This document shows positions 1-64,000 of a stretch of DNA of 64,000 nucleotides, in pieces (within the stretch, counting starts at the first letter, position 1; each line of letters begins with the position of its first letter). This stretch comes from a virus. Below the pieces are notes generated by a model. The model had not been told where the DNA came from. It did not search any database and saw only the letters and a program-made list of their open reading frames with translations. The translations under genes and the position numbers were made by a program. Where the stretch lies: the IMG/VR virus record IMGVR_UViG_3300050821_017216, positions 1 through 64,000 of that record. One strand, 5' to 3'.

Positions 1-98
1 CGAACAGGACGCGAGCGTCGTCACCGAGGTCGGTCTCCGTACGCTTCACGATGTCATCTAGGTAGACCTTCTTCATCTTTGCTCCCTTCGCGCGCACG
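1..98. repeat. Exact direct repeat (>=98 bp, runs off left edge) of 30061-30158; 5' end of a duplicated small gene
   Basis: 1-98 identical to 30061-30158; identity stops at CGCGCGCACG; encodes MKKVYLDDIVKRTETDLGDDARVLF on the minus strand (ATG at 76). Confidence 0.95.
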
Positions 99-101
99 CG
101 A

Positions 102-368
102 TCAGCGTCCTAACAGGCGACGCACAGCCCCGTGACACGCACAATCGCTCCTGGTGGCTCCGGTTGCTTCCAGGAGCGCCGTTTCACGCACGGTGGCCAG
201 CAGCGCCCGCAGGTCGTCGTACGCCTCGGACGTGTCCACACCGTGCCGGTGCTTGCGCAGCCAATCGGCCGCTAGCGCATCGTGTGTCGGGTCGTCTTGC
301 AAGCGAGTGAACGGGATGCCCATGTCATTGAGCAGGCCCTCTACAACTTCAATCGGTTCCTTCTCCAC
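102..368 (-). CDS. Hypothetical protein (cassette-like gene)
   Basis: 88-aa ORF with GGAGGAG RBS; GCGCGCA motifs at 90 and 385 flank it. Confidence 0.7.
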   Translation of the reverse strand: MEKEPIEVVEGLLNDMGIPFTRLQDDPTHDALAADWLRKHRHGVDTSEAYDDLRALLATVRETALLEATGATRSDCACHGAVRRLLGR

Positions 369-394
369 CGTCTTCTCCTCCAGCGCGCGCAGAG

Positions 395-607
395 CTACTG
401 CGCGGATTGTTTAGTTGGCCACCACGTCCGCCTCCAGCACATGAGGCATCCCCATATCGTTCCTGCACGTGCGTTCGTGCGGCTGCATCGCGGACACACC
501 CACGAGAGAGCATCCAGCGCCTTACCTTCGGCCTCGCATCTGGGACAGTCTACGGCGAGCACCACACCGTGGTCGCACTCCGCCAGCTTCATCCCGTGAG
601 AGCCCAT
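395..607 (-). CDS. Small Cys-rich (CxxC) hypothetical protein
   Basis: AAGGA RBS before ATG at 607; CPRC x2 and CLMC motifs. Confidence 0.6.
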   Translation of the reverse strand: MGSHGMKLAECDHGVVLAVDCPRCEAEGKALDALSWVCPRCSRTNARAGTIWGCLMCWRRTWWPTKQSAQ

Positions 608-627
608 CTTGGTGTCCTTCGCGCGCA

Positions 628-882
628 TCATTGGTCGGCATCCTCGCAGAGCCGAAGTAGGGCGGCGTACCAGCATTCGGAACAGAGCGACGGCGGCACG
701 TACAACTCTCCCGGGTGCATGCGGTCGTGCAGCTTTCGCTTCATCTCATCCGCCCCGGCGTCGATGCGACCGAGACACTGGCCGCAGCGCACTCCGGGGA
801 TGGCGAGTGCGCGCACCTGATTCTGCGTGCGCTCCTTCGCCTCCTCGGGGGTGTCGTCGTTGCTTCCGCCGCAGTGTCCCAT
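628..882 (-). CDS. Small CxxC hypothetical protein
   Basis: 84-aa ORF, GAGG RBS, CGQC and CSEC motifs. Confidence 0.6.
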   Translation of the reverse strand: MGHCGGSNDDTPEEAKERTQNQVRALAIPGVRCGQCLGRIDAGADEMKRKLHDRMHPGELYVPPSLCSECWYAALLRLCEDADQ

Positions 883-953
883 TGCCTACCTCATATCCAG
901 CTTCTTGCAGTGCATCGCGCGCACGCGCGCACTGGGATCGTCCCCACCGTTCC

Positions 954-1316
954 TCACCTCGCGTTGAGCGCTTTGGCCATCTCGCGGACGGTCGACGTGA
1001 ACAGGTGGTCCTTGCCTTGCTGCGCGACCGGGAGCTGAGCGTACGGCACGAAGCACGGGTGCTCCTTCTTCTCCGGGTCCTTGACCGGCCCATACTTCCA
1101 CCCGGTCGCCGCCTTCTCGGCCAGCCACGACTCGTGCGACTGCTCGGGCGTGTTGCCGGCGAGGGCTCCCGTGACGCCGTTGCGCGCGCTCGACTTCTGC
1201 CAATCGGGGGCGTCCTCCCACGACGGCTGAGAGGTGTCTCCGAGCGCCAGACAGTAGGCCCTGTTCACTTCGTGCGCCGCACGGGCGCATGCTTCTACGA
1301 CGTCGTAATCGCTCAT
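954..1316 (-). CDS. RyR-domain-like phage protein
   Basis: AHEVNRAYC...HESWLAEK...GWKYGPVKDPEKKEHPCFVPYAQLP matches the RyR repeat pattern common in phages. Confidence 0.7.
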   Translation of the reverse strand: MSDYDVVEACARAAHEVNRAYCLALGDTSQPSWEDAPDWQKSSARNGVTGALAGNTPEQSHESWLAEKAATGWKYGPVKDPEKKEHPCFVPYAQLPVAQQGKDHLFTSTVREMAKALNAR

Positions 1317-1367
1317 GGCTTGTCTCCTTCGGTTTCGGTTGTCTTGAATCGTCCCGCGCGCACGCGA

Positions 1368-1829
1368 TCAGGCGGAATCCTTCGGATGCTCCACACGCAG
1401 GCAGGCACCGACCCACTTGCGCATGCGTGTCCACCTCTCTGCGGGCGTCTCGGGCGGTGGTCGCTTCCAAGACCCATCCTCGCCCCTTACGTACAGCGGC
1501 ACGAACTCGTCGTTCTCGTAGGCGATCTCACACGCGAGCGCACGTGCGATGCCGAACGTCCCGGCAACCGTGTCCGGGTCTTCGGGGTCCAGGTTGGACA
1601 CGTCGAGCTTGCGCGCCAACGCGACCGCACCCATGGCACACACGTGCTCGCTGTCGCGGACCACCTCGTCGGCGACCAGTTCCTTGACCGGCATCGCGTC
1701 GAGCGCGGCAGCCATCTCGCGAAGGAATGCCTGTCCCCTCTTTCCGCTCAGCGCCCTATCGACGTTCGCCCTGTAGCAATTCAGGGCGCCTTGGTCTTCG
1801 ACGTCGTCCGTGTACCCTGACCGGCTCAT
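1368..1829 (-). CDS. Conserved phage hypothetical protein
   Basis: MSRSGYTDD...ALSGKRGQAFLREMAAALDAMP resembles a family recalled from phages; good RBS. Confidence 0.7.
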   Translation of the reverse strand: MSRSGYTDDVEDQGALNCYRANVDRALSGKRGQAFLREMAAALDAMPVKELVADEVVRDSEHVCAMGAVALARKLDVSNLDPEDPDTVAGTFGIARALACEIAYENDEFVPLYVRGEDGSWKRPPPETPAERWTRMRKWVGACLRVEHPKDSA

Positions 1830-1880
1830 CGCTTGCCCCTTTCCTGAATCGTCGCGCGCACGCGGGTGCGCTGATCGTGA

Positions 1881-2222
1881 CTACAGCGCCTTGGCTTTCG
1901 CGATAGCGTCGCGCAGCGCATCGTGAAGCCGAAACGACTCGGCCATGAGGCTGTCCGCCTCGCCGACCGTCATGCGGCGCTTGGTTCGCTCACGCATCTC
2001 GTTATCGAAGCGGCCGAGTCGATCTCCGGCCTCGACCAATTCCGCAAGTGCCGTTTGCCGCTCGGTGGCTTCCGCCTGGAGCCTCTCGATAACCTCGTCA
2101 CCCGTCTTGTTCGATTGGATGAGGGGAGCCCGCACCTCGTCGAGCAAGGTGGCCAGATCGTCCACCTCCGTAGTGGCAAGCCGGCAGCGGCGCCGAGCAC
2201 GCGCGGTCCGCGCACGCGCCAT
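1881..2222 (-). CDS. Hypothetical coiled-coil protein
   Basis: 113-aa ORF ending just before the junction motif at 1854; start uncertain. Confidence 0.5.
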   Translation of the reverse strand: MARARTARARRRCRLATTEVDDLATLLDEVRAPLIQSNKTGDEVIERLQAEATERQTALAELVEAGDRLGRFDNEMRERTKRRMTVGEADSLMAESFRLHDALRDAIAKAKAL

Positions 2223-2433
2223 GGGTAACGCTCGAGACGGTGCATCCAGCTGGCGGCGCTGGACAGTACAGCCCGCACCCGACGCCAGCGGGTCGTGTTC
2301 TCTTCACGCAGACCACCGCGGCGAAGGTGAGCAGCGCCGTGACGGCGACTTCGCAGACGAACCATCGGACCTTCATGTGTACCCATCGTGATATACACTG
2401 TAGCTCACAATCCGGGTCCGAGCAACCGGGTTG

Positions 2434-2811
2434 CTACTTCGCGGGCCCTGGTGTGCCGGGCGCCGCCCGGTTCTCGACGATCTGGACTCTCCGCTCGTCT
2501 TCCGGCAGGTGCAAGAGTCCATCCTGGACGTGCCCGGCGACCTCCACCTTCGCGCCGAGCAGCAGGTCCGCGGACAGGCGCGCGAGCGCCTCCGCCTCGT
2601 CTTGGCCGTAGACGTAGTAGGTGGCCGCCTCGCGCTTCGGCGCGTCCGCGGTCGCCGCCACCTCCACCGTCGTCACCTTGAACCGCACCGACACGGTGGG
2701 CTCATGCGGTTCGCCGTCGAACTCCGCGTCGATCAGCGGTGGGTACGACCGCTCGGCGGCGGGGTAGAGGTGAGCGGTCAGTCTGCGCTTGGCCCAGTCG
2801 ACGATCTTCAT
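2434..2811 (-). CDS. Hypothetical protein
   Basis: 125-aa ORF with GAGGG RBS, in the leftward block. Confidence 0.55.
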   Translation of the reverse strand: MKIVDWAKRRLTAHLYPAAERSYPPLIDAEFDGEPHEPTVSVRFKVTTVEVAATADAPKREAATYYVYGQDEAEALARLSADLLLGAKVEVAGHVQDGLLHLPEDERRVQIVENRAAPGTPGPAK

Positions 2812-2824
2812 TCGCGGTTCCCTC

Positions 2825-3160
2825 TCAGGCGCTCCCGCCGGGAGCGTTGAACGTTCGGTCCCAGCCGTCCCTGTACACCTTCGTAGCTACTTGAGGCGGC
2901 CCGCTGCGAGCGGGCGCGTACGCGCTCGTGATCTCGTGCGACCCATCGGGGCGACGACTCGTTGTGACGTACTCCTCGCCAGGCATCATCGGTGAACCGT
3001 CGACGACGGGGCGGATGACCGCCATCGTGGTCGAGTGGTCAGGGTGGTGTCGCGAGACCAGTGTCCGCCCGTCCGGCAACGAGCCGACGGGCGTGATGAC
3101 GTCCTTGTCGTCGCAGCGACCCATCGTCGACGCCTCGGGGTCGATCGGGTCGTTCTCCAT
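2825..3160 (-). CDS. Hypothetical protein
   Basis: 111-aa ORF, first gene of the leftward block. Confidence 0.6.
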   Translation of the reverse strand: MENDPIDPEASTMGRCDDKDVITPVGSLPDGRTLVSRHHPDHSTTMAVIRPVVDGSPMMPGEEYVTTSRRPDGSHEITSAYAPARSGPPQVATKVYRDGWDRTFNAPGGSA

Positions 3161-3169
3161 CGCCAGCCA

Positions 3170-3235
3170 ACGCTAGCTATGACGTAGCTCAGTGTCAATC
3201 ATTCCTTGCCACTACCCTACCTCGCGAGCTACGGT
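3170..3235. promoter_or_regulatory. Divergent promoter region with putative operator
   Basis: Leftward TTGACA (3198-3193)-N17-TAGCGT; rightward TTGCCA-N18-TACGGT; inverted GTAGCTC(3184)/GAGCTAC pair. Confidence 0.5.
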
Positions 3236-3242
3236 GTCAGTC

Positions 3243-3440
3243 ATGGCTCGCACGACAGAGAAACCGTCCACCCGCAAGAAGCAGAACCAGATCCGGATGG
3301 ACGAGGCCCTCAAGACGCGCATACGTAAGTACCAGAAGCAGGAGGGGGAGCGGATCGGGTTCGAGGTCAGCTTCTCCGCCGCCGTGCGCAAGCTCATCGA
3401 CATGGGGCTCGAGTCGGCCCGCATCGTGGTGTCGCAGTGA
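3243..3440 (+). CDS. Ribbon-helix-helix-like regulator
   Basis: 65 aa; QIRMDEALKTRI...VSFSAAVRKLIDMGL pattern; first gene after a divergent promoter. Confidence 0.55.
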   Translation: MARTTEKPSTRKKQNQIRMDEALKTRIRKYQKQEGERIGFEVSFSAAVRKLIDMGLESARIVVSQ

Positions 3441-3621
3441 AGGCGAACCCGCGCTGCGACCACGCCGACGGCGACCGCCGCTGCCCCAACTCGGCCGGCT
3501 ACCGCGTCAAGCAGCCGCCGTTCCAGCTGCGGCCCGGCCGGTTCTGTCTGCGCCACGCGCGCGCTCTGCGGGCCCGCCACGACTACGTCGTGCCGCTCGC
3601 CAAGCTCCACTCCGCTGACCG

Positions 3622-4965
3622 ATGAGCGGTCGCCTCGACCTCGTCCTGCAGCGCTACCCCGAGCACGAGGCTGGGATCCGCACGCTCGCCGCGCGCGACC
3701 CGTCCGGAAACCTCAAGTACCTCGACTGGGGCGCGAAGATGCTAGCGAGCGGCCAGGCGCTCGCGCCCGAGGTCGCGGACGTGCTCGACCTCTTCCACCA
3801 GTTCCGCGGGCGGTCGCTCGGCGGCGACGCGCGGCACTCCCGGCGGCAGGACCCGAGCCTGCGGGTCCACCCCGACGTCCACGCGTACCGCCCGCAGGAC
3901 CTCGCGAACCTGCGCACGCTCCTCACCAAGATCAAGCGAGCGCGCGACAAGAAGCGCCGCGCGCGCGAGCGGCTCTACAAGATCGAGGGCTCCGTCGAGG
4001 CGGAGGTCGTCCACGACTCGCCCGACCTCGTCGTCCGACACGTCAAGAACAAGCAGGCGAGCGCCCACTACGGCCTCGGCACCAAGTGGTGCATCGCGAT
4101 GCTCCGCGAGGGGTACTTCGACGACTACGAGGTGCAGAACGCGGCGTTCTTCTTCTTCGAGCGCAAGGCGCCATTGAAGGACGAGTTCGACAAGGTGTGC
4201 CTCGTCGTTCCGCGCGGCGCCGCGAGCGCGCGCGACTACATCATGGACCTGCAGGCCTTCACGGCGGTCGATTGCCGCGTGGACGTCTTCTCGCTCGCGC
4301 GGGTCTACGGGGCTGGTGTCTTCGACGTCCTCCGGCAGATCCACGCGTGCAGTGAGCGCTACCCAGGGTCGGCCGCGTTCCGAGTGAACGCCGGCACCGC
4401 CACCGCCGCGGAGTGCGAGGCCGTCCTCGCGACCGTCGTCGGTGGCAAGCTCGACCCGTACGAGACCGACCAGCTGATCGTGTCGATCTGCTGCAACGAC
4501 GCGGCGCCGTGGTCGCTCCTCGAGACCGTCCTGCAGCGCGCCGCCGCGCTACCCAAGGCGCCCCGCAAGCGCGGTCGGTTTCGCTACCACGCCAAGCGCG
4601 CCCGAGGGGGCCTCGGGATCGAGGTCGCCGTCGAGGCGGCCCTCACGATCCACCCGCAGGTACCGACCGCCGTCCGTGAGGTCCTCGTCAAGAAGCTCCG
4701 GCGCCGGCACGTCCGAGTGGAGGACATCCGCCGCGATGATCGCGGGCGGATCACCGTGACGTGGCGCGTGGCGGTCCGGACCGTCCGGCAGCGCCGCCAC
4801 CGATTCAACCGCTTCCGCACGGCGAAGCAGATGCGCGATCACGCCGGCGTACTCGCGCGCCGGGCTACTCGTTACCGCGAGTCGGCCAGGAAGCTGGAGA
4901 AGAGGGAGCGCGAGCGCGCTAAGAAGCGCCGCGAGCTAGCGAAGCGCCGGGGGGACGGGCGATGA
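3622..4965 (+). CDS. Large hypothetical phage protein with Arg-rich C-terminus
   Basis: 447-aa ORF, ATGA-coupled; contains YGLGTKWCI motif recalled from large-phage proteins. Confidence 0.7.
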   Translation: MSGRLDLVLQRYPEHEAGIRTLAARDPSGNLKYLDWGAKMLASGQALAPEVADVLDLFHQFRGRSLGGDARHSRRQDPSLRVHPDVHAYRPQDLANLRTLLTKIKRARDKKRRARERLYKIEGSVEAEVVHDSPDLVVRHVKNKQASAHYGLGTKWCIAMLREGYFDDYEVQNAAFFFFERKAPLKDEFDKVCLVVPRGAASARDYIMDLQAFTAVDCRVDVFSLARVYGAGVFDVLRQIHACSERYPGSAAFRVNAGTATAAECEAVLATVVGGKLDPYETDQLIVSICCNDAAPWSLLETVLQRAAALPKAPRKRGRFRYHAKRARGGLGIEVAVEAALTIHPQVPTAVREVLVKKLRRRHVRVEDIRRDDRGRITVTWRVAVRTVRQRRHRFNRFRTAKQMRDHAGVLARRATRYRESARKLEKRERERAKKRRELAKRRGDGR

Positions 4966-5276
4966 CGCTCCCGCTCTTCCCCCAGGCCAAGGCCGAACCC
5001 GCGCACCACTGCCACGCGCGCGGCTGCGCGACGGCGGTCCCGCCCGAGATGCTCATGTGCCGCGCCCACTGGCGCATGGTCCCGCGCGCCGTCCAGCGTG
5101 CCGTCTGGGCCGCGTACCGTCCCGGGCAGTGCGCGGACAAGCGGCCGTCCGAGGCGTGGCACCGCGCCGCCGACGCCGCTATCGGCTACGTCGCGCGTGC
5201 CGAGGGGCGCCCGCTGCGCCTGCAGGAGTCCATCGAGCTCGTCGCGTTCGGGTACCCACCATTCGTGGAGACGTGA
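4962..5276 (+). CDS. Conserved phage Cys/His protein
   Basis: HHCHARGC...LMCRAHW...VWAAYRPGQ; translationally coupled. Confidence 0.7.
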   Translation: MTLPLFPQAKAEPAHHCHARGCATAVPPEMLMCRAHWRMVPRAVQRAVWAAYRPGQCADKRPSEAWHRAADAAIGYVARAEGRPLRLQESIELVAFGYPPFVET

Positions 5277-5279
5277 AGA

Positions 5280-5525
5280 ATGAAGATCGAAGTCAGGAGG
5301 GTCGGAGACGCCGCGCACCTCGTCCTCGCCGGCGAGACCGCCGCGGAGTGGCGCGCGCTCCGTGAGTTCGTCGAGCTGATCAACGGGGGGCCGGTCGACC
5401 CGACCGACGTCGACGTCAACCCGGTCTTCGACCGATCTCTCCGCGTCGAGAGCGTCGGTTTCGACGACGACGGGATCGTCGAGTCCCTCACCGTCGAGGG
5501 TGACACATGGGGACCCAAACGATGA
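5280..5525 (+). CDS. Hypothetical protein
   Basis: 81-aa ORF in a coupled operon. Confidence 0.6.
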   Translation: MKIEVRRVGDAAHLVLAGETAAEWRALREFVELINGGPVDPTDVDVNPVFDRSLRVESVGFDDDGIVESLTVEGDTWGPKR

Positions 5526-5809
5526 CCAGCGACGAGGTGAGTGCGATCGTGAACGACGCCAACGCGTCGCTCATGCGGCGGCTGACGGACGGTGGCAAGC
5601 CCGTCGATAGTGTCGTCACCGTGGTGCTTTTCAAGGACGACGGTGAGGCCCACGTCCACATGGCGAGCAGCACGCGCCCCGAGTCCGACGCGGAGGCCGA
5701 CCGGCTAGAGGGGAGCGCGCTGATCGAGGCCGCCGACCTCATCGACACCTACGTCCACGATCACAACCTATGCGTCGACTGTAACGAGAGGAAAGGACCC
5801 GTCCAGTGA
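5522..5809 (+). CDS. Hypothetical protein
   Basis: ATGA overlap with the previous gene. Confidence 0.6.
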   Translation: MTSDEVSAIVNDANASLMRRLTDGGKPVDSVVTVVLFKDDGEAHVHMASSTRPESDAEADRLEGSALIEAADLIDTYVHDHNLCVDCNERKGPVQ

Positions 5810-6075
5810 ACCCCATCGGCCTGACGCGCGCGGAGGAGGAGAAGGAGCAGACCGCCGCGCCCCTAGCGCACCAACCGCCGGCTCCCGCCGGGACGCGGCA
5901 GTGCGTCGCCACGCTCCCGCCCGACGGGACGGTGTGCGGCGCGGAGGCGCGCTGGCTCGTCGTCTGGCGAGACCCGGAGTCCCCGAAGTCCCCCGCGTGC
6001 ACCGACTGCGCGAAGCGGTTCCGGGCGCTCGCGCGGTCGCACGGGTCGGACATCGGCGTGGAGCCGCTGCCGTGA
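5806..6075 (+). CDS. Small Cys-rich hypothetical protein
   Basis: GTGA overlap; CxxC motif. Confidence 0.6.
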   Translation: MNPIGLTRAEEEKEQTAAPLAHQPPAPAGTRQCVATLPPDGTVCGAEARWLVVWRDPESPKSPACTDCAKRFRALARSHGSDIGVEPLP

Positions 6076-6308
6076 CTGAAGAGAATATGGAAAGAGGTGC
6101 TGGAACGATGGGACCGATCGACGAACCGACCTTCACCCTGCGCGGCAGCGACCCCATCGCCCCGGCTGCCGTTCGACTCTGGGCTGCCCAATACTGGCAG
6201 CAGGGCGGCGACCTAGAGAGGGTCGCCGAGGCGCGCGCCATCGCCGACGCGATGGAGGTGTGGCTCGCCGCCGCCCGCCGCTCGGGCTCTGACGGAGTGA
6301 CACCGTGA
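6072..6308 (+). CDS. Conserved phage hypothetical protein
   Basis: DEPTFTLRGSDPIAPAAVRLWA motif. Confidence 0.65.
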   Translation: MTEENMERGAGTMGPIDEPTFTLRGSDPIAPAAVRLWAAQYWQQGGDLERVAEARAIADAMEVWLAAARRSGSDGVTP

Positions 6309-6595
6309 CCCGCGCGGATCTGTCCAAGTGCGACGGTGTCGGTCGCCTCCAGCTCGAGGCGAGAGTCGAGCGGATCGCGCGCGCGCTCACCGCGATCGAG
6401 GCGCGCCTGCAAGCGCGCGCGGACAACGCAGGCCGGCTAGCGACCCACCCCGACCCCGTCGTCCAGCAGTCCGGGGTCGTCCGTGAGAACGCGTACCGGA
6501 CCGCGCTCGCCGACGTCCAGACCCTGCTCGAGGACGCCCTAGGTCACGAGGGGGACGGCGCCGCACTGCCGCACCCACCGTCGGACGTTCCATAG
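6305..6595 (+). CDS. Hypothetical protein
   Basis: Last gene of the rightward block. Confidence 0.5.
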   Translation: MTRADLSKCDGVGRLQLEARVERIARALTAIEARLQARADNAGRLATHPDPVVQQSGVVRENAYRTALADVQTLLEDALGHEGDGAALPHPPSDVP

Positions 6596-6811
6596 GACGT
6601 CGCCCGTGCGGTCCGCGAGGGCCGCGTGCTCGATCGCCTCGTGCATGTAGCTATCTGCGTCGAGCAGCCACGTCGTCGCGTCGCTGGGCGCGCGCACGTG
6701 GTTCTCGTAGGCGGCCACCGCGCGCGCGGCCCACTTGTAGGCCGTCTCCTCCTCGATCTGCTCGCGCGTCCGCTCGCTGAGCTCGCGTCGCGCCTCGTCC
6801 AGCCGGTCCAT
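6539..6811 (-). CDS. Hypothetical protein
   Basis: 90-aa helical ORF at the end of the leftward block. Confidence 0.6.
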   Translation of the reverse strand: MDRLDEARRELSERTREQIEEETAYKWAARAVAAYENHVRAPSDATTWLLDADSYMHEAIEHAALADRTGDVLWNVRRWVRQCGAVPLVT

Positions 6812-6823
6812 CTGGCGGCCCCC

Positions 6824-7564
6824 TTAGTGGAGCTCGTCGGCGAGCGTGTTCACGTACCGCTCGCGGTCCGGCAGCTCGAGGAAGAGCTTCAACTCCAGGA
6901 GCTCCTCGGCCGCCGGCACGACCCAGTCGTGCACGCAGATGGCCTCGCCACGGTCGAGGTCGAAGACGCTGCGACCGCCCACCCTCGCGAGTCGATCGCG
7001 GGGTGCCTGGCGGCTCGTCAGGACGTAGCGGCGCCCGGTGTCGCCGCCGACGACGAGGAAGCTCTGCGTCCGGTCGAAGTCCTCGAGCTGCCTGGGCGTC
7101 AGGAACGCCCGCAGGACGCGCGTCGCGCGGACGTCGGCGCGCTCGAACTCAGGCACCGGGCAGCCTTGGGTCGGCTCCGCGACGGTGACGGCCGCTTTGG
7201 CCGCGTCCTTGACCGTGTCGACCACCTTCGAGATCGCCGCCTCCCCGTCGCCGTCGCTCGCGCGGTGGAGCTCCTCGATCCGACCGTTCTGGAAGACGAC
7301 CGCGGTCAGGAGCTTGCGCCCGCGCTTCATCGCCTTGGCGAGCAGCGACTCCACCTTGTCGATGGGCTTGTCGACGATCACCTTGCCGGCGTCAGGGGTG
7401 GTGTCGACGCCGTACTTCTTGCCGAGCGCCGTCATCGCCTCGCGCTCACTCGGCGACAGGCTCTCCCACTCCACCTCGGTCAACCTCCCCTGGGCCGTCA
7501 GCTTGACGTCCCCGTACATGCTCGGGAGAAAGAGCGGGATCCCGTTGAGGTCGATCAGGTTCAT
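6824..7564 (-). CDS. Hypothetical protein
   Basis: 246-aa ORF with GC3-biased codons. Confidence 0.7.
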   Translation of the reverse strand: MNLIDLNGIPLFLPSMYGDVKLTAQGRLTEVEWESLSPSEREAMTALGKKYGVDTTPDAGKVIVDKPIDKVESLLAKAMKRGRKLLTAVVFQNGRIEELHRASDGDGEAAISKVVDTVKDAAKAAVTVAEPTQGCPVPEFERADVRATRVLRAFLTPRQLEDFDRTQSFLVVGGDTGRRYVLTSRQAPRDRLARVGGRSVFDLDRGEAICVHDWVVPAAEELLELKLFLELPDRERYVNTLADELH

Positions 7565-8311
7565 GGCTTGGCTCTCCGATCCGCTTGAGTAGGTGACTGA
7601 TACGGTAGTTGATCTCGGGTGGGGTGTCTTGGTCCGCGCCGGCCAGCCTCAGACGCAGCGCGTAGAGCTCCGCCAGCTCGCTCACCTCGGCGAGTCGCAC
7701 GTCCGGGTCGGGTCGGTCCGCCTTCCTCTTCTCGGCCTCGGCGTACTGGGTGATGAATGTCTGCGCCATCATGAGGATCTCGCGGCTCACGTCCGCGGCG
7801 TCGTTGAACCCGCCTGCCCGCAGCGCCCCATGCCGGCGGTGCATCACGGGTGGTACCACCATGTCGTCGTCTTCGTAACCGACCTCCTCGACACCCGCGT
7901 CGGGGCGCAATCGCTGCAGCTGCATCGCGATGGCGGTGATCTGTCGAACCTCACCGAACCGGTTCGGCTTGTCGCTACTGAGCAGGTCCCCCGCCAGCGC
8001 GCTGAGCGCGTCGAGCGCGACGTCGACGTGGTGCGGCCTCATGGGCGGTGACGGTTCGGTGTGTGCGGGCGGCAGTTCAAGAATACGGTTCATCGGTTAC
8101 CTCTCAACGTACCTAGGTCACCCAAGCGGCTGCCCGAACCGGTCGCGCGCCGGCAGGCCGTCCCGGTCCCTGTAGACGTGATGGTCGCGGTCGTACTTCA
8201 GGCCGCGCACGCGCGCAGCACGCTGGTTGTGCGGCCCGTCCGGCGGTAGGTCCGGGTCGAAGTTCACGGGCTCGACGAGGTCGCCCGGCCGGAGAGCGTC
8301 TGGCGATCCGC

Positions 8312-8650
8312 TCACCGCCGCCCACCGTACCGCCGACTCCGACCACCCCCCTTACCCTCGCCGTCCCCGCCGCCCCTCGACAGGCTGTCCGACACCTTCT
8401 TGACGCTGCCGATGAACCGGCCGACGTTGTCGGCGATCTTCTCGGCGCGGCTCGCGACCTCCTCGCCGAAGAGTGGGTTCGTGATCTTCTCGATGATGTT
8501 GGCGGCCACGTCGACGTGCTTCTTGCCGAGCAGCTTGTACTCGCGGATGAGCCGGAGCGCACCGAGGGCGGAGTTGAACCGCTCCTTCTCCGAGGTGCGC
8601 TCGTCGAGCGCCATGTTCGTCAGGTCTTCCACTTTCTTCATCACGTCCAT
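8312..8650 (-). CDS. Hypothetical protein
   Basis: GGAGAGGAG RBS before MDVMKKVEDL. Confidence 0.6.
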   Translation of the reverse strand: MDVMKKVEDLTNMALDERTSEKERFNSALGALRLIREYKLLGKKHVDVAANIIEKITNPLFGEEVASRAEKIADNVGRFIGSVKKVSDSLSRGGGDGEGKGGGRSRRYGGRR

Positions 8651-8675
8651 GGCGGACTCCTCTCCTGCGTTTTGC

Positions 8676-8906
8676 CTACCTGCCGGAAATGTTCTCAGTG
8701 TTCTCGGACCTGCTCGCCATCGCCTTCTTCGCGAAGAAGCAGGCCTCCTCCATCTTGGTCCGGCAGATCGACATCTCGCGGGACGGCTCCGGGAGGATTG
8801 CCAACAGGTCGGTGAGGCACGTGTCAAACGCCTGCGCGATGGCCGCAGCCTTCCGCTTACCCTGATCGTTGAGCAGGTGGACCTCGAACTCCTTATTCGC
8901 CGTCAT
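8676..8906 (-). CDS. Acb2/Tad1-like helical hairpin protein (candidate cyclic-nucleotide sponge)
   Basis: 76 aa; PSREMSICRTKMEEACFFAKKAMA resembles the SRExSLAxTKLEEAxxWA hairpin motif. Confidence 0.5.
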   Translation of the reverse strand: MTANKEFEVHLLNDQGKRKAAAIAQAFDTCLTDLLAILPEPSREMSICRTKMEEACFFAKKAMASRSENTENISGR

Positions 8907-9084
8907 GGTGAAAGCTCCTCTCGTCGTTTACGGGATCTGGCGGATCAGTGACAGGGTACACCGAGCGCGCGCGACAGCTCGGCCACGGCGATCAGCGGGG
9001 ACAGCAGGGCGACCACGCCGATCAGGCGGACCGCGCGCCGGCGATCCGCGGGCGCCTCCCCGAACCACGTCAGCGGGTGAGTGG

Positions 9085-9477
9085 TCACGGTCGTTGGCCG
9101 TCCTTGGCCTGGATGCGGACGAGCAGCCAGTTCACGAGGGCCAACAGCTCGCCCTTGGAGTGCCGGTTACCCACCATCCGCATCGCGACGCCGTACGTGT
9201 CATGCGCCTCGCTACCGTGCGCCGGGTGCGCTGCCCTGATCGCCTCGGTCCACTCGTCCGGCGTGTCACACCACACGGAGGTATCCAACAACGCGACCGT
9301 CGCATCCGTGCACGATACGCAGAGGTGGAGCTTCGGTACGATGTCCGCCTCCATCTCGACCCCGACTAGCTCGCAGGTACCTTTGGGCGGCAGCAGCAGG
9401 ACGCCACCCTTCTCGGTCAGCTCCCTCCTGCAGCGGCAACACTTGGGGTCGATCATCGTCGTCTCCGTTCTTTCCAC
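9085..9477 (-). CDS. Zn-finger hypothetical protein
   Basis: CCRC and CVSC motifs. Confidence 0.55.
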   Translation of the reverse strand: MERTETTMIDPKCCRCRRELTEKGGVLLLPPKGTCELVGVEMEADIVPKLHLCVSCTDATVALLDTSVWCDTPDEWTEAIRAAHPAHGSEAHDTYGVAMRMVGNRHSKGELLALVNWLLVRIQAKDGQRP

Positions 9478-10271
9478 GCTTCCACGTCACTCGGGTCGGG
9501 CAGTGTCACCACCCAACATAGGAAGGCGATGTAACCGACGACGAAGGTGACCGCGAAGAGTCCCGCGACGAAAAACATCCCCCATAGGTGACTGAAGAAC
9601 ACCACGTCGGCCGACACGCACGCGACGAGGATCTTGGTGGCCCACCTGTCCTGGTCCAGGGTCATCACCCACCCACTCCGCTCGGTCGCACCAGGCGGGT
9701 CACTCCGTCGGCGGTCACCTCCGTGAGTAGGCCGTCCGCGATGAACGCGTCCACGTCGCGCTGGGGCGTCCAGACGGTGCCGCCGCCGACCGGCTCGATG
9801 ACGGCGACGCCGCTCACGAAGCCCCTGCAGACCGCGCCGTCGAGACGCGCGAGCAGGTCCTCGCGCGTGTACCGAGACCACCTCTCACCGACGCGCGAGC
9901 TCGCGCGCGCGAGGAAGCCAGACAGGTCAGCGCCTACGGGGTCCGTCATGTGCTTGTCCCCCGTAGCTGCGCGCTGTCGAGCGCACCCTCGTACGCGCGC
10001 GCGGCGTCGACAAGCGTGCGCAGTGCGCGCCACCGGTGCTCGTCGATCGACCCGTCCGCGCCACCGTCTGGTTGACCGTTCTGAGCCTCGTCGAGGATTT
10101 GCTCAAGCTCGAGGACGACGTCCATGTTGATGCGACGCCGCTCGACGAGCAGGTAGGAAAGCAGGAGAGCCGCCTGGCCCGCCTGCTTCGGCCTACAATC
10201 GTTGCAGACATTCCTCGTCCTCGGCTGGTGATCCAGCTCGCTCTGGTTGCCGCACGCCTGGCAGAAGAAGC

Positions 10272-10640
10272 TCACCCGCGTGGCTCCCTGCACGGTTCGT
10301 TCGGCTTGGCGTCGCACCGCGAGCAGTGCCCGCGCAGGCCGAGTAAGCGCTCGACGTGCGCTACCTTCTCACCGGATCCCTCGTACGCGAACCGCCGGAC
10401 CCGCTGCCCCTCGTACTCGACCCAATCGTCCCACGCGTCGAGGTCGACGAACCGCGACTGACCGCCGACTATCACCTCGTGCATCGGTCGGAGCGGCCGG
10501 ACGGTGAGTGTGCCGGTCGTGTGGCTCACGTAGAGCACCATCGGCTGCCGGGTCTCGTGGTGGGTCACGAGCGCGAGCGCCGTGTACTTACCCCCCTTGT
10601 AGTGCCGGTAGACACCGGTCCGGAACGCCTCCTCGCTCAT
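10272..10640 (-). CDS. DUF1653-like protein
   Basis: GVYRHYKGGKY...HHETRQPMVLY signature. Confidence 0.75.
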   Translation of the reverse strand: MSEEAFRTGVYRHYKGGKYTALALVTHHETRQPMVLYVSHTTGTLTVRPLRPMHEVIVGGQSRFVDLDAWDDWVEYEGQRVRRFAYEGSGEKVAHVERLLGLRGHCSRCDAKPNEPCREPRG

Positions 10641-11065
10641 CGCGGTCTCGAAGCGTCGGCGACTGCATCGATCTTGGCGTCGAACGCTCGGCACCGGACG
10701 AGGATCCGGTCTATGCAGAGGTCGGTGAGCCTCTCGGCGTATGCGACCAACTGCTCCGGAGCTCGCTGGGCCCCCTCGCTCGAGATCAGCCACTCCAGCC
10801 GCTTCGCGAAGATCTCTACCCACGCCTGCTTCGCGTGCTTCAGATCTCGGAGGTAGACCTCGTCCAGCGGGACGAAGCCCTTGGTCCGAAGCGCCGTCTC
10901 GAGGTCGTCGGAGAAGTCGCGGTCGCGCGGGCGATGCACCTGGGCATACCCAAACAAGAACGGCTGCGCGTCCTTGTCGGTGAGCTTGAGCGCCACGAAG
11001 CCGGGCGGGCACCATTCGTACTTGTCGCTCTTGAACTCGCCTTCGTCGGTCAGATGGTCACCCAT
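10637..11065 (-). CDS. Hypothetical protein
   Basis: AAGGA RBS; ATGA coupling to the next gene. Confidence 0.6.
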   Translation of the reverse strand: MGDHLTDEGEFKSDKYEWCPPGFVALKLTDKDAQPFLFGYAQVHRPRDRDFSDDLETALRTKGFVPLDEVYLRDLKHAKQAWVEIFAKRLEWLISSEGAQRAPEQLVAYAERLTDLCIDRILVRCRAFDAKIDAVADASRPR

Positions 11066-11089
11066 CGAAGAACGTCCTTTCCTCAACAC

Positions 11090-11398
11090 TCACGGTTTGG
11101 TGGGGGCAGCGTGCCACTTCTCGAAGATCACGGCCTTGTCCTGCGTCCGCCCAGCGACCGCGCGCTGCTCCTCGGCGGTGAGGTTGTGGCGCATGAAGAA
11201 CGCGAGCGCGGCGTAGAGGTCCCCGATCTCGTCGACGAGCATCTTGCGCAGGTCGCCGGACCAGTGCTTGGTGTCGCCGGCGGTCGCCACCAGCTTGCCG
11301 AGCACCTGGATGAACTCCCCCTGCTCCTCGATCAGCTTCGAGGTGCCTGGCCAGACGGCGCTGCCGATGGAGAAGTCGCCGCTGCCGGTCGGTCTCAC
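11090..11398 (-). CDS. MazG-like nucleotide pyrophosphohydrolase
   Basis: KLIEEQGEFIQVLGK...LVDEIGDL pattern; start uncertain. Confidence 0.55.
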   Translation of the reverse strand: MRPTGSGDFSIGSAVWPGTSKLIEEQGEFIQVLGKLVATAGDTKHWSGDLRKMLVDEIGDLYAALAFFMRHNLTAEEQRAVAGRTQDKAVIFEKWHAAPTKP

Positions 11399-11672
11399 GG
11401 CTGACGATCTCACGGCTAGCCATCTCCCGACGCGGGTCGCGCGAACAGCCGGTCGTACTCGACGATCGCGCTGCCGAGTTGAAAGTGGTTCGACCGCGAC
11501 CGCGCGGCGTCGACCACCTTGCGCGCCGCGATCAGCTCCTCGAGCACGAGGTGCTCCTCGATCTCCTCGATGAGGTGACCCACGTCCCCGTAGTCCTGGT
11601 GTGGGTCTGCGTCCGACGCGCGGAACGCGCCAAGGAGCTGCGCCAGATCGGTGTCGGTGAGCCGGCCGCCCA

Positions 11673-11918
11673 TCAGGTCTCCGGTTCCTCACGCTCGCTG
11701 CGTGAGCGCCGCCTGCGCGGGCGATCGGCGCGTTCTGGCTGTAGGTCCTCGAACCGGCCCTCAAACTCCTCGACCATCGCGTCGGCGATGGCCCCGCACG
11801 TGGTGGCCACGTCCTCGACGAGCGACTTGAAACCGTCGACCTCGTCGGGGATCTCGTAGCTATGGATCGCGGCCTTGGCGAACTCGACCCAGAGATCCTT
11901 CTTCTCATCGTCGTTCAT
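11673..11918 (-). CDS. Acidic hypothetical protein
   Basis: 81-aa ORF, GGAG RBS. Confidence 0.6.
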   Translation of the reverse strand: MNDDEKKDLWVEFAKAAIHSYEIPDEVDGFKSLVEDVATTCGAIADAMVEEFEGRFEDLQPERADRPRRRRSRSEREEPET

Positions 11919-12380
11919 GGTTGTGGACTCCTCAGTTCAGTGAGCAGCGTGGCGAACGGTCGGTGCGTGAGCGTGGGCCTACCCTCCGCGATCAGGCGCC
12001 GGATGCGTAGCGCACCTCGCTGCGCGAGGCAGAGGTCACACGGTCGGCGGCGCGCGCGATGGTTGTCGTTGCAGTAGTGGTCGTCCTCCGGGTCGCTCAC
12101 GAGACCGTCCCCCCGTTCGTATCGCGGACAGTATCGGCTGTCAACCGAGGCGCATCGCACGAGCGACACGCGGGGAGTAGCTCCTTCAGGGAGCCGTTCA
12201 TGACGCCGCAGGACGCGCACGTCCAGCCCGGGAGCACGAGTCCGCCAGGCGCGCGCCAGCTGCCGCTCGGTCGCAGTCGCAGCGACCCGCATAGCGAGCA
12301 CCAAGACGGTAGCTCGACACCATCCTCGTCAGCCGGGAGGGCGATGACGTCGGCATCAGGGTGCGTGCAGCCCGTATCCC

Positions 12381-12935
12381 TCACTCGGTCCCCCCTTCCG
12401 GCACACGCACCGCGATACCGGCGTCCGCCTTCACGTTGTGCCTCGCGCGGAAGTGCGCCGGGTCGATCGCCAGGACGCGCCGGAACTCCCGCACCTCCTC
12501 ACCGTCGGCCGACAGCCCACGCGCCTCGCAATAAGCGAGCAGCGTCACCCCGAGGCCGCCCGCCTCCTGCGCCGGATCACCGGGGGGCTTGCCGTAGACG
12601 TGGTCGACGACGGCGCGCGCGCGCTCGGGAGTCAGACCCTCCGCCTGGCCTAGCTCGACCGCCTCCTCGAGCACGCGCTGCGCGCGCTCGTAGGGCGCGA
12701 GCGCGAGCGGGCCGAACGTGTCGCCGACCCACTGCAGGACCGCTCGCTGGCGCGCGTCGCGCGCCGACTCCAGCGCGGCCGCGCGATCCTGCAGCTGCAG
12801 CGCCTTCTGACCGAAGGCGTCGCGCTGCGCGGTCAGCTCGTCGACCAGGAGAGTGAGGCGGGAGACCCCAGTCTCCGCCGTCTCGCATCTCGCCTCCAAG
12901 ACATCCAGCATCTGCTCCGCGTTCAGCTTGCTCAC
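12381..12935 (-). CDS. MazG-like/dUTPase-fold protein with N-terminal coiled coil
   Basis: RVLEEAVEL...GDPAQEAGG motifs. Confidence 0.45.
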   Translation of the reverse strand: MSKLNAEQMLDVLEARCETAETGVSRLTLLVDELTAQRDAFGQKALQLQDRAAALESARDARQRAVLQWVGDTFGPLALAPYERAQRVLEEAVELGQAEGLTPERARAVVDHVYGKPPGDPAQEAGGLGVTLLAYCEARGLSADGEEVREFRRVLAIDPAHFRARHNVKADAGIAVRVPEGGTE

Positions 12936-13813
12936 TGGTCAGTCCCGATCTTCGAGAAGTCGTGCTCGTTCTTGAGCCCTTTACGATACTGTCGCCAGCC
13001 CCACAGGTTGCCCATAGGGACGCGCCGTTCCACCCACCCGGCAGCCAGCTCGGTGCTGTAGACCACCCACTGCTCCTCGGTGAGAGCCTGCGCGACGTGC
13101 TCGAATGGGCTCATGTGCCCGGCCGCCGCGAGCTTGTCGACGCGCGCGAGGTCCGCGGGTGGGTCTCGCTTGTCATGGTTCAGGTAGCTGACGGCCGCGC
13201 ACCGGCCGATACTGATCCGGCAGATGTCGTCCGGACCGTAGCCCAAGATGTGCCCGTCGTAGCCGGTCACGTACGGCAGGTGCCACATCCCGGCAGAGAG
13301 TCGCTGCGGCTCGCTCTTCTGCCAGAGTCGATGGGCCTTGCCAGCGACGTCGGCCAGCTCCGGCTGTGCGGCCGCGTGGTCGCGGAGCGCGAAGAAATTG
13401 TCGAACTCCGTCGCCGTCACGACAACCGTGATGAACATGCCGAGCTCCGCGGCGCGGTTGGCGACCTGCTTGTGCAGGCCTAGGTTCCCTAGCTCGCAAG
13501 CGTACCGCACGCCGCTCATGACGGCCTCGAGCCAGACCCTCCGCGCCTCCCTGAGCGCGAAGTCGGTCAGCTCCTCGCGCGCGGCCATCCCCGACTGGTT
13601 CTTTCCCCACCACACCGGGAACACCGGGTCCTCCTCGATCCGACCGAGCAGCCTCTCGGTCGGGATCGCGCGCGAGGACGCGCTGTTGCGTGACAGGACA
13701 CGGTGCGTGAGCAGCTCGGCATGGACGATGCGCGGATAACTCAACTCGAACGTTGTCAATCGCGCGCCGTTCGGGCCCACACTGTCAAGGATGATCTTCG
13801 CCTCGTACGCCAT
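12932..13813 (-). CDS. thyX: FAD-dependent thymidylate synthase-like protein
   Basis: YPRIVHAELLTHRVLSRNSASSRAIP; FFALR; HMSPFEHVA (phage ThyX family). Confidence 0.85.
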   Translation of the reverse strand: MAYEAKIILDSVGPNGARLTTFELSYPRIVHAELLTHRVLSRNSASSRAIPTERLLGRIEEDPVFPVWWGKNQSGMAAREELTDFALREARRVWLEAVMSGVRYACELGNLGLHKQVANRAAELGMFITVVVTATEFDNFFALRDHAAAQPELADVAGKAHRLWQKSEPQRLSAGMWHLPYVTGYDGHILGYGPDDICRISIGRCAAVSYLNHDKRDPPADLARVDKLAAAGHMSPFEHVAQALTEEQWVVYSTELAAGWVERRVPMGNLWGWRQYRKGLKNEHDFSKIGTDQ

Positions 13814-13814
13814 G

Positions 13815-14066
13815 TCAGGCCCCTTTCTCTGCCTGCGCGCGAGCGCGCATCAACTCAGCCTCTTCAGCTCCCCGCACGAGCAGCGCGGCGAGGTTGCGCG
13901 CGGCGACCGGGTCGAGGCGGCGCATGGCCCCAACCACGCCCGTCCGGAAAGAGCCGTTACACTCAAACAGGTTGAGCGAAACACCTTCCGTGTCGGCCCA
14001 CACTTCACCTGCGTCGTACGGGCTGTTGTGGTTCGGTCCCCTCACGCCACCTATGAATACGCTCAT
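13815..14066 (-). CDS. Hypothetical protein
   Basis: 83-aa ORF between HerA-like gene and thyX. Confidence 0.55.
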   Translation of the reverse strand: MSVFIGGVRGPNHNSPYDAGEVWADTEGVSLNLFECNGSFRTGVVGAMRRLDPVAARNLAALLVRGAEEAELMRARAQAEKGA

Positions 14067-14072
14067 CGGGCA

Positions 14073-15791
14073 TCAACCTCTCAGCTGCTCGGTCAACATG
14101 ATCTCGCTCCGACCCTCGACGATGCCGAGCGTGCGGAGCCTGGACAGCGCGTTGTTGAACCCACCGCCACCCGCCTCGTACGGCGGGTCACACTTGGCGG
14201 CGACGTCCTCCTTCGACATCGCGCGGTCGCTCTCCCGCAGCACGCGCATGATCTCGCGGTGCGCGCGCCCGAGCTCCGGGTGCCGCAGCCAGTCGTCGAA
14301 GAGCTGGTCGGGGTCCTCGGGCAGCGGGTCGAAGCCACCGAGCGCCGCGAGTCCGTCCCCGGTGATCTCGATCGGGTCGGTCCCGACGACGCGCATGGCC
14401 GTACGCAGCGCGCTCAGGTTGTTGTTGAAGCCGCCACCGTTCGAGGCGTATCGCGCCAGGATCGCGAGCTTGCTCTTGCTGCACGACCCGTAGCGCGCGA
14501 GCGCTAGCAGGATGCGGCGCTGGCCGCCAGGTAGCGAGTCGCCGGCGCCACGTGCTGACTTGATGGCATGCTGCGTAGAGCCGCGGGTAGGCCTTGGCGA
14601 TGCCGGCGGCGGTCGGAGATCCGCGCTGTTCTTCTTGCTCCACTGGAGACCGGGCGCGCTGACTTGCCGCTGACTCGCGTCGAACGCCTTGAGGACTCGC
14701 CCGGTATCCAGCGCCACGTTCGAGAGCTGCGCGCCGAGCAAGTCGAGCTTCGAGGCGACCATCGCGAGGTCCTCTACCTGTTTGTTCGTGAGGACCGGTT
14801 TCTCGATGATCTGCGGCAGCGCCGCCGGCTGCGCCTTGAGTTGCTTCTCGAGCTCCGCGATGCGACGCCGCAGCTCGCGCGGGTCTTCAACCCTCGCCCT
14901 CTCCACGACGTCGGCGAGCGACTTCGAGATCTCGACGATGTCGATGGGCGTGAGCGCCCTCACCTCCACCTTCCGAGCGCCCACCTTCGGGGTGGCCGAT
15001 GCGTCGAATGTCCGCTTCTCGCCGATCGTCGTCGTCAGCGACACGCGGAGCCACGCGGGGCTCCACACGCGCGCCTCACCGACGTGGAGCGACGGGAGTA
15101 GCGCGGCGATGTCCTCGTCGATACCCTTGTCGGCGATCCACGCGTCGATGGCCTTGCGCTCGTGGGTACCGGTCGTCTGGAAGACGAACAGGCACTCGGT
15201 CTGGTTGAGCGCCTTCTTGTTGACCTCCTGCGGGCGCTGGCTGATGAGCGACGCGCCGATGCCGAAGTTGCGACCGAGCTTGACGATCCGCTCGAACGCG
15301 CCGAGCATCCGCCTCTCCTCGCCCTGCGGGTTCTGGGGTATGAACTCCTGACTCTCCTCCACGAAGAGATGGATCGCGCTCGGCGCCGACTTCTTTCTGT
15401 AGAAGAGCCGCGTCGCGAACGCCTCGGCGAAGCGGGCCTTGTCCGTGTTGTGCTCGAACTGGCTGACATCGAGCACCGCCGCGATCTGCCGGTCGACGAT
15501 GAGGTCCGCGATCCTCGCGCCCATGAGCGGCTCGAGCGGCAGGTCGCCGTGCAGCCCCCCGAACACCGGCACATCGAGGCCGGACGGCTTGCCGTCCGCG
15601 CGCAGTCGCAGGCTCCACCACTTGCCCACCGGGTCGAGCGCGACGAACTGCGCGCCCGCCTCGCCGAAGAGCTCCGCGAGCTTGGTCGCCGCGTAGGTCT
15701 TCCCGCTGCCCGTCCGACCGATGAACGCGATCTTCTGCGTGACGGCGTCGAGCGGGAGCGCCAGGTCGCCGGACATCCTGAGCTTGGTCAT
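14073..15791 (-). CDS. HerA/DUF87-like ATPase with C-terminal winged-helix-like repeats
   Basis: Walker A GRTGSGKT, Walker B FVEESQE, KLGRNFGIG, SQRPQ; two GGGFNNxLSxLR repeats. Confidence 0.8.
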   Translation of the reverse strand: MTKLRMSGDLALPLDAVTQKIAFIGRTGSGKTYAATKLAELFGEAGAQFVALDPVGKWWSLRLRADGKPSGLDVPVFGGLHGDLPLEPLMGARIADLIVDRQIAAVLDVSQFEHNTDKARFAEAFATRLFYRKKSAPSAIHLFVEESQEFIPQNPQGEERRMLGAFERIVKLGRNFGIGASLISQRPQEVNKKALNQTECLFVFQTTGTHERKAIDAWIADKGIDEDIAALLPSLHVGEARVWSPAWLRVSLTTTIGEKRTFDASATPKVGARKVEVRALTPIDIVEISKSLADVVERARVEDPRELRRRIAELEKQLKAQPAALPQIIEKPVLTNKQVEDLAMVASKLDLLGAQLSNVALDTGRVLKAFDASQRQVSAPGLQWSKKNSADLRPPPASPRPTRGSTQHAIKSARGAGDSLPGGQRRILLALARYGSCSKSKLAILARYASNGGGFNNNLSALRTAMRVVGTDPIEITGDGLAALGGFDPLPEDPDQLFDDWLRHPELGRAHREIMRVLRESDRAMSKEDVAAKCDPPYEAGGGGFNNALSRLRTLGIVEGRSEIMLTEQLRG

Positions 15792-16492
15792 CGGCTCACC
15801 CCACCGGCCGGGCAGCCGCCGCCGAGGTGGATCGATCGCGGGTAGCCGGTGCGGCGCTCGACGTACCCCCCGCACCTCCCGCACACCGCGCGCGTGACGC
15901 CGACCGACTCCACCGCCGGCTTCGGCTGCGCACTCGCCCGTCGGCGCGTCCGTACCGTCGGCCTGCGCACGCGGACGTGGCGCGGCGATCGGCTGACGAC
16001 GCGCCCGTACTCCACGCCGGCTCGCCACGGTACCAGGCGGCCGAGCTGCTGGGCCTCGGCGAACAGCTCCAGCACCTCCTCGCGCAGGCTCACGGCCCCC
16101 TCCAGCGGTTGCTCTTGAGGTGCGACTCGATGTCCGGGTGCTCGCGCACGGCCAGGATCTTGGCGCACGCCGGCGAGCAGGTCCGAGCCTTGGGCGACTG
16201 GTACTTCCGCTGGGGGACCGGCTCGCCGCAGACCGCGCAGTCGCAGATCTTGCCCATCACGGATCCCTCGGTTCGCGCGCATACCACGATTTATCCGGTA
16301 CGCCGCAGTGCGAGTTGAACCGGGCCGCCGCCCGGTTGAGTAAAACGATCGCTTGCGCCAACTCCGACACCGCCTCGTCCGAGTGGGAGGACTCCATCAC
16401 GCGAGCCGACGGAATGGCACACCGGGACACTCGAGCCGCTTCCTGCAGCTCACGCGCTACGTCGCCCAACGTCCTGCTGCGCGCGTCGCCGG

Positions 16493-17422
16493 TCATCCGG
16501 CCGCTCGCGCTGGTTCGTTGCGCCACTCTCCCGCGCGGATGCGCTCCGGGATGGCGGCCGGCGACCCGTCCCAGTTCTCGTCGCCGTTCCACGTGCGCTC
16601 GATCCACGCGGCGATGGCCTCCGCCGCGCCGTCCTCGACCTTCTTGAGATCTCTCACGGGCAGGGGGGTCGCCGACGGCGGCTCCCCGCCGCCGACGAGC
16701 TTCGGCTCGGGGAGACCCATGACCTCTCGGGCCTTTCTGGCGTTCGGGTTGCGCTTCTTGCCCGGCACCCGTGGCGCCTCGGCGAGCAGCTTCGCGAGCT
16801 TCGTGCGCGCCCCATCCGGCTCCTCACGCGCCAGCCTGTAAGCGTCCGAGACGGAGATCTTGCCCGCGTCGAGCGCGTTCCGTACGACCGCGGGCGCGTC
16901 GAGCAGCTTGAGCAGGCTCTTGACGGTCGACTCGCTCGCGCCGAGCAGGGCCGCCACCTCCTTCTCGTCGTGGCCGAGGTTGATGTACCGCTGAGCTTTG
17001 AGCGCGCGGTGCATCGGCGTGTCCGCCCGGCGGTGCTCGTTGGTGGTGATCATCATCGCCATCCGCTGCGACGCGTTCACCCGCTTGAGGTGTACCGGCA
17101 GCCGGAGCAGGGGCAGCCCCTGCTTCTTGAGGCGCTTGTTCGCCTCGCGACACGCCTTGGTGCGCTGCCTGCCGTCGGTGATCTCGATCTTGCCCGTCTC
17201 GGGGTTACGCGACCCGTTGAGGATCTCAAGGACCCCCTGCGGGGTCGCGCCGTCCGGCGCGTACATCATGCTGGCGACGAGCGCCTCGTCGAAGTCGTAG
17301 TGCACGCGCTCGTCGTAGACCGGCGAGTTCTTGTCCTCGACGAGGACGACGTCGTTCGGGTCGAAGTACCAGACGTCGGTCTTACCCTTCGCCTTGAGTG
17401 CGTCTCTCGATTGCTTCGGCAT
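16493..17422 (-). CDS. ParB-like protein
   Basis: EITDGRQR motif, TNEHR, followed by an HTH (EVAALLGASESTV). Confidence 0.7.
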   Translation of the reverse strand: MPKQSRDALKAKGKTDVWYFDPNDVVLVEDKNSPVYDERVHYDFDEALVASMMYAPDGATPQGVLEILNGSRNPETGKIEITDGRQRTKACREANKRLKKQGLPLLRLPVHLKRVNASQRMAMMITTNEHRRADTPMHRALKAQRYINLGHDEKEVAALLGASESTVKSLLKLLDAPAVVRNALDAGKISVSDAYRLAREEPDGARTKLAKLLAEAPRVPGKKRNPNARKAREVMGLPEPKLVGGGEPPSATPLPVRDLKKVEDGAAEAIAAWIERTWNGDENWDGSPAAIPERIRAGEWRNEPARAAG

Positions 17423-17461
17423 CTCTCTCTACCTCCCTAACAAGAACCACTCTTCTCGCGA

Positions 17462-18313
17462 TCACCAGATGAGGAGCTCGCCGACCGCCCCGCGCTTACC
17501 GGCCTTGCTGTTGATGTTCCGTCTCGCCTCCACCCGCTGCACGTCGAAGCCCTCATAGAGCCTGCGCACGCTCAGGTGGTCGGCGTTGGAGAGCAGTACG
17601 CGCACGCCTTGCTTCTTGAGTCGGCGCGCGCAGGACGCGAGCCGCTCCTGGTCGGTCCAGTCGAACCCCCCTGACGTGTACCCGGTGAAGCTGCTGCTCG
17701 CGCTCACCGGCACGTACGGACAGTCGAAGTAGACGAAGTCGCCCGCCCGAGCGTGCGCCATCACCGACGCGAAGTCGCCGCGCGCGAGCTCCACGCCCTG
17801 CAGCGCGACCGAGCAGGCGCGCAGGTTCGCCTCGTCGCAGATCGTCGGGTTCGCGTACCGGCCGATCGGGACGTTGAACTTGCCCGCCCGATTGACGCGG
17901 TGGAGGCCGTTGAAACAGGTACGGTTCAGGTAGATCGCCCGCGCCGCGATGGCGAGTCTCGACGTCGGAGACTGCTCGCGCACGGCGTAGTAGTGCTCCA
18001 CCGAGTGCTTGGCGGTGTGAGACATGAGCGCGGCGATGAGGTCATCGACGTCGTCGCGGACGGTCTCGTATGCCATCATCCAGTGGATGTTGGCGTCTCC
18101 CAGATAGCCGTCGCGTCCGTGTACCCGACCGGCTTCGTAGAGGTCGAAGAAGAGGGCACCACCCCCGACGAACGGCTCGAAGTACCGCCTGAACGACGCG
18201 GGCACGTGCTCGCGGATCTCTGGCAAGAGTGAGCGCTTCCCACCTGCTGACTTCAAGAACGGTGCAGCGTGGGTTGGTTGTTCCACGCCGATGGCGGCGG
18301 TCGATCGACTCAT
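17462..18313 (-). CDS. dam: Dam-like N6-adenine DNA methyltransferase
   Basis: KSAGGKR, YFEPFVGGGALFF, YLNRTCFNGL, VYFDCPY (motif IV variant). Confidence 0.85.
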   Translation of the reverse strand: MSRSTAAIGVEQPTHAAPFLKSAGGKRSLLPEIREHVPASFRRYFEPFVGGGALFFDLYEAGRVHGRDGYLGDANIHWMMAYETVRDDVDDLIAALMSHTAKHSVEHYYAVREQSPTSRLAIAARAIYLNRTCFNGLHRVNRAGKFNVPIGRYANPTICDEANLRACSVALQGVELARGDFASVMAHARAGDFVYFDCPYVPVSASSSFTGYTSGGFDWTDQERLASCARRLKKQGVRVLLSNADHLSVRRLYEGFDVQRVEARRNINSKAGKRGAVGELLIW

Positions 18314-18599
18314 CGTAACCTCAGGTCTCTACCGATGGTCGTCCGGACCACCTCGGCGAACTCCGTCCCGGTCAGCTTCCGCTTCACGCGCGCGAGCGCG
18401 CGCTCGGCCCACTCGCGCTGCCTGTCAGTCAGGCCGTACGCGTCGTCGCCGTACTCCTCGGCGCGCTCGCGCAGCCTGTCGAGCATCTCCGCGAAGACGC
18501 CCGCCTCGTACGGGTCCAAGTCGGTACGCGCGAGCACGCGCTCGAGGAGGTCGACGTCGTCCAGGTCCGCGACGTCGACCTCCCGCCTGCGCCGGGGCA

Positions 18600-19127
18600 T
18601 CAGAACGGTGCTTTGGGCACCCCGCTGACGCCGGTGCCGTTGGCGCCAGCCGCCCCGCCGAGGTTGACGGGCCGACCGAGCGTCGCCTGGATGTTCGCGG
18701 CGAACTCCTTGCCTCCGCCCGGCATCGGGTTCGACGTGTGGAAGACGCCGCCGCCCGACAGGATCGACACGCGGATGCGCCACTTGCCGTCGTAGAACTC
18801 CCACTTCAGCTCGACGTCGACCTCATTCGAGTCGATGCCGGCGAGCGTCGTGATGTCCGCGCAGCCGAGCGCGCGCAACCGCTCCTCGGAGTACGGGGCG
18901 GCGTCCGGCGAGAAGTAGAGCGGCGAGACGAACGCGCGCTGCAGGTCCGGCAGGTAGAGGTGGACGAGCAGCTCCGGCGTGTTCTTGGAGCTCTTGCCGA
19001 ACTCGTGCGGGGCGCCGGTCGCGTCGGGCGTAACGGCCTTGGCCTTGTACCGGCCCTCCTTGGGCTCGGTCGGCTTCGCGGTGGGGGACGCTTGGGGCGC
19101 CGGGGGTACGGGGGGTGTGTTGCTCAT
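18600..19127 (-). CDS. DUF669-like ssDNA-binding protein
   Basis: EGRYKAKA...SKNTPEL...; directly downstream of the AAA_24 gene; Gly-rich tail ending PF. Confidence 0.55.
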   Translation of the reverse strand: MSNTPPVPPAPQASPTAKPTEPKEGRYKAKAVTPDATGAPHEFGKSSKNTPELLVHLYLPDLQRAFVSPLYFSPDAAPYSEERLRALGCADITTLAGIDSNEVDVELKWEFYDGKWRIRVSILSGGGVFHTSNPMPGGGKEFAANIQATLGRPVNLGGAAGANGTGVSGVPKAPF

Positions 19128-19179
19128 GGTCTGCTCTCTCCTTTGGGGTTTTCTCTTCTCTTCACTCAGACACTATGGG

Positions 19180-20112
19180 TCACGCGGCGGCGGGTGCGGG
19201 CTTGTCCGCGTCGGTGGATCCCTGCTTCGAGTTGAGCCGGATCTGCACGCGGTTGAACGCGTCGACCAGGCCGGCGGGGTACTGCTTGATCCAGTCGCGC
19301 ACGACCTTCTCGAACGCCTTGTCGCCGATCTCGGCGAGCATCGCGTCGAGCTCCTTCCTCATCTGGTCGCCGCGCGTGTCGTCCTCCTTGACGGCCCGCG
19401 CGAACTCGTCCCACGACAGCGGGAGCTTGTCCGGGAAGAGAGCCGTGCCGCGCGCCTTCGCGTCGTAGGCCGGCATGCGCTTGGTGTAGATCCACCGCTC
19501 GCCGGTGGTCGAGACCTTGGCGGGCTTGCCCTTCTCCACCACGGCGTGCGTCACGTTCTCGCGCGCGAAGAAGACATAGTCGCTCCAGCCCTTGAGCAGG
19601 GCGGCCACCTGCTTCCTGCACGCCAGCTCGAACCGCTCGTAGCCGGGACCCGTCGGGTCCTCGAACTTCTGCACCTTGGCGTGCGCGATGAAGATGATCC
19701 CCTTGCCGCTCATCCAGACGCGCTCGACCTGCGCGAGCAGGCGCCGCCACTCCATGACGGCGACGTCGTCCCCCTTGCCGTACCCGCCCTCGTACTTGGT
19801 GATCGTGCTGTTCGGGAAGAGCTTCGCGTGGCTCATGATCTCGAAGTCCGAGAGCACGTCGAGCGCGACGTTGTCGCACTTGACTTGCCCGTGCTCGATG
19901 GCCTCGAGCCAGTCGAACGTCTCGTCCCACGAGTCGATCTCGACGCGCTCGACGTCGAGCTTCGAGCTCCCCTTGTTGGCGTCGAGGAAGAACACGTTCG
20001 GTGCCCCCGCCGCCATCGTAGTCTTACCTACACCCTCGAACCCGTAGAGGACCACGCGCGGCGGCCGCGTGACCTTGCCCTTGACGATCCGTTTCAAGTC
20101 GACTGCTGCCAT
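19180..20112 (-). CDS. AAA_24/Sak4-like ATPase (ssDNA annealing)
   Basis: VVLYGFEGVGKTT Walker A, IIFIAHAK, LKGWSDYVFF, PAYDAKAR. Confidence 0.85.
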   Translation of the reverse strand: MAAVDLKRIVKGKVTRPPRVVLYGFEGVGKTTMAAGAPNVFFLDANKGSSKLDVERVEIDSWDETFDWLEAIEHGQVKCDNVALDVLSDFEIMSHAKLFPNSTITKYEGGYGKGDDVAVMEWRRLLAQVERVWMSGKGIIFIAHAKVQKFEDPTGPGYERFELACRKQVAALLKGWSDYVFFARENVTHAVVEKGKPAKVSTTGERWIYTKRMPAYDAKARGTALFPDKLPLSWDEFARAVKEDDTRGDQMRKELDAMLAEIGDKAFEKVVRDWIKQYPAGLVDAFNRVQIRLNSKQGSTDADKPAPAAA

Positions 20113-20114
20113 CT

Positions 20115-21167
20115 CTACACCTCCGCCCCGGTCGCGGGAGTCGAACCCGCCGCAGGCTGCCTGTCAGCACCGGGCGCGCCGAGCCACTCGCGCGGGTCAC
20201 CCTCGTAGATCGCGTCCATCTTGCCGGCCAGCCGGAACGTGCGCGACGTCGCCCCCGTCTCCGGGTTGACCAGGTCTACCTCGAACTGCGACTCCACCGC
20301 GACGATGCCGCGCGTGGCGTCGCCCCAGCGCGCCACGTAGCCGACGATCATCGCCCGCTCGCGCTGGTAGTCGTACGGGTCCTCGCGGTCGAGCGCGAGT
20401 AGGGCCTCGTCGAGCGACTTGCCCCTGCGAAGGGCCTCGACGGCCCGGTGCACGCTCGACCCGGTCCGCAGCGCCTCGGACCGAAGCACCGGTCGCATGT
20501 GCAGGATGTATCGGATCTGGTAGCGGCGCGGGCACGCGCGGAACGTGCGCATGCTCGACTGCGTGAGCACCACGCGGTCGGTCTCGAAGACGTCCTCGAG
20601 CTCCTCGTGCTCCTTGTCCTCGCGTCGGAATAGGAGCGGGTCGTCGAGCGGCACGTCCCCGCAGCACGCGGGCAGGAAGTCGCACGCGCGGCTCCACTGG
20701 AAGCACGAGTCGGGGTTGCGGGGATAGACGTTCAGGCGGCGCGCCTCGCGCATCGTCTGCGCCGTCTGCCAGACGTCGACCGCGCCGTCGTGCTGCTCCT
20801 GGAACAGGCGCACGGGGAGCGCCCGCTGGTAGTACGCGTCCGGCTCCGCGGCGATGGCTGCCAGGCAGCGCGCGCCGTACTCCTCAGGCGTCTCGTCGCG
20901 CTCGCGCTGGTTGGCGTAGAGGCGCGGCGTCGGTTCCTTCTTGGTTGGCTGGGTGTACTTGCGCGACTCGAGCGGCGTAGCCTTCAGCGGCCGCAGGGCG
21001 ACCTTGCCCAGGACGTCATAGCCTATGCCGGCGGGGTCAAGACCCTTCTGCACCGCGGCGCGCAGGTAGACGCCGATCTGGGGATCCATCCGGATTCGAC
21101 GCCAGTAATTCGACCCAGGCATGATGTCCTCGCCGGAGGTCTTCGTCTCGAGGATGAGGAGCGACAT
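20115..21167 (-). CDS. Circularly permuted PD-(D/E)XK (Cas4/AddB-like) exonuclease
   Basis: ETKTS, QIGVY and C-x6-C-x5-C come before TQSSMRTFRACPRRY, GSSVH, ESQF and GKMDA. Confidence 0.8.
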   Translation of the reverse strand: MSLLILETKTSGEDIMPGSNYWRRIRMDPQIGVYLRAAVQKGLDPAGIGYDVLGKVALRPLKATPLESRKYTQPTKKEPTPRLYANQRERDETPEEYGARCLAAIAAEPDAYYQRALPVRLFQEQHDGAVDVWQTAQTMREARRLNVYPRNPDSCFQWSRACDFLPACCGDVPLDDPLLFRREDKEHEELEDVFETDRVVLTQSSMRTFRACPRRYQIRYILHMRPVLRSEALRTGSSVHRAVEALRRGKSLDEALLALDREDPYDYQRERAMIVGYVARWGDATRGIVAVESQFEVDLVNPETGATSRTFRLAGKMDAIYEGDPREWLGAPGADRQPAAGSTPATGAEV

Positions 21168-21363
21168 CAGACTTTAGCCTCACGCTCGAAGCGTCCAAGA
21201 ATGTACGCCACGTACGTCTTCCTTCTACGAGCCTGCCGATTCAAACGGTCGGCCCGACGCTGGGCTGATTGGAATGGGTACTTGCACACCACACCTTTAT
21301 TGTCCTTCAAAAACTCGAGGGATGTGTCGGTTTCCTTGATGATGCCATACAGGTCATCTGCCA

Positions 21364-21732
21364 TCATCGACTCCTCAACTTCCGCAGCACCACCATCGCC
21401 TGGCTAACTGGATCGCCCAACTCTACGGCCTTGACCAGCTCCGCTACGTCGCCAGCCATCACGAGGTGGTGCGTCTCTCCCTGACCGATCGCTTCACGGA
21501 TATTGTCGAGGGACTCAGCGAACGACTTCGCGGCACGCGCGCGACCCTGCAGCCACTGGACCAGCAGGTCGACGCAGTTGCGTCCGGGGTTCTCTGTTAC
21601 GGCCTTCCGGAGGTCGAGTCCCGACTCCTCGGCCCACTTGAAGCACGCGCGCACGTACTCCCGCAAAGTGCACTCGGCGCGTTCGGCGCGGTCGATCAGC
21701 TCGGACAAGGTGGGCACGTCGGTCGGGGTCAT
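21364..21732 (-). CDS. Hypothetical protein
   Basis: 122-aa coupled ORF. Confidence 0.6.
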   Translation of the reverse strand: MTPTDVPTLSELIDRAERAECTLREYVRACFKWAEESGLDLRKAVTENPGRNCVDLLVQWLQGRARAAKSFAESLDNIREAIGQGETHHLVMAGDVAELVKAVELGDPVSQAMVVLRKLRSR

Positions 21733-21954
21733 TCGCCGTACTCCGACCGCACACGAGCGAGCGCGTCACCGACACGTTCCTCCGACTGCCGGATCGTGTC
21801 CCTGATGTCCCCATCTCGCATGGCGAGCGCGGACACGATCGCTACGCACTTCGCCAGGTTCACCTGATCGACTTCGTCGGTCGTCCTCGGAAGTAGATGG
21901 CTCAAGTAACGCTCGACGTCATCGAGCGACTCGATCGTCATCCCCTTACACGCC

Positions 21955-22314
21955 TTAGACGTTGCCATCGTCCGGCCTCGACTTCGTGGGATCGTAAAAT
22001 TCGATGTGACCACCGATGCCGTCGTGGTTCCTCTCGATGTACGCCACGTAAGCTCCGGGACCCGCGATGAGGCGTTCGGAGTTGAACTGGGAGTCCGTGA
22101 CCTGGATCTCACCGACAATCGTGTCTAGATACGCGGCTTCGATGCAGTCGACCCTGTCCGCGAACTCGTCCTTCTCATAACGGACAGTGACCCACGCGAT
22201 GACGGGGTAGTGCGTCAGGAAAGCCTTCACCGCGTCGTGGCTCATGTGGATCTCGACCACTTGAAAGCCAGGCTCGGCTGGTACAGTTCCTAGGATCCGG
22301 CTGTACGTCTTCAC
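21955..22314 (-). CDS. Hypothetical protein
   Basis: GTGA overlap with the exonuclease gene; starts VKTYSRILG. Confidence 0.55.
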   Translation of the reverse strand: MKTYSRILGTVPAEPGFQVVEIHMSHDAVKAFLTHYPVIAWVTVRYEKDEFADRVDCIEAAYLDTIVGEIQVTDSQFNSERLIAGPGAYVAYIERNHDGIGGHIEFYDPTKSRPDDGNV

Positions 22315-23000
22315 GCGTCCCTCTGGACGATCTGGAACGGGAACCCCATCGCCGTGACGTCCTCCGGCACCAACATCTTCCACCACTCCCGTCGCGGTTC
22401 GTCCCACCGGAAGTGCGCCTCCTTGGCGAGGTGCTTCATCTCGAAGCTGACGCGCGCCACGTACCGCCTCTTCGGTCGCGCAGCGCGCCGGAAGAGTGCC
22501 GGCAGGTCAGCGCCCATCTCCTTCACGCGCGTGAAGAGACGCGCCATCGTGTCGACGTCGGCGAGCGCGCGGTGCGCGCTCGCGACGCCCAGCCCGTAAC
22601 CGAGCGCGATCTCGACGAGCTTGAGGCTGCCGCTACCGTCCCACTCGAAGTCATCCATGGTGCACACCCAATGGCGGTCCGCGACGCTCGCGATCCCTGC
22701 TGCCCGGACGAACGACCGATCGAACTGCGCGTTGTGCGCGGCCACTACGTCGGAGGCCGCCGCCATCTCCGCCACCCTCCGCCACACGGCGATGCCGTGC
22801 GGCGCGCCGTTGATGGCGGCGGTGGGGATCCGATTGATCCGCTCGATGGGGTTACCCGACGCGCTGAAGATGAGCGAGGCGTAGCTCTCGATCGGGCAGC
22901 CGATCTCGAGGTCGTACAGGCAGGCGGCCACTTCGATGACCTGATCCTGCGACGGATCGAAGCCCGTCGTCTCCGTGTCCAGCAGGAGCGCGCGCCTCAC
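22311..23000 (-). CDS. DnaQ-like DEDDh 3'-5' exonuclease
   Basis: LDTETTG (ExoI), AHNAQFD (ExoII), HRALAD (ExoIII). Confidence 0.9.
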   Translation of the reverse strand: MRRALLLDTETTGFDPSQDQVIEVAACLYDLEIGCPIESYASLIFSASGNPIERINRIPTAAINGAPHGIAVWRRVAEMAAASDVVAAHNAQFDRSFVRAAGIASVADRHWVCTMDDFEWDGSGSLKLVEIALGYGLGVASAHRALADVDTMARLFTRVKEMGADLPALFRRAARPKRRYVARVSFEMKHLAKEAHFRWDEPRREWWKMLVPEDVTAMGFPFQIVQRDA

Positions 23001-23171
23001 TTCGACACCATCCAGTCACGCGGTGCGGATCGCTTCGTCCGCACGGCCTGATCGCCGTCCACCATCGCTCACCTCCACCTGTCAAAAAAAACCTCAGACC
23101 AACACCAACAGCGACCCACCGTAAACCCGATGGTTGAGTCGGTCAAGGACTTCGTGTAACGTCATCGGACG

Positions 23172-23348
23172 ATGGCAAACAAGACCACCACCAAGAAGAA
23201 AGAGCCGATGATCATCCTCGGGCTGCGCGTCCCACGCAGCCTGTTCGAGCGCCTGGAAAAACGCGCCATCAAGGAGAGCGCACGGTCCGGGACCGGGAAC
23301 GCCAACGTGAGCGCCGTCGCTCGGGCCCTGCTCCACGAGCACGCGTGA
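23172..23348 (+). CDS. Ribbon-helix-helix-like regulator
   Basis: 58 aa; ILGLRVPRSLFERL...NVSAVARALL; first rightward gene. Confidence 0.6.
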   Translation: MANKTTTKKKEPMIILGLRVPRSLFERLEKRAIKESARSGTGNANVSAVARALLHEHA

Positions 23349-23580
23349 TCCTCCTCTGCGACGCTACCGGCTGCGTGCGCGGGCTCGTGCACCGCGCCGG
23401 TGGCTGGGCCGACCCGTGCAAGGTGTGTGGCGGCGCCGGTGGGGTCCCGCTTGGGACGCTCTGCAGGCGGATCGGCGAGCACGAGTCGACGGTGAGGAAG
23501 CTCCTCAAGCCGGGCCGTCGGATGCGACCGAAGGTGACTGCGCGCATCATGGGCAAGTTATTAGAGATGGTACGTTCATC

Positions 23581-24075
23581 ATGAGCCGGCACGGAAGCGA
23601 TAATCCGAACTATCGTCACGGCCACGGAGCCAACGGCAACCCGTCACCTACGTACCGTGTATGGGTCAAGATGCTGGCCCGCGTGAGAGGTACAGCCGAC
23701 AGACGCTTAGAAAAGAGACGAAATTACGACCTACGCGGCATCACCGTATGTGCTCGTTGGCTAAAGTTCGAGAACTTTCTAGCGGACATGGGTGAGAGAC
23801 CATCCCTCAAGCATTCCATCGACCGCAAGAACAACAACAATGGATATTCGAAGTCGAACTGCCGCTGGGCCACGATGAAAGAGCAATTACGCAACAAAAG
23901 AAACAACCATCGCGTATGTGCTTTTGGAAAAAATCTTACAATCTCTGAGTGGGTTGAGATTACAGGAATACAATACGCTACAATTAGAGGCCGCGTTAGA
24001 TCTGGCTGGCATCCAGAGAGGGCCCTAACTGAAAGTGTAAAACCTTGGCACGGGCATAGACGGAGGAGCGCGTGA
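23581..24075 (+). CDS. HNH homing endonuclease
   Basis: ITVCARWLKFENFLADMGERP...SIDRKNNNNGYSKSNCRWAT; visibly AT-richer than its flanks. Confidence 0.85.
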   Translation: MSRHGSDNPNYRHGHGANGNPSPTYRVWVKMLARVRGTADRRLEKRRNYDLRGITVCARWLKFENFLADMGERPSLKHSIDRKNNNNGYSKSNCRWATMKEQLRNKRNNHRVCAFGKNLTISEWVEITGIQYATIRGRVRSGWHPERALTESVKPWHGHRRRSA

Positions 24076-25826
24076 GCCTCCCACTCTTCGGCTCAACCGC
24101 GCTCATGCAGGACAAGCCGCCCAAGAAGCTGCGCCCGTACCAGTCGCGCGCGCTCGTGGAGGTTCGCACGCGGGTGCTGCTTGGCAAGAAACGGATCCTC
24201 TGCGTGTCTCCGACCGGTTCCGGGAAAACCGTCCTGCTCGCGGCCATCATCAAGTCAGCGACGCTGCCGGTACTCTTCGTGGCCCACCGCAAGGAGATCT
24301 TGGACCAGTGCGTGCGGCAGCTGGCCAACCAGGGGATCACCCACGTGGGCGTCATCCGCGGGAACGACGCGCGCTACGACCCTTCGGCGTCCGTGCAGGT
24401 CGGGAGCATCGCCACACTCACGCGCCGAGACAAGCCGTTTTTAGGCAAGCAAGTTATTGTAATCATTGATGAATGTCACAGATCTGCGAGTGACTCGTAT
24501 GTCGAGCTTCTGTCCCACTACCCGGACGCCATCGTCCTCGGCTTCACCGCGACACCCATCCGACTCGACGGGCGCCCGCTCGGCGGCGACCTATTCGAGG
24601 AGATCGTGCAGGTCGCGACGTACGCGGAGCTGCTCAAGCACCCGGAGTGGCTCGTCGCGCCCGACGTCTTCGCCGGCAGCGAGGTGGCTGACCTGTCGCG
24701 CGTGCGCAAGAGCGGGTCCGACTTCGACGAGGACCAGCTCGCGCAGGTGATGCGCGCCGACCGGCTCGAGGGTAACGTCGTCGAGACCTGGCTGAAGCGA
24801 GCGCACCTGCACCCCGTCTTCAACAAGGGGGTCCGCGTGCCGGGGAAGTTCACCGAGGGTGAGAGGCGACGCACGATCGTGTTCGCGGTCAACATCGAGC
24901 ACTCGCTGTCGCTCGCGGAGCGGTTCGGGCGCGCGGGTGTTCGTGTCGCGCACCTCGATGGCAACACACCCGAGCCAGAGCGCGATCGGATACTCAGCGA
25001 CCTCGCCTCGGGGCGGCTCGAGGTCGTCACCAACTGCTTGGTAGCCGTCGAGGGGATCGACATCCAGGAGATCAAGTGCGTCGTGAGCGCTCGTCCGACG
25101 ATGAGCATGACCGCGTGGAGGCAGCAGTGCGGGCGCGAGATGCGCCCGTGGTGCGGCGTCGTCCCGCTCCTGCTCGACCACGCCGGGAACTTCGACCGCC
25201 TGGGCTGCCCGTTCGAGGACGTCGTCTGGTCCCTCAAAGATCGCCCGAAGCGTGTGGGTGGTCAGGAGATGCAGCGCAAGTGCCCGGCGTGCGGCGGCTA
25301 CGTCGGCGTGTCACGCACGGTCTGCCCGCACTGCGGCGCGGAGATCCCCCGCCAGGAGCGGCCGCTCAGCGAGAGCGACGGGGAGCTCCGCGAGCGGCAG
25401 ACCGAGCCCGAGGCGCTCAAGTGGGCGTTCTTCTGGCGGCAGGTCGTCATGGCCAAGAGCAAGGGGTTCAAACCGGGTTTCGCGAGCGCGATCTACAAGG
25501 ATCGCTACGGCAGCTGGCCTCCCAGGCACTGGTCGGAGAAGATCAAGGTGGACTTCGCGACCGACGGTCTCTGGCAGAGCCTCCTCGAGCGGCGCCTGCA
25601 GCGCAAGGCGCAGCGCGAGGCGCAGGAGGCCCGCGAGGAGCGGGCACTGAGTGAGACGGCGGCCTCGGAGGAGGTGTCCGAGGTAGAGCTCGCGATGGAG
25701 CGCACCGTGGAAGCGTTTGACATGCCGATCGACGACGTACCGGTCGTGGAGCAGGATCGCGGCGAGTCACCGTTCAGCGACTGGCTCGAGGGCGAGGGCG
25801 TAGCCTCTGGAGAGGAACCGTTCTGA
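24072..25826 (+). CDS. SF2 (DEAD/DEAH-box) helicase with Zn finger
   Basis: SPTGSGKT, IIDECH, TATP, EGID, QCGR, LDHAGN; CPACG/CPHCG. Confidence 0.9.
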   Translation: MSLPLFGSTALMQDKPPKKLRPYQSRALVEVRTRVLLGKKRILCVSPTGSGKTVLLAAIIKSATLPVLFVAHRKEILDQCVRQLANQGITHVGVIRGNDARYDPSASVQVGSIATLTRRDKPFLGKQVIVIIDECHRSASDSYVELLSHYPDAIVLGFTATPIRLDGRPLGGDLFEEIVQVATYAELLKHPEWLVAPDVFAGSEVADLSRVRKSGSDFDEDQLAQVMRADRLEGNVVETWLKRAHLHPVFNKGVRVPGKFTEGERRRTIVFAVNIEHSLSLAERFGRAGVRVAHLDGNTPEPERDRILSDLASGRLEVVTNCLVAVEGIDIQEIKCVVSARPTMSMTAWRQQCGREMRPWCGVVPLLLDHAGNFDRLGCPFEDVVWSLKDRPKRVGGQEMQRKCPACGGYVGVSRTVCPHCGAEIPRQERPLSESDGELRERQTEPEALKWAFFWRQVVMAKSKGFKPGFASAIYKDRYGSWPPRHWSEKIKVDFATDGLWQSLLERRLQRKAQREAQEAREERALSETAASEEVSEVELAMERTVEAFDMPIDDVPVVEQDRGESPFSDWLEGEGVASGEEPF

Positions 25827-26033
25827 ATGATGGATCATTGACGACAACTACGTCTGCGAGCAGTGTGGTCAGACGGTGGCTGTCCGGCCCGACCGATCCG
25901 GCATCGTGGCGCACCGCTGTCCGCACGGTGTCGAGTGCATCCTCGAGTCGGGTGACCCTCGCATCGGCAAGTCAGACTGGGCGTGCAAGTTGTGTATGCC
26001 TGGCGACCCGATCCGCGTTCGCAGGGTACACGG

Positions 26034-26519
26034 TTGACTTGCGAGCGGTGGCTCCCCACCCGCCTCGACCCTCGCTACGAGGTGTCGAGCTAGGGTCGCG
26101 TGCGCCGAAGTGGGCGCGTGCTCAAGCAGTCGCTGAGCGACAGCGGGTACGCGCGCGTCCGGACCCCGCGCGTCCTGCTCGTCCACAAGGCGGTACTCGA
26201 GGCGTTCGTCGGCCCGGCGCCGTCGGCGCGCCACGAGGCAGCGCACAAGGACGGCCGCAAGGGGAACAACCGGCTCGACAACCTCGAGTGGAAGCTCAAG
26301 GAGCACAACGAGGCGGACAAGAAAGTGCACGGCACGGCGCCCAGTCGGTTCACCGGGCACCGCCGCACCGACCACGTGGCGCGCGTGCTGGCTCTGGCCG
26401 GCACGATGAGTTTCACGCGCATCGCGCGCGAGACCGGGCTGCACCGCTCGAGCGTGAGCCGGATCGTGCGCGGGTTACGGAGGAAGGACTGGAGGAGAGA
26501 GGACGAAAGTACCCTATGA
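26034..26519 (+). pseudogene. NUMOD4-HNH endonuclease interrupted by in-frame TAG
   Basis: ERWLP...YEVSS*GRVR (TAG at 26091-26093), then VHKAVLEAFVG...HKDG...NNRLDNLEW. Confidence 0.65.
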
Positions 26520-26827
26520 GCATAGAGATAACGTTCGACGAGATCGTTGCGCTGGAACCAGAGCTCCAGCGACTGCGTAATGAGGCTAGAGCGATCCGCG
26601 ACGATGGATCCAAGAGTGGTTTCTGCGCAAACGCCATCTGGTACGGACACGGAGAGTATGAAGGTCTCGGATTCAAACCGAGGTTGAAGTGTCTCGTCGG
26701 ATGGAAACGGCGCGAAGGTCCAGAAGTTCTGAAGTCGTCGGAGGCTTACTACGTCGCGTACCGTACGATCTACAAGGAGCTTCCAGACTGTCGGCCAGGT
26801 CCTCGCTGCGGATGTGCCGCGCTTTGA
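26516..26827 (+). CDS. Hypothetical protein
   Basis: ATGA-coupled; MSIEITFDEIVALEP. Confidence 0.55.
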   Translation: MSIEITFDEIVALEPELQRLRNEARAIRDDGSKSGFCANAIWYGHGEYEGLGFKPRLKCLVGWKRREGPEVLKSSEAYYVAYRTIYKELPDCRPGPRCGCAAL

Positions 26828-26839
26828 AAGGAAACGAAT

Positions 26840-27198
26840 CTATGCCCAGCTACACCATCAAGGTCCCGAACAATGCCGATGGTGAACACCTCGGCGAGTA
26901 CGAGTCGGATTACCTGCCGCGCGTCGGCGATTCGTTCGTGCTCTGGCATTCGCGTCTCTCTCCCGACAAAGACAAGCCGTTCTGCGGGATCGTGTCGGAG
27001 GTGACGCACGAGGCTGTAGCGAAGGACCACCCGTACTACAACACCGGGATCGGTAGCGCGTTCGTCGAGACCGTCGTGTGGCTAGCCGGGGAGCACGCCG
27101 CGCCGACGCTCTACTGCGACTGCCCCGAGGAGGAGCGCGCGCGGTACCAGGTGGTCGACGGTGAGTGTGGTGGTTGTGGACAAGCGAGGCGCGCGTGA
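26840..27198 (+). CDS. Hypothetical protein with C-terminal Cys cluster
   Basis: AAAGGAA RBS; MPSYTIKVP. Confidence 0.6.
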
Positions 27199-27635
27199 GC
27201 TACTCCGTCCTCACCCTCCTCCAGGAGGAGGGGATGCAGCTCGAGTACGTCCAAGCCGTCGTCACCGCCGAGCAGCTCGCCAGCGGCGTCGACCTGCTGC
27301 GCACCCTCGGTAACGAGGTCACGCTCATCGGGGGTTGCACCGTCGAGGATCAGGTCTGGCAGAGCGCGCGCGTCAGCTGCGACGACCCCGCTGCGATCGT
27401 CTCGCTGTCGGCGGGTGCGCGCGTCGTGGGCGCGTTCTCCGTCGGCGACCGGCAGCGCCTCGCGAAGATGCTGCTCATCCCCCACGGGTCGGTCGTGCGC
27501 GCCGTGGCGCGCGGCCCAGCGCGGTTTGGTGGGCTGATGACCACCCGGTTCACGCTGGAGATCTTCGGGTGGGCCGTCCTCCAAGAGTTGTTCCCCGCCG
27601 TCGAGGCCGCCCTGGCGCTCCTGGAGTCATCGTGA
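27195..27635 (+). CDS. Hypothetical protein
   Basis: GTGA-coupled ORF. Confidence 0.55.
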   Translation: MSYSVLTLLQEEGMQLEYVQAVVTAEQLASGVDLLRTLGNEVTLIGGCTVEDQVWQSARVSCDDPAAIVSLSAGARVVGAFSVGDRQRLAKMLLIPHGSVVRAVARGPARFGGLMTTRFTLEIFGWAVLQELFPAVEAALALLESS

Positions 27636-28081
27636 GGCCGCTCCTGGTCGGCGAGGCGAATCCGTACGGCGGCGACCCGTACTACGCGCTCTACCCGGAC
27701 CCACCCAACTGCGCCGGCGACCGGCTCTGCCGGAAGGTGATGGGGCTCGACCCGGACGACTACCTCGAGCGGTTCGACCGCGTGAACCTCTGTCCGCGGC
27801 GGTGGTCCGCTCGTGAAGCTCGAGAAAGAGCCGATGCTATGCGTATCGAACGCAAGGGCGGCACGCTCGTCCTGCTCGGCGCTAGGGTGACCCGCGCGTT
27901 TGGGATGTTCTTCGCGCCCTTCCTGGTCGAGCGGCGCGGCCCCGTGTGGCCCGCTGACGGCGCCAGCACCGCGTACGTCGTCCTCCCGCACCCGAGCGGC
28001 CTGTCGCGCGCGTGGAACGCGCCGGGCGCCTACGACCGCGCACGAGCCGTGCTGCGCGAGGTCGGGGTCCTGCCCGCGTGA
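27632..28081 (+). CDS. Uracil-DNA glycosylase-superfamily-like protein
   Basis: LLVGEANP, LVLLG and VVLPHPSG motifs. Confidence 0.5.
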   Translation: MRPLLVGEANPYGGDPYYALYPDPPNCAGDRLCRKVMGLDPDDYLERFDRVNLCPRRWSAREARERADAMRIERKGGTLVLLGARVTRAFGMFFAPFLVERRGPVWPADGASTAYVVLPHPSGLSRAWNAPGAYDRARAVLREVGVLPA

Positions 28082-28818
28082 CCCCGCTCGCAGCCGCCAT
28101 GGCCGCGTTCCACCTGACGGCGGCGCTGCCCGCAGCCGCCCTGGCGCTAGCGCGCTGGCGACCGGAGCTCCAGCCGGAGCCACCAGCGACCGCACCCGAC
28201 CCGAGGGCGGTGGCGCACGAGGCCGGGCACGCGCTCGTGGCCTGGCACTGCACGTCGGTGACCCGCGTGCTGCGCGTGGACGTCACGCGGTCCTCCGACG
28301 GCCAGCCGGGTGGGCACGTCCTACTCAATCGCCTCGCGTGGAGGGCGCCCGACGCGCTCTGGTGCGAATTGGCCGTGACGCTCGCCGGGATGGCCGGCGA
28401 GCTTGTGGTGTTCGGTCGAGTGCGGAGCCTGAACTCCGCCGACGACCTCGCCCAGGGGCTGTCACTCGCCCGATCGCTCGCTGAGATCGGGACCCCACCG
28501 CCGTGGTCCGACGTGCCCGCGTCGACCCTCGCGTTCGGTGACATGTTCGCGGATCCGATCGACGGGGCGGTCATCGGCGTGATGCGCGCCGGCTACGCGA
28601 TGGCCCGCCACGTCATCATGGAGCGGAGCCTGCCGTTCTGCAGACTCATGGCCGCGCTGTCGCTAGGGTCCGCTCTCGGGGAGGGCGAGCTCGCGGCCGC
28701 GCTCGGCCCGCGGCCGTTCTCCCAAGTCATCGTCGCCGTCTTGGCGGCGACCGGAAGGTACGTGCCGGCGCGGTTCGTCCTGGAGCCTCAGACGAACCGA
28801 GTCTCATACGCCAAGTGA
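28078..28818 (+). CDS. Peptidase M41-like zinc metalloprotease domain protein
   Basis: VAHEAGHALVA (HExxH), LAGMAGE, SADDL. Confidence 0.65.
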   Translation: MTPLAAAMAAFHLTAALPAAALALARWRPELQPEPPATAPDPRAVAHEAGHALVAWHCTSVTRVLRVDVTRSSDGQPGGHVLLNRLAWRAPDALWCELAVTLAGMAGELVVFGRVRSLNSADDLAQGLSLARSLAEIGTPPPWSDVPASTLAFGDMFADPIDGAVIGVMRAGYAMARHVIMERSLPFCRLMAALSLGSALGEGELAAALGPRPFSQVIVAVLAATGRYVPARFVLEPQTNRVSYAK

Positions 28819-29081
28819 GATCTCGTTGGTCGCGCACGCGGGTCATTCGATCCTCGGCAGAAACGCACCACACCCGCACCCTTGCGAGCAGTGCGTCGGC
28901 TCCGGTGTTCCAACCGGATGCGCGTGGCCATGGTGTAGCTCGTGGGAGTGCCCGCACCGAGCGCAAGGTTGCATGAGCGGGCACGTCGGCGCGTGCGGCC
29001 CCTGGATCATGTTCACCGAGATGAACAGCGCTCCACATCCCCTGCACGGGTAGATCCCCATCTAACAGCTCCTCGCGCGCA

Positions 29082-29366
29082 TCATGGCGCCGGTTGCGAC
29101 GCTTCAAATAGGCCCGTGGCTACGTGCAACACGCACACGAACCCCGGCACGACCGACTCGGCGCCCGGGACGCATCGGGCGCACGCGTGGTCCTTCTCGA
29201 ATGGGCGATGGGCGTGGTGCTCTACGATCCACTTCGCCATGTGCAGCGAGAGTGTGCGGGAGTCGTCAAGAGCCGTGAGCAACTTCCTGTACTCGTCGAT
29301 GGCGGCTCCCTGCGAGCAGCCGGCCGACGTGCTGTAGAGCAGCTTGGCAAACTCCTTGTCGGTCAC
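29082..29366 (-). CDS. Hypothetical protein
   Basis: 94-aa ORF ending next to the junction motif at 29075. Confidence 0.6.
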   Translation of the reverse strand: MTDKEFAKLLYSTSAGCSQGAAIDEYRKLLTALDDSRTLSLHMAKWIVEHHAHRPFEKDHACARCVPGAESVVPGFVCVLHVATGLFEASQPAP

Positions 29367-29655
29367 CTCTTCGTCTCCTCATCCCCCAGCCCATTACGCA
29401 ACCGCCTACCAAGCTTCCACGCCCTACGATGCAGCGACCCGGGGGCGCCCTCGGGAATTGTCGCTGGGTTCTCCACGGTGTCGAGAAGGTTGGCCATGCG
29501 TCGTTCCCAAACCGCATTAGTGCTCCTCTCGGTGCGCTCTCCGCACCCGGCGAGCTTGTCCGCCATGACGTCCGCTTGGTAGTCGGCGTGGTCCACTATG
29601 GCCATGCGTTCCTCATCTCCCGGCTTGCCCATAATCTTCCCTTTCATTGCGCACA

Positions 29656-29838
29656 TCACTTCGCGGATGCCACCGACACGCACGCCGGTGTGCTCTCGGG
29701 GTCTGTCGACAGACGGGCGCGTGTTCCGTCTGGGCACGTGTCCCGTCGAGATGGTCCGCACCGCAACATCGGGTTGCGTGTGCAGTCGCATGCGGCGAGC
29801 GATGCCGCTGCAAGGATGATCGCTACGATTCGCTTCAT
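29656..29838 (-). CDS. Small putative lipoprotein
   Basis: MKRIVAIILAAASLAAC signal peptide and lipobox; strong RBS. Confidence 0.65.
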   Translation of the reverse strand: MKRIVAIILAAASLAACDCTRNPMLRCGPSRRDTCPDGTRARLSTDPESTPACVSVASAK

Positions 29839-29887
29839 CGCCTTTTCCTTTCAGTCCCTCGCGCGCACGCGGGTGCGGCGATCGTCC

Positions 29888-30136
29888 TCACGTCTCCGTC
29901 CCGGGCCGCACATTGGTGGCGTCGGTGACCTCGATGCACACGACGTTACTCGCGACGGGACGCACGCGCATCGACCCGTTCTTGACTCGGATCGAGAGCG
30001 TCCCCTCGCTCTCCTGCCGACCTGCATGGGAGCACAACACCTCAGCTCCGTTCGGAAGCACGAACAGGACGCGAGCGTCGTCACCGAGGTCGGTCTCCGT
30101 ACGCTTCACGATGTCATCTAGGTAGACCTTCTTCAT
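29888..30136 (-). CDS. Hypothetical protein; second copy at window start
   Basis: 82 aa, AAGGGAG RBS; 5' part identical to 1-76. Confidence 0.75.
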   Translation of the reverse strand: MKKVYLDDIVKRTETDLGDDARVLFVLPNGAEVLCSHAGRQESEGTLSIRVKNGSMRVRPVASNVVCIEVTDATNVRPGTET

Positions 30137-30386
30137 CTTTGCTCCCTTCGCGCGCACGGTGGGTGCGCAGTTGTTCCCTACGCCTGGCACCTGTCCAACC
30201 ACCATTCCCGCCAGCAGAGCGTACACGCCGTGGGGCAGTGACAGGAGCCGGTGTTGTGGTCCGCCTCGTCTTGAGCCGACGCGCCCAGCTTCCCACACTC
30301 GGTACAAGGTACCCCGGTCCGGCTCAGCTCCGGACCTGCAACGTTCGCCTCCGAATTCTGAGAGGCGCGCAGATGGGTGAGTTTCA

Positions 30387-30770
30387 TTACGACCTTTCGT
30401 TGGGTGCGTAGGCTGTCCTTCCGCCCACACCTCGCCACGGCTCCACGTCCAAAGTGCGACCGTCGCGATGCTTGACAGCCCATCGATTCGACCGCCGACC
30501 GTGAACGAAGATGCTCCAGACGGGACCGCGCGGAAGAGTCACCCGGTGGAACCGTTCCGCTCGCAAGACATTGAAGAACCATCGAATCCTCGGCGATTCG
30601 CCGAATCTCTCTTCAAGGTACCGCCCGAGGATAAGGCTCACACCGCTCCAAGGGTGCGAGTGAAAGACGTCAGCATCTTCGTCGTGGTGGATGTGGTGAA
30701 CGAACAGACCGAACCCGAATGCCTGTAGGACGTAGAAGCGGTCCAGGTTGTCTCGACGGGACACTTTCAT
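30387..30770 (-). CDS. Cupin-like protein
   Basis: FHSHPWSGVSLILGRYLEE...FHRV. Confidence 0.5.
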   Translation of the reverse strand: MKVSRRDNLDRFYVLQAFGFGLFVHHIHHDEDADVFHSHPWSGVSLILGRYLEERFGESPRIRWFFNVLRAERFHRVTLPRGPVWSIFVHGRRSNRWAVKHRDGRTLDVEPWRGVGGRTAYAPNERS

Positions 30771-30798
30771 GGTCGGCTCCGAGACGCGCGCAGATGGT

Positions 30799-31131
30799 CT
30801 ACCGCGGCGCCCGCAGTTTTTCGACGCGGTCTCGATTGAGTACATCGTGCGTGTCGGCGACCATCATGGCGAAGTTGGCCACGTCTGCGCACTCGCCGAG
30901 GAGCTTGGCGCAAGCGTCGTCGTGCGCCCGCTGGTCTCGCTCCGACCAATCCACCTTGGCCTCGATGCGCGTCAGCGTGTCCAGGATTGCGAACAATTCG
31001 CGTAGTTCGGTCCGGAGGCGACGGCGCAGGTAACCGCGTCCGCAGTCCGCCCACCCGCCCTTGTGGTCATTGCGCCGGAGCTTGGCATCCATCGCCTCGG
31101 CGAACCGCCTCACCTCGACTCGTTCACTCAT
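30799..31131 (-). CDS. MazG-like/nucleotide diphosphohydrolase-like protein
   Basis: FAEAMDAKLRRNDHKGGW...ECADVANFAMM. Confidence 0.5.
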   Translation of the reverse strand: MSERVEVRRFAEAMDAKLRRNDHKGGWADCGRGYLRRRLRTELRELFAILDTLTRIEAKVDWSERDQRAHDDACAKLLGECADVANFAMMVADTHDVLNRDRVEKLRAPR

Positions 31132-31193
31132 CGTTTTCTCCAGTTTGGGCAAGGCGCGCATTTTAGACAGTCTGTCGTCCGATCCGCCGCGTC

Positions 31194-32042
31194 TCATTCG
31201 GCAGCCTGCTGCGTTCGAGTCAAGGCCCCAAGACGCCGCCTGGCAGTGAGTACGTAGGCGTCAGACTGCTCCACACCGACCACGTCATCCCACCCAGCGC
31301 CGAGTGCTCCGAGCATTTCCGATCCGGAGCCGGCGAACGGGACTAGCAGGCGTCCAACGCCAGAACTAGGTAGAATCAACTTGGCGAGCGCGGAGCACAA
31401 CAGGATCGGCTTTGGCGTCGGATGGCCCGAGTCGGACCGCTCTGCCTTCGTTGGCTTCGGGTGACGCACCACGTTCTCTGGATGTGACGTCCCCTCAGTC
31501 CGAAGGTCCCCTACACCCCAACAAACCACGTTGAGCGGTACGGTGCTCTCTGTCAGCGGACGACGCGCCAGCACGATCGGTTCGTAGGTTGGGCGCAATT
31601 CGGTTGTCCTGCTCTTAGGAACGCCGTGACCGTGCTCCCACGCGATACTGTCGCGCACCTCCCACCCGGCATCCTCGATTCCGGCAGTCAGTCGGTGGAC
31701 CGTGCGCGGCGACCCGAACGCAAAGAGCCATGCTCCAGGTTTTACAACTCGGAGTAGCATTGCAGCCCACTCGACCGTCCAGACATGAAAAGCTGTGTTC
31801 GTGCGGCTGCGAAAGGCTACTCGATCCTGCGGATTGCCCCCTCGCCCGTAGCCCTTCATGCGGCCCTTGTTCCCGTATCCGGCTTCCGAGCGAGCCTTGT
31901 ATTCCCGCTGCCTGCCAGGGTCGTCCCATCGTTGGGATGAGAGTGCGTATGGCGGGTCGCAGAGAACCCCATCGAACGTCATCGGCGTCATGCTGGGCAA
32001 GATGTCCTCGACGCGCCCGTGAATGACCTCAAAACGTCTCAA
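31194..32042 (-). CDS. N6/N4 DNA methyltransferase
   Basis: VLCDPPY, HPTPKP, VPFAGSGS. Confidence 0.85.
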   Translation of the reverse strand: MRRFEVIHGRVEDILPSMTPMTFDGVLCDPPYALSSQRWDDPGRQREYKARSEAGYGNKGRMKGYGRGGNPQDRVAFRSRTNTAFHVWTVEWAAMLLRVVKPGAWLFAFGSPRTVHRLTAGIEDAGWEVRDSIAWEHGHGVPKSRTTELRPTYEPIVLARRPLTESTVPLNVVCWGVGDLRTEGTSHPENVVRHPKPTKAERSDSGHPTPKPILLCSALAKLILPSSGVGRLLVPFAGSGSEMLGALGAGWDDVVGVEQSDAYVLTARRRLGALTRTQQAAE

Positions 32043-32081
32043 TTCGATCCTCCGCCTCGGGTTGCGCGCAACCGGATGACT

Positions 32082-32384
32082 CTAACGCTCGGCAGAAACC
32101 GGGAACTTCTCGGCGAGGCGAGCGGTCACCGCGGCGTCCAGATCGATGTCCGCGCCCGAGAACCGCGACGCGCAGATGACGAGGTCTGCCAGGTACGGCG
32201 CGACCTCGGAATGCTTGAGCGCTCGCCCCTCGTGCTGCGAATCGTTCAACGCCGACGCGACCTTACCGAGCGCCTTCGTCATGTGAACGAGCGCATGCCC
32301 AGCGTCCGCCGAGGCGTGGCACGGGTTGTTGAGTTGCTGCTCCCACCTGATGTTCACTTCCGCTTGCAGTCTTGAGAGGTCCAT
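32082..32384 (-). CDS. MazG-like protein
   Basis: HMTKALGKVA...LADLVICA...LDAAVTARLAEKF. Confidence 0.55.
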   Translation of the reverse strand: MDLSRLQAEVNIRWEQQLNNPCHASADAGHALVHMTKALGKVASALNDSQHEGRALKHSEVAPYLADLVICASRFSGADIDLDAAVTARLAEKFPVSAER

Positions 32385-32441
32385 TCCCGTTTCCTTTCGT
32401 CGGTTTGGGTCGCGCGCAGATGGGTGAGTCTGGCGCTCGCA

Positions 32442-33380
32442 TTAGTCATGGCAGAAGCAGTCCCCCAAGTCGTCCTCTGTCCCACACGTTTTGGGGTCGT
32501 CGACCCGCCTCGCGAGTACCCGGAGCTGGCGGTAGGCGGGGCGGTCCTGGCGGAACAGGGAGCCCGCGTCGCGCTCGACGTCCTGCCACCACTTGAGCCG
32601 TCCGGGCTCCTCCTGCTCGATGCGCAGGAGCTTCGACGTCGCCTTGAGGATGCACCCGTCGCAGTTGCCGCGATAGGTCCCGAGCACATCGTCGATGGGC
32701 AGTCCTAGGTCGAAGTCCTGCGTCTTCCAAAACGCGATGACGCGAGCCTCGTCGACCTTGGCCTCCGCGAGAGGCATCACGTGCTCCCACCGTTCGGGCG
32801 GGGAGCGCTTCAACTTGGCCACGCGCGAAGGTTCGTCGGCGCGGATGCCCATGACCATGTCCCACTTCTCGTAGCGACGCTCAAGCATCCACCGCTTCAT
32901 CACGCGGACCTTCATCTCCGTTGTACACGTGCGAAAGGCTGGATTCGGCAGGCCGCTCATGGCGACGAAGTTCTCGTACGGCTCGCCCTCGCGCGATGCG
33001 GTCTCGAAGGTCACCTCTCGGAAACCGCGCTCGCGCGAATCGTCGAGTCCTGCGTTCGCCCACTGACGTGGTCGCGACATCCAAGCCGCCTTCGGGCGCT
33101 TCGACCTGAAGCGTTCAGCGATGGCGCGAACCTCGTCGCTCTTGTACTTCGGTAGCTCTTGGCGCTCGTACTCCAGCCAATGCACGTCGACACCCCAGTA
33201 GCGAGCGATCTGGTCAACGAACGTGAGCGTCTCTCGGTACTCCTTGCCGGTGTTGCAAAAGAGCACGTGGACGTCCGGCTGTAGCCCCTCGTCAAGGATG
33301 CGACGCAGCATGTAGGCGCTCGTGCGCCCTCCGGAGAGGGAGATGACGGCGGGACCTTCGACGAGGAACGGGGACTTCAT
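32442..33380 (-). CDS. PAPS-reductase-family (PP-loop) protein
   Basis: ISLSGGRTS, FCNTGKE, CTTEMK, GIRADE, GNCDGC, C-terminal CFCHD. Confidence 0.85.
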   Translation of the reverse strand: MKSPFLVEGPAVISLSGGRTSAYMLRRILDEGLQPDVHVLFCNTGKEYRETLTFVDQIARYWGVDVHWLEYERQELPKYKSDEVRAIAERFRSKRPKAAWMSRPRQWANAGLDDSRERGFREVTFETASREGEPYENFVAMSGLPNPAFRTCTTEMKVRVMKRWMLERRYEKWDMVMGIRADEPSRVAKLKRSPPERWEHVMPLAEAKVDEARVIAFWKTQDFDLGLPIDDVLGTYRGNCDGCILKATSKLLRIEQEEPGRLKWWQDVERDAGSLFRQDRPAYRQLRVLARRVDDPKTCGTEDDLGDCFCHD

Positions 33381-33414
33381 GGCAGCTCCGGGCTTGCGCG
33401 CAGATGGGTGAGTC

Positions 33415-34056
33415 TCATTCCGCAGCTTTCGCGGTCCCGCTCGACCTGCGCGCGAGGTCGATCAGGAGGTCTCGAAACGGCAACGGCGTTGCCGCACGCT
33501 GTTGGTGGGAGAGCCGTTGGCAGATGCCGGTCTTGCGCAAACGGGCCCGCTCTTCCTTCGAGTGGTAAACGTCCTCAAGCTTGATTTGCATCTTCGGGAT
33601 GCTCCAGTCGAGCGCGGGCGGCAGACCACGACCGGCGTAGTAGAGCCAGGTCAGCTTGCGAGCTCGGTGCCCGTAGTTGCCTTGGGCGACGCAGCACACG
33701 TAGCCATCCCACTGGTCGACGCATTCGAGCCAACCCTTGCGCCAGGACGGGCAAGGTAGGCCGTGCGCGCGGAAGGCGAGGCTCGCCTCGGGGTGCTCTA
33801 GGACGCCACCGAACCGTCGCACCGACTCCAGCGCCGACGCGAAGCATCCGCCGTCGTCGCCGAGCGTCTTCTGTCGCGGCGTGCCGTGCAGCATCGGGCC
33901 GCCTCCCCAGTACCGCCCCCAGCGCTCGCACGGCGGATGCGCCACGACCGGCCAAGGGCCGGCGTACTTGCGCGCGTCCCTCGTTACGTCCCACGGGTCG
34001 ACGCCATCGACACCAAAGTAGGCGCCTCCGGTTGCTACGAAAAGTGCGGCAATCAT
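33415..34056 (-). CDS. Truncated C5-cytosine methyltransferase-like protein
   Basis: VVAHPPCERW, GVLEHP, RAATPLPF. Confidence 0.6.
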   Translation of the reverse strand: MIAALFVATGGAYFGVDGVDPWDVTRDARKYAGPWPVVAHPPCERWGRYWGGGPMLHGTPRQKTLGDDGGCFASALESVRRFGGVLEHPEASLAFRAHGLPCPSWRKGWLECVDQWDGYVCCVAQGNYGHRARKLTWLYYAGRGLPPALDWSIPKMQIKLEDVYHSKEERARLRKTGICQRLSHQQRAATPLPFRDLLIDLARRSSGTAKAAE

Positions 34057-34089
34057 GGGTCCTCCGAGGTAGCGCGCAGATGGGTGAGA

Positions 34090-34272
34090 CTACTTCTTGC
34101 CGCTTTTGGAGCTTCCGCCCTTGAGCGACGCAGCCTTCTCTGACCGGCTTTGACGGTCGCGGAGGTACTCCGCTGCCTTGGTGTCGCCTCGTCGCTCTGC
34201 GTCTTGCCGCAAATTCAATGCTTCCTTGGCGTCCTGCTCGTACATCTCTGACTCCGACTTCGGTGTGCTCAT
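34090..34272 (-). CDS. Small hypothetical protein
   Basis: AAGGAG RBS; MSTPKSESEMYEQD. Confidence 0.55.
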   Translation of the reverse strand: MSTPKSESEMYEQDAKEALNLRQDAERRGDTKAAEYLRDRQSRSEKAASLKGGSSKSGKK

Positions 34273-34528
34273 GTTTGCTCCTTTCAATGCGCCGAGGCGC
34301 GGCGCGCGCATATGATTCACTCTAGCTCTCCCGAAATCGCGATCTGGTACGCCATGTGCAACGAGTAGTCGTCTGACGGTCTACGCCTCCGGTCCTTTGG
34401 GAAGAAGGTCCACCTTCCCACGGAAAGCTCCCTCCAACCGGCGCTAACGCCAGACACGTACGGGCGCTCGCGTAGGTAGGCGAGCATCTCGTCATCCGTT
34501 GGCTGCATGAGGGATGCGTGCATGGCGG

Positions 34529-34813
34529 CTAGTTCGGCGCTCGCAACTCTCGTTCGAGCTCCTCAACTCGTTTTTGCAGCTCCGCCTCACGCTCTCGCGC
34601 TGCCTTTCGCTTTTTCTGGAGATGGCCGCACACGTAGGTGGCACCTCCGAAGAGGCCGAACAGTGGAGCCGCCATCGGCCAAAACAGCGAGCATAGAAAC
34701 GGGAAGGGCGTGTTCCACGGACTGTCAAGTTCGTCGATGCACCAAGCCACCCCAACGAAGGTGCAAAAGGCGACGAGCCCGTACCCGATGATGATTACGA
34801 TCGTTGTAAACAT
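34529..34813 (-). CDS. Small membrane protein
   Basis: Two hydrophobic segments plus a coiled-coil tail; CSLFWP. Confidence 0.65.
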   Translation of the reverse strand: MFTTIVIIIGYGLVAFCTFVGVAWCIDELDSPWNTPFPFLCSLFWPMAAPLFGLFGGATYVCGHLQKKRKAAREREAELQKRVEELERELRAPN

Positions 34814-34841
34814 GGTCTTCTCCGGTGCGCGCGCATGAGGA

Positions 34842-35114
34842 TTAGCCTCCGACGCGCGGTTTCATGTTGCTCATCACGCTCTCGATTCGCTGACGCACCT
34901 CGGCCACTCCGGCGTTGTGGCCCCGTCTGTAGCTCTCTCGCATGTCGGGGCAGGCTTCACACTTGATGCACGTGTCGCACTCTGGACGGTAGTGCCCATA
35001 GCCAGGTTTGAAGTTTTTGCGAGCGTCCTCTGTCTCGACGTTGAAGCCGCACCCTTGGCACTTGACCATCGGTCGCGGCTGGTCGGCAAAACCCTCTGAC
35101 GTGTCTTCGCTCAT
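34842..35114 (-). CDS. Zn-finger hypothetical protein
   Basis: GGAGG RBS; CQGC, CDTC and CEAC motifs. Confidence 0.6.
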   Translation of the reverse strand: MSEDTSEGFADQPRPMVKCQGCGFNVETEDARKNFKPGYGHYRPECDTCIKCEACPDMRESYRRGHNAGVAEVRQRIESVMSNMKPRVGG

Positions 35115-35380
35115 GGTCCCTCCGGTGAAGCGCGCATATCGACCAGCGCGCCTTCCGTTGCTTCTTGCATGCCCATCAGCTCTTGTGTCTCCCGTCTACG
35201 ACAGCCCGCACGAAGTCGTCGCCGCTCATCCGGTCGAACGCCCCGCACGTCGGCTGCGCGTGCAGGAGGTGCCCTGGGTCGTCAGGCGGGTCGCCCCACC
35301 GGACCGAGACCGCGCGCCCGCAGTACGGGCACCGACCGTCCACGTCCGACCTGACCACCTCGCCCCCCGACCGGTCTCCG

Positions 35381-38300
35381 TCAGCCACTCGCGCCTCCCT
35401 TCCCTCGTACGAACCGCATCGCGTCCCGGATCCGCTCGTCGGGCCAGCCCCACTCGGTCGCGACGGCCCGCGGGTCCCCGGCACCGCTCAGCGTGGCCTG
35501 GTGGAGCGCCTGGCCGTCCGCGCGCGCCTTGGACTGGCGGTGCTTCGCCAGCGCCCGGGCCCGCCCAGCGCGTGCCTCTGGCCAGCCCAGGGTCTTCGTG
35601 GTGGCCCGCCACTCGGACTCGTCTAGGTCGAAAAGCACGGACGAGTCCGCCTCCGTCTGCTCGTCCGCCGTGGGCTGGCGAGGTGTGGCGGGTGTGGCGG
35701 AGTGTTTTTCGAGGTGTGGCGGAGGCTCCGCCACACCTCCGTCTCTATAGTTACCGTCAGTTAGACCACGTGTGGCGGGTGTGGCGGGTGTGGCGGAGCT
35801 ATTTCCGCCACTCCCCCCCGGTGTGGCGCGTGTGGCGCCATCACTAGGGGGTATGGGGGATTTTTTTGGACCGCCCATCACACACCGATCGGTAGGTAAG
35901 TCACCACCGTCTGAGTCTGGTTGCGGGGCGTACTGCCCCGACGGGTAGTGCTTCAGGTCCTTCGGGTTGCTCCTGTCTACGGTGATGGTGTGTGACACGC
36001 TCTCACAATAGGAGATCGCGGCGTCAGCCCGGTCCTTTCCACACTCGCCCATCGCGGCGGCCATCGACGCCCGGAGCTGACGCGAACCGATCCCTGGCGA
36101 CCGTGAGACGACCCTCAGGCACGCGTCCCGGTCCCGGGCGCGCTGCTGCTCCTTCGAGTCCGCGGCGGCGGCTCGCCGCTGGGCGACCTCCTCCTCGGCC
36201 TGCCGCCTCTCCTCCTCCTTCTGCTGCCTCTTCTGCTCCTTCGACCGGTCGGCCTTGCTGAGGGCCTCGACGACGGCATCCCCACCGTCCCTGGCGGGCT
36301 CGTACCGGAAGCCCGTGAAGTGCATCGGGGTCCACCGCGCCCCCGTCGCGCGCCCCTTGGCGGTGACGAAGACGACGCTCTCGCCCTGGCCGTCCACGTA
36401 GGTGTCCGGGACGCGCGACAGGACACTGACGCTGTCGGCGCCGTACTCGATCTCGCCGCTCTCCTTGCCGAGGCCGACGAGGACGTCCGGGATCGTGACG
36501 CGCCGGTTGACCAGGCGGTCCTTGTCGTAGTCCCAGCTCAGGTCGGCGCTCATCACCATCGGCCAGAGCCCGTACTTGTCGCGCGCGACGGACGCGACGA
36601 CGAGGATCGCGATGTTGTGGTGCGTCGCCACCTCGCGCAGCGCGTAGGCGGCGCGCCCGATGCGCTCGCGCAGGTCGAGCGTCTTGTACTTACCGTCCTC
36701 GTCCTCCTCCGGGCCGACGATCTGGAGGTAGTCGAGGACGATCAGGATCGGCCTCGACCCGGGTCCGCCGGAGTTCAGCGTCTCGGACGGGGGCGGCTCC
36801 GGGTACTTCTGGCGGAGCGCGGCGGCGAGCGCGTGCACCTTGCTCGCGGGCCAGCCCATCGGGTTGCGGTTGACCGGGTGCAGCGGGAGTTTCCCAGCCT
36901 TCGCTTTCTCTGCGAGTTCGATCGCGACCGTGGCCGCGCGCTCGAGTGCGTCCTGGCTGGTCTGACCGGTGTAGAGGTCGCTCCACCGGAGCTTCGCCTC
37001 CTCGCCGACCACGCGCAGGTCGAACTGGAGATCGTCCATCTCGAGGCCCACGTAGGCCGTCGGGACGCCCTGCTCGGCGGAGTGCTTGCAGATCTGCAGG
37101 ACCGCGGCGGTCTTGCCGACCCCGGTGCCCGAGCAGAGGATGTGCAGCCCCGGCCACAACCCCCCGCCGAAGTGCTCCTTGAGATCGCCCCACGGCAGCG
37201 GCACCGGCTTCTCGATCCCGACCGATCGCCGTACGGCGCGCGCGACGGATGTCTTGAGGTGCTCGCCGATGGTGGGCGCCCACTTGTCGAGGTCGTCTTG
37301 CTCGGGCCCGGCCGGCGCGGCGGGGAGGGGCGGCTCGGCGGCCTGCGAGTGGGTCGGGGCGCCGACGACGAGTTCCAACCCGAACCGGTCGCTGATCGCG
37401 ACGACCGCCTCGCGCGCGGCGACGTGGTGGACCTCCATGACGAGGTCGATGTTCGTTCTGAACCCGGCGCGCCCCTTGTCCTTGCAGCGGTTGTGGTGGC
37501 ACTTCAAGCCGTGGTTGAGGATCGAGACGCCGCTCGTCTCGCCGCAGCCCGGGCACGTGACCTCGCCGCTCGCGTTGTATAGGCCCAGCCACTCGGCGAC
37601 GGCCTGCGGGTCGACGGAGTTCGCGAGCGAGTACGGCGAGTCCGGGTTGTCGCGCATCGGCGACACGACGCTCGGCGCCGCTGCCGGCTGCAGGCGCGAC
37701 CCGAGGACGCCGAACGCCTTCTCCATGGCGGCCCGGCCGTCGGGGTTCAACCCGTCCCAGACGGTGCGCGCGAGCTCGACGATCCGCGCCAGCGAGAGGC
37801 GCGTGACCGCCTCGGGCGTCACGATGGCGGTGCGCCGGTGCGGGCGGTCCTCGACGCCCGCCGCGCCCTTCTTCTTCAGGGTCCCGCACGCGGGCAGGAT
37901 GCGCTTGGCATCGAAGAGCTTCTCGTCGACCGACACCTCTGGCGTGTTGAAGAGGTGAGCCAAGCCCGTGAGCAGCCCCGCTATCGCGTTCTTCGACTCA
38001 TCAGTCACCGGCACCGCGTCGAGCGCGACGTGGATCTGCCGGCCGTTGCCCGAGTGCAGGTACGCGAGCGAGCTCTCTCCGTCGAGGTGGTGCGCGAGGA
38101 AGTTCCACGCGCTCTGCGCGACGCGCACCGACCGCTGCACCTCCTCGTCGGTCGCCGAGATGCCCGACGGGCGCTTGACGTCGAAGTCGATCGCCAGGAT
38201 GAGTCGCGCCTCGACGTCCGAGTCGGTCGTGCCGGCGCCCTTCTGGATGTCAAACCAATGACCCGGCGCGGCGTTGCGCGACTCGACGCCGGCGCGCAGG

Positions 38301-38674
38301 CGCGCGGGCAGGAGGTAGGTGCCGTGCGCGATCCACGTGTCTGCGGCCGCGCAGAGCAGGACGGCCTCCTCGGGGCTCCGAGCGTGCGAGGCGCGCGTGC
38401 GCTCGAACGAGTCGGTCGGGTAGCGCCTGAATCCCAGCACCTGGAACTCGAACACCCTCTCACCACCACCCACGAACGCGAGCTGGCGGCGCAGGTTCGC
38501 CTCGAGCCCCTCCGCCTGCGCGCGGAGAAGGCGATCCTCGAGCGGGGCGCTCTCGGTCCCGGACGGCCCGTCGCCAGACCCACCCCCACCGGACCCGGAT
38601 CCAGTCTTCTGCTCCGCTACGAGTTTCCAGAAATCTCCCGAGGAGATCCGCTCGTAGCCGTCGTCCGACATCAC
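35381..38674 (-). CDS. Primase-polymerase (AEP)-Zn finger-DnaB-like SF4 helicase fusion
   Basis: IDFDVK, SGNGRQIH, DEKLFDAKRI (AEP); CPGCG...CHHNRC; GTGVGKT, GLEM, VLDYLQ (SF4). Confidence 0.85.
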   Translation of the reverse strand: MMSDDGYERISSGDFWKLVAEQKTGSGSGGGGSGDGPSGTESAPLEDRLLRAQAEGLEANLRRQLAFVGGGERVFEFQVLGFRRYPTDSFERTRASHARSPEEAVLLCAAADTWIAHGTYLLPARLRAGVESRNAAPGHWFDIQKGAGTTDSDVEARLILAIDFDVKRPSGISATDEEVQRSVRVAQSAWNFLAHHLDGESSLAYLHSGNGRQIHVALDAVPVTDESKNAIAGLLTGLAHLFNTPEVSVDEKLFDAKRILPACGTLKKKGAAGVEDRPHRRTAIVTPEAVTRLSLARIVELARTVWDGLNPDGRAAMEKAFGVLGSRLQPAAAPSVVSPMRDNPDSPYSLANSVDPQAVAEWLGLYNASGEVTCPGCGETSGVSILNHGLKCHHNRCKDKGRAGFRTNIDLVMEVHHVAAREAVVAISDRFGLELVVGAPTHSQAAEPPLPAAPAGPEQDDLDKWAPTIGEHLKTSVARAVRRSVGIEKPVPLPWGDLKEHFGGGLWPGLHILCSGTGVGKTAAVLQICKHSAEQGVPTAYVGLEMDDLQFDLRVVGEEAKLRWSDLYTGQTSQDALERAATVAIELAEKAKAGKLPLHPVNRNPMGWPASKVHALAAALRQKYPEPPPSETLNSGGPGSRPILIVLDYLQIVGPEEDEDGKYKTLDLRERIGRAAYALREVATHHNIAILVVASVARDKYGLWPMVMSADLSWDYDKDRLVNRRVTIPDVLVGLGKESGEIEYGADSVSVLSRVPDTYVDGQGESVVFVTAKGRATGARWTPMHFTGFRYEPARDGGDAVVEALSKADRSKEQKRQQKEEERRQAEEEVAQRRAAAADSKEQQRARDRDACLRVVSRSPGIGSRQLRASMAAAMGECGKDRADAAISYCESVSHTITVDRSNPKDLKHYPSGQYAPQPDSDGGDLPTDRCVMGGPKKSPIPPSDGATRATPGGSGGNSSATPATPATRGLTDGNYRDGGVAEPPPHLEKHSATPATPRQPTADEQTEADSSVLFDLDESEWRATTKTLGWPEARAGRARALAKHRQSKARADGQALHQATLSGAGDPRAVATEWGWPDERIRDAMRFVRGKGGASG
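35683..35838. repeat. GTGTGGCG iteron-like cluster with a perfect 14-bp inverted repeat
   Basis: Direct copies at 35683, 35692, 35714, 35770, 35779, 35788, 35821, 35830; hairpin 35711-35739. Confidence 0.8.
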
Positions 38675-39546
38675 CAGCCGAGACCTAGGCGTGCGGGTCG
38701 ATTATAAACTTTGGCGCGCGCTCGGCCGTCGGCCGAGGGATCGGTCGTCATCGTGATCTCCCTTTTCCGTTGGGAAACGCCACCCCGCGAGAGACCGCGC
38801 GCGGACCCGCGCGGTAGCAATCGCGGGAGGGGAAGAACCCGCCCGACGAGTACCATCGCGCGATCCCTCGCGGGGGAGCGGAACCGCCGGGTTGCTAGAC
38901 CACGCGGCTCGACGGGGGACCTTACGAAGACCAGACCGCTTCGGTCAAGGAAAGTTTGGTCATTTGCTAACGAAGGTGCGGCACCTTGCCAAAAACCACC
39001 CCGTCGCTTTACGTGAACTCGACGATCAGGATCAGGTCCGCCGAGCACTCCGGGCATGTGAGGTAGAAGGTGATCGTGTCGTTCACGGACGCGCGGTCCG
39101 CGCGCACCTCGACGGGGAGCTTCCAGCCGCAGCCCGGGCAGCGCTCGGGTTCCCGCTCCGCGGGAGGTGTACTCTCTCCCCCGGGTCGGCGGAAGGGTAG
39201 GACCGTCACCTGGACGCTGGCCGCCGCGACGATCCGCGGGCGAGCGGCCGCCTCGGCGTCAGGAGCAGGTACCCGATCGTGACGATCAGGGCCGTTAGGA
39301 ACACCCAGTCGTAGAGGTTCACCGCGCCCCGAGCGGTTGGAGGTAGTAGAGGTACGTCCCGGCGACGCTGAAGACGATCGCCGCGAGGCACACGAGGGCG
39401 AGCACCCCGAGACCAGGCCCCTCGCGCGCGAGGTCCGCGCGCGCGTCCCCCACCGTGGGCTCGACTGAACCCTCGCCCTCGTTCGCATCGAAACCACCGT
39501 CGTCGCGGCCGTCGTTCGCTCTCATGGTCCTCGACTCTAGGATCAT

Positions 39547-39586
39547 CAGTTGCGCTCGGCAACTGCATTCGCTACATTGCGTAGCG
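39547..39586. promoter_or_regulatory. Two inverted repeats (putative operators) upstream of RHH gene
   Basis: CAGTTGC-N5-GCAACTG and CGCTAC-N5-GTAGCG. Confidence 0.5.
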
Positions 39587-39588
39587 AC

Positions 39589-39774
39589 ATGACGGAAGAG
39601 ACCTACGACATCGTGCTGGGGGCGCGCGTCTCCAAGCGCATCAACGACAGGATCCTCGCCGAGCAGGATCGCATCGCGAAGCTGAGCGGGATCAAGCCGA
39701 GCATCAACGAGGTCGTGCGCCTGCTCCTGGAGAAGGGTCTCGATGTCGTGGGGAAGCGGGCAGTCCGTGGCTGA
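39589..39774 (+). CDS. Ribbon-helix-helix-like regulator
   Basis: VLGARVSKRINDRI...SINEVVRLLLEKGL. Confidence 0.6.
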   Translation: MTEETYDIVLGARVSKRINDRILAEQDRIAKLSGIKPSINEVVRLLLEKGLDVVGKRAVRG

Positions 39775-40036
39775 ACTCGCCCGATTCTACGGGATCGTCG
39801 TCGCGATCTTTTTCGAGCGTAGCGCCCGTCACCACCGACCTCACGTCCACGCGCGCTACGCCGGGGACGTGGTGTCCGTCGCCATCGACGACGGTGAGGT
39901 GCTGGCCGGCTCGATGCATCCAACCGGTCTGCGACTGGTTCGCCAGTGGGTCAGGTTGCATCAACCGGAACTCTCACGAGCGTGGCGAGATGCAGTAGCT
40001 GGGCGGACACCAGCAAGGATCGAACCGCTGCGATGA
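39767..40036 (+). CDS. DUF4160-family protein (putative toxin)
   Basis: ARFYGIVVAIFF...HHRPHVHARY...LVRQWVRLHQPELSRAW...IEPL. Confidence 0.85.
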   Translation: MAELARFYGIVVAIFFERSARHHRPHVHARYAGDVVSVAIDDGEVLAGSMHPTGLRLVRQWVRLHQPELSRAWRDAVAGRTPARIEPLR

Positions 40037-40281
40037 AGAGTCTCGGTTACATCGTCCTCTGCGAGCCACTCAAGGGTGGGCGCGCGCGGATCTTTTTTTC
40101 AGACGGCGTCGTTATCGAGCGCGCGCTGCCCACTCGATCCGTGAGTAGAGTCCAGGTCATCGACGTCGGTCTCGGTTTACGACTGCCCGGCGGCGAGGAG
40201 ATTGGCGTCTCCGAATTGCGCCGGAAGAAGCGCGGCTGCAACAGGTACGACCTCTCAACCGACGTGCTCGGGTGGTCCTGA
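40033..40281 (+). CDS. DUF2442-like partner protein
   Basis: Coupled to DUF4160; IFFSDG motif; usual gene pairing. Confidence 0.5.
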   Translation: MKSLGYIVLCEPLKGGRARIFFSDGVVIERALPTRSVSRVQVIDVGLGLRLPGGEEIGVSELRRKKRGCNRYDLSTDVLGWS

Positions 40282-40850
40282 TGGTGCGGCGCGAGATCCG
40301 GGGGCTACGACGTCGTGAGACTGGGAGCGACCTGCGAGGGGTGCTCGACCACCTCGATCCGAGGTTCCGTCAGGCGCTGCACGCCGCCGCGGGCGCGTAC
40401 CGCAGACTCGGCGTCCGCTACGCGCTCATCGGGGGCGTGGCGGCCGGCGCGTACGGTCGGCCGCGCGCGACTAAGGACATCGACTTCCTCGTCGGCGACG
40501 AGGCGTTCGACTCGGTCGGCTCCGTCATCAGCTTCAAGGCCGGTGTCCCGCAGGAGGCGTGCGAGGTGCCGATCGACAACATCCCGCCGCACGTCCGCTA
40601 CCGCGACGTCTACGAGCGCGCGCTCGACGGGGCGGTCGAGAGCGACGAGCCTGGCGTCCTCATCGCGACGCCTGAGATGGTGGGCTTCACGAAGCTGGTC
40701 GGCGGTCGCATGCGCGACGTCGCGGCGGTCGCCGAGATGCTTGAGTCTGGCACGGTGGATCCCGACGTCCTCGAGAGGCTGTTGATGGACTACCCAGAGC
40801 TGCACGAGAGGTTCGGGCGCGCGGTGATCGAATGGAGAGGTCAACGATGA
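40281..40850 (+). CDS. Minimal nucleotidyltransferase-like protein
   Basis: ALIGGVAAGAYGRPRATKDIDFLV...TKLVGGRMRD. Confidence 0.8.
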   Translation: MVRREIRGLRRRETGSDLRGVLDHLDPRFRQALHAAAGAYRRLGVRYALIGGVAAGAYGRPRATKDIDFLVGDEAFDSVGSVISFKAGVPQEACEVPIDNIPPHVRYRDVYERALDGAVESDEPGVLIATPEMVGFTKLVGGRMRDVAAVAEMLESGTVDPDVLERLLMDYPELHERFGRAVIEWRGQR

Positions 40851-41503
40851 GACTCGTAGTCGTGGAGAGCCCGTACGCGGGCGACGTGGAGCGAAACCTG
40901 CGGTACCTGGACGCCGCGCTCGCCGACTGCTTCGCTCGCGGCGAAGCGCCGTTCGCGTCGCACGGCTTGTACACGAGGAAGGGTGTCCTCGACGACACGG
41001 TCCCCGACGAGCGCGCGCGCGGGATCCGCGCCGGCTTCGCGTGGGGCGAGCAGGCGGACGCCGTGGTCGTCTACGAGGACCTCGGCCTGTCGCCGGGGAT
41101 GCTCGCGGGCATCGAGCGTGCGCACAAGCGTGGGCAGGTGGTCGAGCGGCGGCGCCTTCCTGGCTGGGACCGACAGCGACTGGCGCAGGTGGCGCAGCGC
41201 GCGGAGCGCACTCAGTGGATGTGGCAGCGCGTCGAGAACGGTCTGCACGGATACGACGTGGTGATCTTTGGGACTCGATACGGGGGAGCGTACGAGGGTG
41301 GTGAGTGGGTCGCGTGGGTCGGCGATCCCGAGTGGCTGGATCACCACCAGTCGGGCGACGTCGCGTGCGAGGAGTTCTGGAGCGACTACCGGGATGCGCC
41401 GATCGGGCGCGGCGACTCGCCGCACGCCGCGTACGAGCATCTGGTTCGGGTAGCCGGGACCGCCAAGGGTCGTGTCGCGCCACCGGTCGACGGGGGTGGC
41501 TGA
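40847..41503 (+). CDS. Phage protein with nucleoside-deoxyribosyltransferase-like N-terminus
   Basis: VVVESPYAGDVERN...GEAPFASHGLY...GLSPGM. Confidence 0.6.
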   Translation: MRLVVVESPYAGDVERNLRYLDAALADCFARGEAPFASHGLYTRKGVLDDTVPDERARGIRAGFAWGEQADAVVVYEDLGLSPGMLAGIERAHKRGQVVERRRLPGWDRQRLAQVAQRAERTQWMWQRVENGLHGYDVVIFGTRYGGAYEGGEWVAWVGDPEWLDHHQSGDVACEEFWSDYRDAPIGRGDSPHAAYEHLVRVAGTAKGRVAPPVDGGG

Positions 41504-41506
41504 GTC

Positions 41507-43002
41507 GTGAAGCACCTGACCCACCACTTCTGGCTCACCGACGACGGTGCCACGCTCTGCGAGCCGTGCGGGGCGACGTACCGCGCCTCCGTATCCGAGG
41601 TGATCGCGTTTTCCATGTTCATAGAGCGCCACCGCGTGTGCGGGCAGCGCACTCAGAAGGTCGCGATCCCGTACAGGGTAATCCCGAACAAGCCCGAGCG
41701 TACTGCCGCTCCCGCCGTCGACGTGCAGTCGATCGTCGATCATGCTGACCTGGCGGAGCACTACGCGCGCGCGTGTCGTGGCGACAAGACGCGGGCCCTG
41801 CTCATGGCGCTCGACGCCGGGTTCGACTTCACGCGCGTCGTGGGGGCGTTCGGCAACGAGGGGGTCGCGATCTCGTTCCAGTGCCTGCTCAACGGGTGGA
41901 TCGATCGGGGGCGGATCACCGACGCGGGTAGGGTCAAACTTCAGATGGGAGCGGACGCGTGATCATCGCCAAGACAGTTGAACCACCGCCAGGCAAGCGC
42001 GTCGGGCAGGGCGGTCAAGTCGAGTGCGACCACCCGAAGCGGCGCGGCCCGCTCACTCCCAAGTGGGACCTGTACCAGCGAGAGGGTGACGTCTGCGACG
42101 CGTGTGGGTGGAGGGAGGCCCTGCCGATGCGGGTGTTCAGTGAGGACGGCAGCTCGGAAGAGGTCAACGCCGTCGACTTCTTTCGCTCGGTGATCGCCAA
42201 GGAGCGAGGTGACGGGTCGTGACCAACGTCGACAAGGCGCTCTTGTTGTCCGAATGGGCTGGCGTCCACGGTGTGGACGCCGACGCGTGCTGCCCGTGCT
42301 GCGAGGCGTACGTGTGCACCGGCAAGCGCCACGAGCCGAACTGCCCGATGGATCTCGCGTTGTCCGAGCGCGGGTACTGCGTGCAGGAGGAGCGGGAACG
42401 TGCGCGCGACCACATCTTTCGCGGCGAGGCCGCTACCGCGCCGACGCTGCCGCCGAGCGGGGAGGACCGATGACGCGCGAGGTGTCGAGCGAGGCGGTCG
42501 TTGGTGATGTCGGCACCGTCGATCGGTTCATGGAGCGCTTAGCGGGGCAAGCTACGGAGCTCGACGGGATGCTCGGGAGCCTGTCGGGGATCCTCGCGGA
42601 GATCGGCGGTATCAAGGACGCGATCGTGTCGGTGGATCACCGGCAGGCGCGCGTGTCGGGGTACCTCAGGCAGACCGCAGATCGGATGCGGTACATCGCG
42701 CGTAAGGAGCGCGGCGTGCGCAAGCGCGACCTGGTGCTCGGGATCCGGCGACTCACTGAGTTGGCCGATCGTTTGGAGCGCGAGTGAGGCGCCGCCGAAC
42801 TTCGCTCGAGGAGCGGCTGGCGTGGGACCAGTACGCCGCCGCGTGGGCGGTCGCGCTGGGGTTCACCCACCAGCACCGCGAGGACGGCGAGGAGGACCCG
42901 CTGACGGCCGCCGAGTACGCCGACGACATGCTCGCCGAGCGCAGGAAGCGGTTCGGGCGCGCGCGCAAGGCGGCGCGGCGCACCGCGGCGAGGCTGCACT
43001 GA
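41507..43002 (+). CDS. Run of five small coupled hypothetical genes (41507-41962, 41959-42222, 42219-42473, 42470-42787, 42784-43002)
   Basis: Consecutive GTGA/ATGA overlaps. Confidence 0.6.
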
Positions 43003-43022
43003 AAGGGTTAGAGGTCAATACC

Positions 43023-43532
43023 GTGGCGAAGTTCAGACTGAAACCGACGCCGGTCGATGCCGTCCAGCTCCGCTGGGACACCTGGGGCGACGTGTGCGAA
43101 CTCATCGGCGCACCGGGAGGCCTCAAGGAGGGTCACCCCGAGGGCTGCTATGTCGATCAGGACGGCGAGGAGACCGACGACACGAACGGTCGCATCGGGC
43201 TCAAGATCCCGCGCTCCATCCACGGCGTGGACGGTCATGAGATCGCCGTGCAGGATGACTGGATCGTCCGGATGAGCGGCGAACTGGTGGTCCATAGCCA
43301 CGCGAGCTTCACGTCGCTGTTCGAGTCGCCCGCCGACTACGCGGTCGCCTACGAGCCGGACTGGGTCAAGTACCCGAAGCTCGCCGCCGCGCTCGCAAAC
43401 CGCCCGCCCGAGTACGGGCAGGAGCTCCGCGCGCTGCTCGTCGACGCGCGCGCCGACGCCGTGCAGTACGTCCGCGACGTGCGGGCCGACGAGCTGGCCC
43501 GAGCGAGAGAGAGCGGGAGGGGCGAGCGATGA
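43023..43532 (+). CDS. Conserved phage protein
   Basis: KFRLKPTPVDAVQ...DDWIVR resembles the KYRKKPV...GDWII family. Confidence 0.6.
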   Translation: MAKFRLKPTPVDAVQLRWDTWGDVCELIGAPGGLKEGHPEGCYVDQDGEETDDTNGRIGLKIPRSIHGVDGHEIAVQDDWIVRMSGELVVHSHASFTSLFESPADYAVAYEPDWVKYPKLAAALANRPPEYGQELRALLVDARADAVQYVRDVRADELARARESGRGER

Positions 43533-45264
43533 CCGCGCGGGTCGCCGGGCTCCCGGTGGGGGCTCTCGTGAGGCGCGACGCGATCCACCCCGCGATGCGC
43601 GAGGCGCTCGGCGCCTTCGAGGTGCTCCGCCGGTTCGGCTTCGAGTCCGACGACATCTTCTTCCACCAGAACGCGGAGGAGGTCCCCGGGCGCGAGCCGA
43701 AGGGGATGATGTTCGTGGTGCTCAAGACGCAGGGCAAGGACTTCTCGATCCGCGTGGGCGTCGTCGACCTGCCCTACGAGGTGTGGATCGAGGAGTGGAC
43801 AGCCGTCGCGACCGCCGCCGCCGAGAAGCGGATCGTCGGGGTCGATCGGATCGTAGATGAGAGCTTGGCGCGCAGCGAGATGGTGGGGCTGCTTCTGGCG
43901 ATCCATGGAAAGGGGATCCGTGTCCCCGTCGCCCAGCTGGGTCTCTCTTGAGCCAGCTCTCGTTCTTCGGCGCACCGCCACCCAAGCCACCGGCGGATCT
44001 ACCGCCTGCGGCAGTCGCGATCCTGGCCGCCGCCAGGTCGCTGGCTTTCACGACGCGGGTCACTCGCGGCTGCTGGGGCGTGGCTGTCGGCGTCAAGCGC
44101 CGGTGGACGCTGCGTTGGGACCGCTGCTGCGCGCTCGGGGCCTACCTCGTCGCCGTCGAGGCGGTCGCCGGACCGAGCGAGCAGTCGCCGCGCGCGACCG
44201 TCACCCGACTGCTCGGGTTGACCCACGATCAGGTCACCGCGTTCACGCGCGGGTTCGACGGGTTGCCGGGCGACGGTTCGGAGTGGTACCGGTACGGCGC
44301 GCGGGTCGCGGAGGAGGTCATTACCCCATGAGCGATGATGAGAGGTCCGCTATCGAGACGGTCGTGCGAGCGCCAGACCCGTATGTGACCGTGAGCCTGC
44401 CGGGCGTGCTGCTGGTCAGGGAGACCGAGATCGGGGCGAAGGTGCTGCGGTCGGCGCTCAACGGGCTGTTCGAGCGGCTCGGTGACCGAAAGGTGTCGAT
44501 CGCTTTGACGACGCTCGATCCGCCAACGTACGCCGAGGGTGCCAAGATCGACGACGGTGTCACGCTGCTGCGATCGGCGTTCGGTGCTGACGGCAACGAA
44601 CCGATGGAGGAGGCCGCGCGGCGCGTCGTGCGCGCCTACGTCAACCGGGACAGCCGAATACCTACCGCGCGAGACGCCGTCATCGAGGCGGCCATGATCG
44701 TCTGCCGCCCGGGACCCAGCTGGAACGTCGAGGAGGCGTGCGCGGTCCTGCGTCGCACGGGTGTTCCGTGACGGGGGTCGAGATCATCGCCGTAGCGTGC
44801 GGCGCGAGCGTCGTCGGTGTCGCGGTCATCGTGAAGTCGACGCTCGACTTCGCCCGGTGGACCCTCACCGAGGACCGCCTGAGCGACCCGGTCGAGCGTA
44901 GACGCGCGGAACTCAAGCGCAGGTGCGTGGAACTCGAGCGCCGACGCAAGGAGCTCGTGACCAGGAGCGCGCACGAGGTGGCTGGGGCAGATACCTGGAA
45001 CAAACTCAACGAGTACATCAACCAAGTCGACCGGCAGATCGACGAGTTGGACAAGGCGGCCCAGGACACACCATGACTCCCGCTCGCGCCATGCACCAAG
45101 ATCTATGGTCGGCCCTGCGCAGGGTGCGGGACGGTGAACTCCCAGGGAGTCCTGGGTTGCGGGACCTGCTCATCGAGCGCGGGCTCATCGAGTGGGTCCC
45201 CGGTGAGTCTGGACTCCGCCTAACGGCCAGTGGTGTTCGCGTGATACAGAAAGAGGGCCGGTGA
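43529..45264 (+). CDS. Run of five coupled hypothetical genes (43529-43951, 43948-44331, 44328-44771, 44768-45076, 45073-45264)
   Basis: Consecutive 4-bp start/stop overlaps. Confidence 0.55.
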
Positions 45265-45327
45265 CCGCGAGTGGACCGAAGTATCCTCTACGCCGTCCGC
45301 GACCGTACGTCGACCGGAGGAACCCAC

Positions 45328-45510
45328 ATGCTCAAGACCGCAATCGCCACGATTCTCGCCATCGTCGCTGTCGCGAACTGCCAACCGCCGCGCGCGACTT
45401 ACATCGAGTGCGGAAGCGGCCTGCGCTGTCCGATCAACACCGTGTGCGGTGGCGGTCCGTACGCGATCTGCGGGCCGGGCGCGTGCTGTCCGGTGAGTGG
45501 AAGTCCGTGA
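45328..45510 (+). CDS. Small secreted Cys-rich peptide or lipoprotein
   Basis: GGAGG RBS; MLKTAIATILAIVAVANC; 7 Cys in 60 aa. Confidence 0.6.
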   Translation: MLKTAIATILAIVAVANCQPPRATYIECGSGLRCPINTVCGGGPYAICGPGACCPVSGSP

Positions 45511-45644
45511 CGGCTGGCGACGATCACTCCATGGCGAGACCGGTCCCTCGATCCCTCAAGGCGAGGTCGTCGAACGAGCCTCGCGGATGCTCACTCGCGA
45601 GCTGCGAGTCGCGGCGAACGGTCGTGTAAGTCCTGGTTCATCGA

Positions 45645-45995
45645 GTCGAGGTTGAAGAACGACCTCGCTGGACTCGTATCGTTTACCGTCCGCTTGCCAG
45701 GTCGAGGTCGTCGATCGACCTCGTCGTACCGACAGCCATCGCTCTTCTTCCAGAAGGCGAACCGCTACTAGTCGAGGCCGCCGATCGGTCTCGCTGTCGT
45801 ATCGACTGCCCCAGAATTGCAGCTCCATCTCAGGTCGAGATCGACGATCGACCTCGCTGTCATTCCGACTCGTGCCGCAGCGGCAATCTACCTCTCTGGC
45901 GTGGAGTGTCGAGGTCGTCGATCAACCTCGCTGGCGTTACAACGGCGCAGGTGCTGCACGTCAAGGTCGTCGGTCGACCTCGCTGTCCCCGCGCC
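45645..45995 (-). CRISPR. Degenerate trailer block of type-A repeats (about 6)
   Basis: Degenerate GTCGAGGTCGTCGATCGACCTCGCTGTCGTTCCGAC copies at 45645, 45701, 45771, 45834, 45908, 45960. Confidence 0.8.
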
Positions 45996-46015
45996 TACCT
46001 GCCGGCCCCGCTTGT

Positions 46016-46811
46016 GTCGAAGTCGTCGATCGACTCCGCTGTCGTCGCGACACACCGCCGACGTACGCGATACGTCGGAGTCCTCGATCGGCTCCGCTGT
46101 CGTCGCGACGGCACGGCGGGCGCTGTTGCGCGCCCTGGTGGGAGTCGGAGTCTTCGATCGACTCCGCTGCCGTCGCGACCGCGCGGTGGTCGTCGAGCGC
46201 AGCTTACGGTGGGACGTCGCGACATGGTTGCGGTGTCTACGCAACTGACTCCGGCGGAGACGTCGGAGTCTTCGATCGACTCCGCTGCCGTCGCGACCCT
46301 CTGGACGGTCTGCATACCCGTAAGGGGACCCGTCACGACCCAATCGCGGCGCCGCCTAGCGCGCCACTGGCTGCGGTCGGAGTCTTCGATCGACTCCGCT
46401 ACCGTCGCGACGCGCCACGTGGTGCCGGGCCACTGGCACGACATCCCGTCGGAGTCTTCGATCGACCCCGCTGTCGTCATAACCTCTAGCTTCTTCGAGT
46501 GCGCGTTCGTCAGCCGCGTGTCGGAGTCTTCGATCGACCCCGCTGCCGTCGCGACGGGCCGGCAAAATCCACGGCGTCGGAGTCTTCGATCGACTCCGCT
46601 GCCGTCGCGACCGATGCCCAATCGGCCTCGCTGGGGAAGCCGTAGTTCGCGTCGGAGTCTTCGATCGACCCCGCTGCCGTCGCGACTTCCGAACGCTAGG
46701 TTGATGCCAACGCCGACTACAGCGAGTCGGAGTCTTCGATCGACTCCGCTGTCGATGTCGACTGCGCTGAGCTGCATCGGAGTCTTCGATCGACTCCGCT
46801 ACCGTCGTGAC
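46016..46811 (-). CRISPR. Type-B repeat block: 11 repeats plus two 8-bp remnants
   Basis: GTCGGAGTCTTCGATCGACTCCGCTGCCGTCGCGAC at 46016, 46074, 46144, 46262, 46376, 46448, 46520, 46576, 46651, 46726, 46776; remnants at 46216 and 46332. Confidence 0.95.
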
Positions 46812-46836
46812 AAGGCGCATCGCCATGGAACCCCGA

Positions 46837-47898
46837 GTCGAGGTCGTCGATCGACCTCGCAGTCGTTCCGACTTACGCGGCGATCCCGCGAAGGTTCCAA
46901 TCGTAGTCGTCGAGGTCGTCGATCGACCTCGCAGTCGTTCCGACCGCGGCCGCGCGCGCAGTATGAGCGGGGCTCGCCGTGTCGAGGTCGTCGATCGACC
47001 TCGCTGTCGTTCCGACTCGAGGTCACAGTCGAGGAGTTCGAGGGAAGAACTCGTCGAGGTCGTCGATCGACCTCGCTGTCGTTCCGACCCGCGTCTGGCA
47101 CCGCCAGCTCGGCGTTGCACTCCACCGGTCGAGGTCGTCGATCGACCTCGCTGTCGTTCCGACATGCGCATCGTCCGGTTGCCCTTGAGCAACGTGTACG
47201 TGTCGAGGTTGTCGATCGACCTCGCTGTCGTTCCGACAGTACGCCTGCGGCGGCGGAGGAGGCGGGGCGAACTGGTCGAGGTCGTCGATCGACCTCGCTG
47301 TCGTTCCGACCTGCGTCGGCAGCGCCAGCACGTCGACGTCGTCGTGGTCGAGGTCGTCGATCGACCTCGCTGTCGTTCCGACGTCGCGCCGAATGCGCTT
47401 CGCAACGGAGCCCTTGTATCGAGGTCGTCGATCGACCTCGCTGTCGTTCCGACCCTGGAAGAGTTTTCGCGCAAGTTTCGCAGGAAGGGTGTCGAGGTCG
47501 TCGATCGACCTCGCTGTCGTTCCGACGGTGCTCTTGAGCGGGCCCAGTTTCTGCTCGACCTGCTGTCGAGGTCGTCGATCGACCTCGCTGTCGTTCCGAC
47601 CTTGCGAAGTCGCCAACGCTTTTGCGCTCGCACACGGCGTCGAGGTCGTCGATCGACCTCGCTGTCGTTCCGACAGCGCGTGGACGCGAAGATGAGCGAG
47701 CGCGAGCGCCAGTCGAGGTCGTCGATCGACCTCGCTGTCGTTCCGACGATGTGAGCGAGTGAGGGGAGACGGGAACTGACGGTCCGGGGTCGAGGTCGTC
47801 GATCGACCTCGCTGTCGTTCCGACGTCGCCGCCGTGACAACGGGGGCCTCCGTCCCGCTCTTGTCGAGGTCGTCGATCGACCTCGCTGTCGTTCCGAC
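46837..47898 (-). CRISPR. Type-A repeat block: 15 near-identical 36-bp repeats, 14 spacers of 35-41 bp
   Basis: GTCGAGGTCGTCGATCGACCTCGCTGTCGTTCCGAC at 46837, 46909, 46981, 47053, 47128, 47202, 47275, 47347, 47418, 47491, 47565, 47639, 47712, 47789, 47863; orientation inferred from the cas gene and degeneracy polarity. Confidence 0.98.
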
Positions 47899-47939
47899 AG
47901 GTAACGTTATGTTGTCAATGATCTTGTAGGCTTACCGAC
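47899..47939 (-). promoter_or_regulatory. Short AT-richer CRISPR leader
   Basis: 41 bp between the cas stop codon and the first, undegenerate repeat. Confidence 0.6.
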
Positions 47940-50012
47940 CTATTTTCGAGCGCTCTCGATCCTGGCCTTCTTCGCCGCGCCCATCCGTTTCGCGCGCGCC
48001 CACTTCTCGCTCTTTTTCTTGTTTGCTTCCGCATCTTTCTCTGGATCGCGAGCGCCTGCCAGGATCTCGGCGTCGCCGGGCCGCTCGCACCACCGCTGGA
48101 GCAGTAGCGGGGCCGCACCCTCCCGGTCTTGGTCCCACTCGTGACCACACGTGCAGCGCAGGCGCACCCGAAGGGCTGGCTCCCGGTCGGCCACGAGCCC
48201 ACACGCCGGGCACGTGCTGGTCGTGCGCGCGGCGTCTACGGCCACGATCTGGGTGCCGCGACGCGGAGCAGTCGACAGCAGGCAGTCGCGCAGTTCGCTC
48301 ACGGCGGCGAGCTGGCGGTTGCTGCGCGCGACCTCGTTCTCGGCGTCGTCCGCCCCGGTCGCTTTCCGGGTGGCGATTACCCGCAGGTCGAACTGCTCGA
48401 TCACGATCGTGCTGTACGCGCGCGTGAGCTCTGCGGCGAAGCACCGGTACTTGTCGCGCCGGCGACGCAGCCCGCGCGTGCGACACGCTTCCTCGGTGGC
48501 CCATCGCGCCCAGTCGCCCGTCGCCCACGCCCGGACGGCCTGGAGTGCGGCGTCCTCGGCGGCGTCTCGTTCCGGCCGCTCACTCTCCCAGCGACGGAGC
48601 AGGCGGACCATCTTGGCCGGTCGGCGCCACGCGTGCATCGCGCGCGCGGCGTCCCGCATCCACTCCGGCGCGACCGGAGAGACGCCGATCCACTGCTTGA
48701 CCTGCACCTTGCAGATGTCGAACGCGCGGTCGCGCTCGCTGCGCACGTCCGCGTGCATGCGGAGCGCGTGGACGTCGGCGACGGTCAGCCGGAGCTCGCC
48801 GCTTTTCCCGTTCGAGTCGTGCCAAGCTGCGACGCGGATCGCCCCGTCCATCAACCGCCAGCCCACGTCGACGGCGACGGTCGGGCGGTCCGGGACCGGA
48901 ACGGTCGCGGTGTCGGGCGTGTTGACCGTCAGGCAGAGGCTCCACTCGCTATGCGGCCCGCGCATGCGCCGGTGGACGGCAGCCCAGGTGATGAACGCAC
49001 CGGCCGGCAGCGGCCGGTGGTAGTCGAGCCGGAATGTCGCCCAGATCGGCCGGCGATGCTCGTCGGTGTCCACGCACAACCGGAGCTCGCCGTGCCGCGC
49101 CGCACGGTCACGCACCCAGCGCGCCGGCGTGCCGTCGGGTCGCGTCGCCGGTGCAGGCTGGTCCGGCTCGCCTTTACGACCGGGCAGGGTCCCCGGTGGC
49201 CGGCGGCCGCGACCGCTCCCCACGATGCTGTCTTCTCGACGCGGGGAGCGAGCGGTGAGCGTCGCGCTCGCGAGCCACTCTTCGGGCCACGGGGGGGCAC
49301 CGATCCGCAGCCTGGAGTCCTTCTGCGCGAGCGCCCCCTCGACCGTCAGCGGTCGGGTCGACTGGATCTGCACGCCCACGGTCCCCGAGCCGTCCCACGG
49401 GGGCGGCAAGTCCGGGTCGTGCGGCGTGACGCCGTCCCTCTCGTAGAGCGGCGCCTCGCAGCTCGCGCGGTGCGCGCGGTCTACCAGAAGGTACGTCCCC
49501 CACCACACGCCCGAGTGGTGGCGGGCGTTCTTGACGATCTCGTTGGCCATCGCGTCGATGGTGTCGATCGCGTCGCGCAGCGCGCGCGCCTCCGCCGAGG
49601 CGTGCGGGCACGGGTTCTGCTCGCTCTTGAGCTTGCGACACTCCTTGCACTGCGACGCGTAGCGCGCCCGCACCGCGTAGAGTTGCTCGCGCGCCTGCTT
49701 TCCCGCGGCGCGCGCGGCGGCGATCTGCAGGCGCGCGGACGCCGTCTCGCTGCGCGACCGGGTGACCTTGCGCCCGACCCGGATCTCGGCGGCGAGCCAC
49801 TCGCACGCCGCCGCGATCCCGGCGACCTTGGCCTCGGCCGCCTCCATCTCCGCGCTGCAGGTCGACCGCGCCAGCCGCTCGGCCCACCGTCGACCGCGCT
49901 CGATGAGCGTTAGGTTTTTGCGGTACGCGTGCGCGCGCCACATCTGATCGTGGACGACGTCCGCGCCCTCGCGGGGCGCGGTGATTCCGTTGCGAAACAC
50001 AAGTGTCGTCAT
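47940..50012 (-). CDS. cas12m: Type V CRISPR effector, Cas12m (V-U1)-like
   Basis: QMWRAHAYRKNL, WWGTY, WDGSGTVGVQIQ, HRPLP, PTVAVDVGWR, IVIEQ, TTSTCPACG, CTCGHEWDQD collinear with recalled Cas12m motifs; abuts the array. Confidence 0.85.
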   Translation of the reverse strand: MTTLVFRNGITAPREGADVVHDQMWRAHAYRKNLTLIERGRRWAERLARSTCSAEMEAAEAKVAGIAAACEWLAAEIRVGRKVTRSRSETASARLQIAAARAAGKQAREQLYAVRARYASQCKECRKLKSEQNPCPHASAEARALRDAIDTIDAMANEIVKNARHHSGVWWGTYLLVDRAHRASCEAPLYERDGVTPHDPDLPPPWDGSGTVGVQIQSTRPLTVEGALAQKDSRLRIGAPPWPEEWLASATLTARSPRREDSIVGSGRGRRPPGTLPGRKGEPDQPAPATRPDGTPARWVRDRAARHGELRLCVDTDEHRRPIWATFRLDYHRPLPAGAFITWAAVHRRMRGPHSEWSLCLTVNTPDTATVPVPDRPTVAVDVGWRLMDGAIRVAAWHDSNGKSGELRLTVADVHALRMHADVRSERDRAFDICKVQVKQWIGVSPVAPEWMRDAARAMHAWRRPAKMVRLLRRWESERPERDAAEDAALQAVRAWATGDWARWATEEACRTRGLRRRRDKYRCFAAELTRAYSTIVIEQFDLRVIATRKATGADDAENEVARSNRQLAAVSELRDCLLSTAPRRGTQIVAVDAARTTSTCPACGLVADREPALRVRLRCTCGHEWDQDREGAAPLLLQRWCERPGDAEILAGARDPEKDAEANKKKSEKWARAKRMGAAKKARIESARK

Positions 50013-50236
50013 GGCTCTATCTTCCTTTCAGAGTTTTTGTGGGTCGTGTGGCCAGCCCGCATCGGCTGCACGTTGGTGGCTGCGACGAACGGCGTCCGTG
50101 TTGTCTGGGTTTGACTCCCACGCGTCCGCGCACCCCATCGAGCAGAAGTCGCGACCGTGCGCTCCGATCCTCGCTGTACCGACCTCTCTCATGTCGATCG
50201 GTAGATGGCATTCGTGGCAGACGGTCAGGTGAGCGG

Positions 50237-50884
50237 TCATCGGCCGGTACCTCGTACCGACTCATGGGTCGGTGACAGGATCGCGGCCACGTCGGGATCG
50301 ATCCCCAGATCTTCGAGACCGAACAGGTGCCGGATCCCGACGCCGTCGACGCTGCTGGTTCGGCTGGCCGGCGGTCGGCGGTCGATCACCGTCACGATCC
50401 CACGCACGTCGAAGCCGTCGGAGCGCAGCGCCTGGACCGCGAGTGCGGAGGACTGGCCGGTCGACACGACGTCCTCGAGCAGCACCACCCACTCGCCGAA
50501 CCGGCACCACGCGTGCTCGACGAGGTTCTTCGTGCCGTGGTCCTTGGGGACCTTCCTGACGTAGATCACGTTGTAGTTGCCGCCGCCGGCGTGTGCGGCC
50601 ACGATGCTCGCGAGGTGGCAGCCGCCGAGCGCCACGCCGGCCACGGCTTCCGCGTGCCCGAATTGCTGCACCTCGCGATGGATGAGGGCGGCGAGCGGCC
50701 GGTGCATGTCGCGGTGGAAGTAGGTGCGCTTGGCGTCGACGTAGAGCCGCGACTTGCCGCCCGAGGCCAGGTCGAACTCGCGCCCGGGCTGAGCGACCTT
50801 GACCGAGTAGGCCTTGATGTGCGCGAGGACTGCCTGCCTGTCGATGGTGGCGTCGGTGTCGGTCATCTCTCCGATGTCGGTCAT
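50237..50884 (-). CDS. pyrE: Orotate phosphoribosyltransferase
   Basis: FDLASGGKSRLYVDAK, VRKVPKDHG, VLLEDVVSTGQS. Confidence 0.85.
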   Translation of the reverse strand: MTDIGEMTDTDATIDRQAVLAHIKAYSVKVAQPGREFDLASGGKSRLYVDAKRTYFHRDMHRPLAALIHREVQQFGHAEAVAGVALGGCHLASIVAAHAGGGNYNVIYVRKVPKDHGTKNLVEHAWCRFGEWVVLLEDVVSTGQSSALAVQALRSDGFDVRGIVTVIDRRPPASRTSSVDGVGIRHLFGLEDLGIDPDVAAILSPTHESVRGTGR

Positions 50885-51394
50885 TTCTCTGATCCTTTCC
50901 TTTGGCGTGTCGGGTCGGTGGGTGACGGTGACTCCACGCTGGGACCCTCCTCCAGGAGGATCTCCATCGGTCGGGTCTCCTCCTCCGGGTCGGCGCGCGC
51001 GTACTCCGTCGGCGGATCCCGGCACTCCGCGCGCAGGATGCGCACGCGGTCGGAGAGCGCGCAGAGCGATCGCGCGTCCTCTCGCGCGCGGCGCGCGCGA
51101 CGCTCGCGCAGCGAGAAGCGGATCTCACTGACGACCAGCAGGACGACGACCGTGCCGAAGGCGCCCGCGATGATGCCGGCCAAGAGACCACGGTGGAACA
51201 TGTCGGCGGGGATCATCGCTCGGCCAGCTCCAGACCAGCCAGGAGCTCGTCGACGGTCGGCGGGTCGTCCGGCTCGGTGTACGCGCTGACCTCGAGCCCG
51301 CGCGCCCGCCACACCTCGGTGACCCCGTCGACGTCGTTCACGTGGATGCGCAGCCGGACCATCCCGTGTTTGCCCGCGTCGTACCCGAATAGGA

Positions 51395-51793
51395 TCACGA
51401 CATCACCAGCGCGAGGCCGACGTGACAGCGCTCGAGGCGCTTGATCCGGTTGATCTCGTCGATGTTGACGATCGAGCCGAACTGCGCGCGCACGCGCGCC
51501 TCGAACCGGCGGGCGACCTCGGGCCAGACCGCGTCGCGGTGGTGCCAGTTGCCAGCGTGGGCGACGAGCTCGCGCGCCATCGGCCAGGCGACCTCCTGGC
51601 AGCAGTCGAGCAGCGCGGCCACGGCGTCGACGGCGGCGCGCTGCCCGGCAGAGTCGCCCCTCGCCCAGAGCTGCCAGCAGTGCGCGACGGCGAGCAGGGC
51701 GTGGACGTCGGGCGGGGTGAGCGGCGTCAGGTCCCAGCCGCGACCCTTGAGCCAGTGCAGGGCGTCCTGGCAGTGGGGAGTGTGGCGGATCAC
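51395..51793 (-). CDS. Hypothetical protein
   Basis: 132-aa ORF coupled within the leftward operon. Confidence 0.5.
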   Translation of the reverse strand: MIRHTPHCQDALHWLKGRGWDLTPLTPPDVHALLAVAHCWQLWARGDSAGQRAAVDAVAALLDCCQEVAWPMARELVAHAGNWHHRDAVWPEVARRFEARVRAQFGSIVNIDEINRIKRLERCHVGLALVMS

Positions 51794-52423
51794 GAGTCAC
51801 CCGACTCGATCCGCTCGTCGATGAGGTTGGTGATAGCCATCACGATCCCTCGCGCGCGCGCCACCTGCTCCGCCTCACCGCGCTGAGTGAAGGCGGCAAC
51901 CAGTACGCTCCGCACGATCGGCACGAGCGCCTCGGCTGCGCTGCCCCACCCGGGGGGTCTACTCGCCGAGGAGACACCATGTGTTCGCTCTTTCCCAGGA
52001 TCATCGAGCTCGCGGCACGGGAGGTCCATGTACCAGCCGACCACGAACTCGCCGGCCATGTTGAACACCATCGGGTCGCCATCGCGGGGCGGATCGTGGT
52101 TGTACTCCGACTTGAACAGCGTCTGGCCGCTGTCGAGGCGGAGCAGTCCGGGACGGGCCGTGCGGACGGTCTTCATCGCGTGCCCCGCAGACTCGCCTGG
52201 ACCCTCGGGTCTGACGCCACGAGCCGGGTGAGGGTGGGTGGGGCGTAGCGGAGGCGGCGCGGCAGCTCGACCGACAGCGTGGACCCGCAGCGGCAGTTGC
52301 GGAGCTCGAGGGTCGTCGGCGCCGGGTGATCGGCGTCGACGCCGTCGTCGTCGTAGTAGCCGACGAGCGGCAGCGCGCGCCAGCCGGCGAGTTCGTGGAT
52401 CGCACCGCAGCACGTACAGGTCT

Positions 52424-52981
52424 TCACGACTCCTCCCCGCGCGATCGGCGCCACTCTGCCTCCGCGAGGATCGCGCGGAGCTCCTTGACGGCGTACGCGC
52501 CCAGGTGCCTCCTCACGACAGCCTCCGCCCTCGCCATGTCTAAGTCCTCGCTCAGAACGAGGTACCGGACGTCCCCGTCGTCCTTCGGACGACCGGCGAT
52601 CATCTTCATCGCGACGAGGAACTCCGGCGTGACGATCGGCGGCGTGATGCCGTCGACCACCACGGCCGCCGCGAGCGCCCCCGCGTACAGATCCTTCCAC
52701 TCGTCGTCGCGCACGATGACGTCGAGCGGCACGTCGCCCTCGCGGGTCCGCACTCCGCCGAAGACGAGCGGCTCGCCGGAGTAGCCAAGCCGGTCAGTGG
52801 CGACGACGTCGAGGTCGCCCGTCAGTCGCGGCGAACCCCACACCTGCATCGCCAGTCCGCCGGCAACGGCGATCTCGCTGTCCGTGGCGCGACGCTCGCG
52901 CGCCCGCGCCGACACCTTCTCGGCCGCAGCGACCAGCTCGTCGTAGGACGGGAGACGTTTCCCTCTGCGCGGTTTCGTCAC
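52424..52981 (-). CDS. Minimal nucleotidyltransferase-like protein (second paralog)
   Basis: AVAGGLAMQVWGSPRLTGDLDVV...AMKMIAGRPKDDGD. Confidence 0.8.
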   Translation of the reverse strand: MTKPRRGKRLPSYDELVAAAEKVSARARERRATDSEIAVAGGLAMQVWGSPRLTGDLDVVATDRLGYSGEPLVFGGVRTREGDVPLDVIVRDDEWKDLYAGALAAAVVVDGITPPIVTPEFLVAMKMIAGRPKDDGDVRYLVLSEDLDMARAEAVVRRHLGAYAVKELRAILAEAEWRRSRGEES

Positions 52982-53292
52982 GGTCGACCCCTCTTCTTTG
53001 ACTGGACGCCCCCGAGGGGCCTCGTCAGTAGATCGCGGACGGCGTCCGCCGCCTCGAGCATGTCAGTGGCGGTGGTCTCGACGATGACGCCCTCGTCGTT
53101 CGACAGGTAGACCACGGTCGGAACGTCCGTCTGCTCGACCACGACGAGGTCGAGCTGGCCGAACCTGCGGTGGGTGCGCCGGCGGGCGTATGGGTGCCCG
53201 GCGCGCGCAGCTTCTACGCGCGTAGACGGGTCCACACGGTCCACCCAGGCGAGCATCCGGTCGACCGCGGTGATGGGGCGTGGTTTTTTCAC
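52978..53292 (-). CDS. Hypothetical protein
   Basis: GTGA-coupled ORF. Confidence 0.5.
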   Translation of the reverse strand: MKKPRPITAVDRMLAWVDRVDPSTRVEAARAGHPYARRRTHRRFGQLDLVVVEQTDVPTVVYLSNDEGVIVETTATDMLEAADAVRDLLTRPLGGVQSKKRGRP

Positions 53293-53605
53293 GGCGTCTC
53301 TCGCGCTTTTCGGTTCTTCTCGACGACCAGGTGGATCGGACTCGCGCTGCCAGGCGCGCGCGCGTGCTGCGCCTCATTCTCCGCGAGCGCGGCAGCGATG
53401 TCCGATTCAGTCGTGCCAGGCCGGAACGCCCACTGCTCGTCGCGCGGACCGTCCGGCCGGAAGTGTTGGCAACCAGTGAACGCGCAAGCCCCTGGCAATG
53501 CGCCGTGCACGCACGGGGTGGTACCGCACGGCGGCGGGGCAGGCGGTTTGTGCGCAGACTCGGCAGCCCGACGCTGCTGGAACTGGCGAAGACGTAGAGC
53601 TCGAC

Positions 53606-53989
53606 TCATCGCTCGACCTCCGGCGCCCGCTGCGTCTCGATAGCCGCCTCCATGCACGCGTCGACCGCGCGGCGCGCCAGTGCCATCCCCACCGCGAGGT
53701 GCGTGCGGTGCACCGGCCCGCCAGGAAGACCGGAGCACTCCGGGTCGACCGCGAGCGTGACCTCGCGGGTGGAGGAGCCGGTGTCGACTACGCAGACGAC
53801 ACCGACGTAGGGCGCGTGGGCCACGATCCGCCGCACGTACGCCTCGACCTCGTCGAGGTTCGAGCAGTGGAAGTGGACGGAATGTCCACTACCGCCCCCG
53901 CCGTAGTTTCGACCGTCCACCCGCATCGCGGGCGCGGGACCCTCGGCCGCGAACGCCGCGCGGATGGTCGTCTCGAGGTGCTTGTTCAC
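53606..53989 (-). CDS. Hypothetical protein
   Basis: GTGA overlap with the upstream gene. Confidence 0.5.
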   Translation of the reverse strand: MNKHLETTIRAAFAAEGPAPAMRVDGRNYGGGGSGHSVHFHCSNLDEVEAYVRRIVAHAPYVGVVCVVDTGSSTREVTLAVDPECSGLPGGPVHRTHLAVGMALARRAVDACMEAAIETQRAPEVER

Positions 53990-54444
53990 GCGGGCTCCGC
54001 GCCGGCCTGCTCGCGGGCGGCGGCGAGGCACGCCTGCCGCATCGTGTCGGCTACGTGGCGGATCGCCGCGTACTGGACGGACTTGATCTGGTCCTCCGTG
54101 TCTTCAGGCAGCCCCACGTCCATCGCCTCCTGTTTGGCGGCAGCGAAGATGTCGGTGAGGCAGTGGTCGGCGGCCCACTGGTAGAGCGCCTGGGTGTAGA
54201 CCTCGACGCGCGAGTCCGCGTGGTCGTGCACGCAGTCGTCGTCCTCGTCCGAACCGGCGAAAGTACCCTCGTCGAACGCCTCGACGGCCGCCTTGCACTC
54301 GGCGTAGATCCAGTCGTTCGGTAGGGCGCCGTGGTGGGCTTCGCGCACCGCGTCCTTGAGCCACGCGGGTGCGTCGTCGGTGAGCGTGACGTAGGTCACG
54401 TAGTCGCTCCGGGTCCGGGTCACGAAGTGAGAGGCGAGGTTCAC
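53986..54444 (-). CDS. Acidic Ocr-like protein (candidate DNA mimic)
   Basis: DEDDDCVHDHADSRVEVYTQALYQW resembles the T7 Ocr DDLHDAIHMAADNAVPHY segment; acidic; AGGAG RBS. Confidence 0.45.
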   Translation of the reverse strand: MNLASHFVTRTRSDYVTYVTLTDDAPAWLKDAVREAHHGALPNDWIYAECKAAVEAFDEGTFAGSDEDDDCVHDHADSRVEVYTQALYQWAADHCLTDIFAAAKQEAMDVGLPEDTEDQIKSVQYAAIRHVADTMRQACLAAAREQAGAEPA

Positions 54445-55003
54445 GGGTTGGTTCTCCTATGGGTTGTGAGTGTCGGCAGGACGGTCACTGCCCATCCGGC
54501 TCGGCGGTAGAATCGGGTCGCGACGGCGGCGGCCTGCGCCGAGGCGCAGGTGTGGCGGTGGACGAGGCCGCGCCGGGCGGCCATGACGAGGTAGGTCTTC
54601 ACGACGGCTCCCTCTCGTGGAGCTTCGCGCACTCGGGGCAGAGACCGCCGCCGCTCGCGAGAAACTTCTTGAGCCACCGCTGCCCCTCGGCGTTCAGTCG
54701 GACGAACCCGCCAGAGGTCGCGCCGCAGAGTCGGCTGACGCGCGATCGGGCGCCCATGACGTGGATGTTTTGGGGTTGTGCGTGACGGCGAGTCATGACG
54801 GGGACGCCTCGTTCATCAGTGAGAATACCGTGTAGTTGTACTGCCCGACCTTCACGATGCGGGCCCAGCAGCCGCGCGCGCGCAGGCGCGCCGCCTCGTC
54901 GGCAGCCTCTCTGCGCGCGTCCAATCCCGTGAATCGGCCTGACAGTAGGAGCTGACGACCGTCGTAGTAGCGTGCACCGTTTCGCCCGCGAGCCATTTGG
55001 TCC

Positions 55004-55360
55004 TCAGGCCGCCAGCTTGGCGAGCCCCTCCTTGATGAGCGCGTCGATCGGCTCGCGGTCCGCGCGGTCGCCGAGCCCGGCGACGAACGCGCGGACGGCC
55101 GGCGCGTGGAACCCCATGCCGACGAGCGCGAACGTGATGCGCGCGTGCGCGTCGACCGGTGTTCGACGGCCAGGCTGCGGGACGACCCGCAGGACCACTG
55201 GCGTGGCCGTAGATCGTTCCGCGCGCGCCCGGACGGCGCGGGCTACCCGACCGAGCAGGGCGGCGGCGAGCCGCACGACGGTCGCCACGAGCTCGAGGAG
55301 CGCGGCGGCCAGTGAGACGACGGCGACGTACAGGCGGACGGTGGCGGTCTTCGCGCTCAT
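55004..55360 (-). CDS. Protein with RuvA C-terminal-domain-like tail
   Basis: ITFALVGMGFHAPAVRAFV...IDALIKEGLAKL after a hydrophobic helix. Confidence 0.45.
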   Translation of the reverse strand: MSAKTATVRLYVAVVSLAAALLELVATVVRLAAALLGRVARAVRARAERSTATPVVLRVVPQPGRRTPVDAHARITFALVGMGFHAPAVRAFVAGLGDRADREPIDALIKEGLAKLAA

Positions 55361-55372
55361 CGGGATTCTCCT

Positions 55373-56200
55373 TCAGTAGAGGACGCGCCCGCTCTGCGGG
55401 TCACGCCGGGTGAGGCCGAGCGCCAGCGTCGGCCCCTCGGCGCCCTGCTTCAGCAGCTCGTGGAGCCAGAGCCACTGGTACTTCTTGCTGTACTTGACCG
55501 ACTCCCAGATCTCACGGGCGGCGGCGTCGCGCTCTGGGCTCGCCGGTTGGTCCGCCAGGGCCTGCAGGGAGGCCACCAGCCCCTCGACCACCGCTTGCCG
55601 GCGAGCGGCCAGGGCGGCCTGTTTGGCCACAGTGGCGGCCTTCTTGGCGGCGCGCGCGGCCTTGGCGGCGTCCCGCTCGGCGCGCTTGGCGGCCAGGTCG
55701 AGCTCGGCCGCGCGTCGCACCTCCTCAATCGTCCGGACTGGCTGCGGGCGCCAGGCAGAGATTCTGGCGGTGAACCTGGCGATCGTGGCCTCGGTCTGCC
55801 GGATGCTGCCCTCGACGTCCCACTTGTAGCTCTCGAGGCCGCGGGCGAACCGGTAGGGCTCGGTGACCCCCACGGCGTACCCGTTGAGTACCCGGCCGGT
55901 GCGGTCACCTCGGAAGAACCAGCTGACGCGGCAGGCCTGGATGTCCGCGAGACGCGCGCGCAGGTGCACGAGCCGGACCTGCAGCGCCGCACGGTGGGTC
56001 TCGATGAGCGCGCAGGAGACCTCGTAGGGAGCCGCATCGACCCCGGGGCAGTCGCCATGGATCGCGCCGTCTCCGGGGCGTTGGTAGCCGTGGTGGACCA
56101 TCCGCAGGCCCGCGTGGAGCTTCTGGTCGCTCTCGCAGATCTGGCAGTTGCCGACGTGGCGGGTGGCCGTCTCGGGGGTGGCGATGGACCGGGCGTTCAT
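55373..56200 (-). CDS. Hypothetical (probably early) phage protein
   Basis: GNCQIC...HHGYQRPG...GDCPG; first gene after the leftward promoter. Confidence 0.7.
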   Translation of the reverse strand: MNARSIATPETATRHVGNCQICESDQKLHAGLRMVHHGYQRPGDGAIHGDCPGVDAAPYEVSCALIETHRAALQVRLVHLRARLADIQACRVSWFFRGDRTGRVLNGYAVGVTEPYRFARGLESYKWDVEGSIRQTEATIARFTARISAWRPQPVRTIEEVRRAAELDLAAKRAERDAAKAARAAKKAATVAKQAALAARRQAVVEGLVASLQALADQPASPERDAAAREIWESVKYSKKYQWLWLHELLKQGAEGPTLALGLTRRDPQSGRVLY

Positions 56201-56213
56201 CGGGGGTAGACAC

Positions 56214-56286
56214 AATCTAGCAGCTCGGTGTTCGGTGTCAACTAACGAATCTTTTTTCTTGACCGTGAATACCGACGGGGTACAGT
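56214..56286. promoter_or_regulatory. Back-to-back sigma70-like promoters
   Basis: Leftward TTGACA(56241-56236)-N16-TAGATT; rightward TTGACC(56259)-N16-TACAGT. Confidence 0.7.
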
Positions 56287-56333
56287 GAGGTCTGTCAGGC
56301 CACTCAACCCGGGAAAAGGAGATCCCCACCACC

Positions 56334-58802
56334 ATGCGCACCTGGAGCACCTACCAACTCGCTGTCTTCAAGAACGTCGCTGAAGGCACCGGTCACACCG
56401 TCGTCAACGCGGTCGCCGGCAGTGGGAAGAGCACAACCCTTGAAGAGGCCGTCAACCACATTCCGAAGGGTCTACGGACCCTGTCGGTGGCTTTCAACAA
56501 GGACATCGCCACGGCTATGGCCAAGCGCCTCGCCGGCAAGCCGGTCGAGGTCTCGACGCTGCACTCCTACGGTCTCAAGTGCATCACGGCTTCGCTCGGG
56601 CGGCTCACGATCGACGAGTACCGCGTGCACGGTTTCGTCGAGGACCTGTACAGCGCCGAGATCGCTCGCCTAGAGAAGGCGATCACCGAATCGAAGAGCG
56701 AGGCAGAGGCGTTCGAGTTTCAGGAACAGTTGGAGGCCATCGACGACCGCTGCCGCATGCTCATCAAGACCGTGTCGCTATCAAAGAACACGCTCGCGCT
56801 GACGCCGGTCGCGATCGACGAGGTCATGTACCGGTTCGGCATCGAGCTACCGACCACGGAAGAGGACGAGGAGGGCGCGTTCGGGGACGAGGCGGGCGAT
56901 GACGCCGCTGAGGCTGACCGCCAGAAGTTCGTCCAGGAGGTACTGGGACTGCTCCGCCGCTGCTACAGCACCGAGGACGGCAAGATTGACTTCGACGACA
57001 TGGTCTGGTTGCCGGTCGTCAGGAAGCTCCGCCAGCGCAAGTTCGACCGCGTCTTCGTGGATGAATGCCTGCCGGGGCCTACTCCGGTGCTTCTCGCGGA
57101 CGGGTCGTCGCGGACGATTCAGGATCTGGTCGAGAGTCGATACTCGGGCGACGTGCTCGCCTACGACACGGCGACCGGCAAACAGCGTCCCTGCCGCGTA
57201 ACGGGTTGGCAGACGATCCTGAACCAGAAACCGCTCGTGAAGATCAAGGCTCGCTGGAGCCAGCGGAAGGGAACGAACCGGCCGACGAACTTCATCATCT
57301 GCACGGAGGACCACAAGGTGTGGGCGAACGGAGCGTGGGTGCCGGCCGGAGATGTGAAGCCTGGGATGGTTCTCCAGGTAGAGACTTCTGCGGAGAAGTC
57401 CCAGGTCGGCAAGATCACGAAACGTGGACGCGCCACGCTAGCCGAAGAGATCCGGAGGAAGAACAAGGCCGGGATGATGGGCGGTGTGGCACCTACCGTG
57501 TTCAATGGTGTGCGAGGCGGCAACGGCAAGGGCCCAACGGTGCCAGAGCAGGCGCTCATGGACGCATTGGGGGAGGGTTGGGTCTGGCAGTACGCGATCC
57601 CGACGAAGAAATCGCGTGGGTATGGCTATCCGACCGCGTACAAGGTCGACATCGCGAAGCCGGGATGCAAGATCGCGATCGAAGTAGATGGGCACTCGCA
57701 CGGCCTGCGAAGGGCTCATGACGAGAAGAAGGACAGACTCCTGGAGTCGCTCGGGTGGACGGTCATACGGGTACCGAACCGGCGAGCCGTTCAGAACGCG
57801 AAGGAGGAGGCAGAACGCATCCTCGCAATGACCAACTGCCCGATCGATGCTGTCGTGGAGTCAGTGGAGCCGGTGACCATCCCGAGCTTCCACGTCTACG
57901 ATCTGACGGTCGAGGACTTGCACTGCTTCTACGCGAACGGGATTCTCGTTCACAACTGCCAAGATCTAAACGCAGCGCAGATTGAACTGACTCTGCGATC
58001 GGTCAAGTCTGACGGCCGTATCCTTGCGTGCGGTGACCCCCGGCAGGCGATCTACCAGTTCCGTGGCGCTGACGAGCGCGCGTTCGAGAACGTCAAGGAA
58101 GGTCTCGGCGCGACCGAGCTACCGCTGTCGATCTGCTACCGCTGCTCGAAGGCGGTTATCCGTAAGGCCCAGGAGCTCGTCCCAAGCATACAGGCGTCAC
58201 CGGACGCCCCCGATGGTACCGTTCTCCCAGCATCGCGCGAGCAGATGGAGAGGGAGGCGCAGCCGGGCGACTTCATCCTGAGCCGCACGAACGCCCCGCT
58301 GATCGGGCTCTGCATGTTCTTCCTAAAGAACGGCCGACGAGCCAACATCCAGGGGCGCGACGTGGGCAAGACCCTCGCCTCGTTCGTCAAGAAGAGCAAG
58401 GCAGCGGACATCCCCGCGTTCCGTGCCCACGTCGAGGAGTGGGCGAAGAAGGAGATCGCGAGGCTCGCCGCCAAGAAGCGCGACACGCAGGCGGTCGAGG
58501 ATCGTGCGGCGTGCCTCATCGCGCTCAGCGACGGCGCCGTCCGCGTCGCGGACGTCCTCGCCAGGATCGAGGAGCTGTTCTCCGACAAGAGTGACGGCGC
58601 CTGCATCATGCTCTCGACCACCCACAAGGCGAAGGGTCTGGAGCGCGATCGGGTCTGGCTGCTCATCGACACCTACCGGCCGAGTATCTCGATGGAAGAG
58701 GCCAACTGCCTATACGTCGCTCAGACACGCGCGAAGCACACGCTCGTCCTGGTCGGCGGCTTCGCGAAGAAGTCCAAGAGCGACGGCGCGGAGGGCGCGT
58801 GA
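56334..58802 (+). CDS. UvrD/Rep-like SF1 helicase with intein
   Basis: NAVAGSGKST, spliced VFVDE/CQD, GDPRQAIYQFRGA, ICYRC, STTHKAKGLE, LYVAQTRAK. Confidence 0.92.
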   Translation: MRTWSTYQLAVFKNVAEGTGHTVVNAVAGSGKSTTLEEAVNHIPKGLRTLSVAFNKDIATAMAKRLAGKPVEVSTLHSYGLKCITASLGRLTIDEYRVHGFVEDLYSAEIARLEKAITESKSEAEAFEFQEQLEAIDDRCRMLIKTVSLSKNTLALTPVAIDEVMYRFGIELPTTEEDEEGAFGDEAGDDAAEADRQKFVQEVLGLLRRCYSTEDGKIDFDDMVWLPVVRKLRQRKFDRVFVDECLPGPTPVLLADGSSRTIQDLVESRYSGDVLAYDTATGKQRPCRVTGWQTILNQKPLVKIKARWSQRKGTNRPTNFIICTEDHKVWANGAWVPAGDVKPGMVLQVETSAEKSQVGKITKRGRATLAEEIRRKNKAGMMGGVAPTVFNGVRGGNGKGPTVPEQALMDALGEGWVWQYAIPTKKSRGYGYPTAYKVDIAKPGCKIAIEVDGHSHGLRRAHDEKKDRLLESLGWTVIRVPNRRAVQNAKEEAERILAMTNCPIDAVVESVEPVTIPSFHVYDLTVEDLHCFYANGILVHNCQDLNAAQIELTLRSVKSDGRILACGDPRQAIYQFRGADERAFENVKEGLGATELPLSICYRCSKAVIRKAQELVPSIQASPDAPDGTVLPASREQMEREAQPGDFILSRTNAPLIGLCMFFLKNGRRANIQGRDVGKTLASFVKKSKAADIPAFRAHVEEWAKKEIARLAAKKRDTQAVEDRAACLIALSDGAVRVADVLARIEELFSDKSDGACIMLSTTHKAKGLERDRVWLLIDTYRPSISMEEANCLYVAQTRAKHTLVLVGGFAKKSKSDGAEGA
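57066..57956 (+). mobile_element. 297-aa intein with DUF559/Vsr-like endonuclease
   Basis: N-terminus CLPGPTPVLLADG; block B CTEDHKV; C-terminus FYANGILVHN/C; internal IAIEVDGHSH...LGWTVIRV. Confidence 0.9.
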
Positions 58803-59200
58803 GCGCCCGCTTCGTCGCCGTACCCGCTTCCGCCATCCGAGAACGGTTGGCGGCGGCGGGGTTTCACCTCATCCCCTCCCCCTCCGGGGAGGAGGTCTAC
58901 GAGCGCTCGCACGATCGCGATGCGCGGTACACCGTGAAGGTTTACTCGTCGATCCATCGCGGCGCCGCCGAGGTCCGAGAGTGTGGGTCGGACGCGATCC
59001 GGGTTGTGGCCATCTTCGCCGACAGCAAGTTCCACTGGCCGGCGCGGGTGGTCCCGATCTTCAAGGCCACGCGCGTGCACCGCGCTGGCACCGTCGACGC
59101 GGTGCTCGACCGGATGATCGAGCGGGCGCGGGAGGCGTACGCGGCCTGCAACGACCACCGGAGCGGCAAGGTGCGAGCTCCTGACGGAGCGCGGGGATGA
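58799..59200 (+). CDS. Hypothetical protein
   Basis: GTGA-coupled 133-aa ORF. Confidence 0.65.
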   Translation: MSARFVAVPASAIRERLAAAGFHLIPSPSGEEVYERSHDRDARYTVKVYSSIHRGAAEVRECGSDAIRVVAIFADSKFHWPARVVPIFKATRVHRAGTVDAVLDRMIERAREAYAACNDHRSGKVRAPDGARG

Positions 59201-59330
59201 GTCACCTAGCCTGGCTACCCATCCTCGCCGTGGCCCTGCTGATCGTCCCGGCGGTGCTGGGTCTCGACGGGGGGTCGGACGAGTTCACGCAGTTCAAGAG
59301 CTTCCGCGACCGGATGCGGAAGAGGGGGAA

Positions 59331-59750
59331 GTGATGCAGAGGGTGATGTTCAAAGGCGGCACGATCCGGGTGATTGGCACGGTCCGCGGGTGCGAGCCGG
59401 AGGTCGCGGAGGCGTGCGGCTGGCCGTACCCGCGTCCGTGGATGTTCGAGGTGCGCGACGCGGACCGGAATGTCATCGCCGTCTGCTTCGATCACGAGAC
59501 GGCGAACCAGGTGCTGTCCGACATGATGGGGGTGGCGGTGATGTCCGGCGCCAGCGAGAGGACGCTCCACGTCCGCGCGCGATACTACCCCGGCGGTAAG
59601 AAGGGTCGGTCTGCCGCTCGCCGGCTGCGGGCGATGGGGCTGACGCCGGGGTACACGCGCGACGGGTGGCGCGTGCTGCGCAGACCGGTCGTGATCGAGT
59701 CGGGTGAGCCGATCGGGATCTTGGAGAGGGAGTACGACGATGGCGGTTGA
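59331..59750 (+). CDS. Hypothetical protein
   Basis: 139-aa ORF; may be two fused small domains. Confidence 0.55.
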   Translation: MMQRVMFKGGTIRVIGTVRGCEPEVAEACGWPYPRPWMFEVRDADRNVIAVCFDHETANQVLSDMMGVAVMSGASERTLHVRARYYPGGKKGRSAARRLRAMGLTPGYTRDGWRVLRRPVVIESGEPIGILEREYDDGG

Positions 59751-60588
59751 AGCAAAAAGAGGTTGCGGCTGGAGAAAGGTTGGCGGTTTATATTTAGTGG
59801 GCGGCGGCCTCTCCGCTCCGTGCGACCGGATGCCGTTCCACCTCGAGCGCTGCCGGACTTGCGGTGGGGGGATCAAGTTCACGCGCGGGCCGCAGTGGCT
59901 GCAGCCGGACTTCTTCCCGGTGCACGATCCGATCGGCGACACGAATCGGCTCGCATCTCTCGTGCCATTTTGGGAAAAGCAAATTCGAGAAGTAGCTACA
60001 AGTATAGGAGAAGATCGTTCGTGTTGTGACGAGGCTCCGTGCCCGGTCTGCCGCAACCGCGACGACTTCGGCCCGCACCTGATGCTCTGGATCGGCCGCA
60101 AGCACTACACGCCGGAGGGTTACCTCAGGGAGTCGCGCGAGCTTGGTGTCAGTCGGCGCCTGTCGGCGCTGCCGAAGGGCCTAGTGCTCGGTGAGACATG
60201 GGTGCTGCTGGCGCACCTCGACGCTGTGCCGCCGAAGGATCCGACCATCTGCACGCGGTGTGAGATGGGTTCCATCATGCACAAAGGCCACCACGACTAC
60301 GCCTTCAAGGGCAGCGGGCCTGCGTCGTTGTCCGTCAACAGCGTGGTTCGTGTGGCGTGCGACGAGTTTCAGACGCCCAAGCCGACTCCAGGCATCTTCT
60401 GCGCGTTCGTCCCGCGCGCCGTCGAGTTGATCCTCAAGCAGTCCGACGCGACGCCCGAGCGCGTCGAGAAGGAGGCGAAGCGCGGGGTGACGGTGGTCGC
60501 GGTCCCCGACGACGACAAGGACCACCAGGGGAGCGTCTGGGACAAGGACGACGACTCGCAGCCTGAACTGCCCGGGGTGGCACTGTGA
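59740..60588 (+). CDS. Conserved Cys-rich phage protein
   Basis: MAVEAKRGCGWRKVGGLYLV...LMLWIGRKHY. Confidence 0.7.
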   Translation: MAVEAKRGCGWRKVGGLYLVGGGLSAPCDRMPFHLERCRTCGGGIKFTRGPQWLQPDFFPVHDPIGDTNRLASLVPFWEKQIREVATSIGEDRSCCDEAPCPVCRNRDDFGPHLMLWIGRKHYTPEGYLRESRELGVSRRLSALPKGLVLGETWVLLAHLDAVPPKDPTICTRCEMGSIMHKGHHDYAFKGSGPASLSVNSVVRVACDEFQTPKPTPGIFCAFVPRAVELILKQSDATPERVEKEAKRGVTVVAVPDDDKDHQGSVWDKDDDSQPELPGVAL

Positions 60589-60875
60589 AGCTGAAACCTA
60601 AGTCGGAGCGCCGCGAGGCCATTCGACGCGGGGAGTGTCTCGTCGACGGGTGCGCGCGACCGATCTTCGGGTTCGGGTTCTGCCGCGAGTGCCTGTCCGA
60701 TCTGAACTCCAAAATGGAGTCGGGTGTGATCGGAGTGGCGCGCGCGCCAGAGTTGTGCTGCGCACGATGCGGGGTGGCTGAGGGCGTGCATGGTGGCCCG
60801 TTCGTCGCCGGCAATCGCCTGATCGAACCGTGCGGTGAGTTCCAGCGCCGGGAGGTGTCCCGTGGATCTGCCTAG
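60585..60875 (+). CDS. Cys-rich hypothetical protein
   Basis: GTGA-coupled ORF. Confidence 0.55.
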   Translation: MKLKPKSERREAIRRGECLVDGCARPIFGFGFCRECLSDLNSKMESGVIGVARAPELCCARCGVAEGVHGGPFVAGNRLIEPCGEFQRREVSRGSA

Positions 60876-61212
60876 GGTAGAGACGCGCATGAGCGTCATG
60901 CAGATTGCTGCGCCCGCAGAGGGTGAACTCGTCGCCTACCTCAAGGCATTGAGCTACGAGGTCGATTGGGACTTCAGAGTCAGCCTCGGCCGATGGCTCG
61001 AGGTCTATGACGGCGACCGCATGGTCTTACAGATCGACGAATGGGCACCTCTCGACGATTTTCTCGAGTGCCTCCCCGGTCTCGTTGAACTAGGTCGCCA
61101 TTCGACGGAAAAAGAACGTGCAGCCTCCGACTGGGAGATGCGCTGTCCGAACTTGAAGGACGCCGAGGAGCTTCTGCGGCGCGTCCAGCGCCGGGAGATG
61201 TCCCATGGTTGA
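60862..61212 (+). CDS. Hypothetical protein flanked by 25-bp direct repeats
   Basis: GGGAGG RBS and GTG lie within the left repeat. Confidence 0.55.
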   Translation: MDLPRVETRMSVMQIAAPAEGELVAYLKALSYEVDWDFRVSLGRWLEVYDGDRMVLQIDEWAPLDDFLECLPGLVELGRHSTEKERAASDWEMRCPNLKDAEELLRRVQRREMSHG

Positions 61213-61438
61213 ACGTCCGGACCGCGAACCAGGCGAGTACAGTGTACCGTGCCAGCGCTGCGACGGGCGCAACGCGACGCAGAAGAAGATCAACAACGAG
61301 CGCGCGTGTTGGGTGTTTGCTGCCGCGACCGGGCGCACGAGTGATGTTGTTCGACTTTGCGTGTCGTGCTTGCGGACCGTGAACAGTCTCGCGGTCGCTG
61401 TCGCTAGGGTGAAGCCAAGGAAGTCGAAGACGTGGTGA

Positions 61439-61466
61439 TTGACAACGGTATGCGACGATATACACT
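61439..61466 (+). promoter_or_regulatory. Sigma70-like promoter
   Basis: TTGACA-N16-TACACT just upstream of 61479. Confidence 0.65.
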
Positions 61467-61478
61467 GGAAGGTACCTC

Positions 61479-61664
61479 ATGACGGACAAGCAAGAGCAGC
61501 AGGTTCAGACCGCGATCCGACTCGGCGAGTCGGTACTGAAGCTCGCGGACGACATCGCGGACCGGATGTCGCGACCCGGACTGCGGCTGACGCGCGCGGA
61601 CCTCCTCCGGTTGGCCATCCACGAGGGGCTGGCCAAACTCAACGCGGAGAACAAGAAGCGATGA
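61479..61664 (+). CDS. Ribbon-helix-helix-like regulator
   Basis: QTAIRLGESVLKLADDIA...TRADLLRLAIHEGL. Confidence 0.65.
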   Translation: MTDKQEQQVQTAIRLGESVLKLADDIADRMSRPGLRLTRADLLRLAIHEGLAKLNAENKKR

Positions 61665-61869
61665 GCCGCAACCCACTCACCTCCGCCGATCGTGCCGCGA
61701 TGCGGCGGTTCGTGTCCGCGGTCGAGACGCTGATGCTCGAGCTCACCCCCAAGCAGGTCGGCAGGATCGCCGACTACGTCGCCGAGCACGGTACCGACGG
61801 GGACGGTGGGGATCGCGAGGACGCGGTGGTGCTCGAGTGCCTGCGGCTCGTCGTCGACGCGGTGAACCG

Positions 61870-64000
61870 GTGAGCGCGGCCGAGCACATCGTCCCGGTCG
61901 AGCGACCACCGCCCGAGCCGCGCACCGAGGAGATCTGTGAAGAACACCCCGACACCCCGGCAGTTGGGCGCTGGTACTACGTCCGCGGCCGGGACAGTGA
62001 GACCGGCGCGCTCTCGGCTAAGCGGTGGCTCGGGTGCGTCGTCCGGCTGGGCTCGAACTACGTCAAGCTGGAGGACCCTACAAGCGGCAACACGGAGCGC
62101 GTCCACGACGAGTTCTGGGAGCGGTGCGAGTTCGTCGCGGAGCCAGAGCGGCTCCTTCGCGGCAACGCCGAGCGCTGCCGGCGCGAGCTCGACGGCCTGA
62201 TGGAGGAGGTCAAGCTCCTGACGACGAAACTCGGCGTCGCGCCCAGCCTCGCGTTCGGCAGCGGCGCCGAGGCGCACGCGACGGCGCTGGCGCTCGGGAC
62301 CGCGGCGCCGGCTGCCGAGTACAAGACCGCCCTGGTCAGGGCCAAGGAGGAGACGCTGCCGGCGCTCTTCGAGCAGATCAAGGAGAAGAGCGCGGAGTAC
62401 GCGAAGTGGCTGTCGGCCGGACTCGTGCCGATGCGGGCCGAGGCGGCGGCGCTCGAGCCCGCCATCGAGCGAGTCGAGGACCGCATCTTCTCGGTCGAGC
62501 TCTACGCGGGGCTCTGCGAGGAGGTCGAGCAGGTCAAGGACGGCGAGCCAGCTGCGCTCACCGAGCCGGTGCACCTCTTCCAGCGACGCCTCTACATGGA
62601 CGAGGAGTGCCTCGCGAACTTCGACGCGGGCGGGATGGACTTCCGGACCCTACGCAAGTTCGAGCGCTGGCTCTGCCGCAGGGACAACCTCGATCGCATC
62701 TTCCCGTTCCCGCGCACCGTCGTGGCCTTCCAGGTCCGCCACCACGAGAAGGCGCGTGAGGTCACTGGTTTTCGCTCATTCATCTGGATGTTGGAGGAAA
62801 AGCGACTCGACAAGCTGACGTTCCTCTACATCCGAAACGGCGATCGGGTCTACAGACTGAGCACCGAGATCGACTTCGGCCCGAAGCTGTTTCCCGACAT
62901 CGACCACCCCGCGCTGTCGGCCGGAGAGGGTCGCCTCTACGCGAACCTCAAGTGGTCCGACAAGAAGATCATCACCGAGGCCGCCTACCAGGCGAAGGTC
63001 GCAGAGGAGGAGGCGAAGCGGGCGGAATACGAGCGCTGCGTCGCGGAGGAGAAGAAGAAGCCGAAGAAGGACCGCGAGTGGGTGCGTCTGGACGTCGACA
63101 GCTTCGACAGCTCCCCGAACTACGAGCCGTTCACGCGCGAGAGCGTCCAGTACGACGACATCGCGAAGCACCTCCGCGGCGAGATGGAGCGGCACAACCG
63201 GATCGTGTTCGTGCTCCAGGGGCTACTCGACCGCTCGCCGGCCCTGCACCCGCACCCGCCGTGGCGGCTCTTTGACGCGAATGGGTTCGAGCAGGCGATC
63301 GTGCTGCACAGCGACTCCGACCGAGTGCTCGTGGCCGGCGACAAGCCGGACTTCGAGGCGTACCGTGCGCGGCTCAACGCCAGCATCACGGTCGGTAGCG
63401 TCACCGTCGGTCAGCAGGAGGCTTGGCTGCGCTACGAGGCCCGAAAGGAGACCGACCGGCGCGACCGTGACCGGGCCTGGGTGAACGTGGACTACCGACC
63501 GGAGAAGTGGCAACCGCCCGGCGATCCGGGTCCCGGACGGTTCGCGCGCGTCGCACGCGTCGACGGCTCCGGGCACGTGCACTACCGGTGGACCAAGGAG
63601 CGCGCGCGAACCGACGGTCCGCCGGTTGCTCGCAAGTACGGTTGCAAGGCCAGCCGGGTGCTCAACGTCGACGCCTACCAGCCCGGCGACTACAAGATCT
63701 TCTTTGCCGACCCTCGCACGCGCGAGGAGTACCTGAAGTGGGCGCCGTTCCTCCTCGCGGCCGAGAAGTTCAAGGCCGGCAAGTACGAGACGGTCCCGCC
63801 GCTCGCCGATCTGCCGAAGCCTGCGCCGAGGTCACGGTCGGTCGGTCAGTCCGACTACGCGCACCGCAAGGTGCTCCGTGGCTTCCTCGGGCAGGCTGTC
63901 CGGCTGCGATCCGCCATCACGACCAAGGGCGGTAGGGAGTACGCGAAGGGCTCGCTCTGGCGCGTCACGCACCTCGAGCGCGGCGAGTTCACCATCACCG
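61870..64000 (+). CDS. Large conserved phage hypothetical protein (open at window end)
   Basis: Read from GTG at 61870 (VSAAEHIV...LFQRRLYMDEEC...RIFPFPRTVVAFQVR); no stop noticed; absent from the ORF track, presumably because it is truncated. Confidence 0.75.
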   Translation, partial: MSAAEHIVPVERPPPEPRTEEICEEHPDTPAVGRWYYVRGRDSETGALSAKRWLGCVVRLGSNYVKLEDPTSGNTERVHDEFWERCEFVAEPERLLRGNAERCRRELDGLMEEVKLLTTKLGVAPSLAFGSGAEAHATALALGTAAPAAEYKTALVRAKEETLPALFEQIKEKSAEYAKWLSAGLVPMRAEAAALEPAIERVEDRIFSVELYAGLCEEVEQVKDGEPAALTEPVHLFQRRLYMDEECLANFDAGGMDFRTLRKFERWLCRRDNLDRIFPFPRTVVAFQVRHHEKAREVTGFRSFIWMLEEKRLDKLTFLYIRNGDRVYRLSTEIDFGPKLFPDIDHPALSAGEGRLYANLKWSDKKIITEAAYQAKVAEEEAKRAEYERCVAEEKKKPKKDREWVRLDVDSFDSSPNYEPFTRESVQYDDIAKHLRGEMERHNRIVFVLQGLLDRSPALHPHPPWRLFDANGFEQAIVLHSDSDRVLVAGDKPDFEAYRARLNASITVGSVTVGQQEAWLRYEARKETDRRDRDRAWVNVDYRPEKWQPPGDPGPGRFARVARVDGSGHVHYRWTKERARTDGPPVARKYGCKASRVLNVDAYQPGDYKIFFADPRTREEYLKWAPFLLAAEKFKAGKYETVPPLADLPKPAPRSRSVGQSDYAHRKVLRGFLGQAVRLRSAITTKGGREYAKGSLWRVTHLERGEFTIT

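Follow-up and report, generated by a model that had tools for sequence, protein, structure and literature searches.

The closest described counterparts of the element reported here are the promoter-early stem-loops (PeSLs) of T4-type phages, mobile regulatory cassettes that mediate shuffling (Arbiol et al. 2010, PMC2839356; Comeau et al. 2014, PMC4122927). They are short repeated elements that separate the stop codon of one small non-essential gene from the RBS of the gene that follows (PMC2839356, PMC4122927). PeSLs lie in hyperplastic regions, where they serve as exchange points for single-gene insertion, deletion, replacement and duplication between related phages, and each combines a stem-loop terminator with a promoter of the sigma-70 consensus, preceded by an AT-rich region; exchange between neighbouring PeSLs gives rise to mini-circles. 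Integrons also consist of co-directional single-gene cassettes with a short conserved site at each junction, and show horizontal transfer of cassettes and a highly variable cargo. By analogy only, the transcription-regulating sequences (TRS) of nidoviruses and the gene-junction signals of mononegaviruses, which are RNA viruses with RNA-dependent polymerases, are built on 6-7-nt cores that recur ahead of every gene and at which recombination or template switching also takes place; we imply neither homology nor a common mechanism. The stoperators of Cluster A mycobacteriophages are 13-bp asymmetric repressor sites that serve a temperate lifestyle; many copies occupy the short spaces between genes, frequently in contact with a stop or start codon, and all point in the direction of transcription. 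Stoperators are cited in the paper on the start-associated sequences (SAS and ESAS) of Cluster K mycobacteriophages, whose sections on these repeats describe short, asymmetric, one-orientation elements just upstream of non-structural gene starts, which have no known function and precede unrelated genes in conserved form (Pope et al. 2011, PMC3203893). In the same sections, the SAS measures 13 bp, includes the RBS/Shine-Dalgarno core and lies 3-7 bp from the start codon, and no role in cassette exchange is described there (PMC3203893).

We analyzed a window of 64,000 nucleotides (positions 1 to 64,000 of IMG/VR record IMGVR_UViG_3300050821_017216) from the 119,899-bp genome of a soil phage (~120 kb, 68% GC), in which the word TGCGCGC lies at gene junctions. 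It resembles PeSLs in marking a hyperplastic site just upstream of ORFans, where indels and replacements between relatives break at the element; however, its core consists of seven GC-rich bases without a -35/-10 pair, stem-loop or excess folding, and the phage lineage is unrelated to the T4-type phages. Because it has neither a sigma-70 promoter nor a stem-loop, the element is not a T4-type PeSL. Co-directional single-gene cassettes that exchange at a conserved site recall integrons, but the present arrays reside in a virus genome, each gene has its own RBS directly after the site, and no IntI-type recombinase, R/L boxes or imperfect-palindrome fold was found here. As in the SAS, TGCGCGC occurs in one orientation upstream of unrelated non-structural gene starts, whereas it lacks the SD core and lies apart from the RBS, 13-42 nt (once ~70 nt) from the start codon. 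Finally, the many copies in short gaps, all transcription-oriented, are reminiscent of stoperators, although the core is only 7 bp long, the sequences are unrelated and a temperate lifestyle is not evident in this phage (no integrase match).

The junction motif and its distribution

Array 1 comprises seven minus-strand genes (1-76, 102-368, 395-607, 628-882, 954-1316, 1368-1829 and 1881-2222). All six of its junctions have the order of elements reported in a preliminary description of this DNA; by our measurement, a stop codon is followed by 0-22 nt, TGCGCGC, 13-42 nt with an RBS, and a start codon. TGCGCGC is the reading of the motif on the coding (minus) strand; on the plus strand it is GCGCGCA, and its positions (90, 385, 621, 917, 925, 1356 and 1854) match exactly those listed earlier. 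The minus-strand copies are located at 90..96 (5 nt past the stop of 102-368 and 13 nt before ATG 76), 385..391 (3 nt past the stop of 395-607 and 16 nt before GTG 368), 621..627 (adjoining the TGA of 628-882 and 13 nt before ATG 607), 1356..1362 (5 nt past the stop of 1368-1829 and 39 nt before ATG 1316) and 1854..1860 (20 nt past the stop of 1881-2222 and 24 nt before ATG 1829), as well as in a double motif, TGCGCGC-G-TGCGCGC, at 917..931 (22 nt past the stop of 954-1316 and 34 nt before ATG 882). The example given for this layout, TGA-TGCGCGC-GAAGGACACCAAG-ATG at 630-605, is correct, and the longer version GCGCGCACGCGATCAG is present at 90 and at 1356. The partial copy placed at 2210 exists as a degenerate TGCGCGG (2208..2218, minus strand), but it lies just inside the ORF rather than in a gap if ATG 2222 is the start of the gene.

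Array 2 (28831..35136, minus strand; 28.8-35.2 kb) contains ~16 co-directional small genes and 13 exact junction motifs (29075, 29861, 30150, 30365, 30786, 31154, 32064, 32412, 33396, 34072, 34304, 34829 and 35130), with variant motifs at 28831, 29649 and 34516, the first of which sits after the last gene of the array. Two further minus-strand copies are isolated: that at 13843..13849 adjoins a TGA and precedes ATG 13813 by 29 nt, and that at 16275..16281 lies 17 nt before ATG 16257, downstream of a gene encoding a ParB/KorB-like HTH protein (16493-17422). A distant DNA search with array 2 against 50,697 phage records returned only a 150-nt ParB-like match. All 20 genes with an upstream motif are minus-strand genes (six in array 1, 12 in array 2, and two elsewhere with starts at 13813 and 16257). 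The gaps holding the motif measure only 20-60 nt, and the distance from motif to start peaks at 13, 15 and 22 nt, with a mode of 15 nt to the ATG and the motif often 5-6 nt 5' of the RBS. The element as a whole spans 7 to 21 nt with a TGCGCGC core, its long forms including AGACTCACCCATC-TGCGCGC and GCGCACCCxCG-TGCGCGC, and junction sub-families of up to ~40-60 nt are common to gaps before unrelated genes.

GCGCGC-type words are common at 68% GC and most of the 126 motif copies in the genome lie within genes, as would be expected of a chance or compositional artefact of a GC-rich genome. In the window, we counted 85 copies on both strands, compared with 49.9 ± 6.9 in dinucleotide shuffles, and none of 100 shuffles reached 85. 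Genome-wide, the intergenic segments hold 34 copies, an eight-fold excess over shuffles of those segments (4.4 ± 2.3; maximum of 14 in 300); the 93 in-gene copies (45 sense and 48 antisense, against ~33 expected) show neither avoidance nor strand bias. The sense-strand motif is found no more than 60 nt upstream of 20 of the 201 genes in the genome, while the control words are far rarer in the same interval (GCGCGCA 6, CGCGCGT 5, ACGCGCG 0), and TGCGCGC is the sole non-RBS word enriched upstream of genes. The intergenic enrichment and the upstream control-word counts thus refute the artefact, to which we assign practically no probability, and the layout is moreover kept in other phages. One-mismatch variants upstream of other genes followed no pattern that we could find, and a search of the phage literature for TGCGCGC returned only an unrelated oligonucleotide.

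The same stop-motif-RBS-start layout is present in at least three other soil-phage lineages, namely phage B (IMGVR_UViG_3300017928_000005 and 3300017943_000002), the Ga0209380 contigs and Ga0074046. In all, 34 distinct junctions were obtained, in which the core is nearly invariant and the flanks vary. One motif copy of phage B is located ~70 nt ahead of a gene with its own TATAAA box. In both phages, a 70-aa zinc-ribbon protein (35176-35388 in the genome under study) is retained in the neighbourhood of the arrays. Among the more distant relatives, G006 has GCGCGTACCG ~21 nt before the ATG at no fewer than 13 genes, with conservation that starts at the motif and continues through the RBS to the ATG, and G009 has an 18-bp palindrome at its junctions, several copies of which are followed by TTGACA. 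The occurrence of other elements in the same position in distant relatives would favor a regulatory role of the junction. With the 1096-aa DnaB-like helicase as a query, no relative was found among viral contigs.

Cassettes and homology breakpoints at the motif

The RyR-domain cassette (gene 954-1316), taken with both flanking motifs (910..1366, minus strand), is 95.2% identical to phage B, the backbone identity to the same phage being only 68-77%. Upstream of RyR-family homologues the motif is missing in 77 of 80 other phage contigs, therefore it is lineage-specific and independent of the RyR gene. A 271-bp cassette (29888..30158, minus strand), which consists of 2 nt, the motif, an RBS and an 82-aa gene through its stop, is duplicated in the genome. 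The 5' part of the second copy (1..98, minus strand) is 100% identical to 30061-30158; the identity begins 2 nt 5' of the motif, and the contig begins inside the repeat. In the source run, the depth of this cassette (20.6) is twice that of its flanks (~11). The cassette of an N6/N4 DNA methylase (31154..32070, minus strand; gene 31194-32042), with a motif on each side, recurs at 99.7-100% identity in runs X2 and X3 as well as in two JGI contigs, Ga0209380_10085929 and Ga0209380_10125121, and similarity stops at the outer motif edges. The 94-aa cassette (34529..34835, minus strand) is represented in run X2 by a contig whose match to 34590-34835 is lost precisely at the 5' edge of the motif.

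All homology breakpoints that we found, both in relatives and in independent metagenomes, are located at the TGCGCGC edge or at most 2-6 nt off, among them those of the RyR, methylase and 94-aa cassettes and of the 271-bp duplication, and the key check suggested in the preliminary description gave a positive result. Since every breakpoint obeys this rule, the earlier proposal that the motif renders single genes modular holds. The cargo is highly variable, as only two of ~25 array proteins have a homologue in the arrays of relatives, and the position of the arrays in the backbone also differs among relatives. Assembly chimeras were rejected as the source of the breakpoints: identity between junctions is 21 nt or less, which is under assembler word sizes, and the same boundaries recur in three studies. 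TGCGCGC marks movable one-gene modules and, to judge from the sequences compared here, probably helps create them.

Boundaries in phage mosaics generally fall at gene borders. If the motif were an expression signal only (promoter, leader, operator or RNA signal) and had no causal part in recombination, its coincidence with the breakpoints would reflect mosaic joints that survive at gene boundaries, with alignments running through the shared signal. This account agrees with gaps so short (20-60 nt) that any border breakpoint is near the motif, with the other junction words that relatives have at the same place, and with the preferred motif-to-start spacings of 13, 15 and 22 nt. We nevertheless regard it as unlikely, because the five independent joints are located at the motif edge or 2-6 nt off, neither elsewhere in the gap nor at the equally universal RBS, and because the ~40-60 nt sub-families precede unrelated genes, as expected if the junctions themselves had been exchanged.

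The explanation that we prefer, at about even chances, is that TGCGCGC is a lineage-specific gene-junction regulatory signal and also the crossover point for homology-driven cassette shuffling, since no other sequence is common to unrelated junctions. It starts from the motif itself, its enrichment and orientation, its conservation in relatives and the breakpoints at the motif; the regulatory role and the homology-driven mechanism are what we infer from these. The element, placed between a stop codon and the next RBS in co-directional, fast-changing accessory arrays of a little-known lineage of large soil phages, would be read in the context of the gene junction; it could start or end transcription, serve as an operator, or be recognised on intercistronic RNA that is free of ribosomes. 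Homologous or microhomology recombination would join cassettes at the motif, through the Sak4-like ATPase and PD-(D/E)XK nuclease of the phage or through host enzymes. Only those recombinants that retain whole genes and the signal would survive, and as a result one- or two-gene cassettes would be duplicated, replaced and transferred from phage to phage. A candidate recombination module is encoded on the minus strand at 19180..21167 and includes an AAA_24 (Sak4-like) ATPase (19180-20112) and a PD-(D/E)XK nuclease (20115-21167); these proteins could carry out homology-driven exchange and may thereby be tied to the motif.

Several observations speak against the combined regulatory and crossover role. 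A promoter or operator does not usually combine a core conserved at 7/7 positions with variable flanks, seven bases are far below the identity normally needed by RecA-type recombination, and the junctions are without a sigma-70-type promoter or intrinsic terminator. Moreover, motifs without a close RBS (that at 28831 and the ~70-nt copy in phage B) fit a pure boundary or recombination mark equally well as a regulatory one.

Candidate expression signals and recombination enzymes

Scanning for sigma-70-type promoters gave no promoter-like site in one array and a single one, away from the junctions, in the other, and the scan for intrinsic terminators gave no terminator-like site on the coding strand at any junction; the one plus-strand match, at 386-404, shares bases with the motif at 385 and belongs to the non-coding strand. 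An ANNNT word (e.g. TAGACT) occurs at a -10-like distance in only about one third of the junctions. The motif had earlier been viewed as a poor candidate for a -10 box, and we judge this view to be right. Among proteins, neither Sigma70_r2 (sigma factor) nor a T7-type RNA polymerase was matched, although the control for the latter also matched nowhere, and the NADFDGD-type motif was absent from all six frames. Two other candidates were discarded, a sigma-54 -24/-12 promoter (no GG 10-11 nt upstream) and a shared leader peptide (the motif is not crossed in one consistent reading frame). An Rfam search of the window returned nothing, and tRNA genes were not detected.

Alternatively, the motif might act in RNA processing or translation, with long polycistronic transcripts of the arrays being cleaved at UGCGCGC, or bound there by a factor, in the ribosome-free stretches between cistrons, so that each gene would gain its own 5' end near the RBS. 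Strict sense orientation, a location often 5-6 nt 5' of the RBS and a modal distance of 15 nt to the ATG are consistent with such a signal, as is the conservation in G006 that runs from motif to RBS to ATG, and the tolerated sense copies within genes would be masked by ribosomes. However, we found no known endoribonuclease family of such specificity, the junctions display no structure and no Rfam family, and some motifs have no nearby gene start after them, which makes this alternative very unlikely.

The search for a dedicated recombination system was likewise negative. Tyrosine recombinases (PF00589, Phage_integrase) had no match in the 119.9-kb genome, whereas 14 of 14 controls matched, and serine recombinases (PF00239, Resolvase) had no match in the genome either. 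No attC boxes (GTTRRRY/RYYYAAC) were detected at any junction, excess folding or hairpins were not found there (mean z of +0.33 vs +0.21 for the control), and no conserved binding arms or inverted repeats surround the core. With no tyrosine or serine recombinase, attC box or hairpin found, the system is not an integron, and on this point we agree with the preliminary description, which had excluded a classical one. The short recombination site that it suggested would probably not be a dedicated one: besides the missing recombinases and hairpins, the 7-mer is tolerated in genes, and a bare 7-mer is an unlikely enzyme target because its in-gene copies are not avoided. A Chi-like hotspot was also rejected, given the absence of strand bias outside junctions and the precise placement between stop codon and RBS.

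It remains to consider that a phage recombinase or nuclease of an unrecognised kind uses TGCGCGC as its core site to cut out, insert and rearrange single-gene cassettes, much as in an integron but without hairpins. Several findings are in line with this idea: similarity stops at the motif or 2-6 nt off at every breakpoint examined, the core is almost invariant over 34 junctions with variable flanks, cassettes are flanked by motifs and a variant copy is located behind the final gene of array 2, the motif is present even where the gene downstream of the junction has a promoter-like box to itself, and the arrays occupy different backbone positions in different relatives. In addition, most large proteins have no recognisable family (Pfam and PHROGs were uninformative for ten of them encoded beyond 60 kb), so a novel enzyme could hide among them. 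Nevertheless, we consider a dedicated site distinctly unlikely. Tyrosine and serine recombinases are missing though positive controls matched, the core is not surrounded by binding arms, inverted repeats or an attC-like fold, and the 93 in-gene copies without avoidance or strand bias would be costly if the 7-mer alone were the substrate. Furthermore, no motif-to-motif joints were seen in the contigs of the source run, although contigs drop rare forms.

Implications for large soil phages

Fast-changing accessory regions house the genes that phages use for host takeover and anti-defence. To our knowledge, the entry and exit of single genes in such regions has been documented experimentally only for the PeSLs of T4-type phages. 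In an unrelated, uncultivated lineage of large soil phages we observed the same outcome, namely one-gene modules that are precise to the nucleotide, duplicated within the genome and 95-100% identical between phages with a backbone identity of 70-76%. The junction element is here far simpler than a PeSL, being a 7-base GC-rich core without promoter or stem-loop. This suggests that, as a general principle, large phage genomes are designed for gene exchange via junction elements.

It is rather improbable, but conceivable, that the arrays represent a phage-borne cassette-capture system with a hairpin-free 7-bp core, TGCGCGC, and an enzyme of no recognised family. If true, such a system would move anti-defence and other accessory genes (e.g. 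the orphan DNA methylase) singly between large soil phages. The motif offers a concrete site at which to ask whether regulation, recombination or both preserve such motifs, and in practice it can serve to define cassette limits and to find mobile accessory genes of phages in metagenomes.

Motif arrays at gene junctions

The 7-mer TGCGCGC (coding, minus strand; GCGCGCA on the plus strand) is a genuine junction element: it is conserved, has a fixed direction and is where crossovers fall. Array 1, at the left end of the window, contains seven co-directional minus-strand genes (1-76, 102-368, 395-607, 628-882, 954-1316, 1368-1829 and 1881-2222); genes were called by codon bias and curated by hand within the arrays. 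All GCGCGCA positions in the preliminary description (90, 385, 621, 917, 925, 1356 and 1854) were confirmed, and all six array 1 junctions share one layout: a stop codon, 0-22 nt, TGCGCGC, 13-42 nt with the RBS, and the start codon. Its example at 630-605 and the 16-nt longer version common to 90 and 1356 were likewise correct. The partial copy reported at 2210 exists as a one-mismatch variant whose status is unclear. Array 2 (28831-35136, minus strand, ~16 genes) carries 13 exact copies and three variants, and two isolated copies precede genes starting at 13813 and 16257.

The window contains 85 copies of the motif (49.9 ± 6.9 in shuffles). Its proposed concentration between genes was borne out genome-wide, with 34 intergenic copies versus 4.4 ± 2.3 in shuffles. 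A sense copy lies within 60 nt upstream of 20 of the 201 genes, all 20 on the minus strand (6, 5 and 0 genes for control words); apart from RBS words, only TGCGCGC is over-represented ahead of genes. Within genes, 45 sense and 48 antisense copies were counted against ~33 ± 5 in synonymous-codon shuffles. These counts are not below expectation and are similar on both strands, thus there is no avoidance or strand bias, and the bare 7-mer can be neither harmful nor sufficient alone.

We compared 34 distinct junctions from four lineages, selected so that the 7-mer does not vary. Conservation is moderate from -14 to -1, a stretch rich in C and poor in G; most junctions have G at +8, and the spacing from motif to start codon peaks at 13, 15 and 22 nt. 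The junction sub-families include AGACTCACCCATC, AGACTGTCTGCCA, GCGCACCCxCG and CTGATCGCG; sub-families of 28-59 nt recur before unrelated genes. An ANNNT word (TAGACT, TAGAGT, GAGACT) located 8 nt upstream in about one third of junctions could be a -10 element; since the remaining junctions lack it, this lead does not hold generally. Neither sigma-70 promoters nor coding-strand terminators were detected at the junctions of the two arrays, and the one terminator-like match, on the plus (non-coding) strand, overlaps with the 385 copy of the motif. Folding stability at the junctions does not exceed that of shuffles (mean z +0.33, versus +0.21 for the control), and no Rfam family matches them.

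Cassettes shared with relatives

A search with the 17-mer CTCACCCATCTGCGCGC identified the IMG/VR contigs 3300017955_000001 and 3300017928_000005, and later 3300017943_000002. Their overlaps are 99.9-100% identical, and they represent one phage, here named phage B. The same stop-motif-RBS-start layout is present at consecutive small genes at its left end, as well as in contigs of the JGI metagenomes Ga0209380 and Ga0074046.

Gene swaps were expected to break at the motif, and across relatives similarity indeed ends at or near it in the cassettes compared. The RyR-domain cassette (910-1366), comprising the gene and the motif on either side, shares 95.2% identity with phage B, whereas backbone matches between the two phages are at 68-77%; the block extends from 4 nt ahead of one motif to 6 nt beyond the next. 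The cassette at 31154-32070, encoding an N6/N4 DNA-methylase, matches two Ga0209380 contigs at 100% and 99.7% identity, from the first base of the upstream motif to the last base of the downstream one. Beyond this block those contigs carry other motif-bearing cassettes, and the rest of that phage is ~76% identical to ours. Logan contigs of two other soil studies (runs X2 and X3) contain the same methylase block with the same ends; X2 also has 34590-34835, diverging exactly at the motif edge.

Window positions 1-98 are identical to 30061-30158, within a 271-bp unit (29888-30158: 2 nt, motif, RBS and an 82-aa gene through its stop) with ~2x flank depth in the source run. Therefore, the whole cassette is duplicated and the contig starts within its second copy. 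This exact 98-nt overlap suggests that the assembly broke at the repeat; array 1 is truncated on its left side where the contig begins. Homologues in the arrays of relatives exist for only 2 of the ~25 array proteins, indicating high cargo turnover. Among the few conserved array-adjacent proteins is a 70-aa zinc-ribbon-like protein, a possible regulator, at the head of array 2 (35176-35388, minus strand; 61% identical to 5099-5251 of phage B stretch L009).

A 780-aa protein connects the phage to a wider family (74-436 kb, 37-47% identity), in which no TGCGCGC arrays were found. Some members have other junction elements in the same position. In IMGVR_UViG_3300037608_000209 (362 kb; stretch 283-323 kb), GCGCGTACCG lies ~21 nt before the ATG of at least 13 genes; the conserved leader there, GCGCGTACYG...GGAGGTGA...ATG, occurs on both strands with this fixed spacing. 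In the 95.9-kb IMGVR_UViG_3300005546_000002, an 18-bp palindrome, AGTCACGTYRACGTGACT, recurs ~45 times between genes, in several cases with an AT-rich stretch and TTGACA after it, a composite resembling a PeSL-like stem-loop plus promoter. Another distant relative, G010, has no such element.

Gene content of the phage genome

The record (119,899 bp, linear, 68% GC, soil metagenome), of which the window covers the first 64 kb, is rated 100% complete by CheckV; none of 50,697 deposited phage genomes is closely related to it. Recognisable genes are typical of phage replication and recombination. They encode a DnaB-like helicase, an SNF2/ResIII helicase, an AAA_24 (Sak4-like) ATPase adjoining a PD-(D/E)XK nuclease, a ParB/KorB-like HTH protein and a PAPS-reductase-like protein. 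The UvrD-type helicase gene (56334-58802, plus strand) is split by an intein-splicing domain with a DUF559/MTES_1575 endonuclease-like insert. Ten large proteins (439-1205 aa) tested from 60-120 kb gave no Pfam family and almost no PHROGs match, none of it useful, and none of these proteins could be recognised as a terminase, portal or capsid protein. Within large plus-strand genes there are repeats, tandem or dispersed, that are 72-77% identical (104782-105313 and 111731-112289). A dense array of 36-41-nt repeats (45700-47900) lies 41 bp from a gene (47940-50012, minus strand) whose 690-aa product has a Cas12f1-like TNB domain; together they resemble a minimal type V CRISPR locus carried by the phage.

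Possible regulatory role of the junction element and exchange at it

The element is unlikely to be a conventional promoter. One example of such a promoter in this phage group is the TATAAA box ~10 nt before the ATG of a metallophosphatase-like gene in phage B (L009 2440-2560, minus strand), which lacks an RBS; this arrangement suggests a near-leaderless transcript. A phage-specific start signal, a stoperator-type operator and an RNA-level signal on ribosome-free intercistronic RNA each fit parts of the data. A purely RBS-linked role is weakened by a variant motif 3' of the last array 2 gene and by a phage B motif ~70 nt ahead of a gene that has a TATAAA box of its own, both of which would also suit a recombination site. 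The evidence speaks against a dedicated mechanism of the integron type: searches of the genome gave no tyrosine or serine recombinase, no binding arms or hairpin surround the motif, the 93 in-gene copies are tolerated, and excision joints were not seen in contigs, which are weak evidence here. The junctions have no attC boxes, as previously reported, and the features that define integrons are missing from the element. It is improbable that the element is a genuinely new system of recombination.

The simplest account follows the precedent of T4 PeSL, where exchange occurs at junction elements (PMC2839356, PMC4122927): a regulatory junction element may double as an exchange site. Being the only sequence common to unrelated junctions, it could supply the stretch of identity, 7 nt and in long forms up to ~21 nt, on which homologous or microhomology exchange would rely; recombinants would survive selection only if their genes and signals stayed intact. 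Such exchange may be carried out by the Sak4-like ATPase and nuclease that the phage itself encodes. Among known systems, Cluster A stoperators resemble the element in layout only, and Cluster K SAS differ from it by containing the RBS itself (PMC3203893). PeSL are alike in outcome and position, yet the element has neither the sigma-70 promoter nor the stem-loop that define them structurally; thus, the element belongs with junction-element-mediated modular shuffling.

Follow-up and report, generated by a model that had tools for sequence, protein, structure and literature searches.

An uncultured high-GC virus with a genome of 119,899 bp carries arrays of small genes joined by linkers built around a 7-bp core, TGCGCGC, and the best reading, which we favor with modest confidence, is that these are hyperplastic cassette arrays exchanging genes at the conserved linker. 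Our analysis establishes the architecture of the arrays, the restriction of the motif to them, its retention in several viruses next to differing genes, and the cassette-wise differences between relatives. Positions refer to the window, the whole 64,000-nt stretch of DNA that was analyzed.

Linker architecture and placement in the arrays

Because array 2 is encoded on the minus strand, the element, listed in the first-pass annotation as GCGCGCA, reads (CTCACCCATC)TGCGCGC on the coding strand, upstream of each gene. All 13 listed copies were found, and 13/13 coding-orientation copies of TGCGCGC in the array 2 region are intergenic; the three variants listed beside them are one-mismatch cores (28830–28836, 29649–29655, and 34516–34522), the first starting at 28830 rather than 28831. 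TGCGCGC is placed 1–13 nt past a stop codon and 13–42 nt ahead of the next start, just 5′ of the ribosome-binding site (RBS), with a separate GGAG downstream of the core at array junctions, and all core copies are co-oriented with the array genes. The array and its upstream neighbors are laid out as follows:

35381–38671 (−): 1096-aa primase/DnaB-like helicase, the backbone anchor for finding relatives
35176–35388 (−): 70-aa Zn-ribbon gene directly upstream of array 2, ~60% amino acid identity to relatives G001/G003 and G002
28782–35175 (−): array 2, an accessory-gene slot of ~17 small genes, ~6.4 kb, from gene map and synteny breaks
35130–35136 (−): core TGCGCGC, 15 nt before the start of gene 34842–35114
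34829–34835 (−): core, 15 nt before the start of gene 34529–34813 (membrane protein)
34516–34522 (−): variant core TGCACGC, before gene 34317–34523
34304–34310 (−): core, 31 nt before gene 34090–34272
34072–34088 (−): type-A 17-mer CTCACCCATCTGCGCGC, 1 nt past a stop; core ends 15 nt before gene 33415–34056 (phrog_12600)
33396–33412 (−): type-A 17-mer, 2 nt past a TGA stop; core ends 15 nt before gene 32442–33380 (PAPS-reductase-like)
32412–32428 (−): type-A 17-mer, 13 nt past a stop; core ends 27 nt before gene 32082–32384
32064–32070 (−): core inside palindrome GGTTGCGCGCAACC, 21 nt before gene 31194–32042 (N4/N6 DNA methyltransferase)
31154–31193 (−): type-D linker (~40 nt plus core), before gene 30799–31131
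30786–30792 (−): core (CCATCTGCGCGC), 15 nt before gene 30387–30770 (cupin-like, phrog_4786)
30365–30381 (−): type-A 17-mer, 5 nt past TAA (2 nt past an in-frame TGA); core ends 22 nt before gene 30178–30342
30061–30158 (−): 98-nt duplicated stretch containing core 30150–30156, its leader, and the 5′ part of gene 29888–30136
29861–29887 (−): type-B linker (GGACGATCGCCGCACCCGCG plus core), before lipoprotein-like gene 29656–29838
29649–29655 (−): variant core TGTGCGC, directly past a stop, before the two-gene cassette 29363–29632 and 29082–29366
29075–29081 (−): core, 13 nt before gene 28843–29061
28830–28836 (−): degenerate terminal core TGCGCGA, past the last gene, with no cassette after it

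The exact 17-mer GCGCGCAGATGGGTGAG does occur four times, as first annotated (30365, 32412, 33396, and 34072, the third having been placed at 33395). There is no other copy within 3 mismatches, four matches arose in 0/100 shuffles, and the whole 119,899-bp genome contains no further copy. The copies had been described as directly following stop codons; all start soon past one, at spacings of 1, 2, 5, and 13 nt on the coding minus strand, and their cores end 15–27 nt before the next start. Across the 120-kb genome, the exact 7-mer is present at 18/19 same-strand junctions of the two arrays versus 0/37 junctions elsewhere (Fisher P = 9e-14), and a palindromic TGCGCGCA at 23539 is the only motif copy at operon heads. 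Junctions of core operons use 4-bp overlaps, as reported earlier, and the two genes of the 29363–29632/29082–29366 cassette likewise share a 4-nt overlap and lack an intervening core.

Array 1, which has this same arrangement and contains a RyR-like cassette common to G003, is listed here with solitary core sites and candidate recombination genes:

1–2200 (−): array 1, same architecture as array 2, with cores at 90, 385, 621, 917/925, 1356, and 1854
910–1366 (−): cassette of core, leader, 120-aa gene, type-C linker, and tandem cores, 95.2% identical to G003 1188–1644
13843–13849 (−): solitary core before thyX, where G002 homology breaks and G002 has an extra gene
16258–16492 (−): ~230-nt insert between a ParB-like gene and a 55-aa gene, absent from G002, ending in a core (16275) and RBS
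19180–21167 (−): Sak4-like ATPase (AAA_24) and PD-(D/E)XK nuclease, candidate recombination machinery

Array genes have a median length of 90 aa and a GC3 of 0.76, versus 0.88 elsewhere (P = 2e-11), and they match accessory PHROG families or nothing; by these sequence measures the cargo looks foreign and resembles phage accessory genes. Phages store and exchange genes for anti-defence, DNA modification, and host takeover in accessory arrays, and array 2 has a DNA methyltransferase and a PAPS-reductase-like gene. Relatives of the latter are only 34–39% identical and none has the motif; the RyR-like gene family is likewise common in unrelated phages without it. The virus lineage, which is largely unannotated, also carries a Cas12m-like CRISPR system, and spacers of the virus gave no match to the arrays of its relatives.

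Cassette-wise differences among related viruses

Our comparison set comprises three distinct viruses and ~five independent structural differences. A fixed gene order in relatives, named in the first-pass annotation as evidence against shuffling, was not what we found: array 2 is missing from both related lineages (G002 and G001/G003), and arrays occupy different slots in different viruses. Synteny with G002 breaks at the Zn-ribbon stop (35176) and at ~28781, and the corresponding G002 slot is ~395 bp holding one unrelated 114-aa gene, while in the G001 type, without array 2, the helicase directly abuts convergent genes. The G001/G003 array adjoins homologues of this virus's own 64–67 kb region, and a G002 mini-array sits upstream of the helicase. 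The indels at 16.3 kb and 13.8 kb are single-unit and each abuts a core, the G002 site of the 16.3-kb insert being core-less. Among the contigs of these viruses, three break off within arrays, in one case 6 nt from a core.

At the nucleotide level, the RyR-like cassette matches that of G003 with 95.2% identity, against 68–89% (about 77%) for the backbone. The matching stretch begins 4 nt 5′ of one core and stops ~7 nt 3′ of the following one; the genes to either side are unrelated between the two viruses. Within the genome, the stretch at 30061–30158 is 100% identical to positions 1–98, with identity stopping 2 nt 5′ of the core, although a 98-nt duplication that equals k − 1 for k = 99 and touches the contig end could be a product of the assembly graph. 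Joining the contig ends into a circle was rejected, as the ORF does not run across the join.

Linker families A to D are common to the three viruses and lie between unrelated genes. The exact 17-mer is found in relatives between different genes at other places, the type-D linker of 31154–31193 recurs between unrelated genes in G002 (27427–27470), and the type-B linker of 29861–29887 recurs in G002 at 26745 and in array 1 at 1854. The leader of core 35130–35136 (ttcaccggagg) precedes a different gene in G003, and tails and leaders vary independently of each other on either side of the core. One cassette gene has a homologue in L009, a more distant relative, where it belongs to an ordinary overlapping operon without the motif, which makes the linker lineage-specific; no alternative junction motif was found near the helicase genes of more distant relatives. 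A search of IMG/VR for the 17-mer and the type-B motif placed them in arrays only on contigs of two related viruses, the remaining matches being single and within coding sequence, and a phage database search gave no close relative among GenBank phages. The 17-mer has single scattered, chance-consistent matches in 185,579 species genomes; none has a cluster, and on this ground a host chromosomal motif was rejected.

Proposed exchange mechanism and competing explanations

In our preferred reading, array 1, array 2, and the few solitary sites would be hyperplastic accessory regions made of exchangeable one- or two-gene units. Each unit's linker would consist of a variable 3′ tail (families A to D) running from the upstream stop, the invariant 7-bp core TGCGCGC, and a short RBS leader, and genes would be acquired, lost, and exchanged between related viruses through recombination inside these linkers. 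The core would be the likeliest crossover point because it is the only sequence common to all linker families. Exchange would be driven by homology or microhomology and may use general functions, for example the Sak4-like annealase and PD-(D/E)XK nuclease, rather than a dedicated site-specific enzyme; the annealase proposed earlier is indeed encoded (AAA_24, E = 1.7e-33), its gene adjoining that of the nuclease. The linker itself may be kept for array-specific expression, for example through a regulator docking on DNA or mRNA beside each RBS. Since linkers are 20–70 nt long, any intergenic crossover should leave its breakpoint close to the core, and given an intergenic breakpoint its coincidence with the core is not significant (roughly 0.45 per boundary). 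One point against is that homology of 7–12 nt is a poor substrate for most homologous recombination. The original idea of a gene-shuffling system survives insofar as gene order among relatives is not fixed and their differences are cassette-wise; no dedicated recombinase was found, and the principle is already published.

We consider it unlikely that the motif is purely a regulatory site, that is, a DNA operator (stoperator-like) or mRNA translational operator through which a viral or host factor switches the arrays together, with cassette exchange incidental. Such a site alone leaves the cassette-wise indels and swaps between relatives unexplained, as well as the recombination of tails and leaders around the core, although it would account for a motif that is strictly gene-oriented, adjoins the RBS, is array-specific rather than genome-wide, and is conserved across viruses between different genes. 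Some copies lie within palindromes (GGTTGCGCGCAACC and TGCGCGC-tc-GCGCGCA), and the cluster K SAS/ESAS repeats and stoperators offer published parallels (PMC3203893), but no regulator was identified, and the spacing before the start codon is uneven (13–42 nt).

Dedicated cassette capture by a viral integron analogue is rather unlikely. In that case an unrecognised site-specific recombinase or nuclease would act on TGCGCGC as its core site, and the 3′ tails would be attC-like and travel with the upstream gene. Every cassette boundary does have the invariant 7-bp core, and the variable tail families end precisely there; the shared RyR-like cassette runs core to core with its tail moving with the upstream gene, and the duplication boundary is 2 nt from a core. 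However, the 3′ identity of that cassette continues ~7 nt beyond the core, so crossover does not fall at a set position, and the 16.3-kb insert entered a core-less site, as seen in the G002 state. A dedicated recombinase elsewhere in the genome, as the first-pass annotation had envisaged, was sought among the tyrosine (PF00589) and serine (PF00239) families; neither has a match in this genome, with tyrosine-recombinase positive controls matching in 14/14 genomes, and a site-specific integrase or resolvase was rejected. Most large proteins of the virus have no Pfam match, and a novel enzyme could hide among them; we regard as quite unlikely an integron-like system that lacks a tyrosine integrase and relies on an enzyme among the unannotated proteins to insert and excise units of gene and 3′ tail core-to-core. 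Folding of 29 junctions gave a mean z of 0.06 versus shuffles with no common hairpin, unlike attC, and the linkers have no Rfam match; a conserved RNA or DNA hairpin, whether attC-like or PeSL-like, was rejected on both counts.

Finally, a compact virus-specific promoter or transcript start site per cassette, equivalent to the PeSL early promoter, is very unlikely: a dense, co-oriented 17–22 nt element before each small gene recalls T7-type or T4 early promoters and would leave a short leader including the RBS, but a sigma-70-like consensus scan found 1 site versus 0.8 expected, not at a junction, the position matrix has no −10-like hexamer (the would-be A2 is C in 21/28 sites), the GC-rich core does not melt easily, other operons lack the motif at their heads, and neither a sigma factor nor a single-subunit RNA polymerase was found, the polymerase search (PF00940) having no positive control, as control genomes were likewise without a match. 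Terminators show no excess, and a promoter or terminator reading was rejected on the consensus scan and matrix.

Comparison with known systems

In integrons, each cassette carries an attC site that includes a 7-bp core site; attC clusters lacking an integrase also occur. The arrays described here share with them co-oriented, mostly promoterless small genes, differences in array content between relatives, and a variable element 3′ of each gene that ends in a conserved 7-bp boundary core. They differ in that no IntI-type integrase was found, the linkers are 20–70 nt without a conserved imperfect-palindrome fold, and the core TGCGCGC is unrelated to GTTRRRY.

Two repeat systems of mycobacteriophages are also similar in placement. 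The SAS of cluster K is a 13-mer that contains the Shine-Dalgarno sequence 3–7 bp from the start (Pope et al. 2011, PMC3203893); SAS/ESAS function is unknown, and the repeat is conserved across subclusters before different gene families (PMC3203893). Like SAS/ESAS, the linker is an asymmetric, one-orientation repeat just upstream of starts, at non-structural genes only and before varied gene families, whereas its core lies 13–42 nt from the start, upstream of a separate RBS, and is a mark of cassette exchange. Cluster A stoperators, the second system (PMC3203893), occur genome-wide, with copies at the early promoter too, and bind the phage repressor. They too are short, asymmetric, multi-copy sites in small intergenic gaps, oriented with transcription, but the sites here are confined to accessory arrays and no repressor was identified.

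The promoter-early stem-loop (PeSL) cassettes of T4-type phages undergo modular shuffling (Arbiol et al. 2010, PMC2839356; Comeau et al. 2014, PMC4122927). A PeSL combines a strong sigma-70-like early promoter with a terminator stem-loop, excised mini-circles are a further mark of the system, and exchange is ascribed to recombination between element copies (PMC2839356, PMC4122927). In both systems, hyperplastic regions hold small and mostly unknown genes flanked by a short conserved intergenic element that also bounds insertions, deletions, and replacements between relatives, although here the events are few and the linkers short. Unlike the PeSL, the element here has neither promoter consensus nor conserved hairpin; it is a GC-rich 7-bp core with variable tails, set directly against the ribosome-binding site, in a different, high-GC virus lineage. 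Element-bounded shuffling is therefore not an undescribed principle, the PeSL being the published precedent.

Our results extend cassette-wise exchange at a conserved linker to an unrelated high-GC lineage and to a linker without promoter or hairpin. The minimal 7-bp core offers a compact substrate for asking how short a homology Sak4-type phage recombination can use, as well as a practical marker for accessory-gene arrays in related metagenomic viruses. Together with the PeSL cassettes, the arrays suggest that a universal joint between small genes is a general principle and that the joint itself is lineage-specific.

Linker motif and the genes it separates

The virus record is linear (119,899 bp, 67.8% GC), lacks a terminal repeat and was scored complete by CheckV; the window covers its first 64 kb. 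It has no close relative among GenBank phages, and Pfam matches are lacking for most of its large proteins. Among ten large proteins (359–1205 aa) encoded between 70 and 118 kb, the presumed structural half, 0/10 matched Pfam and no terminase, portal or capsid family was recognised, making this a very poorly known type of virus. The features needed here are as follows (window coordinates).

954–1316 (−), cassette gene of 120 aa in array 1; matches phrog_18865 and phrog_5154, function unknown
12932–13813 (−), ThyX
16493–17422 (−), ParB-HTH protein
33415–34056 (−), protein of 213 aa in array 2; matches phrog_12600 (E = 3e-60)
35176–35388 (−), Zn-ribbon gene of 70 aa, with the array 2 genes downstream
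35381–38671, primase/DnaB-like helicase of 1096 aa, upstream of the array 2 genes
56334–58802 (+), UvrD-like helicase of 822 aa, interrupted by an intein splicing domain

With its ParB-like gene, the virus may have a plasmid-like or partitioned lifestyle, and the intein of the UvrD-like helicase holds a DUF559/MTES_1575 endonuclease-like insert.

Genes from 35388 to 28843 all read leftward, and their junctions carry the coding-strand motif TGCGCGC (the core), frequently in the longer form CTCACCCATCTGCGCGC. Junction order is constant: a stop codon, 0–40 nt, the core, 13–42 nt with a GGAG-type ribosome-binding site (RBS), and the start codon. Array 2 has 13 junctions with the exact core and three with a one-mismatch variant, and its sole coreless junction is a 4-nt overlap within a two-gene unit. 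Exact copies of the 17-mer, a linker sequence of tail type A, lie at 30365, 32412, 33396 and 34072; allowing up to three mismatches adds none, and four matches were reached in 0/100 shuffles. When same-strand junctions were compared across the whole genome using our own gene calls, the exact core was present in 18/19 junctions of arrays 1 and 2 and in 0/37 other intergenic gaps of 12–150 nt (P = 9e-14, Fisher's test). Two solitary sites, at 13843 (before thyX) and at 16275, share the array layout. The junction motif is thus real and non-random, and its near-confinement to arrays indicates that it belongs to the arrays and does not serve the virus as a general signal for transcription or translation.

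Array genes are small (median 90 aa), with a GC3 of 0.76 versus 0.88 in the remaining genome (P = 2e-11). Among the recognisable products are an N4/N6 DNA methyltransferase, a cupin-like protein and a PAPS-reductase-like protein; a few more hit PHROGs whose function is unknown, and about half have no match at all. The phrog_12600 gene adjoins the PAPS-reductase-like gene and lies one cassette from the N4/N6 methyltransferase gene. By eye only, PPCE and EHPE in its product recall motifs IV and VI of cytosine-5 methyltransferases. From this proximity and these motifs, these genes may act as a trio in DNA modification.

Unit-by-unit differences among related viruses

Homologues of the primase/DnaB-like helicase occur on long metagenomic contigs at 45–78% identity. 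We compared three distinct viruses: the present one (G000), one represented by G002 and G007 (~83% nucleotide identity), and a single virus represented by G001, G003 and G006 (~77%). In G002, homology to the window ends at the Zn-ribbon stop codon and restarts at ~28781; the array 2 slot, 395 bp long there, contains a single unrelated gene of 114 aa and, after it, a degenerate linker. The G001 type has the convergent genes directly abutting the helicase. The replacement in one relative and the direct abutment in the other indicate that the slot of array 2, at a convergent junction, is variable.

Arrays also occur elsewhere in the relatives. G001 and G003 carry one of at least 8 units adjoining homologues of the genes at window-record positions 64–67 kb, in which the 17-mer occurs twice in exact and once in near-exact form. 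Upstream of the G002 helicase lies a mini-array with four junctions, and none is present at that place in the window. In G000 (35176–35388) and G002 (32099–32284) the Zn-ribbon gene comes after the helicase; in G001 and G003 (7698–7850 in G003) it is found between homologues of the 65–67 kb genes, a different location which indicates that this gene is itself mobile.

The 120-aa cassette gene shares 99% protein and 95.2% DNA identity with a G003 array gene, against 68–89% for the backbone. The shared block runs from 4 nt before the upstream core to ~7 nt past the downstream core, and the genes flanking it in G000 and G003 are unrelated on either side. This family is very widespread in phages (238 IMG/VR loci, low-GC phages included), and the motif is absent from its flanks in 15/15 unrelated contigs inspected. 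The cassette gene at 32082–32384 has a 71% identical homologue in L009, a more distant relative, where it lies at 1675–1962 within an ordinary overlapping operon that lacks the motif. Single units differ as well. An insert of ~230 nt, terminating in a core and RBS, separates the ParB-like gene from a 55-aa gene in the window; G002 lacks it, and there the genes overlap each other. Homology to G002 is also interrupted at the core before thyX, where G002 carries one additional gene. The gain, loss and exchange of cassettes at linkers proposed in the first-pass annotation is well supported.

Linker mosaicism and contig ends

Pairwise alignment of all junctions, together with the G002 mini-array, gave four families of 3′ tails, each extending from the upstream stop codon or nearby to the core.

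Tail families of the linkers
A: TGA-nn-CTCACCCATC
B: GGACGATnGCCGCACCCGCG
C: GGACGAnCCCAG
D: tail of ~40 nt

All four families are common to the three viruses, between unrelated genes. Similarity between junctions mostly stops where the core ends on its 3′ side, and leaders beyond it, such as ttcaccggagg, recur behind differing tails; tails and leaders thus assort independently around the core, a pattern that recombination at the core would be expected to leave in these sequences. With linkers this short, a breakpoint anywhere between genes falls near a core; the mosaic is a better argument for the core as the candidate crossover point than such proximity.

Some contigs end within arrays. Positions 1–98 of the contig are identical to 30061–30158, an exact 98-nt repeat comprising a core, its leader and the 5′-most 76 nt of the gene at 29888–30136. 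Identity stops 2 nt before the core, and the other end of the repeat is the contig end. Its position at the contig end and its length, k − 1 for k = 99, leave the origin of the repeat ambiguous: an assembly-graph overlap, a genuine second copy and a population variant that connects array 1 with the gene at 29888–30136 could each explain it. A further G001-type assembly stops 6 nt beyond a core, and the start of G001 lies 129 nt from the same core; such breaks inside arrays are an effect that population-level heterogeneity would produce. The leftmost 240 nt of G003 are an inverted copy of adjoining sequence, probably a fold-back assembly artefact, and another assembly (L277) extends 1.8 kb beyond that end.

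Possible mechanisms and known systems

Searches of the linkers found no sigma-70-like promoter, no excess of terminators and no Rfam family, and the bases preceding GCGCGC do not spell a −10 hexamer. No common hairpin emerged from 29 folded junctions (mean z = 0.06). No tyrosine recombinase, serine recombinase or sigma factor was detectable in the genome; a search for a single-subunit RNA polymerase, run without a positive control, returned nothing. Clusters of the 17-mer were absent from 185,579 species genomes. The genome encodes a Sak4-like ATPase (AAA_24, E = 1.7e-33) adjoining a PD-(D/E)XK nuclease (19180–21167, minus strand).

We favor a model in which general short-homology recombination would carry out the exchange, since identity in the shared cassette extends past the core at its 3′ boundary and the searches revealed no site-specific enzyme. 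The core itself would be conserved as a putative array-specific regulatory docking site beside each RBS, a role favored because a GC-rich 7-mer without an AT-rich partner is a poor promoter and because the motif is absent from other operons. Were an enzyme dedicated to the core to be found, interest in this system would be high.

Integron attC sites, as well as the SAS/ESAS elements of cluster K mycobacteriophages and stoperators (both PMC3203893), are each partly alike and in part fail to match. The closest published parallel is the promoter-early stem-loop (PeSL) cassette element of T4-type phages (PMC2839356, PMC4122927). The element differs, and two defining PeSL features for which we tested are absent here, but the genomic logic is the same.

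Follow-up and report, generated by a model that had tools for sequence, protein, structure and literature searches.

Cas12m effectors belong to CRISPR type V-M (formerly V-U1; Wu et al. 2022, as cited in PMC11013384) and have been described by Bigelyte et al. 2024 (PMC11013384) and Omura et al. 2023 (PMC10442227). The published Cas12m repeats have two predicted stems (PMC11013384). The locus examined here lies in a 64-kb stretch of viral DNA (hereafter, the window), and it resembles these systems in having a compact effector with RuvC and zinc ribbon domains, an adjoining array, two-stem repeats, and no adaptation genes. It differs from them in the length of the effector, which is about 90 residues longer (690 versus ~600 amino acids), in being carried by a virus, and in having an array of 32 repeats in two dialects.

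A Cas12m carried by a phage is also known, namely MvCas12m of the myxophage lineage MV-1 (bioRxiv 10.64898/2026.09.14.751636). Like the effector in the window, MvCas12m is encoded beside an array without cas1, cas2, or cas4, retains a D-E-D triad, and has a link to Myxococcota, and in both cases no protospacers were found. However, the MvCas12m effector is 610 amino acids long, its array has one consensus repeat and eight spacers, and a mosaic array is not reported. Arrays without adaptation genes occur as well in huge phages that encode CasPhi (Pausch et al. 2020) and, as mini-arrays, in archaeal viruses (Medvedeva et al. 2019), both as cited in bioRxiv 10.64898/2026.09.14.751636. As in the window, these viruses carry either an effector with an array or an array only, presumably directed against competing elements, but the effector in the window is of a different family. 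To our knowledge, the descriptions of CasPhi and of archaeal mini-arrays include no mosaic arrays of two co-adapted repeat types.

In bacteria, recombination between arrays brings blocks of spacers into existing arrays (Kupczok, Landan and Dagan 2015, PMC4524480), and such exchange can give immunity to elements that were never met (PMC4524480). The bacterial arrays have identical repeats, and the exchange was inferred statistically from the spacer order among strains. In the window, by contrast, two dialects mark the blocks directly, the array resides in a virus without adaptation genes, and the tail of the effector and the leader have been exchanged as well. While array recombination (PMC4524480), Cas12m (PMC11013384, PMC10442227), and phage-borne Cas12m (10.64898/2026.09.14.751636) were already known, what is new here is a viral array without adaptation genes that contains two co-adapted dialects, the identification of the sister dialect, and the linked exchange of effector tail and leader.

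A Cas12m-like effector adjoins the only array of a viral genome

The window covers positions 1 to 64,000 of an IMG/VR virus record of 119,899 bp that is rated complete by CheckV. Its CRISPR array (positions 45561-47898, minus strand) is the sole array of the record: neither a second array nor any other copy of either of its two repeat types, A and B, was found in the 119,899 bp. Profiles of Cas1, Cas2, and Cas4 had no matches across the 119.9-kb record (E ≤ 0.1), with the positive controls detected. The element thus lacks cas1 and cas2, as had been predicted from the window alone, and cas4 is missing too. Rfam returned nothing at 45000-48200, and promoter and terminator scans of the locus gave nothing informative. 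Because related proteins and a related array are present in a metagenome-assembled genome (MAG) of Polyangiaceae, and given the preprint on a myxophage Cas12m, the host of the virus is likely a myxobacterium.

The effector gene (47940-50012, minus strand) encodes a 690-amino-acid protein that we assign to the Cas12m-like (type V-M/V-U1) effectors from its Pfam, PDB, and PADLOC matches. Residues 573-633 form a Cas12f1-like TNB zinc-ribbon domain (Pfam PF07282, 2.8e-9). The best match among solved structures is a Cas12m (PDB 23vw_A, 6.4e-40, residues 296-637), GoCas12m is also matched (PDB 8pm4, 3.9e-16), and the top PADLOC model is Cas12u1 (5.3e-74), a name that refers to what is now subtype V-M. 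The original prediction of a type V effector is narrowed by the PDB and PADLOC matches to a V-M/V-U1-like one. Across 24 aligned homologues, little or no variation is seen at the RuvC D-E-D residues (D382, E539, and D627/D629) and the four cysteines of the zinc ribbon. The locus therefore combines Cas12m homology, RuvC and TNB domains, an adjoining array with structured repeats, and the absence of an adaptation module, as expected of type V-M. A CasPhi/Cas12j identity, which was first suspected from the shape of the repeats and the phage setting, was dropped after the sequence searches led to Cas12m/V-U1. The closest homologues of the effector are the proteins P0002 (77% identity) and P0003, and the exact protein is on record from three sources, on two contigs. 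From what has been shown for Cas12m (PMC11013384), homology predicts that the effector is guided by its crRNA to PAM-flanked DNA, which it would bind and silence. It may also cleave DNA; the published Cas12m variants that have a D-E-D triad do not (PMC11013384).

The array consists of two repeat families in A-B-A order

The array begins 41 nt past the stop codon of the effector gene, after a leader (47899-47939, minus strand) that was compared across eight loci and aligned to that of a sister phage. The leader contains the motif TTGACA(A) at 47913-47918, which in relatives is conserved ~15 nt upstream of the first repeat. A position-by-position parse of the array gave, from the leader outward, 15 pristine A repeats, 11 B repeats, and then 6 to 7 decayed A-like repeats. 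These counts agree with the earlier reading of 15 A, 11 B, and about six decayed A repeats, to which the parse adds one remnant near 45561. The blocks are contiguous, far above the chance expectation, and no spacer in the array is duplicated. The array is a genuine A-B-A recombinant, in which A and B are discrete repeat families.

The A block (46837-47898, minus strand) has 15 repeats of 36 nt and 14 unique spacers of 35 to 41 nt. Eleven of its repeats are exact and the other four have one mismatch each; the two oldest, at 46837 and 46909, have one private substitution in common. The B block (46074-46811, minus strand) has 10 B-type repeats, a count that the mosaic repeat at 46016 brings to 11. 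These repeats are polymorphic at two stem positions, with all four combinations of the two sites represented, and several spacers within the block are short (13-14 and 20 nt). The decayed A-type trailer (45561-45959, minus strand) has five repeats at 45645-45943, with 3 to 12 mismatches or indels and with spacers of 16 to 38 nt, in addition to the remnant near 45561. When the repeat at 45960 is counted, six decayed A-like repeats lie in 45645-45995, at 3 to 12 mismatches to A. The mean number of mismatches per repeat rises from ~0.3 in the A block to ~2 in the B block and ~7 in the distal A block, and deletions occur only in the latter two blocks.

Two intervals of the B block that look like long spacers each hide a truncated B repeat from which the hairpin part has been deleted. 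One, of 82 nt (46180-46261), consists of two spacers fused by a repeat of which the first 9 nt are left (46215-46223, minus strand). The other, of 78 nt (46298-46375), contains a repeat of which the first 10 nt are left (46330-46339, minus strand).

The two repeat dialects are predicted to fold alike

Eight of the 36 repeat positions distinguish A from B, and each of the differences is neutral to the predicted fold. On the minus strand, both repeats fold into the same two-stem shape. Four of the eight differences make up two compensated pairs in stem II (positions 16/17 and 31/32), the difference at position 10 replaces a U-A pair in stem I by U.G, and those at positions 5, 6, and 27 fall in loops or at a closing pair. 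Among 17 repeats of the family, six of the seven pairs of stem II show compensatory double changes. Because of the common fold and the covariation in stem II, A and B look like functional crRNA handles rather than products of decay. Given that both dialects encode the same two-stem handle, and that the body of the effector is 95% identical to that of an effector located beside a pure-B array (see below), this effector probably uses both. The 5′ half of B is shared by outgroups of the family, which points to A as the derived dialect.

Repeats and spacers at the block borders are irregular

At the leader-side border (junction zone 46762-46836, minus strand), a variant B repeat (46776-46811) lies between a spacer of 25 nt (46812-46836) and one of 13-14 nt (46762/3-46775). 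The next repeat, at 46726-46762 (37 nt), combines a stem II of the B type with a changed 5′ part. The switch from B to A at this border affects all eight diagnostic positions at once and has no intermediates; the junction is made of an altered B repeat and short spacers, and a clean hybrid repeat is absent. On the trailer side, the border spacers are of 22 nt (46052-46073), 20 nt (45996-46015), and 16 nt (45944-45959). Short border spacers of 25, 13, and 22 nt had been noted before, and those of 20 and 16 nt extend the list.

The trailer-side junction zone (45960-46109, minus strand) has three graded mosaic repeats, which at the diagnostic positions read, on the plus strand, AAAAAABB (45960), ABABBABB (46016), and BBxBBABB (46074). 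This series is monotonic, with two to three changes per step. On the minus strand, the 5′ end of the 45960 repeat resembles B and its 3′ end resembles A. Stem II of the 46016 repeat is predicted to be maintained through a G.U pair. All three departures of the 46016 repeat from B are at diagnostic positions and take the A state, which by our own arithmetic would occur by chance with a probability of ~4e-4. The repeat is therefore a true mosaic and not a product of random decay. That it is a mosaic had been part of the original prediction, which pictured an A-like left part and a B-like right part, consistent with a crossover within the repeat. This two-part picture does not hold, since the states are interleaved (A-B-A-B-B-A-B-B), a pattern for which patchy repair or short-tract conversion is a better fit than a single crossover.

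Leader-end acquisition, in which the first repeat is copied, cannot alone yield a return from B to A over eight positions, as had been argued earlier, and recombination is therefore needed. Fusion of two separate arrays by a deletion was also considered, and was set aside because no remnant of a leader lies where the blocks meet; the 25-nt spacer there does not resemble the leader of the sister phage.

A sister phage carries a pure-B array, and the effector tail and leader have a discordant ancestry

Searching for a locus with type-B repeats only, a check suggested along with the original prediction, gave a positive result. A sister phage contig of 60,787 bp, recovered identically from two IMG/VR samples, encodes an effector that is 93% identical to that of the window and is directly followed by a pure-B array of 22 repeats. 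These repeats are identical to the window repeats at 46520 and 46651 and are one base away from the commonest B form of the window; three B repeats of the window have the sister's base at the minus-strand repeat position 17. Within the sister array, two spacers each occur twice.

The genes that flank the array are syntenic with those of the sister, at 83-91% identity. Synonymous divergence of the effector from that of the sister is low over codons 1-640 (dS of 0.09-0.24) and rises to a dS of 0.82, with a dN of 0.185, over codons 640-690. Nucleotide identity likewise falls from ~94% to ~70% at the effector tail and the leader. The effector body of the window is 95% identical to that of the sister, and the 600 nt upstream of the tail are 94.7% identical to the sister and ~68% identical to relatives whose effectors have ~60% identity. 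In contrast, the window's tail and leader are 76% identical to the sister, which is no closer than they are to those same relatives. Because the ancestry of the basic C-terminal tail (the last ~50 codons, 47940-48092, minus strand) is discordant with the rest of the effector gene, we place a recombination breakpoint near 48090.

The last 50 residues of the sister effector are identical to those of P0003 at 46 of 50 positions, even though the bodies of the two proteins are only ~70% identical. The tail in the window matches P0003 at 35 and P0002 at 34 of 50 positions and is not unusually close to any relative compared; among 80 related loci, no donor for the window's tail and leader was found. 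From about 48090 down to 41591, the B repeats are the only thing that the window and the sister record have in common. This interval includes a ~4-kb flank of the array trailer (41592-45560, no strand assigned) that has no counterpart in the sister, where synteny resumes at 41591, and no match in any of the 80 related loci. The discordant tail and leader show that tail, leader, and array are exchanged as a cassette between lineages, and the match of the sister's tail to P0003, together with the lack of a close relative of the window's tail, documents such an exchange on the B side; on this reading, it was the B cassette that moved. Such exchange among the phages of this family independently supports the earlier proposal of recombination with another locus.

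Sandwich arrays recur among relatives

An array was seen in ~48 of ~80 related loci scanned, mostly immediately downstream of the effector gene. Two of them, L028 and L023, also have sandwich arrays. In L028, three X repeats are followed by seven heterogeneous variants and then by three X repeats identical to the first three, and all spacers are different. In L023, four X repeats precede 11 Y repeats and four decayed X-like repeats. The array of L096, the contig of the Polyangiaceae MAG, ends in decayed repeats of a type that is used by another member of the family.

Searches for donors and targets

The arrays of the window and of the sister have no spacers in common, and the absence of the B-block spacers from the sister array means that the sister locus does not identify the donor. 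A degenerate pattern matching A and B exactly detected no pure-A locus in IMG/VR, where the contigs of the sister were the only matches, and gave no match among metagenome contigs. A looser pattern, applied to one genome from each of 185,579 species, found only the Polyangiaceae MAG contig, which has a third repeat type. Searches for protospacers gave nothing above chance in the virus's own genome, the related loci, the sister record, and a more distant viral record, nor in 50,697 GenBank phages, and two 24-nt spacer seeds had no exact match in IMG/VR. Of the idea that immunity had been imported wholesale, recombination stands, while the transfer of a whole working immunity gains no support: the sister's spacers are not shared, no targets were found, and the B block has truncated repeats and shortened spacers.

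Origin of the A-B-A order

We favor an explanation in which a B block was recombined into a native A array, after which the B and distal A repeats eroded; we would put its chances at about even. In this explanation, the array would be transcribed on the minus strand from the leader located just after the effector gene. About 11 repeat-spacer units with the B dialect of a closely related phage lineage would have been patched into the A-dialect array, most likely when relatives infected the same cell and their arrays recombined. The crossovers, in the 13-nt core shared by the repeats or close to it, would have produced the mosaic repeats and the short border spacers, and erosion of the B units and the distal A units would have followed. 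Within this sequence of events, we infer the direction of the transfer, the mechanism of recombination, and the usability of B-type crRNAs. Several observations favor it. It requires two events, versus three in the layered history considered next; the cassette shared with a distant lineage is the B-side one of the sister; sandwich arrays recur in relatives, with intact identical flanks in L028; and the polarity of the 45960 repeat, with B upstream and A downstream, is that expected of a crossover. On the other side, the steady rise in decay from the leader would be more directly predicted by layering, and the lack of shared B spacers and of a pure-A locus in our scans would also seem to weigh against a nested patch, as might the leader-side junction without a clean hybrid and the interleaving of the 46016 repeat. 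In addition, if A is the derived dialect, polarity arguments from the graded series become ambiguous. All of the evidence bearing on this explanation comes from metagenome-assembled contigs.

Alternatively, the array could have been built in layers: on top of an old A array, now the decayed trailer, a B array would have been received or have evolved, and one recombination with an A-type relative would then have brought in a new tail, leader, and array top of 15 A units, making the A block the import and B the older resident memory. We consider this history unlikely, but several features of the locus fit it well. The decay gradient (~0.3, 2, and 7 mismatches per repeat) fits the implied order of ages; the break at codon ~640 runs through the leader into the A block, so that one event could explain both the break and the A/B junction; the body of the effector is nearly that of the effector beside the pure-B array; and other arrays of the family, such as that of L096, still end in decayed repeats whose type is different and older. 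However, the history needs three events, namely the placement of B over A, the sister's loss of the trailer and the 4 kb, and the re-import of A. It is the sister, not the window, whose tail can be shown to be shared with a distant lineage, the return to the same dialect would have to recur independently in L023 and L028, and no A-type donor is known from the scans of IMG/VR, metagenomes, species genomes, and related loci. The same evidence bears on the original prediction of a foreign B block nested in a native A array. The A-B-A order was upheld, but an imported B and a native A do not follow from it, since the effector body is 95% identical to that of the pure-B neighbor and the decay gradient fits A being the newest.

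We regard as very unlikely that no foreign DNA was involved and that the array developed locally, through drift of the repeat next to the leader together with conversion or slippage within the array. The monotonic trailer-side series, in which stem II passes through a G.U intermediate, would be expected of such a process, short-tract conversion between neighboring tandem repeats is plausible, and the B block has every combination of its two polymorphic sites. Nevertheless, drift would account only for this graded series. The leader-side switch changes eight positions without intermediates, an A repeat drifting into B would need to arrive at exactly the 5′ half seen in distant relatives such as L016 and L023, and B exists elsewhere as an independent pure array. 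Moreover, unequal exchange within an array deletes or duplicates units and does not reorder them, and duplicated spacers are absent.

Least probable of all is that the assembler joined the arrays of co-occurring A-type and B-type strains. Short reads make CRISPR arrays difficult to assemble, and a B-type sister strain is present in public data. However, the A and B blocks have no exact string of more than 13 nt in common, and this length is reached only via the mosaic repeat. Each 31-mer that spans either junction is unique in the genome, as are, with four exceptions, the 21-mers at the A/B junction, so that a join in a de Bruijn graph is implausible and a chimera unlikely from the k-mer evidence. 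The junction repeats, moreover, are private variants found nowhere else, the B-block spacers differ from those of the sister strain, and the effector protein has been recovered more than once.

Recombination as a possible source of immune memory

From where the spacers of viral and plasmid arrays without Cas1 and Cas2 come is an open question. Together, the sister's pure-B array, the discordance of the effector tail and leader, and the sandwich arrays of two relatives suggest that these viruses regularly gain or reshuffle immune memory by recombination. We tentatively propose that the arrays of this viral Cas12m family, which lacks Cas1 and Cas2, are largely built and renewed by recombination between competing relatives. 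The arrays might then amount to a communal, recombining immune memory in which both repeat-spacer blocks and whole tail-leader-array cassettes are exchanged, a speculation that we put forward with less than even confidence. If it is true, the effector tolerates several structurally equivalent dialects, and the dialects are natural barcodes of each transfer. Because the differences between A and B preserve the fold, they label the blocks by origin, and array exchange can thus be read from a single sequence. With its two dialects, the locus is also a natural experiment on the tolerance of a Cas12m-type effector for repeat variation, a point of interest for the use of such an effector as a compact DNA-binding tool. 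Outside the sandwich arrays, block structure was also seen in the array of L079, where a leader block of nine repeats differs at four positions from the remaining repeats.

Truncated repeats in the window array

Two repeats of the B block in the window array have lost their hairpin-forming part by a precise deletion of 26 to 27 nt, and only their first 9 to 10 nt are retained (window 46215-46223 and 46330-46339). The same type of deletion has occurred twice. Each deletion thereby joins the two neighboring spacers into a single unit, which is not processable.

The leaders of all close relatives (loci L009, L016, L018, L019, L023, and L022) have in common with the window a conserved TTGACAAT-like motif, which precedes the first repeat by about 15 nt and in the window lies at 47913-47918 on the minus strand. 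It has no matching -10 element at standard spacing.

Arrays and effector genes of relatives

In the pure-B array of the sister phage (L009 8552-9531), two spacers are present twice each, and the copies lie about 363 nt, or five units, apart. Different spacers stand between the copies. The duplicates indicate either repeated acquisition or recombination at the level of whole units. The sister record itself (G001; 60,787 bp) is classed in IMG/VR as having inverted terminal repeats.

Locus L017, whose effector is 61% identical, has no regular array 3′ of the effector gene (L017 8126-9600). In this interval a 19-nt piece of the repeat, its 3′ hairpin half alone, recurs about 28 times, irregularly spaced at 3 to 176 nt, mostly at 12 to 62 nt. 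These copies represent either an extreme state of decay or a different element. In locus L023, the effector match of 685 residues covers 2,952 nt (L023 5312-8263), and a span of this length suggests that the gene carries an insertion or is disrupted.

Other genes of the window

A 4-kb block of small ORFs on the plus strand (window 41592-45560) separates the trailer of the array from the conserved backbone and has no counterpart in the sister phage or in any of the fetched loci. For two of its ORFs no Pfam family was matched, the one faint hint being to DinB_2. In a 1,097-aa protein encoded on the minus strand (window 35381-38674), only residues 505 to 588 are recognized, as a DnaB-like helicase C-terminal domain, and the remainder has no assignment. 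An 822-aa UvrD/Rep-type helicase (window 56334-58802, plus strand) is interrupted by an intein that has splicing motifs at its N- and C-terminal ends and contains a DUF559/endonuclease-like insert.

Follow-up and report, generated by a model that had tools for sequence, protein, structure and literature searches.

What does a Cas12m-like effector with a complete D-E-D RuvC triad do aboard a virus: does it cut its targets, or block them by binding? The question is raised by a 690-aa protein (hereinafter designated P0001) encoded in the 64,000-nt stretch of DNA analysed here (hereinafter the window), which belongs to a 119,899-bp (~120 kb) soil virus record. A sequence-only reading of the window had described the protein as phage-borne and Cas12m-like, had set its triad apart from the His-Asp-Asp site of a known Cas12m, and had suggested that it could be a nuclease-active form standing between TnpB and Cas12m.

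The record is classed as a virus by IMG/VR, in line with the description as phage-borne, and its probable host group is Polyangiales. Because virion genes were not recognised, the case for a virus is made by the labels from IMG/VR and CheckV together with a replication and nucleotide-metabolism module. In the second half of the genome, 20 proteins (214-1205 aa) have no virion-related PHROG match, the ten largest of them have no Pfam match, and megablast of 24 kb against phages returned zero matches. For a 439-aa capsid candidate, an ESM Atlas look-up was uninformative. The cas1 and cas2 genes, reported earlier as not seen, are absent from the whole 119,899-bp record, and no conserved partner gene adjoining cas12m was found. 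The lack of cas1 and cas2 and the apparent lack of a tracrRNA are no peculiarity of the locus, being the norm for type V-M (PMC10691335, PMC11013384).

Family assignment and domain architecture

P0001 is a type V-M Cas12m (formerly V-U1, c2c4). A single-sequence phmmer search finds the Cas12m 23vw_A at E 6.4e-40, and the family profile matches five Cas12m PDB sequences, with 23vw, Cas12m2, GoCas12m and UnCas12m4a among them, over their full length at E 2.4e-154 to 7.3e-67. Against the same profile, TnpB, Cas12f and Cas-phi reach only 7.5e-11 or weaker (solved Cas12f, 1.6e-07 or weaker), at least 56 orders of magnitude short of the weakest Cas12m match, and the solved TnpB and Cas12f proteins are matched over the C-terminal RuvC/TNB part only. 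The best PADLOC model is Cas12u1, named after the former V-U1 (E 5.3e-74); one PADLOC 'Cas12f' model is nearly as good and also full-length (E 1.7e-71), so automatic typing tools may mislabel the protein.

The AlphaFold2 model is confident (pLDDT 93.9, pTM 0.89) and predicts a bilobed fold comprising a WED domain, a helical REC lobe with a coiled coil, a split RuvC and an inserted TNB zinc finger. The WED-REC-RuvC-TNB order is that of MmCas12m2 (8HHL, 8HHM, 8HIO) and GoCas12m (8PM4), which are the best structural matches in Foldseek, with target-normalised TM of 0.82 (8hhl_A) and 0.80 (8pm4_A), and differ from P0001 in their H-D-D triad with a single Mg2+ and in sequence (identity ~21-22%). 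TnpB and Cas12f follow at 0.65 or below, solved Cas12f at 0.53 or below. Profile, PADLOC and fold comparisons thus all uphold the description as Cas12m-like. The features of the locus are collected in Table 1.

Table 1 Features of the cas12m locus, in window coordinates
Feature	Position	Strand	Basis or remark
Ribosome-binding site AGGAAG, 8 nt before ATG	50021..50026	-	read directly from sequence
cas12m gene, 690 aa (P0001), type V-M effector	47940..50012	-	ORF, profile and structure matches
Codons 122-137, C-x2-C-x9-C-x-H, putative zinc knuckle at tip of REC helical lobe	49602..49649	-	
Codons ~250-297, Pro/Arg/Gly-rich insert, mostly coil, WED region	49122..49265	-	clade-specific, length varies
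Codon D382 (RuvC-I)	48867..48869	-	aligned to Cas12m catalytic positions
Codon E539 (RuvC-II)	48396..48398	-	aligned to Cas12m catalytic positions
Codons 601-622, CCCC zinc finger of TNB domain (C601, C604, C620, C622)	48147..48212	-	
Codon D629 (RuvC-III)	48126..48128	-	invariant in 129 sequences
Codons 641-690, Lys/Arg-rich C-terminal helix	47943..48092	-	family-wide; model helix 657-689
Gap from stop codon to first repeat, 41 nt, with TTGACA hexamer	47899..47939	-	
Array block A, 15 near-identical 36-nt repeats, 14 spacers of 35-41 nt	46837..47898	-	
Array block B, ~11 second-type repeats, irregular spacers (14-82 nt)	46016..46811	-	
Decayed A-like repeats, distal (old) array end	45645..45995	-	

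An alternative is that P0001 stems from a transposon, as a nuclease of the TnpB or Cas12f type whose position close to an array is incidental, or that it is a relic in decay. TnpB (IS200/IS605) and Cas12f do have a RuvC and zinc-ribbon (TNB) core in common with P0001, NCBIfam lists guided_TnpB only, Pfam lists only a Cas12f1-like TNB domain (PF07282, residues 573-633), the PADLOC 'Cas12f' model scores close to Cas12u1, and repeats at the distal end of the array have decayed. The TnpB model NF040570, however, reaches 34.6 bits where the cut-off is 100, and it covers only residues 516-633. There is no full-length similarity to TnpB or Cas12f; P0001 has a much larger REC lobe, a CRISPR array as guide source and 690 aa compared with ~400 aa in TnpB, and no transposon context was noticed around cas12m. 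Against a relic, the ORF is intact and open across all 690 aa, and none of the 15 repeats of block A deviates at more than one position. Contradicted already by profile, fold and the conserved gene-then-array order, this origin is extremely improbable.

The enlarged subclade and its triad

P0001 exceeds the compact size of Cas12m, about 540-615 aa, a range that describes the family and is not a strict criterion, and the excess arises because a Cys/His motif in the REC lobe and an insert in the WED region have been added. The Cys/His motif (C122-x2-C125...C135-x-H137) is located in the model on a short helix and loop joining long REC helices; it is present in 22 of 129 relatives, and all four ligands are kept in each of the 16 listed members of the ~690-aa clade. 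The motif may bind metal. The WED insert is 41-119 aa long in the clade, whereas its median length elsewhere among the relatives is 7 aa, and it forms the lowest-confidence part of the AlphaFold2 model, with pLDDT below 50 at residues 264-268. Both elements had been listed earlier as extra features (the insert at about 50 aa) and stand as such, whereas the Lys-rich tail listed with them is real but family-wide, with a median of 54 aa across relatives. The N-terminus of P0001 is common to its homologues, and its ORF has a high GC3 of 0.88.

The proteins bearing the two elements form a new, enlarged Cas12m subclade, with members from virus records as well as from metagenomic contigs 73-124 kb long. 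In the tree the ~690-aa clade is monophyletic and lies 18 nodes deep within a DED-majority Cas12m radiation, the most distant branch being the HDD anchor, a Mycobacterium intracellulare plasmid protein. A clade so derived, and enlarged by insertions, is not the proposed TnpB-Cas12m intermediate.

The quoted RuvC motifs AVDVGW (starting at residue 380), IVIEQ (536) and WDQD (626) are all where they had been reported, and their D382, E539 and D629 align with the catalytic positions of solved and characterised Cas12m. The aligned triads are D/E/D in 23vw_A and UnCas12m4a, H/D/D in GoCas12m and D274/E/D in MsCas12m of Meiothermus silvanus, which this analysis identified as an Allomeiothermus silvanus plasmid protein (33% identity over 347 aa, E 2e-50). 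The His-Asp-Asp site that had been ascribed to the Mycolicibacterium Cas12m is indeed the triad of the clade 2 protein MmCas12m2 (PMC10442227) and, by alignment, of GoCas12m, but D-E-D is no exception in the family. Clades 3 and 4 are given as DED/NED/DND where PMC10442227 cites Wu 2022, and of the 129 cluster representatives nearest to P0001, 107 have D-E-D, as do 17 of 18 members of the ~690-aa clade, the remaining member (P0023) being NDD. Within the same radiation the triad has been lost repeatedly (NED, NDD, NAD, GPD) with the gene retained, which speaks against catalysis as the core function.

Compared with MsCas12m and 23vw_A, which are D-E-D-type (clades 3 and 4 of Wu et al. 2022; PMC11013384) and are placed in its family by sequence, profile and fold alike, P0001 has in common the D/E/D RuvC, the CCCC TNB zinc finger and the Lys-rich C-terminal tail. 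It is longer (690 aa versus 536-577 aa), adds the REC-lobe motif and the WED insert, and differs in the motif that follows the third Asp, reading R-E-G-A-A-P where the family consensus is x-N-A-A-x-N. The match to 23vw_A spans only P0001 residues 296-637, at ~33% identity as with MsCas12m. D-E-D-type loci resemble this one in placing a co-oriented array of 36-nt repeats after the gene, with no other cas genes and, as predicted for this one, no tracrRNA; they are found on a chromosome or plasmid, whereas the present locus is carried by a virus.

The CRISPR array and its spacers

Directly 3' of cas12m and on the same strand lies a CRISPR array of 32 repeats of 36 nt (45645-47898), to which the sequence-only reading had given no more than a passing mention. 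Block A is cas-proximal and presumably the newest end of the array. The repeat type of block B is the sole repeat in the array of a relative whose protein is 93% identical. No full promoter match was found in the 41-nt gap between gene and array. A co-oriented array directly downstream is present in 16 of 29 related loci, and 7 of the 13 array-less loci have less than 300 nt of sequence past the gene.

The repeat folds into a 4-bp stem and an 8-bp stem, and this fold is conserved: nine of ten full-length repeats from different loci form a stem of 6-8 bp between position 14 and position -3, with stem sequences that differ, such that the 3' stem covaries across loci, and only 6% of shuffled repeats reach a 6-bp stem. 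Eight of the nine stem-bearing repeats end in AC and one in AG. The Cas12m2 crRNA handle likewise ends in a hairpin and AC, its stem closed by C(-1) and a G:A pair (PMC10442227). No anti-repeat copy occurs outside the array in the 64 kb (up to 3 mismatches in 24 nt), no Rfam match was found in 45000-50500, and no RNA data set carrying the locus is listed among public runs.

Spacers turn over between close relatives: the relative with the 93%-identical protein has 21 spacers, all different from those of this virus. No protospacer was found in the virus's own genome or in the relative's 22-kb locus, and neither the spacers of this array against 60 kb of the relative nor the relative's 21 spacers against this genome gave a match. 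Searches of GenBank phages and PLSDB plasmids gave only matches of ~85% identity with E of at least 0.008, and 401 genomes (four of them, G389, G125, G316 and G398, unpublished and used for this negative result alone) from the order of a Polyangiaceae MAG, the probable host order, gave only GC-rich partial matches centred on the low-complexity spacer 8. For spacers 1, 2, 4 and 5, the first 24 nt at the 5' end had no exact match in IMG/VR, and 123 spacer units from relatives' arrays had no accepted match in this genome or in any retrieved locus. One candidate pair, spacer 6 of G002 and locus L036, was rejected as chance, with 8 mismatches in 37 nt that include seed positions. No protospacer having been found for any spacer, the targets and PAM of the system, like its role in defence, are inferred.

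Binding, cutting or regulation

We consider it probable that the locus is a functional type V-M CRISPR-Cas12m module aboard the ~120-kb soil virus, which blocks its targets by binding; by analogy with characterised relatives, the elements so blocked are most likely rivals of the virus. On the model of these relatives, cas12m and the array directly downstream would be transcribed in one direction, and the pre-crRNA would be trimmed by Cas12m itself, with no use of a tracrRNA, to a crRNA with a repeat-derived 5' handle (the 3'-proximal 8-bp hairpin, then AC) and a ~36-nt spacer. The complex would recognise PAM-flanked dsDNA, form an R-loop and remain bound, halting transcription or replication of the target without cutting, and the target would most likely be a virus or plasmid that competes for the host. 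The D-E-D pocket would probably grip the displaced DNA strand via Mg2+ with no hydrolysis. New spacers would have to be supplied in trans by the adaptation machinery of a host, or gained by recombination with the arrays of related viruses.

Published work on Cas12m bears directly on this mechanism. All eight Cas12m tested by Bigelyte 2024, four of them D-E-D, bind dsDNA without cutting; purified MsCas12m shows neither target nor collateral cleavage, its D274A mutant retains pre-crRNA processing, and GoCas12m protects against phages and plasmids through binding (PMC11013384). Cas12m2 did not regain cutting when its HDD was changed to DED (PMC10442227), and 23vw_A, the nearest solved relative and itself D-E-D, was deposited as a 'DNA-binding protein'. 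With none of the four tested D-E-D orthologues cleaving dsDNA, the triad does not point to an active nuclease as had been suggested, and because D-E-D is normal in much of Cas12m and no tested member cuts, P0001 is not a new kind of effector.

Besides the failure to find protospacers or to recognise virion genes, several considerations weigh against a virus-borne module that blocks by binding: the nearest characterised relatives are ~33% identical, over the C-terminal half only; conservation of the triad as strong as that in the clade and its relatives is also expected of a working nuclease; and the clade-specific Cys/His motif and WED insert could alter the behaviour of the protein. The last two are also arguments for a nuclease-active Cas12m whose RuvC would cut or nick target DNA, or cut ssDNA, and so destroy its targets, since the insertions have no counterpart in any tested Cas12m; the confidently predicted RuvC fold and the speculation of Omura 2023, which explicitly left two-metal catalysis open for clades 3 and 4 (PMC10442227), favour it too. 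Such activity nevertheless appears unlikely in view of the biochemistry above, the failure of a restored D-E-D to cut, the repeated loss of the triad even inside the clade (P0023) with the gene kept, and the departure from the conserved RuvC-III motif after D629. The idea that the ~690-aa subclade, with its triad strictly kept and its two added elements, retains a target cutting or nicking absent from every tested Cas12m is distinctly doubtful; if true, it would make the subclade a natural nuclease-active Cas12m serving virus-virus conflicts. A binding-only mechanism (PMC11013384, PMC10442227) would in turn suit a viral gene-regulation tool, a natural CRISPRi in which the guided binder silences chosen genes of the host or of the virus itself, and the failure to find viral or plasmid protospacers and the lack of adaptation genes agree with this. 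Yet no spacer matches the virus or its relative, the host-order genomes offer nothing beyond GC-rich chance, and 93%-identical effectors with no spacer in common are the pattern of an arms race and not of fixed regulatory guides, which makes a regulatory role very improbable.

Base editing, CRISPRi and epigenome editing are uses for which Cas12m proteins are under development, as small binders of DNA that can be programmed. To these P0001 adds an orthologue that is divergent but well modelled, has a defined 36-nt repeat and bears two extra elements so far unexplored; it opens no new question, since D-E-D without cleavage is already known in Cas12m, and would be one further test case. The locus also adds to growing evidence that viruses carry V-M systems lacking adaptation genes, virus-borne Cas12m being no novelty, as two other cases show. 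Virus Rctr197k (GenBank KX853510.1), a 197-kb tailed phage, has an unannotated D-E-D Cas12m locus that adjoins an array and lacks cas1, cas2 and cas4, and whose 623-aa protein is 31% identical to P0001. MvCas12m of myxophage MV-1 (bioRxiv 10.64898/2026.09.14.751636, a 2026 preprint) is likewise D-E-D, next to an array and without cas1, cas2 or cas4, and resembles the present system in having no recognised tracrRNA, no identified targets and Polyangiales as the probable host group. According to its description, MvCas12m is set apart by its 610 aa and 8 spacers, compared with the 690 aa and the 32-repeat, two-type array here. MV-1 is predicted to be temperate and has an integrase.

Identity and family position of the enlarged Cas12m

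The cas12m reading frame is open, its GC3 of 0.88 versus a GC2 of 0.57 matches the coding signature of the 67%-GC contig, and all motifs quoted in the sequence-only reading lie at the residues it gave. The RuvC triad comprises D382 (AVDVGW), E539 (IVIEQ) and D629 (WDQD), a Cys/His motif is formed by C122-x2-C125 and C135-x-H137, and the TNB zinc finger by C601, C604, C620 and C622. An 82-aa Cys-rich ORF with C-x2-C and C-x3-C motifs (window 50017-50265, minus strand) stops immediately short of the cas12m start; none of the related loci has an equivalent, and the 90%-identical relative does not conserve this stretch.

Features of the cas12m gene and its CRISPR array
Feature	Position	Strand	Description
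cas12m ORF	47940-50012	-	690 codons, uninterrupted reading frame
Ribosome-binding site AGGAAG	8 nt upstream of cas12m ATG	-	
Type A block	cas12m-proximal, gene-strand reading	-	15 repeats, perfect or one position off; 14 spacers, 35-41 nt
Type B block	middle of array	-	about 11 repeats of second type; irregular spacers
Decayed repeat copies	far end of array	-	

The protein is a Cas12m, as profile and Foldseek matches set it apart from TnpB and Cas12f, and it did not cluster with TnpB or another subtype. The Cas12f1-like TNB domain is its only Pfam match, an NCBIfam match to TnpB stays below threshold and is confined to residues 516-633, and PADLOC ranks Cas12u1 (V-M under its older name) first. 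Among solved structures, the best match is Cas12m 23vw_A (E 6.4e-40), followed by GoCas12m and UnCas12m4a. A profile built from 129 relatives covers each of the five Cas12m PDB sequences at full length (E 2.4e-154 to 7.3e-67), and matches TnpB, Cas12f and Cas-phi at the C-terminal RuvC/TNB core only (7.5e-11 or weaker). The AlphaFold2 model computed from the same alignment is very confident (pLDDT 93.9, pTM 0.89), and its best Foldseek matches are Cas12m2 (TM 0.82) and GoCas12m (TM 0.80, both target-normalised), with a large drop to TnpB and Cas12f.

The Cas12m identity proposed in the sequence-only reading thereby holds, while its further proposal of an intermediate between TnpB and Cas12m does not. 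In a FastTree phylogeny (LG + gamma) of the 129 relatives and four named anchors, 18 proteins of about 680-770 aa, this one included, form one clade (support 1.0) that sits 18 nodes deep within a radiation whose members measure 585-675 aa and mostly have D-E-D; farthest away are two plasmid anchors, an HDD protein from Mycobacterium intracellulare and an NDD protein from Pelobacter propionicus. The protein is a derived, enlarged Cas12m form. Two elements account for the enlargement, the Cys/His motif in the helical REC lobe and an insert at about residues 250-297. The motif occurs in 22 of the 129 relatives, and its four ligands are retained in all 16 clade members tabulated. The Pro/Arg/Gly-rich, mostly coil insert measures 41-119 aa in the clade versus a median of 7 aa in the other relatives; it is the sole low-confidence part of the AlphaFold2 model. 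Both elements, previously listed as extra features, are clade features; the Lys-rich tail listed with them is family-wide.

The D-E-D triad and mode of action

In HMMER alignments, D382, E539 and D629 sit on the catalytic columns occupied by H/D/D in GoCas12m and by D/E/D in 23vw_A and UnCas12m4a. The same triad is found in 107 of the 129 nearest cluster representatives, so that D-E-D is what most proteins in this region of the family have; the remaining triads (NED, NDD, NAD, GPD, HED and HDD) are scattered, and scattered triad loss is the 'gradual inactivation' pattern of Altae-Tran 2023 (PMC10691335). In the passage of Omura 2023 that relays Wu 2022 (PMC10442227), four Cas12m clades are distinguished by triad: HEK/HQK, HDD, DED/NED and DED/DND/NED.

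The retained triad had been taken as a possible sign of nuclease activity, for which it is no evidence, given its prevalence among the relatives and the tested D-E-D orthologues, which do not cut. Bigelyte 2024 (PMC11013384) assayed eight orthologues (four D-E-D, two H-D-D and two N-D-D), all of which bound dsDNA in a PAM-dependent manner and none of which cleaved it. Purified MsCas12m (D-E-D) gave neither target nor collateral cleavage, and its D274A mutant retained pre-crRNA processing (PMC11013384). We identified MsCas12m as the pMESIL02 plasmid protein of 536 aa from Allomeiothermus (Meiothermus) silvanus, with Asp274 within AVAVDLGWR; it shares 33% identity with our protein across 347 residues (E 2e-50) and all three triad residues. 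Converting HDD to DED in Cas12m2 failed to restore cleavage (Omura 2023, PMC10442227). A cutting enzyme is accordingly an improbable reading of the intact D-E-D site, and the function that we consider probable, by analogy with these orthologues, is crRNA-guided binding that would block rival DNA without cutting it.

After D629, the enlarged clade has x-x-G-A-A-P versus the family consensus x-N-A-A-x-N, which is the usual RuvC-III context; in this protein, residues 629-635 (window 48108-48128, minus strand) carry R-E-G-A-A-P after the third catalytic Asp.

CRISPR array, guide RNA and spacers

The array of 32 repeats lies on the same strand as cas12m, its first repeat 41 nt past the stop codon, and since repeats decay at the far end, the newest spacers presumably adjoin cas12m. 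In its predicted fold, the A repeat has two hairpins, one of 4 bp on the 5' side and one of 8 bp on the 3' side with AC after it (-17.2 kcal/mol, z = -3.2). This fold resembles the Cas12m2 crRNA, whose stem is closed by C(-1) and a G:A pair (PMC10442227). Among 29 related loci, 16 have a co-oriented array 34-424 nt after the gene, and of the 13 that lack such an array, seven have <300 nt of sequence past the gene. A stem of 6-8 bp from position 14 to position -3 is present in nine of ten full-length repeats from different loci (ending in AC in eight and AG in one), with differing stem sequences; of shuffled repeats, just 6% form 6 bp or more. Such covariation across loci supports a conserved, predicted crRNA handle. 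No anti-repeat copy was found beyond the array in the 64-kb window, which agrees with the demonstration that Cas12m works without tracrRNA (PMC11013384).

The array (45645-47898) is an A-B-A mosaic, and that of the relative encoding a 93%-identical protein (L004:12118-13674) is B-type only, with 22 copies and 21 different spacers. Because of this, and because in a peat run of another study a ~94%-identical variant directly abuts a B repeat, the A block beside cas12m looks like a newcomer here. Compensatory changes distinguish the stems of the two repeat types, both of which one effector type (93% identical) appears to serve.

The array spacers matched neither the virus's own genome nor its relative, nor deposited phages and plasmids, nor 401 genomes from the order of the probable host; four of them compared with IMG/VR gave no match, and the relatives' 123 spacer units matched neither this virus nor other loci. 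Given the complete spacer turnover between two viruses with 93%-identical effectors, an arms race with other mobile elements fits better than fixed regulatory guides.

Carrier element and virus-borne relatives

CheckV estimates the completeness of the 119,899-bp IMG/VR virus record at 100, and the record lacks end repeats. Its first half contains a replication and nucleotide-metabolism module, as typical for large viruses, whose products include helicases, a primase/helicase-like protein, an exonuclease, Sak4, a polymerase exonuclease subunit, thymidylate synthase, a DNA methyltransferase, nucleoside deoxyribosyltransferase, and ParB-like and PAPS-reductase-like proteins. A HerA/FtsK-like ATPase (window 14073-16028) weakly matches a terminase PHROG. 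None of 20 proteins (214-1205 aa) scanned from the second half (G000, the whole record, 64001-119899; L001-L003) matched PHROG virion families, and the ten largest had no Pfam match, so that the structural module of the virus is entirely unrecognised by PHROG/Pfam among these 20. We regard the element as likely a virus, the lesser chance being a large plasmid-like element. Contig bases 1-50 are repeated exactly at window 30061-30110.

The relative, represented by two identical 60.8-kb IMG/VR contigs with inverted terminal repeats, shares synteny and about 90% DNA identity with this genome around the locus. An identical cas12m locus was found in one soil run, and homologues of 50-77% identity lie on contigs of 73-124 kb. 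Related loci have scattered genes in common with this genome, and no conserved neighbour gene of cas12m was found across them. The closest genome-database match, a 5.8-kb contig from the bin of a Polyangiaceae MAG, suggests a myxobacterial host.

Virus-borne Cas12m with D-E-D is already known from MvCas12m (610 aa, D305/E463/D555, 8 spacers, Polyangiales host; bioRxiv 10.64898/2026.09.14.751636); what is new here is modest, namely that the enlarged proteins form a distinct subclade bearing two add-on elements, and that the array is long and has two repeat types. Virus Rctr197k (GenBank KX853510.1), a 197-kb Caudoviricetes record, encodes a 623-aa D-E-D Cas12m homologue annotated 'similar to transposase' (L022, its locus, 2242-4110) with an annotated CRISPR region directly after it (4144-5658). 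This locus is, to judge from sequence, a phage V-M system that the public record does not recognise. Just upstream of it lies a 38%-identity homologue of the window's 246-aa protein (6824-7564). Genes upstream of cas12m in our window (50237-51025 and 52424-52981, both minus strand) include a phosphoribosyltransferase-like protein (PHROG 32468, 8.8e-22); another protein encoded upstream matches AbiEii/nucleotidyltransferase weakly and below threshold.
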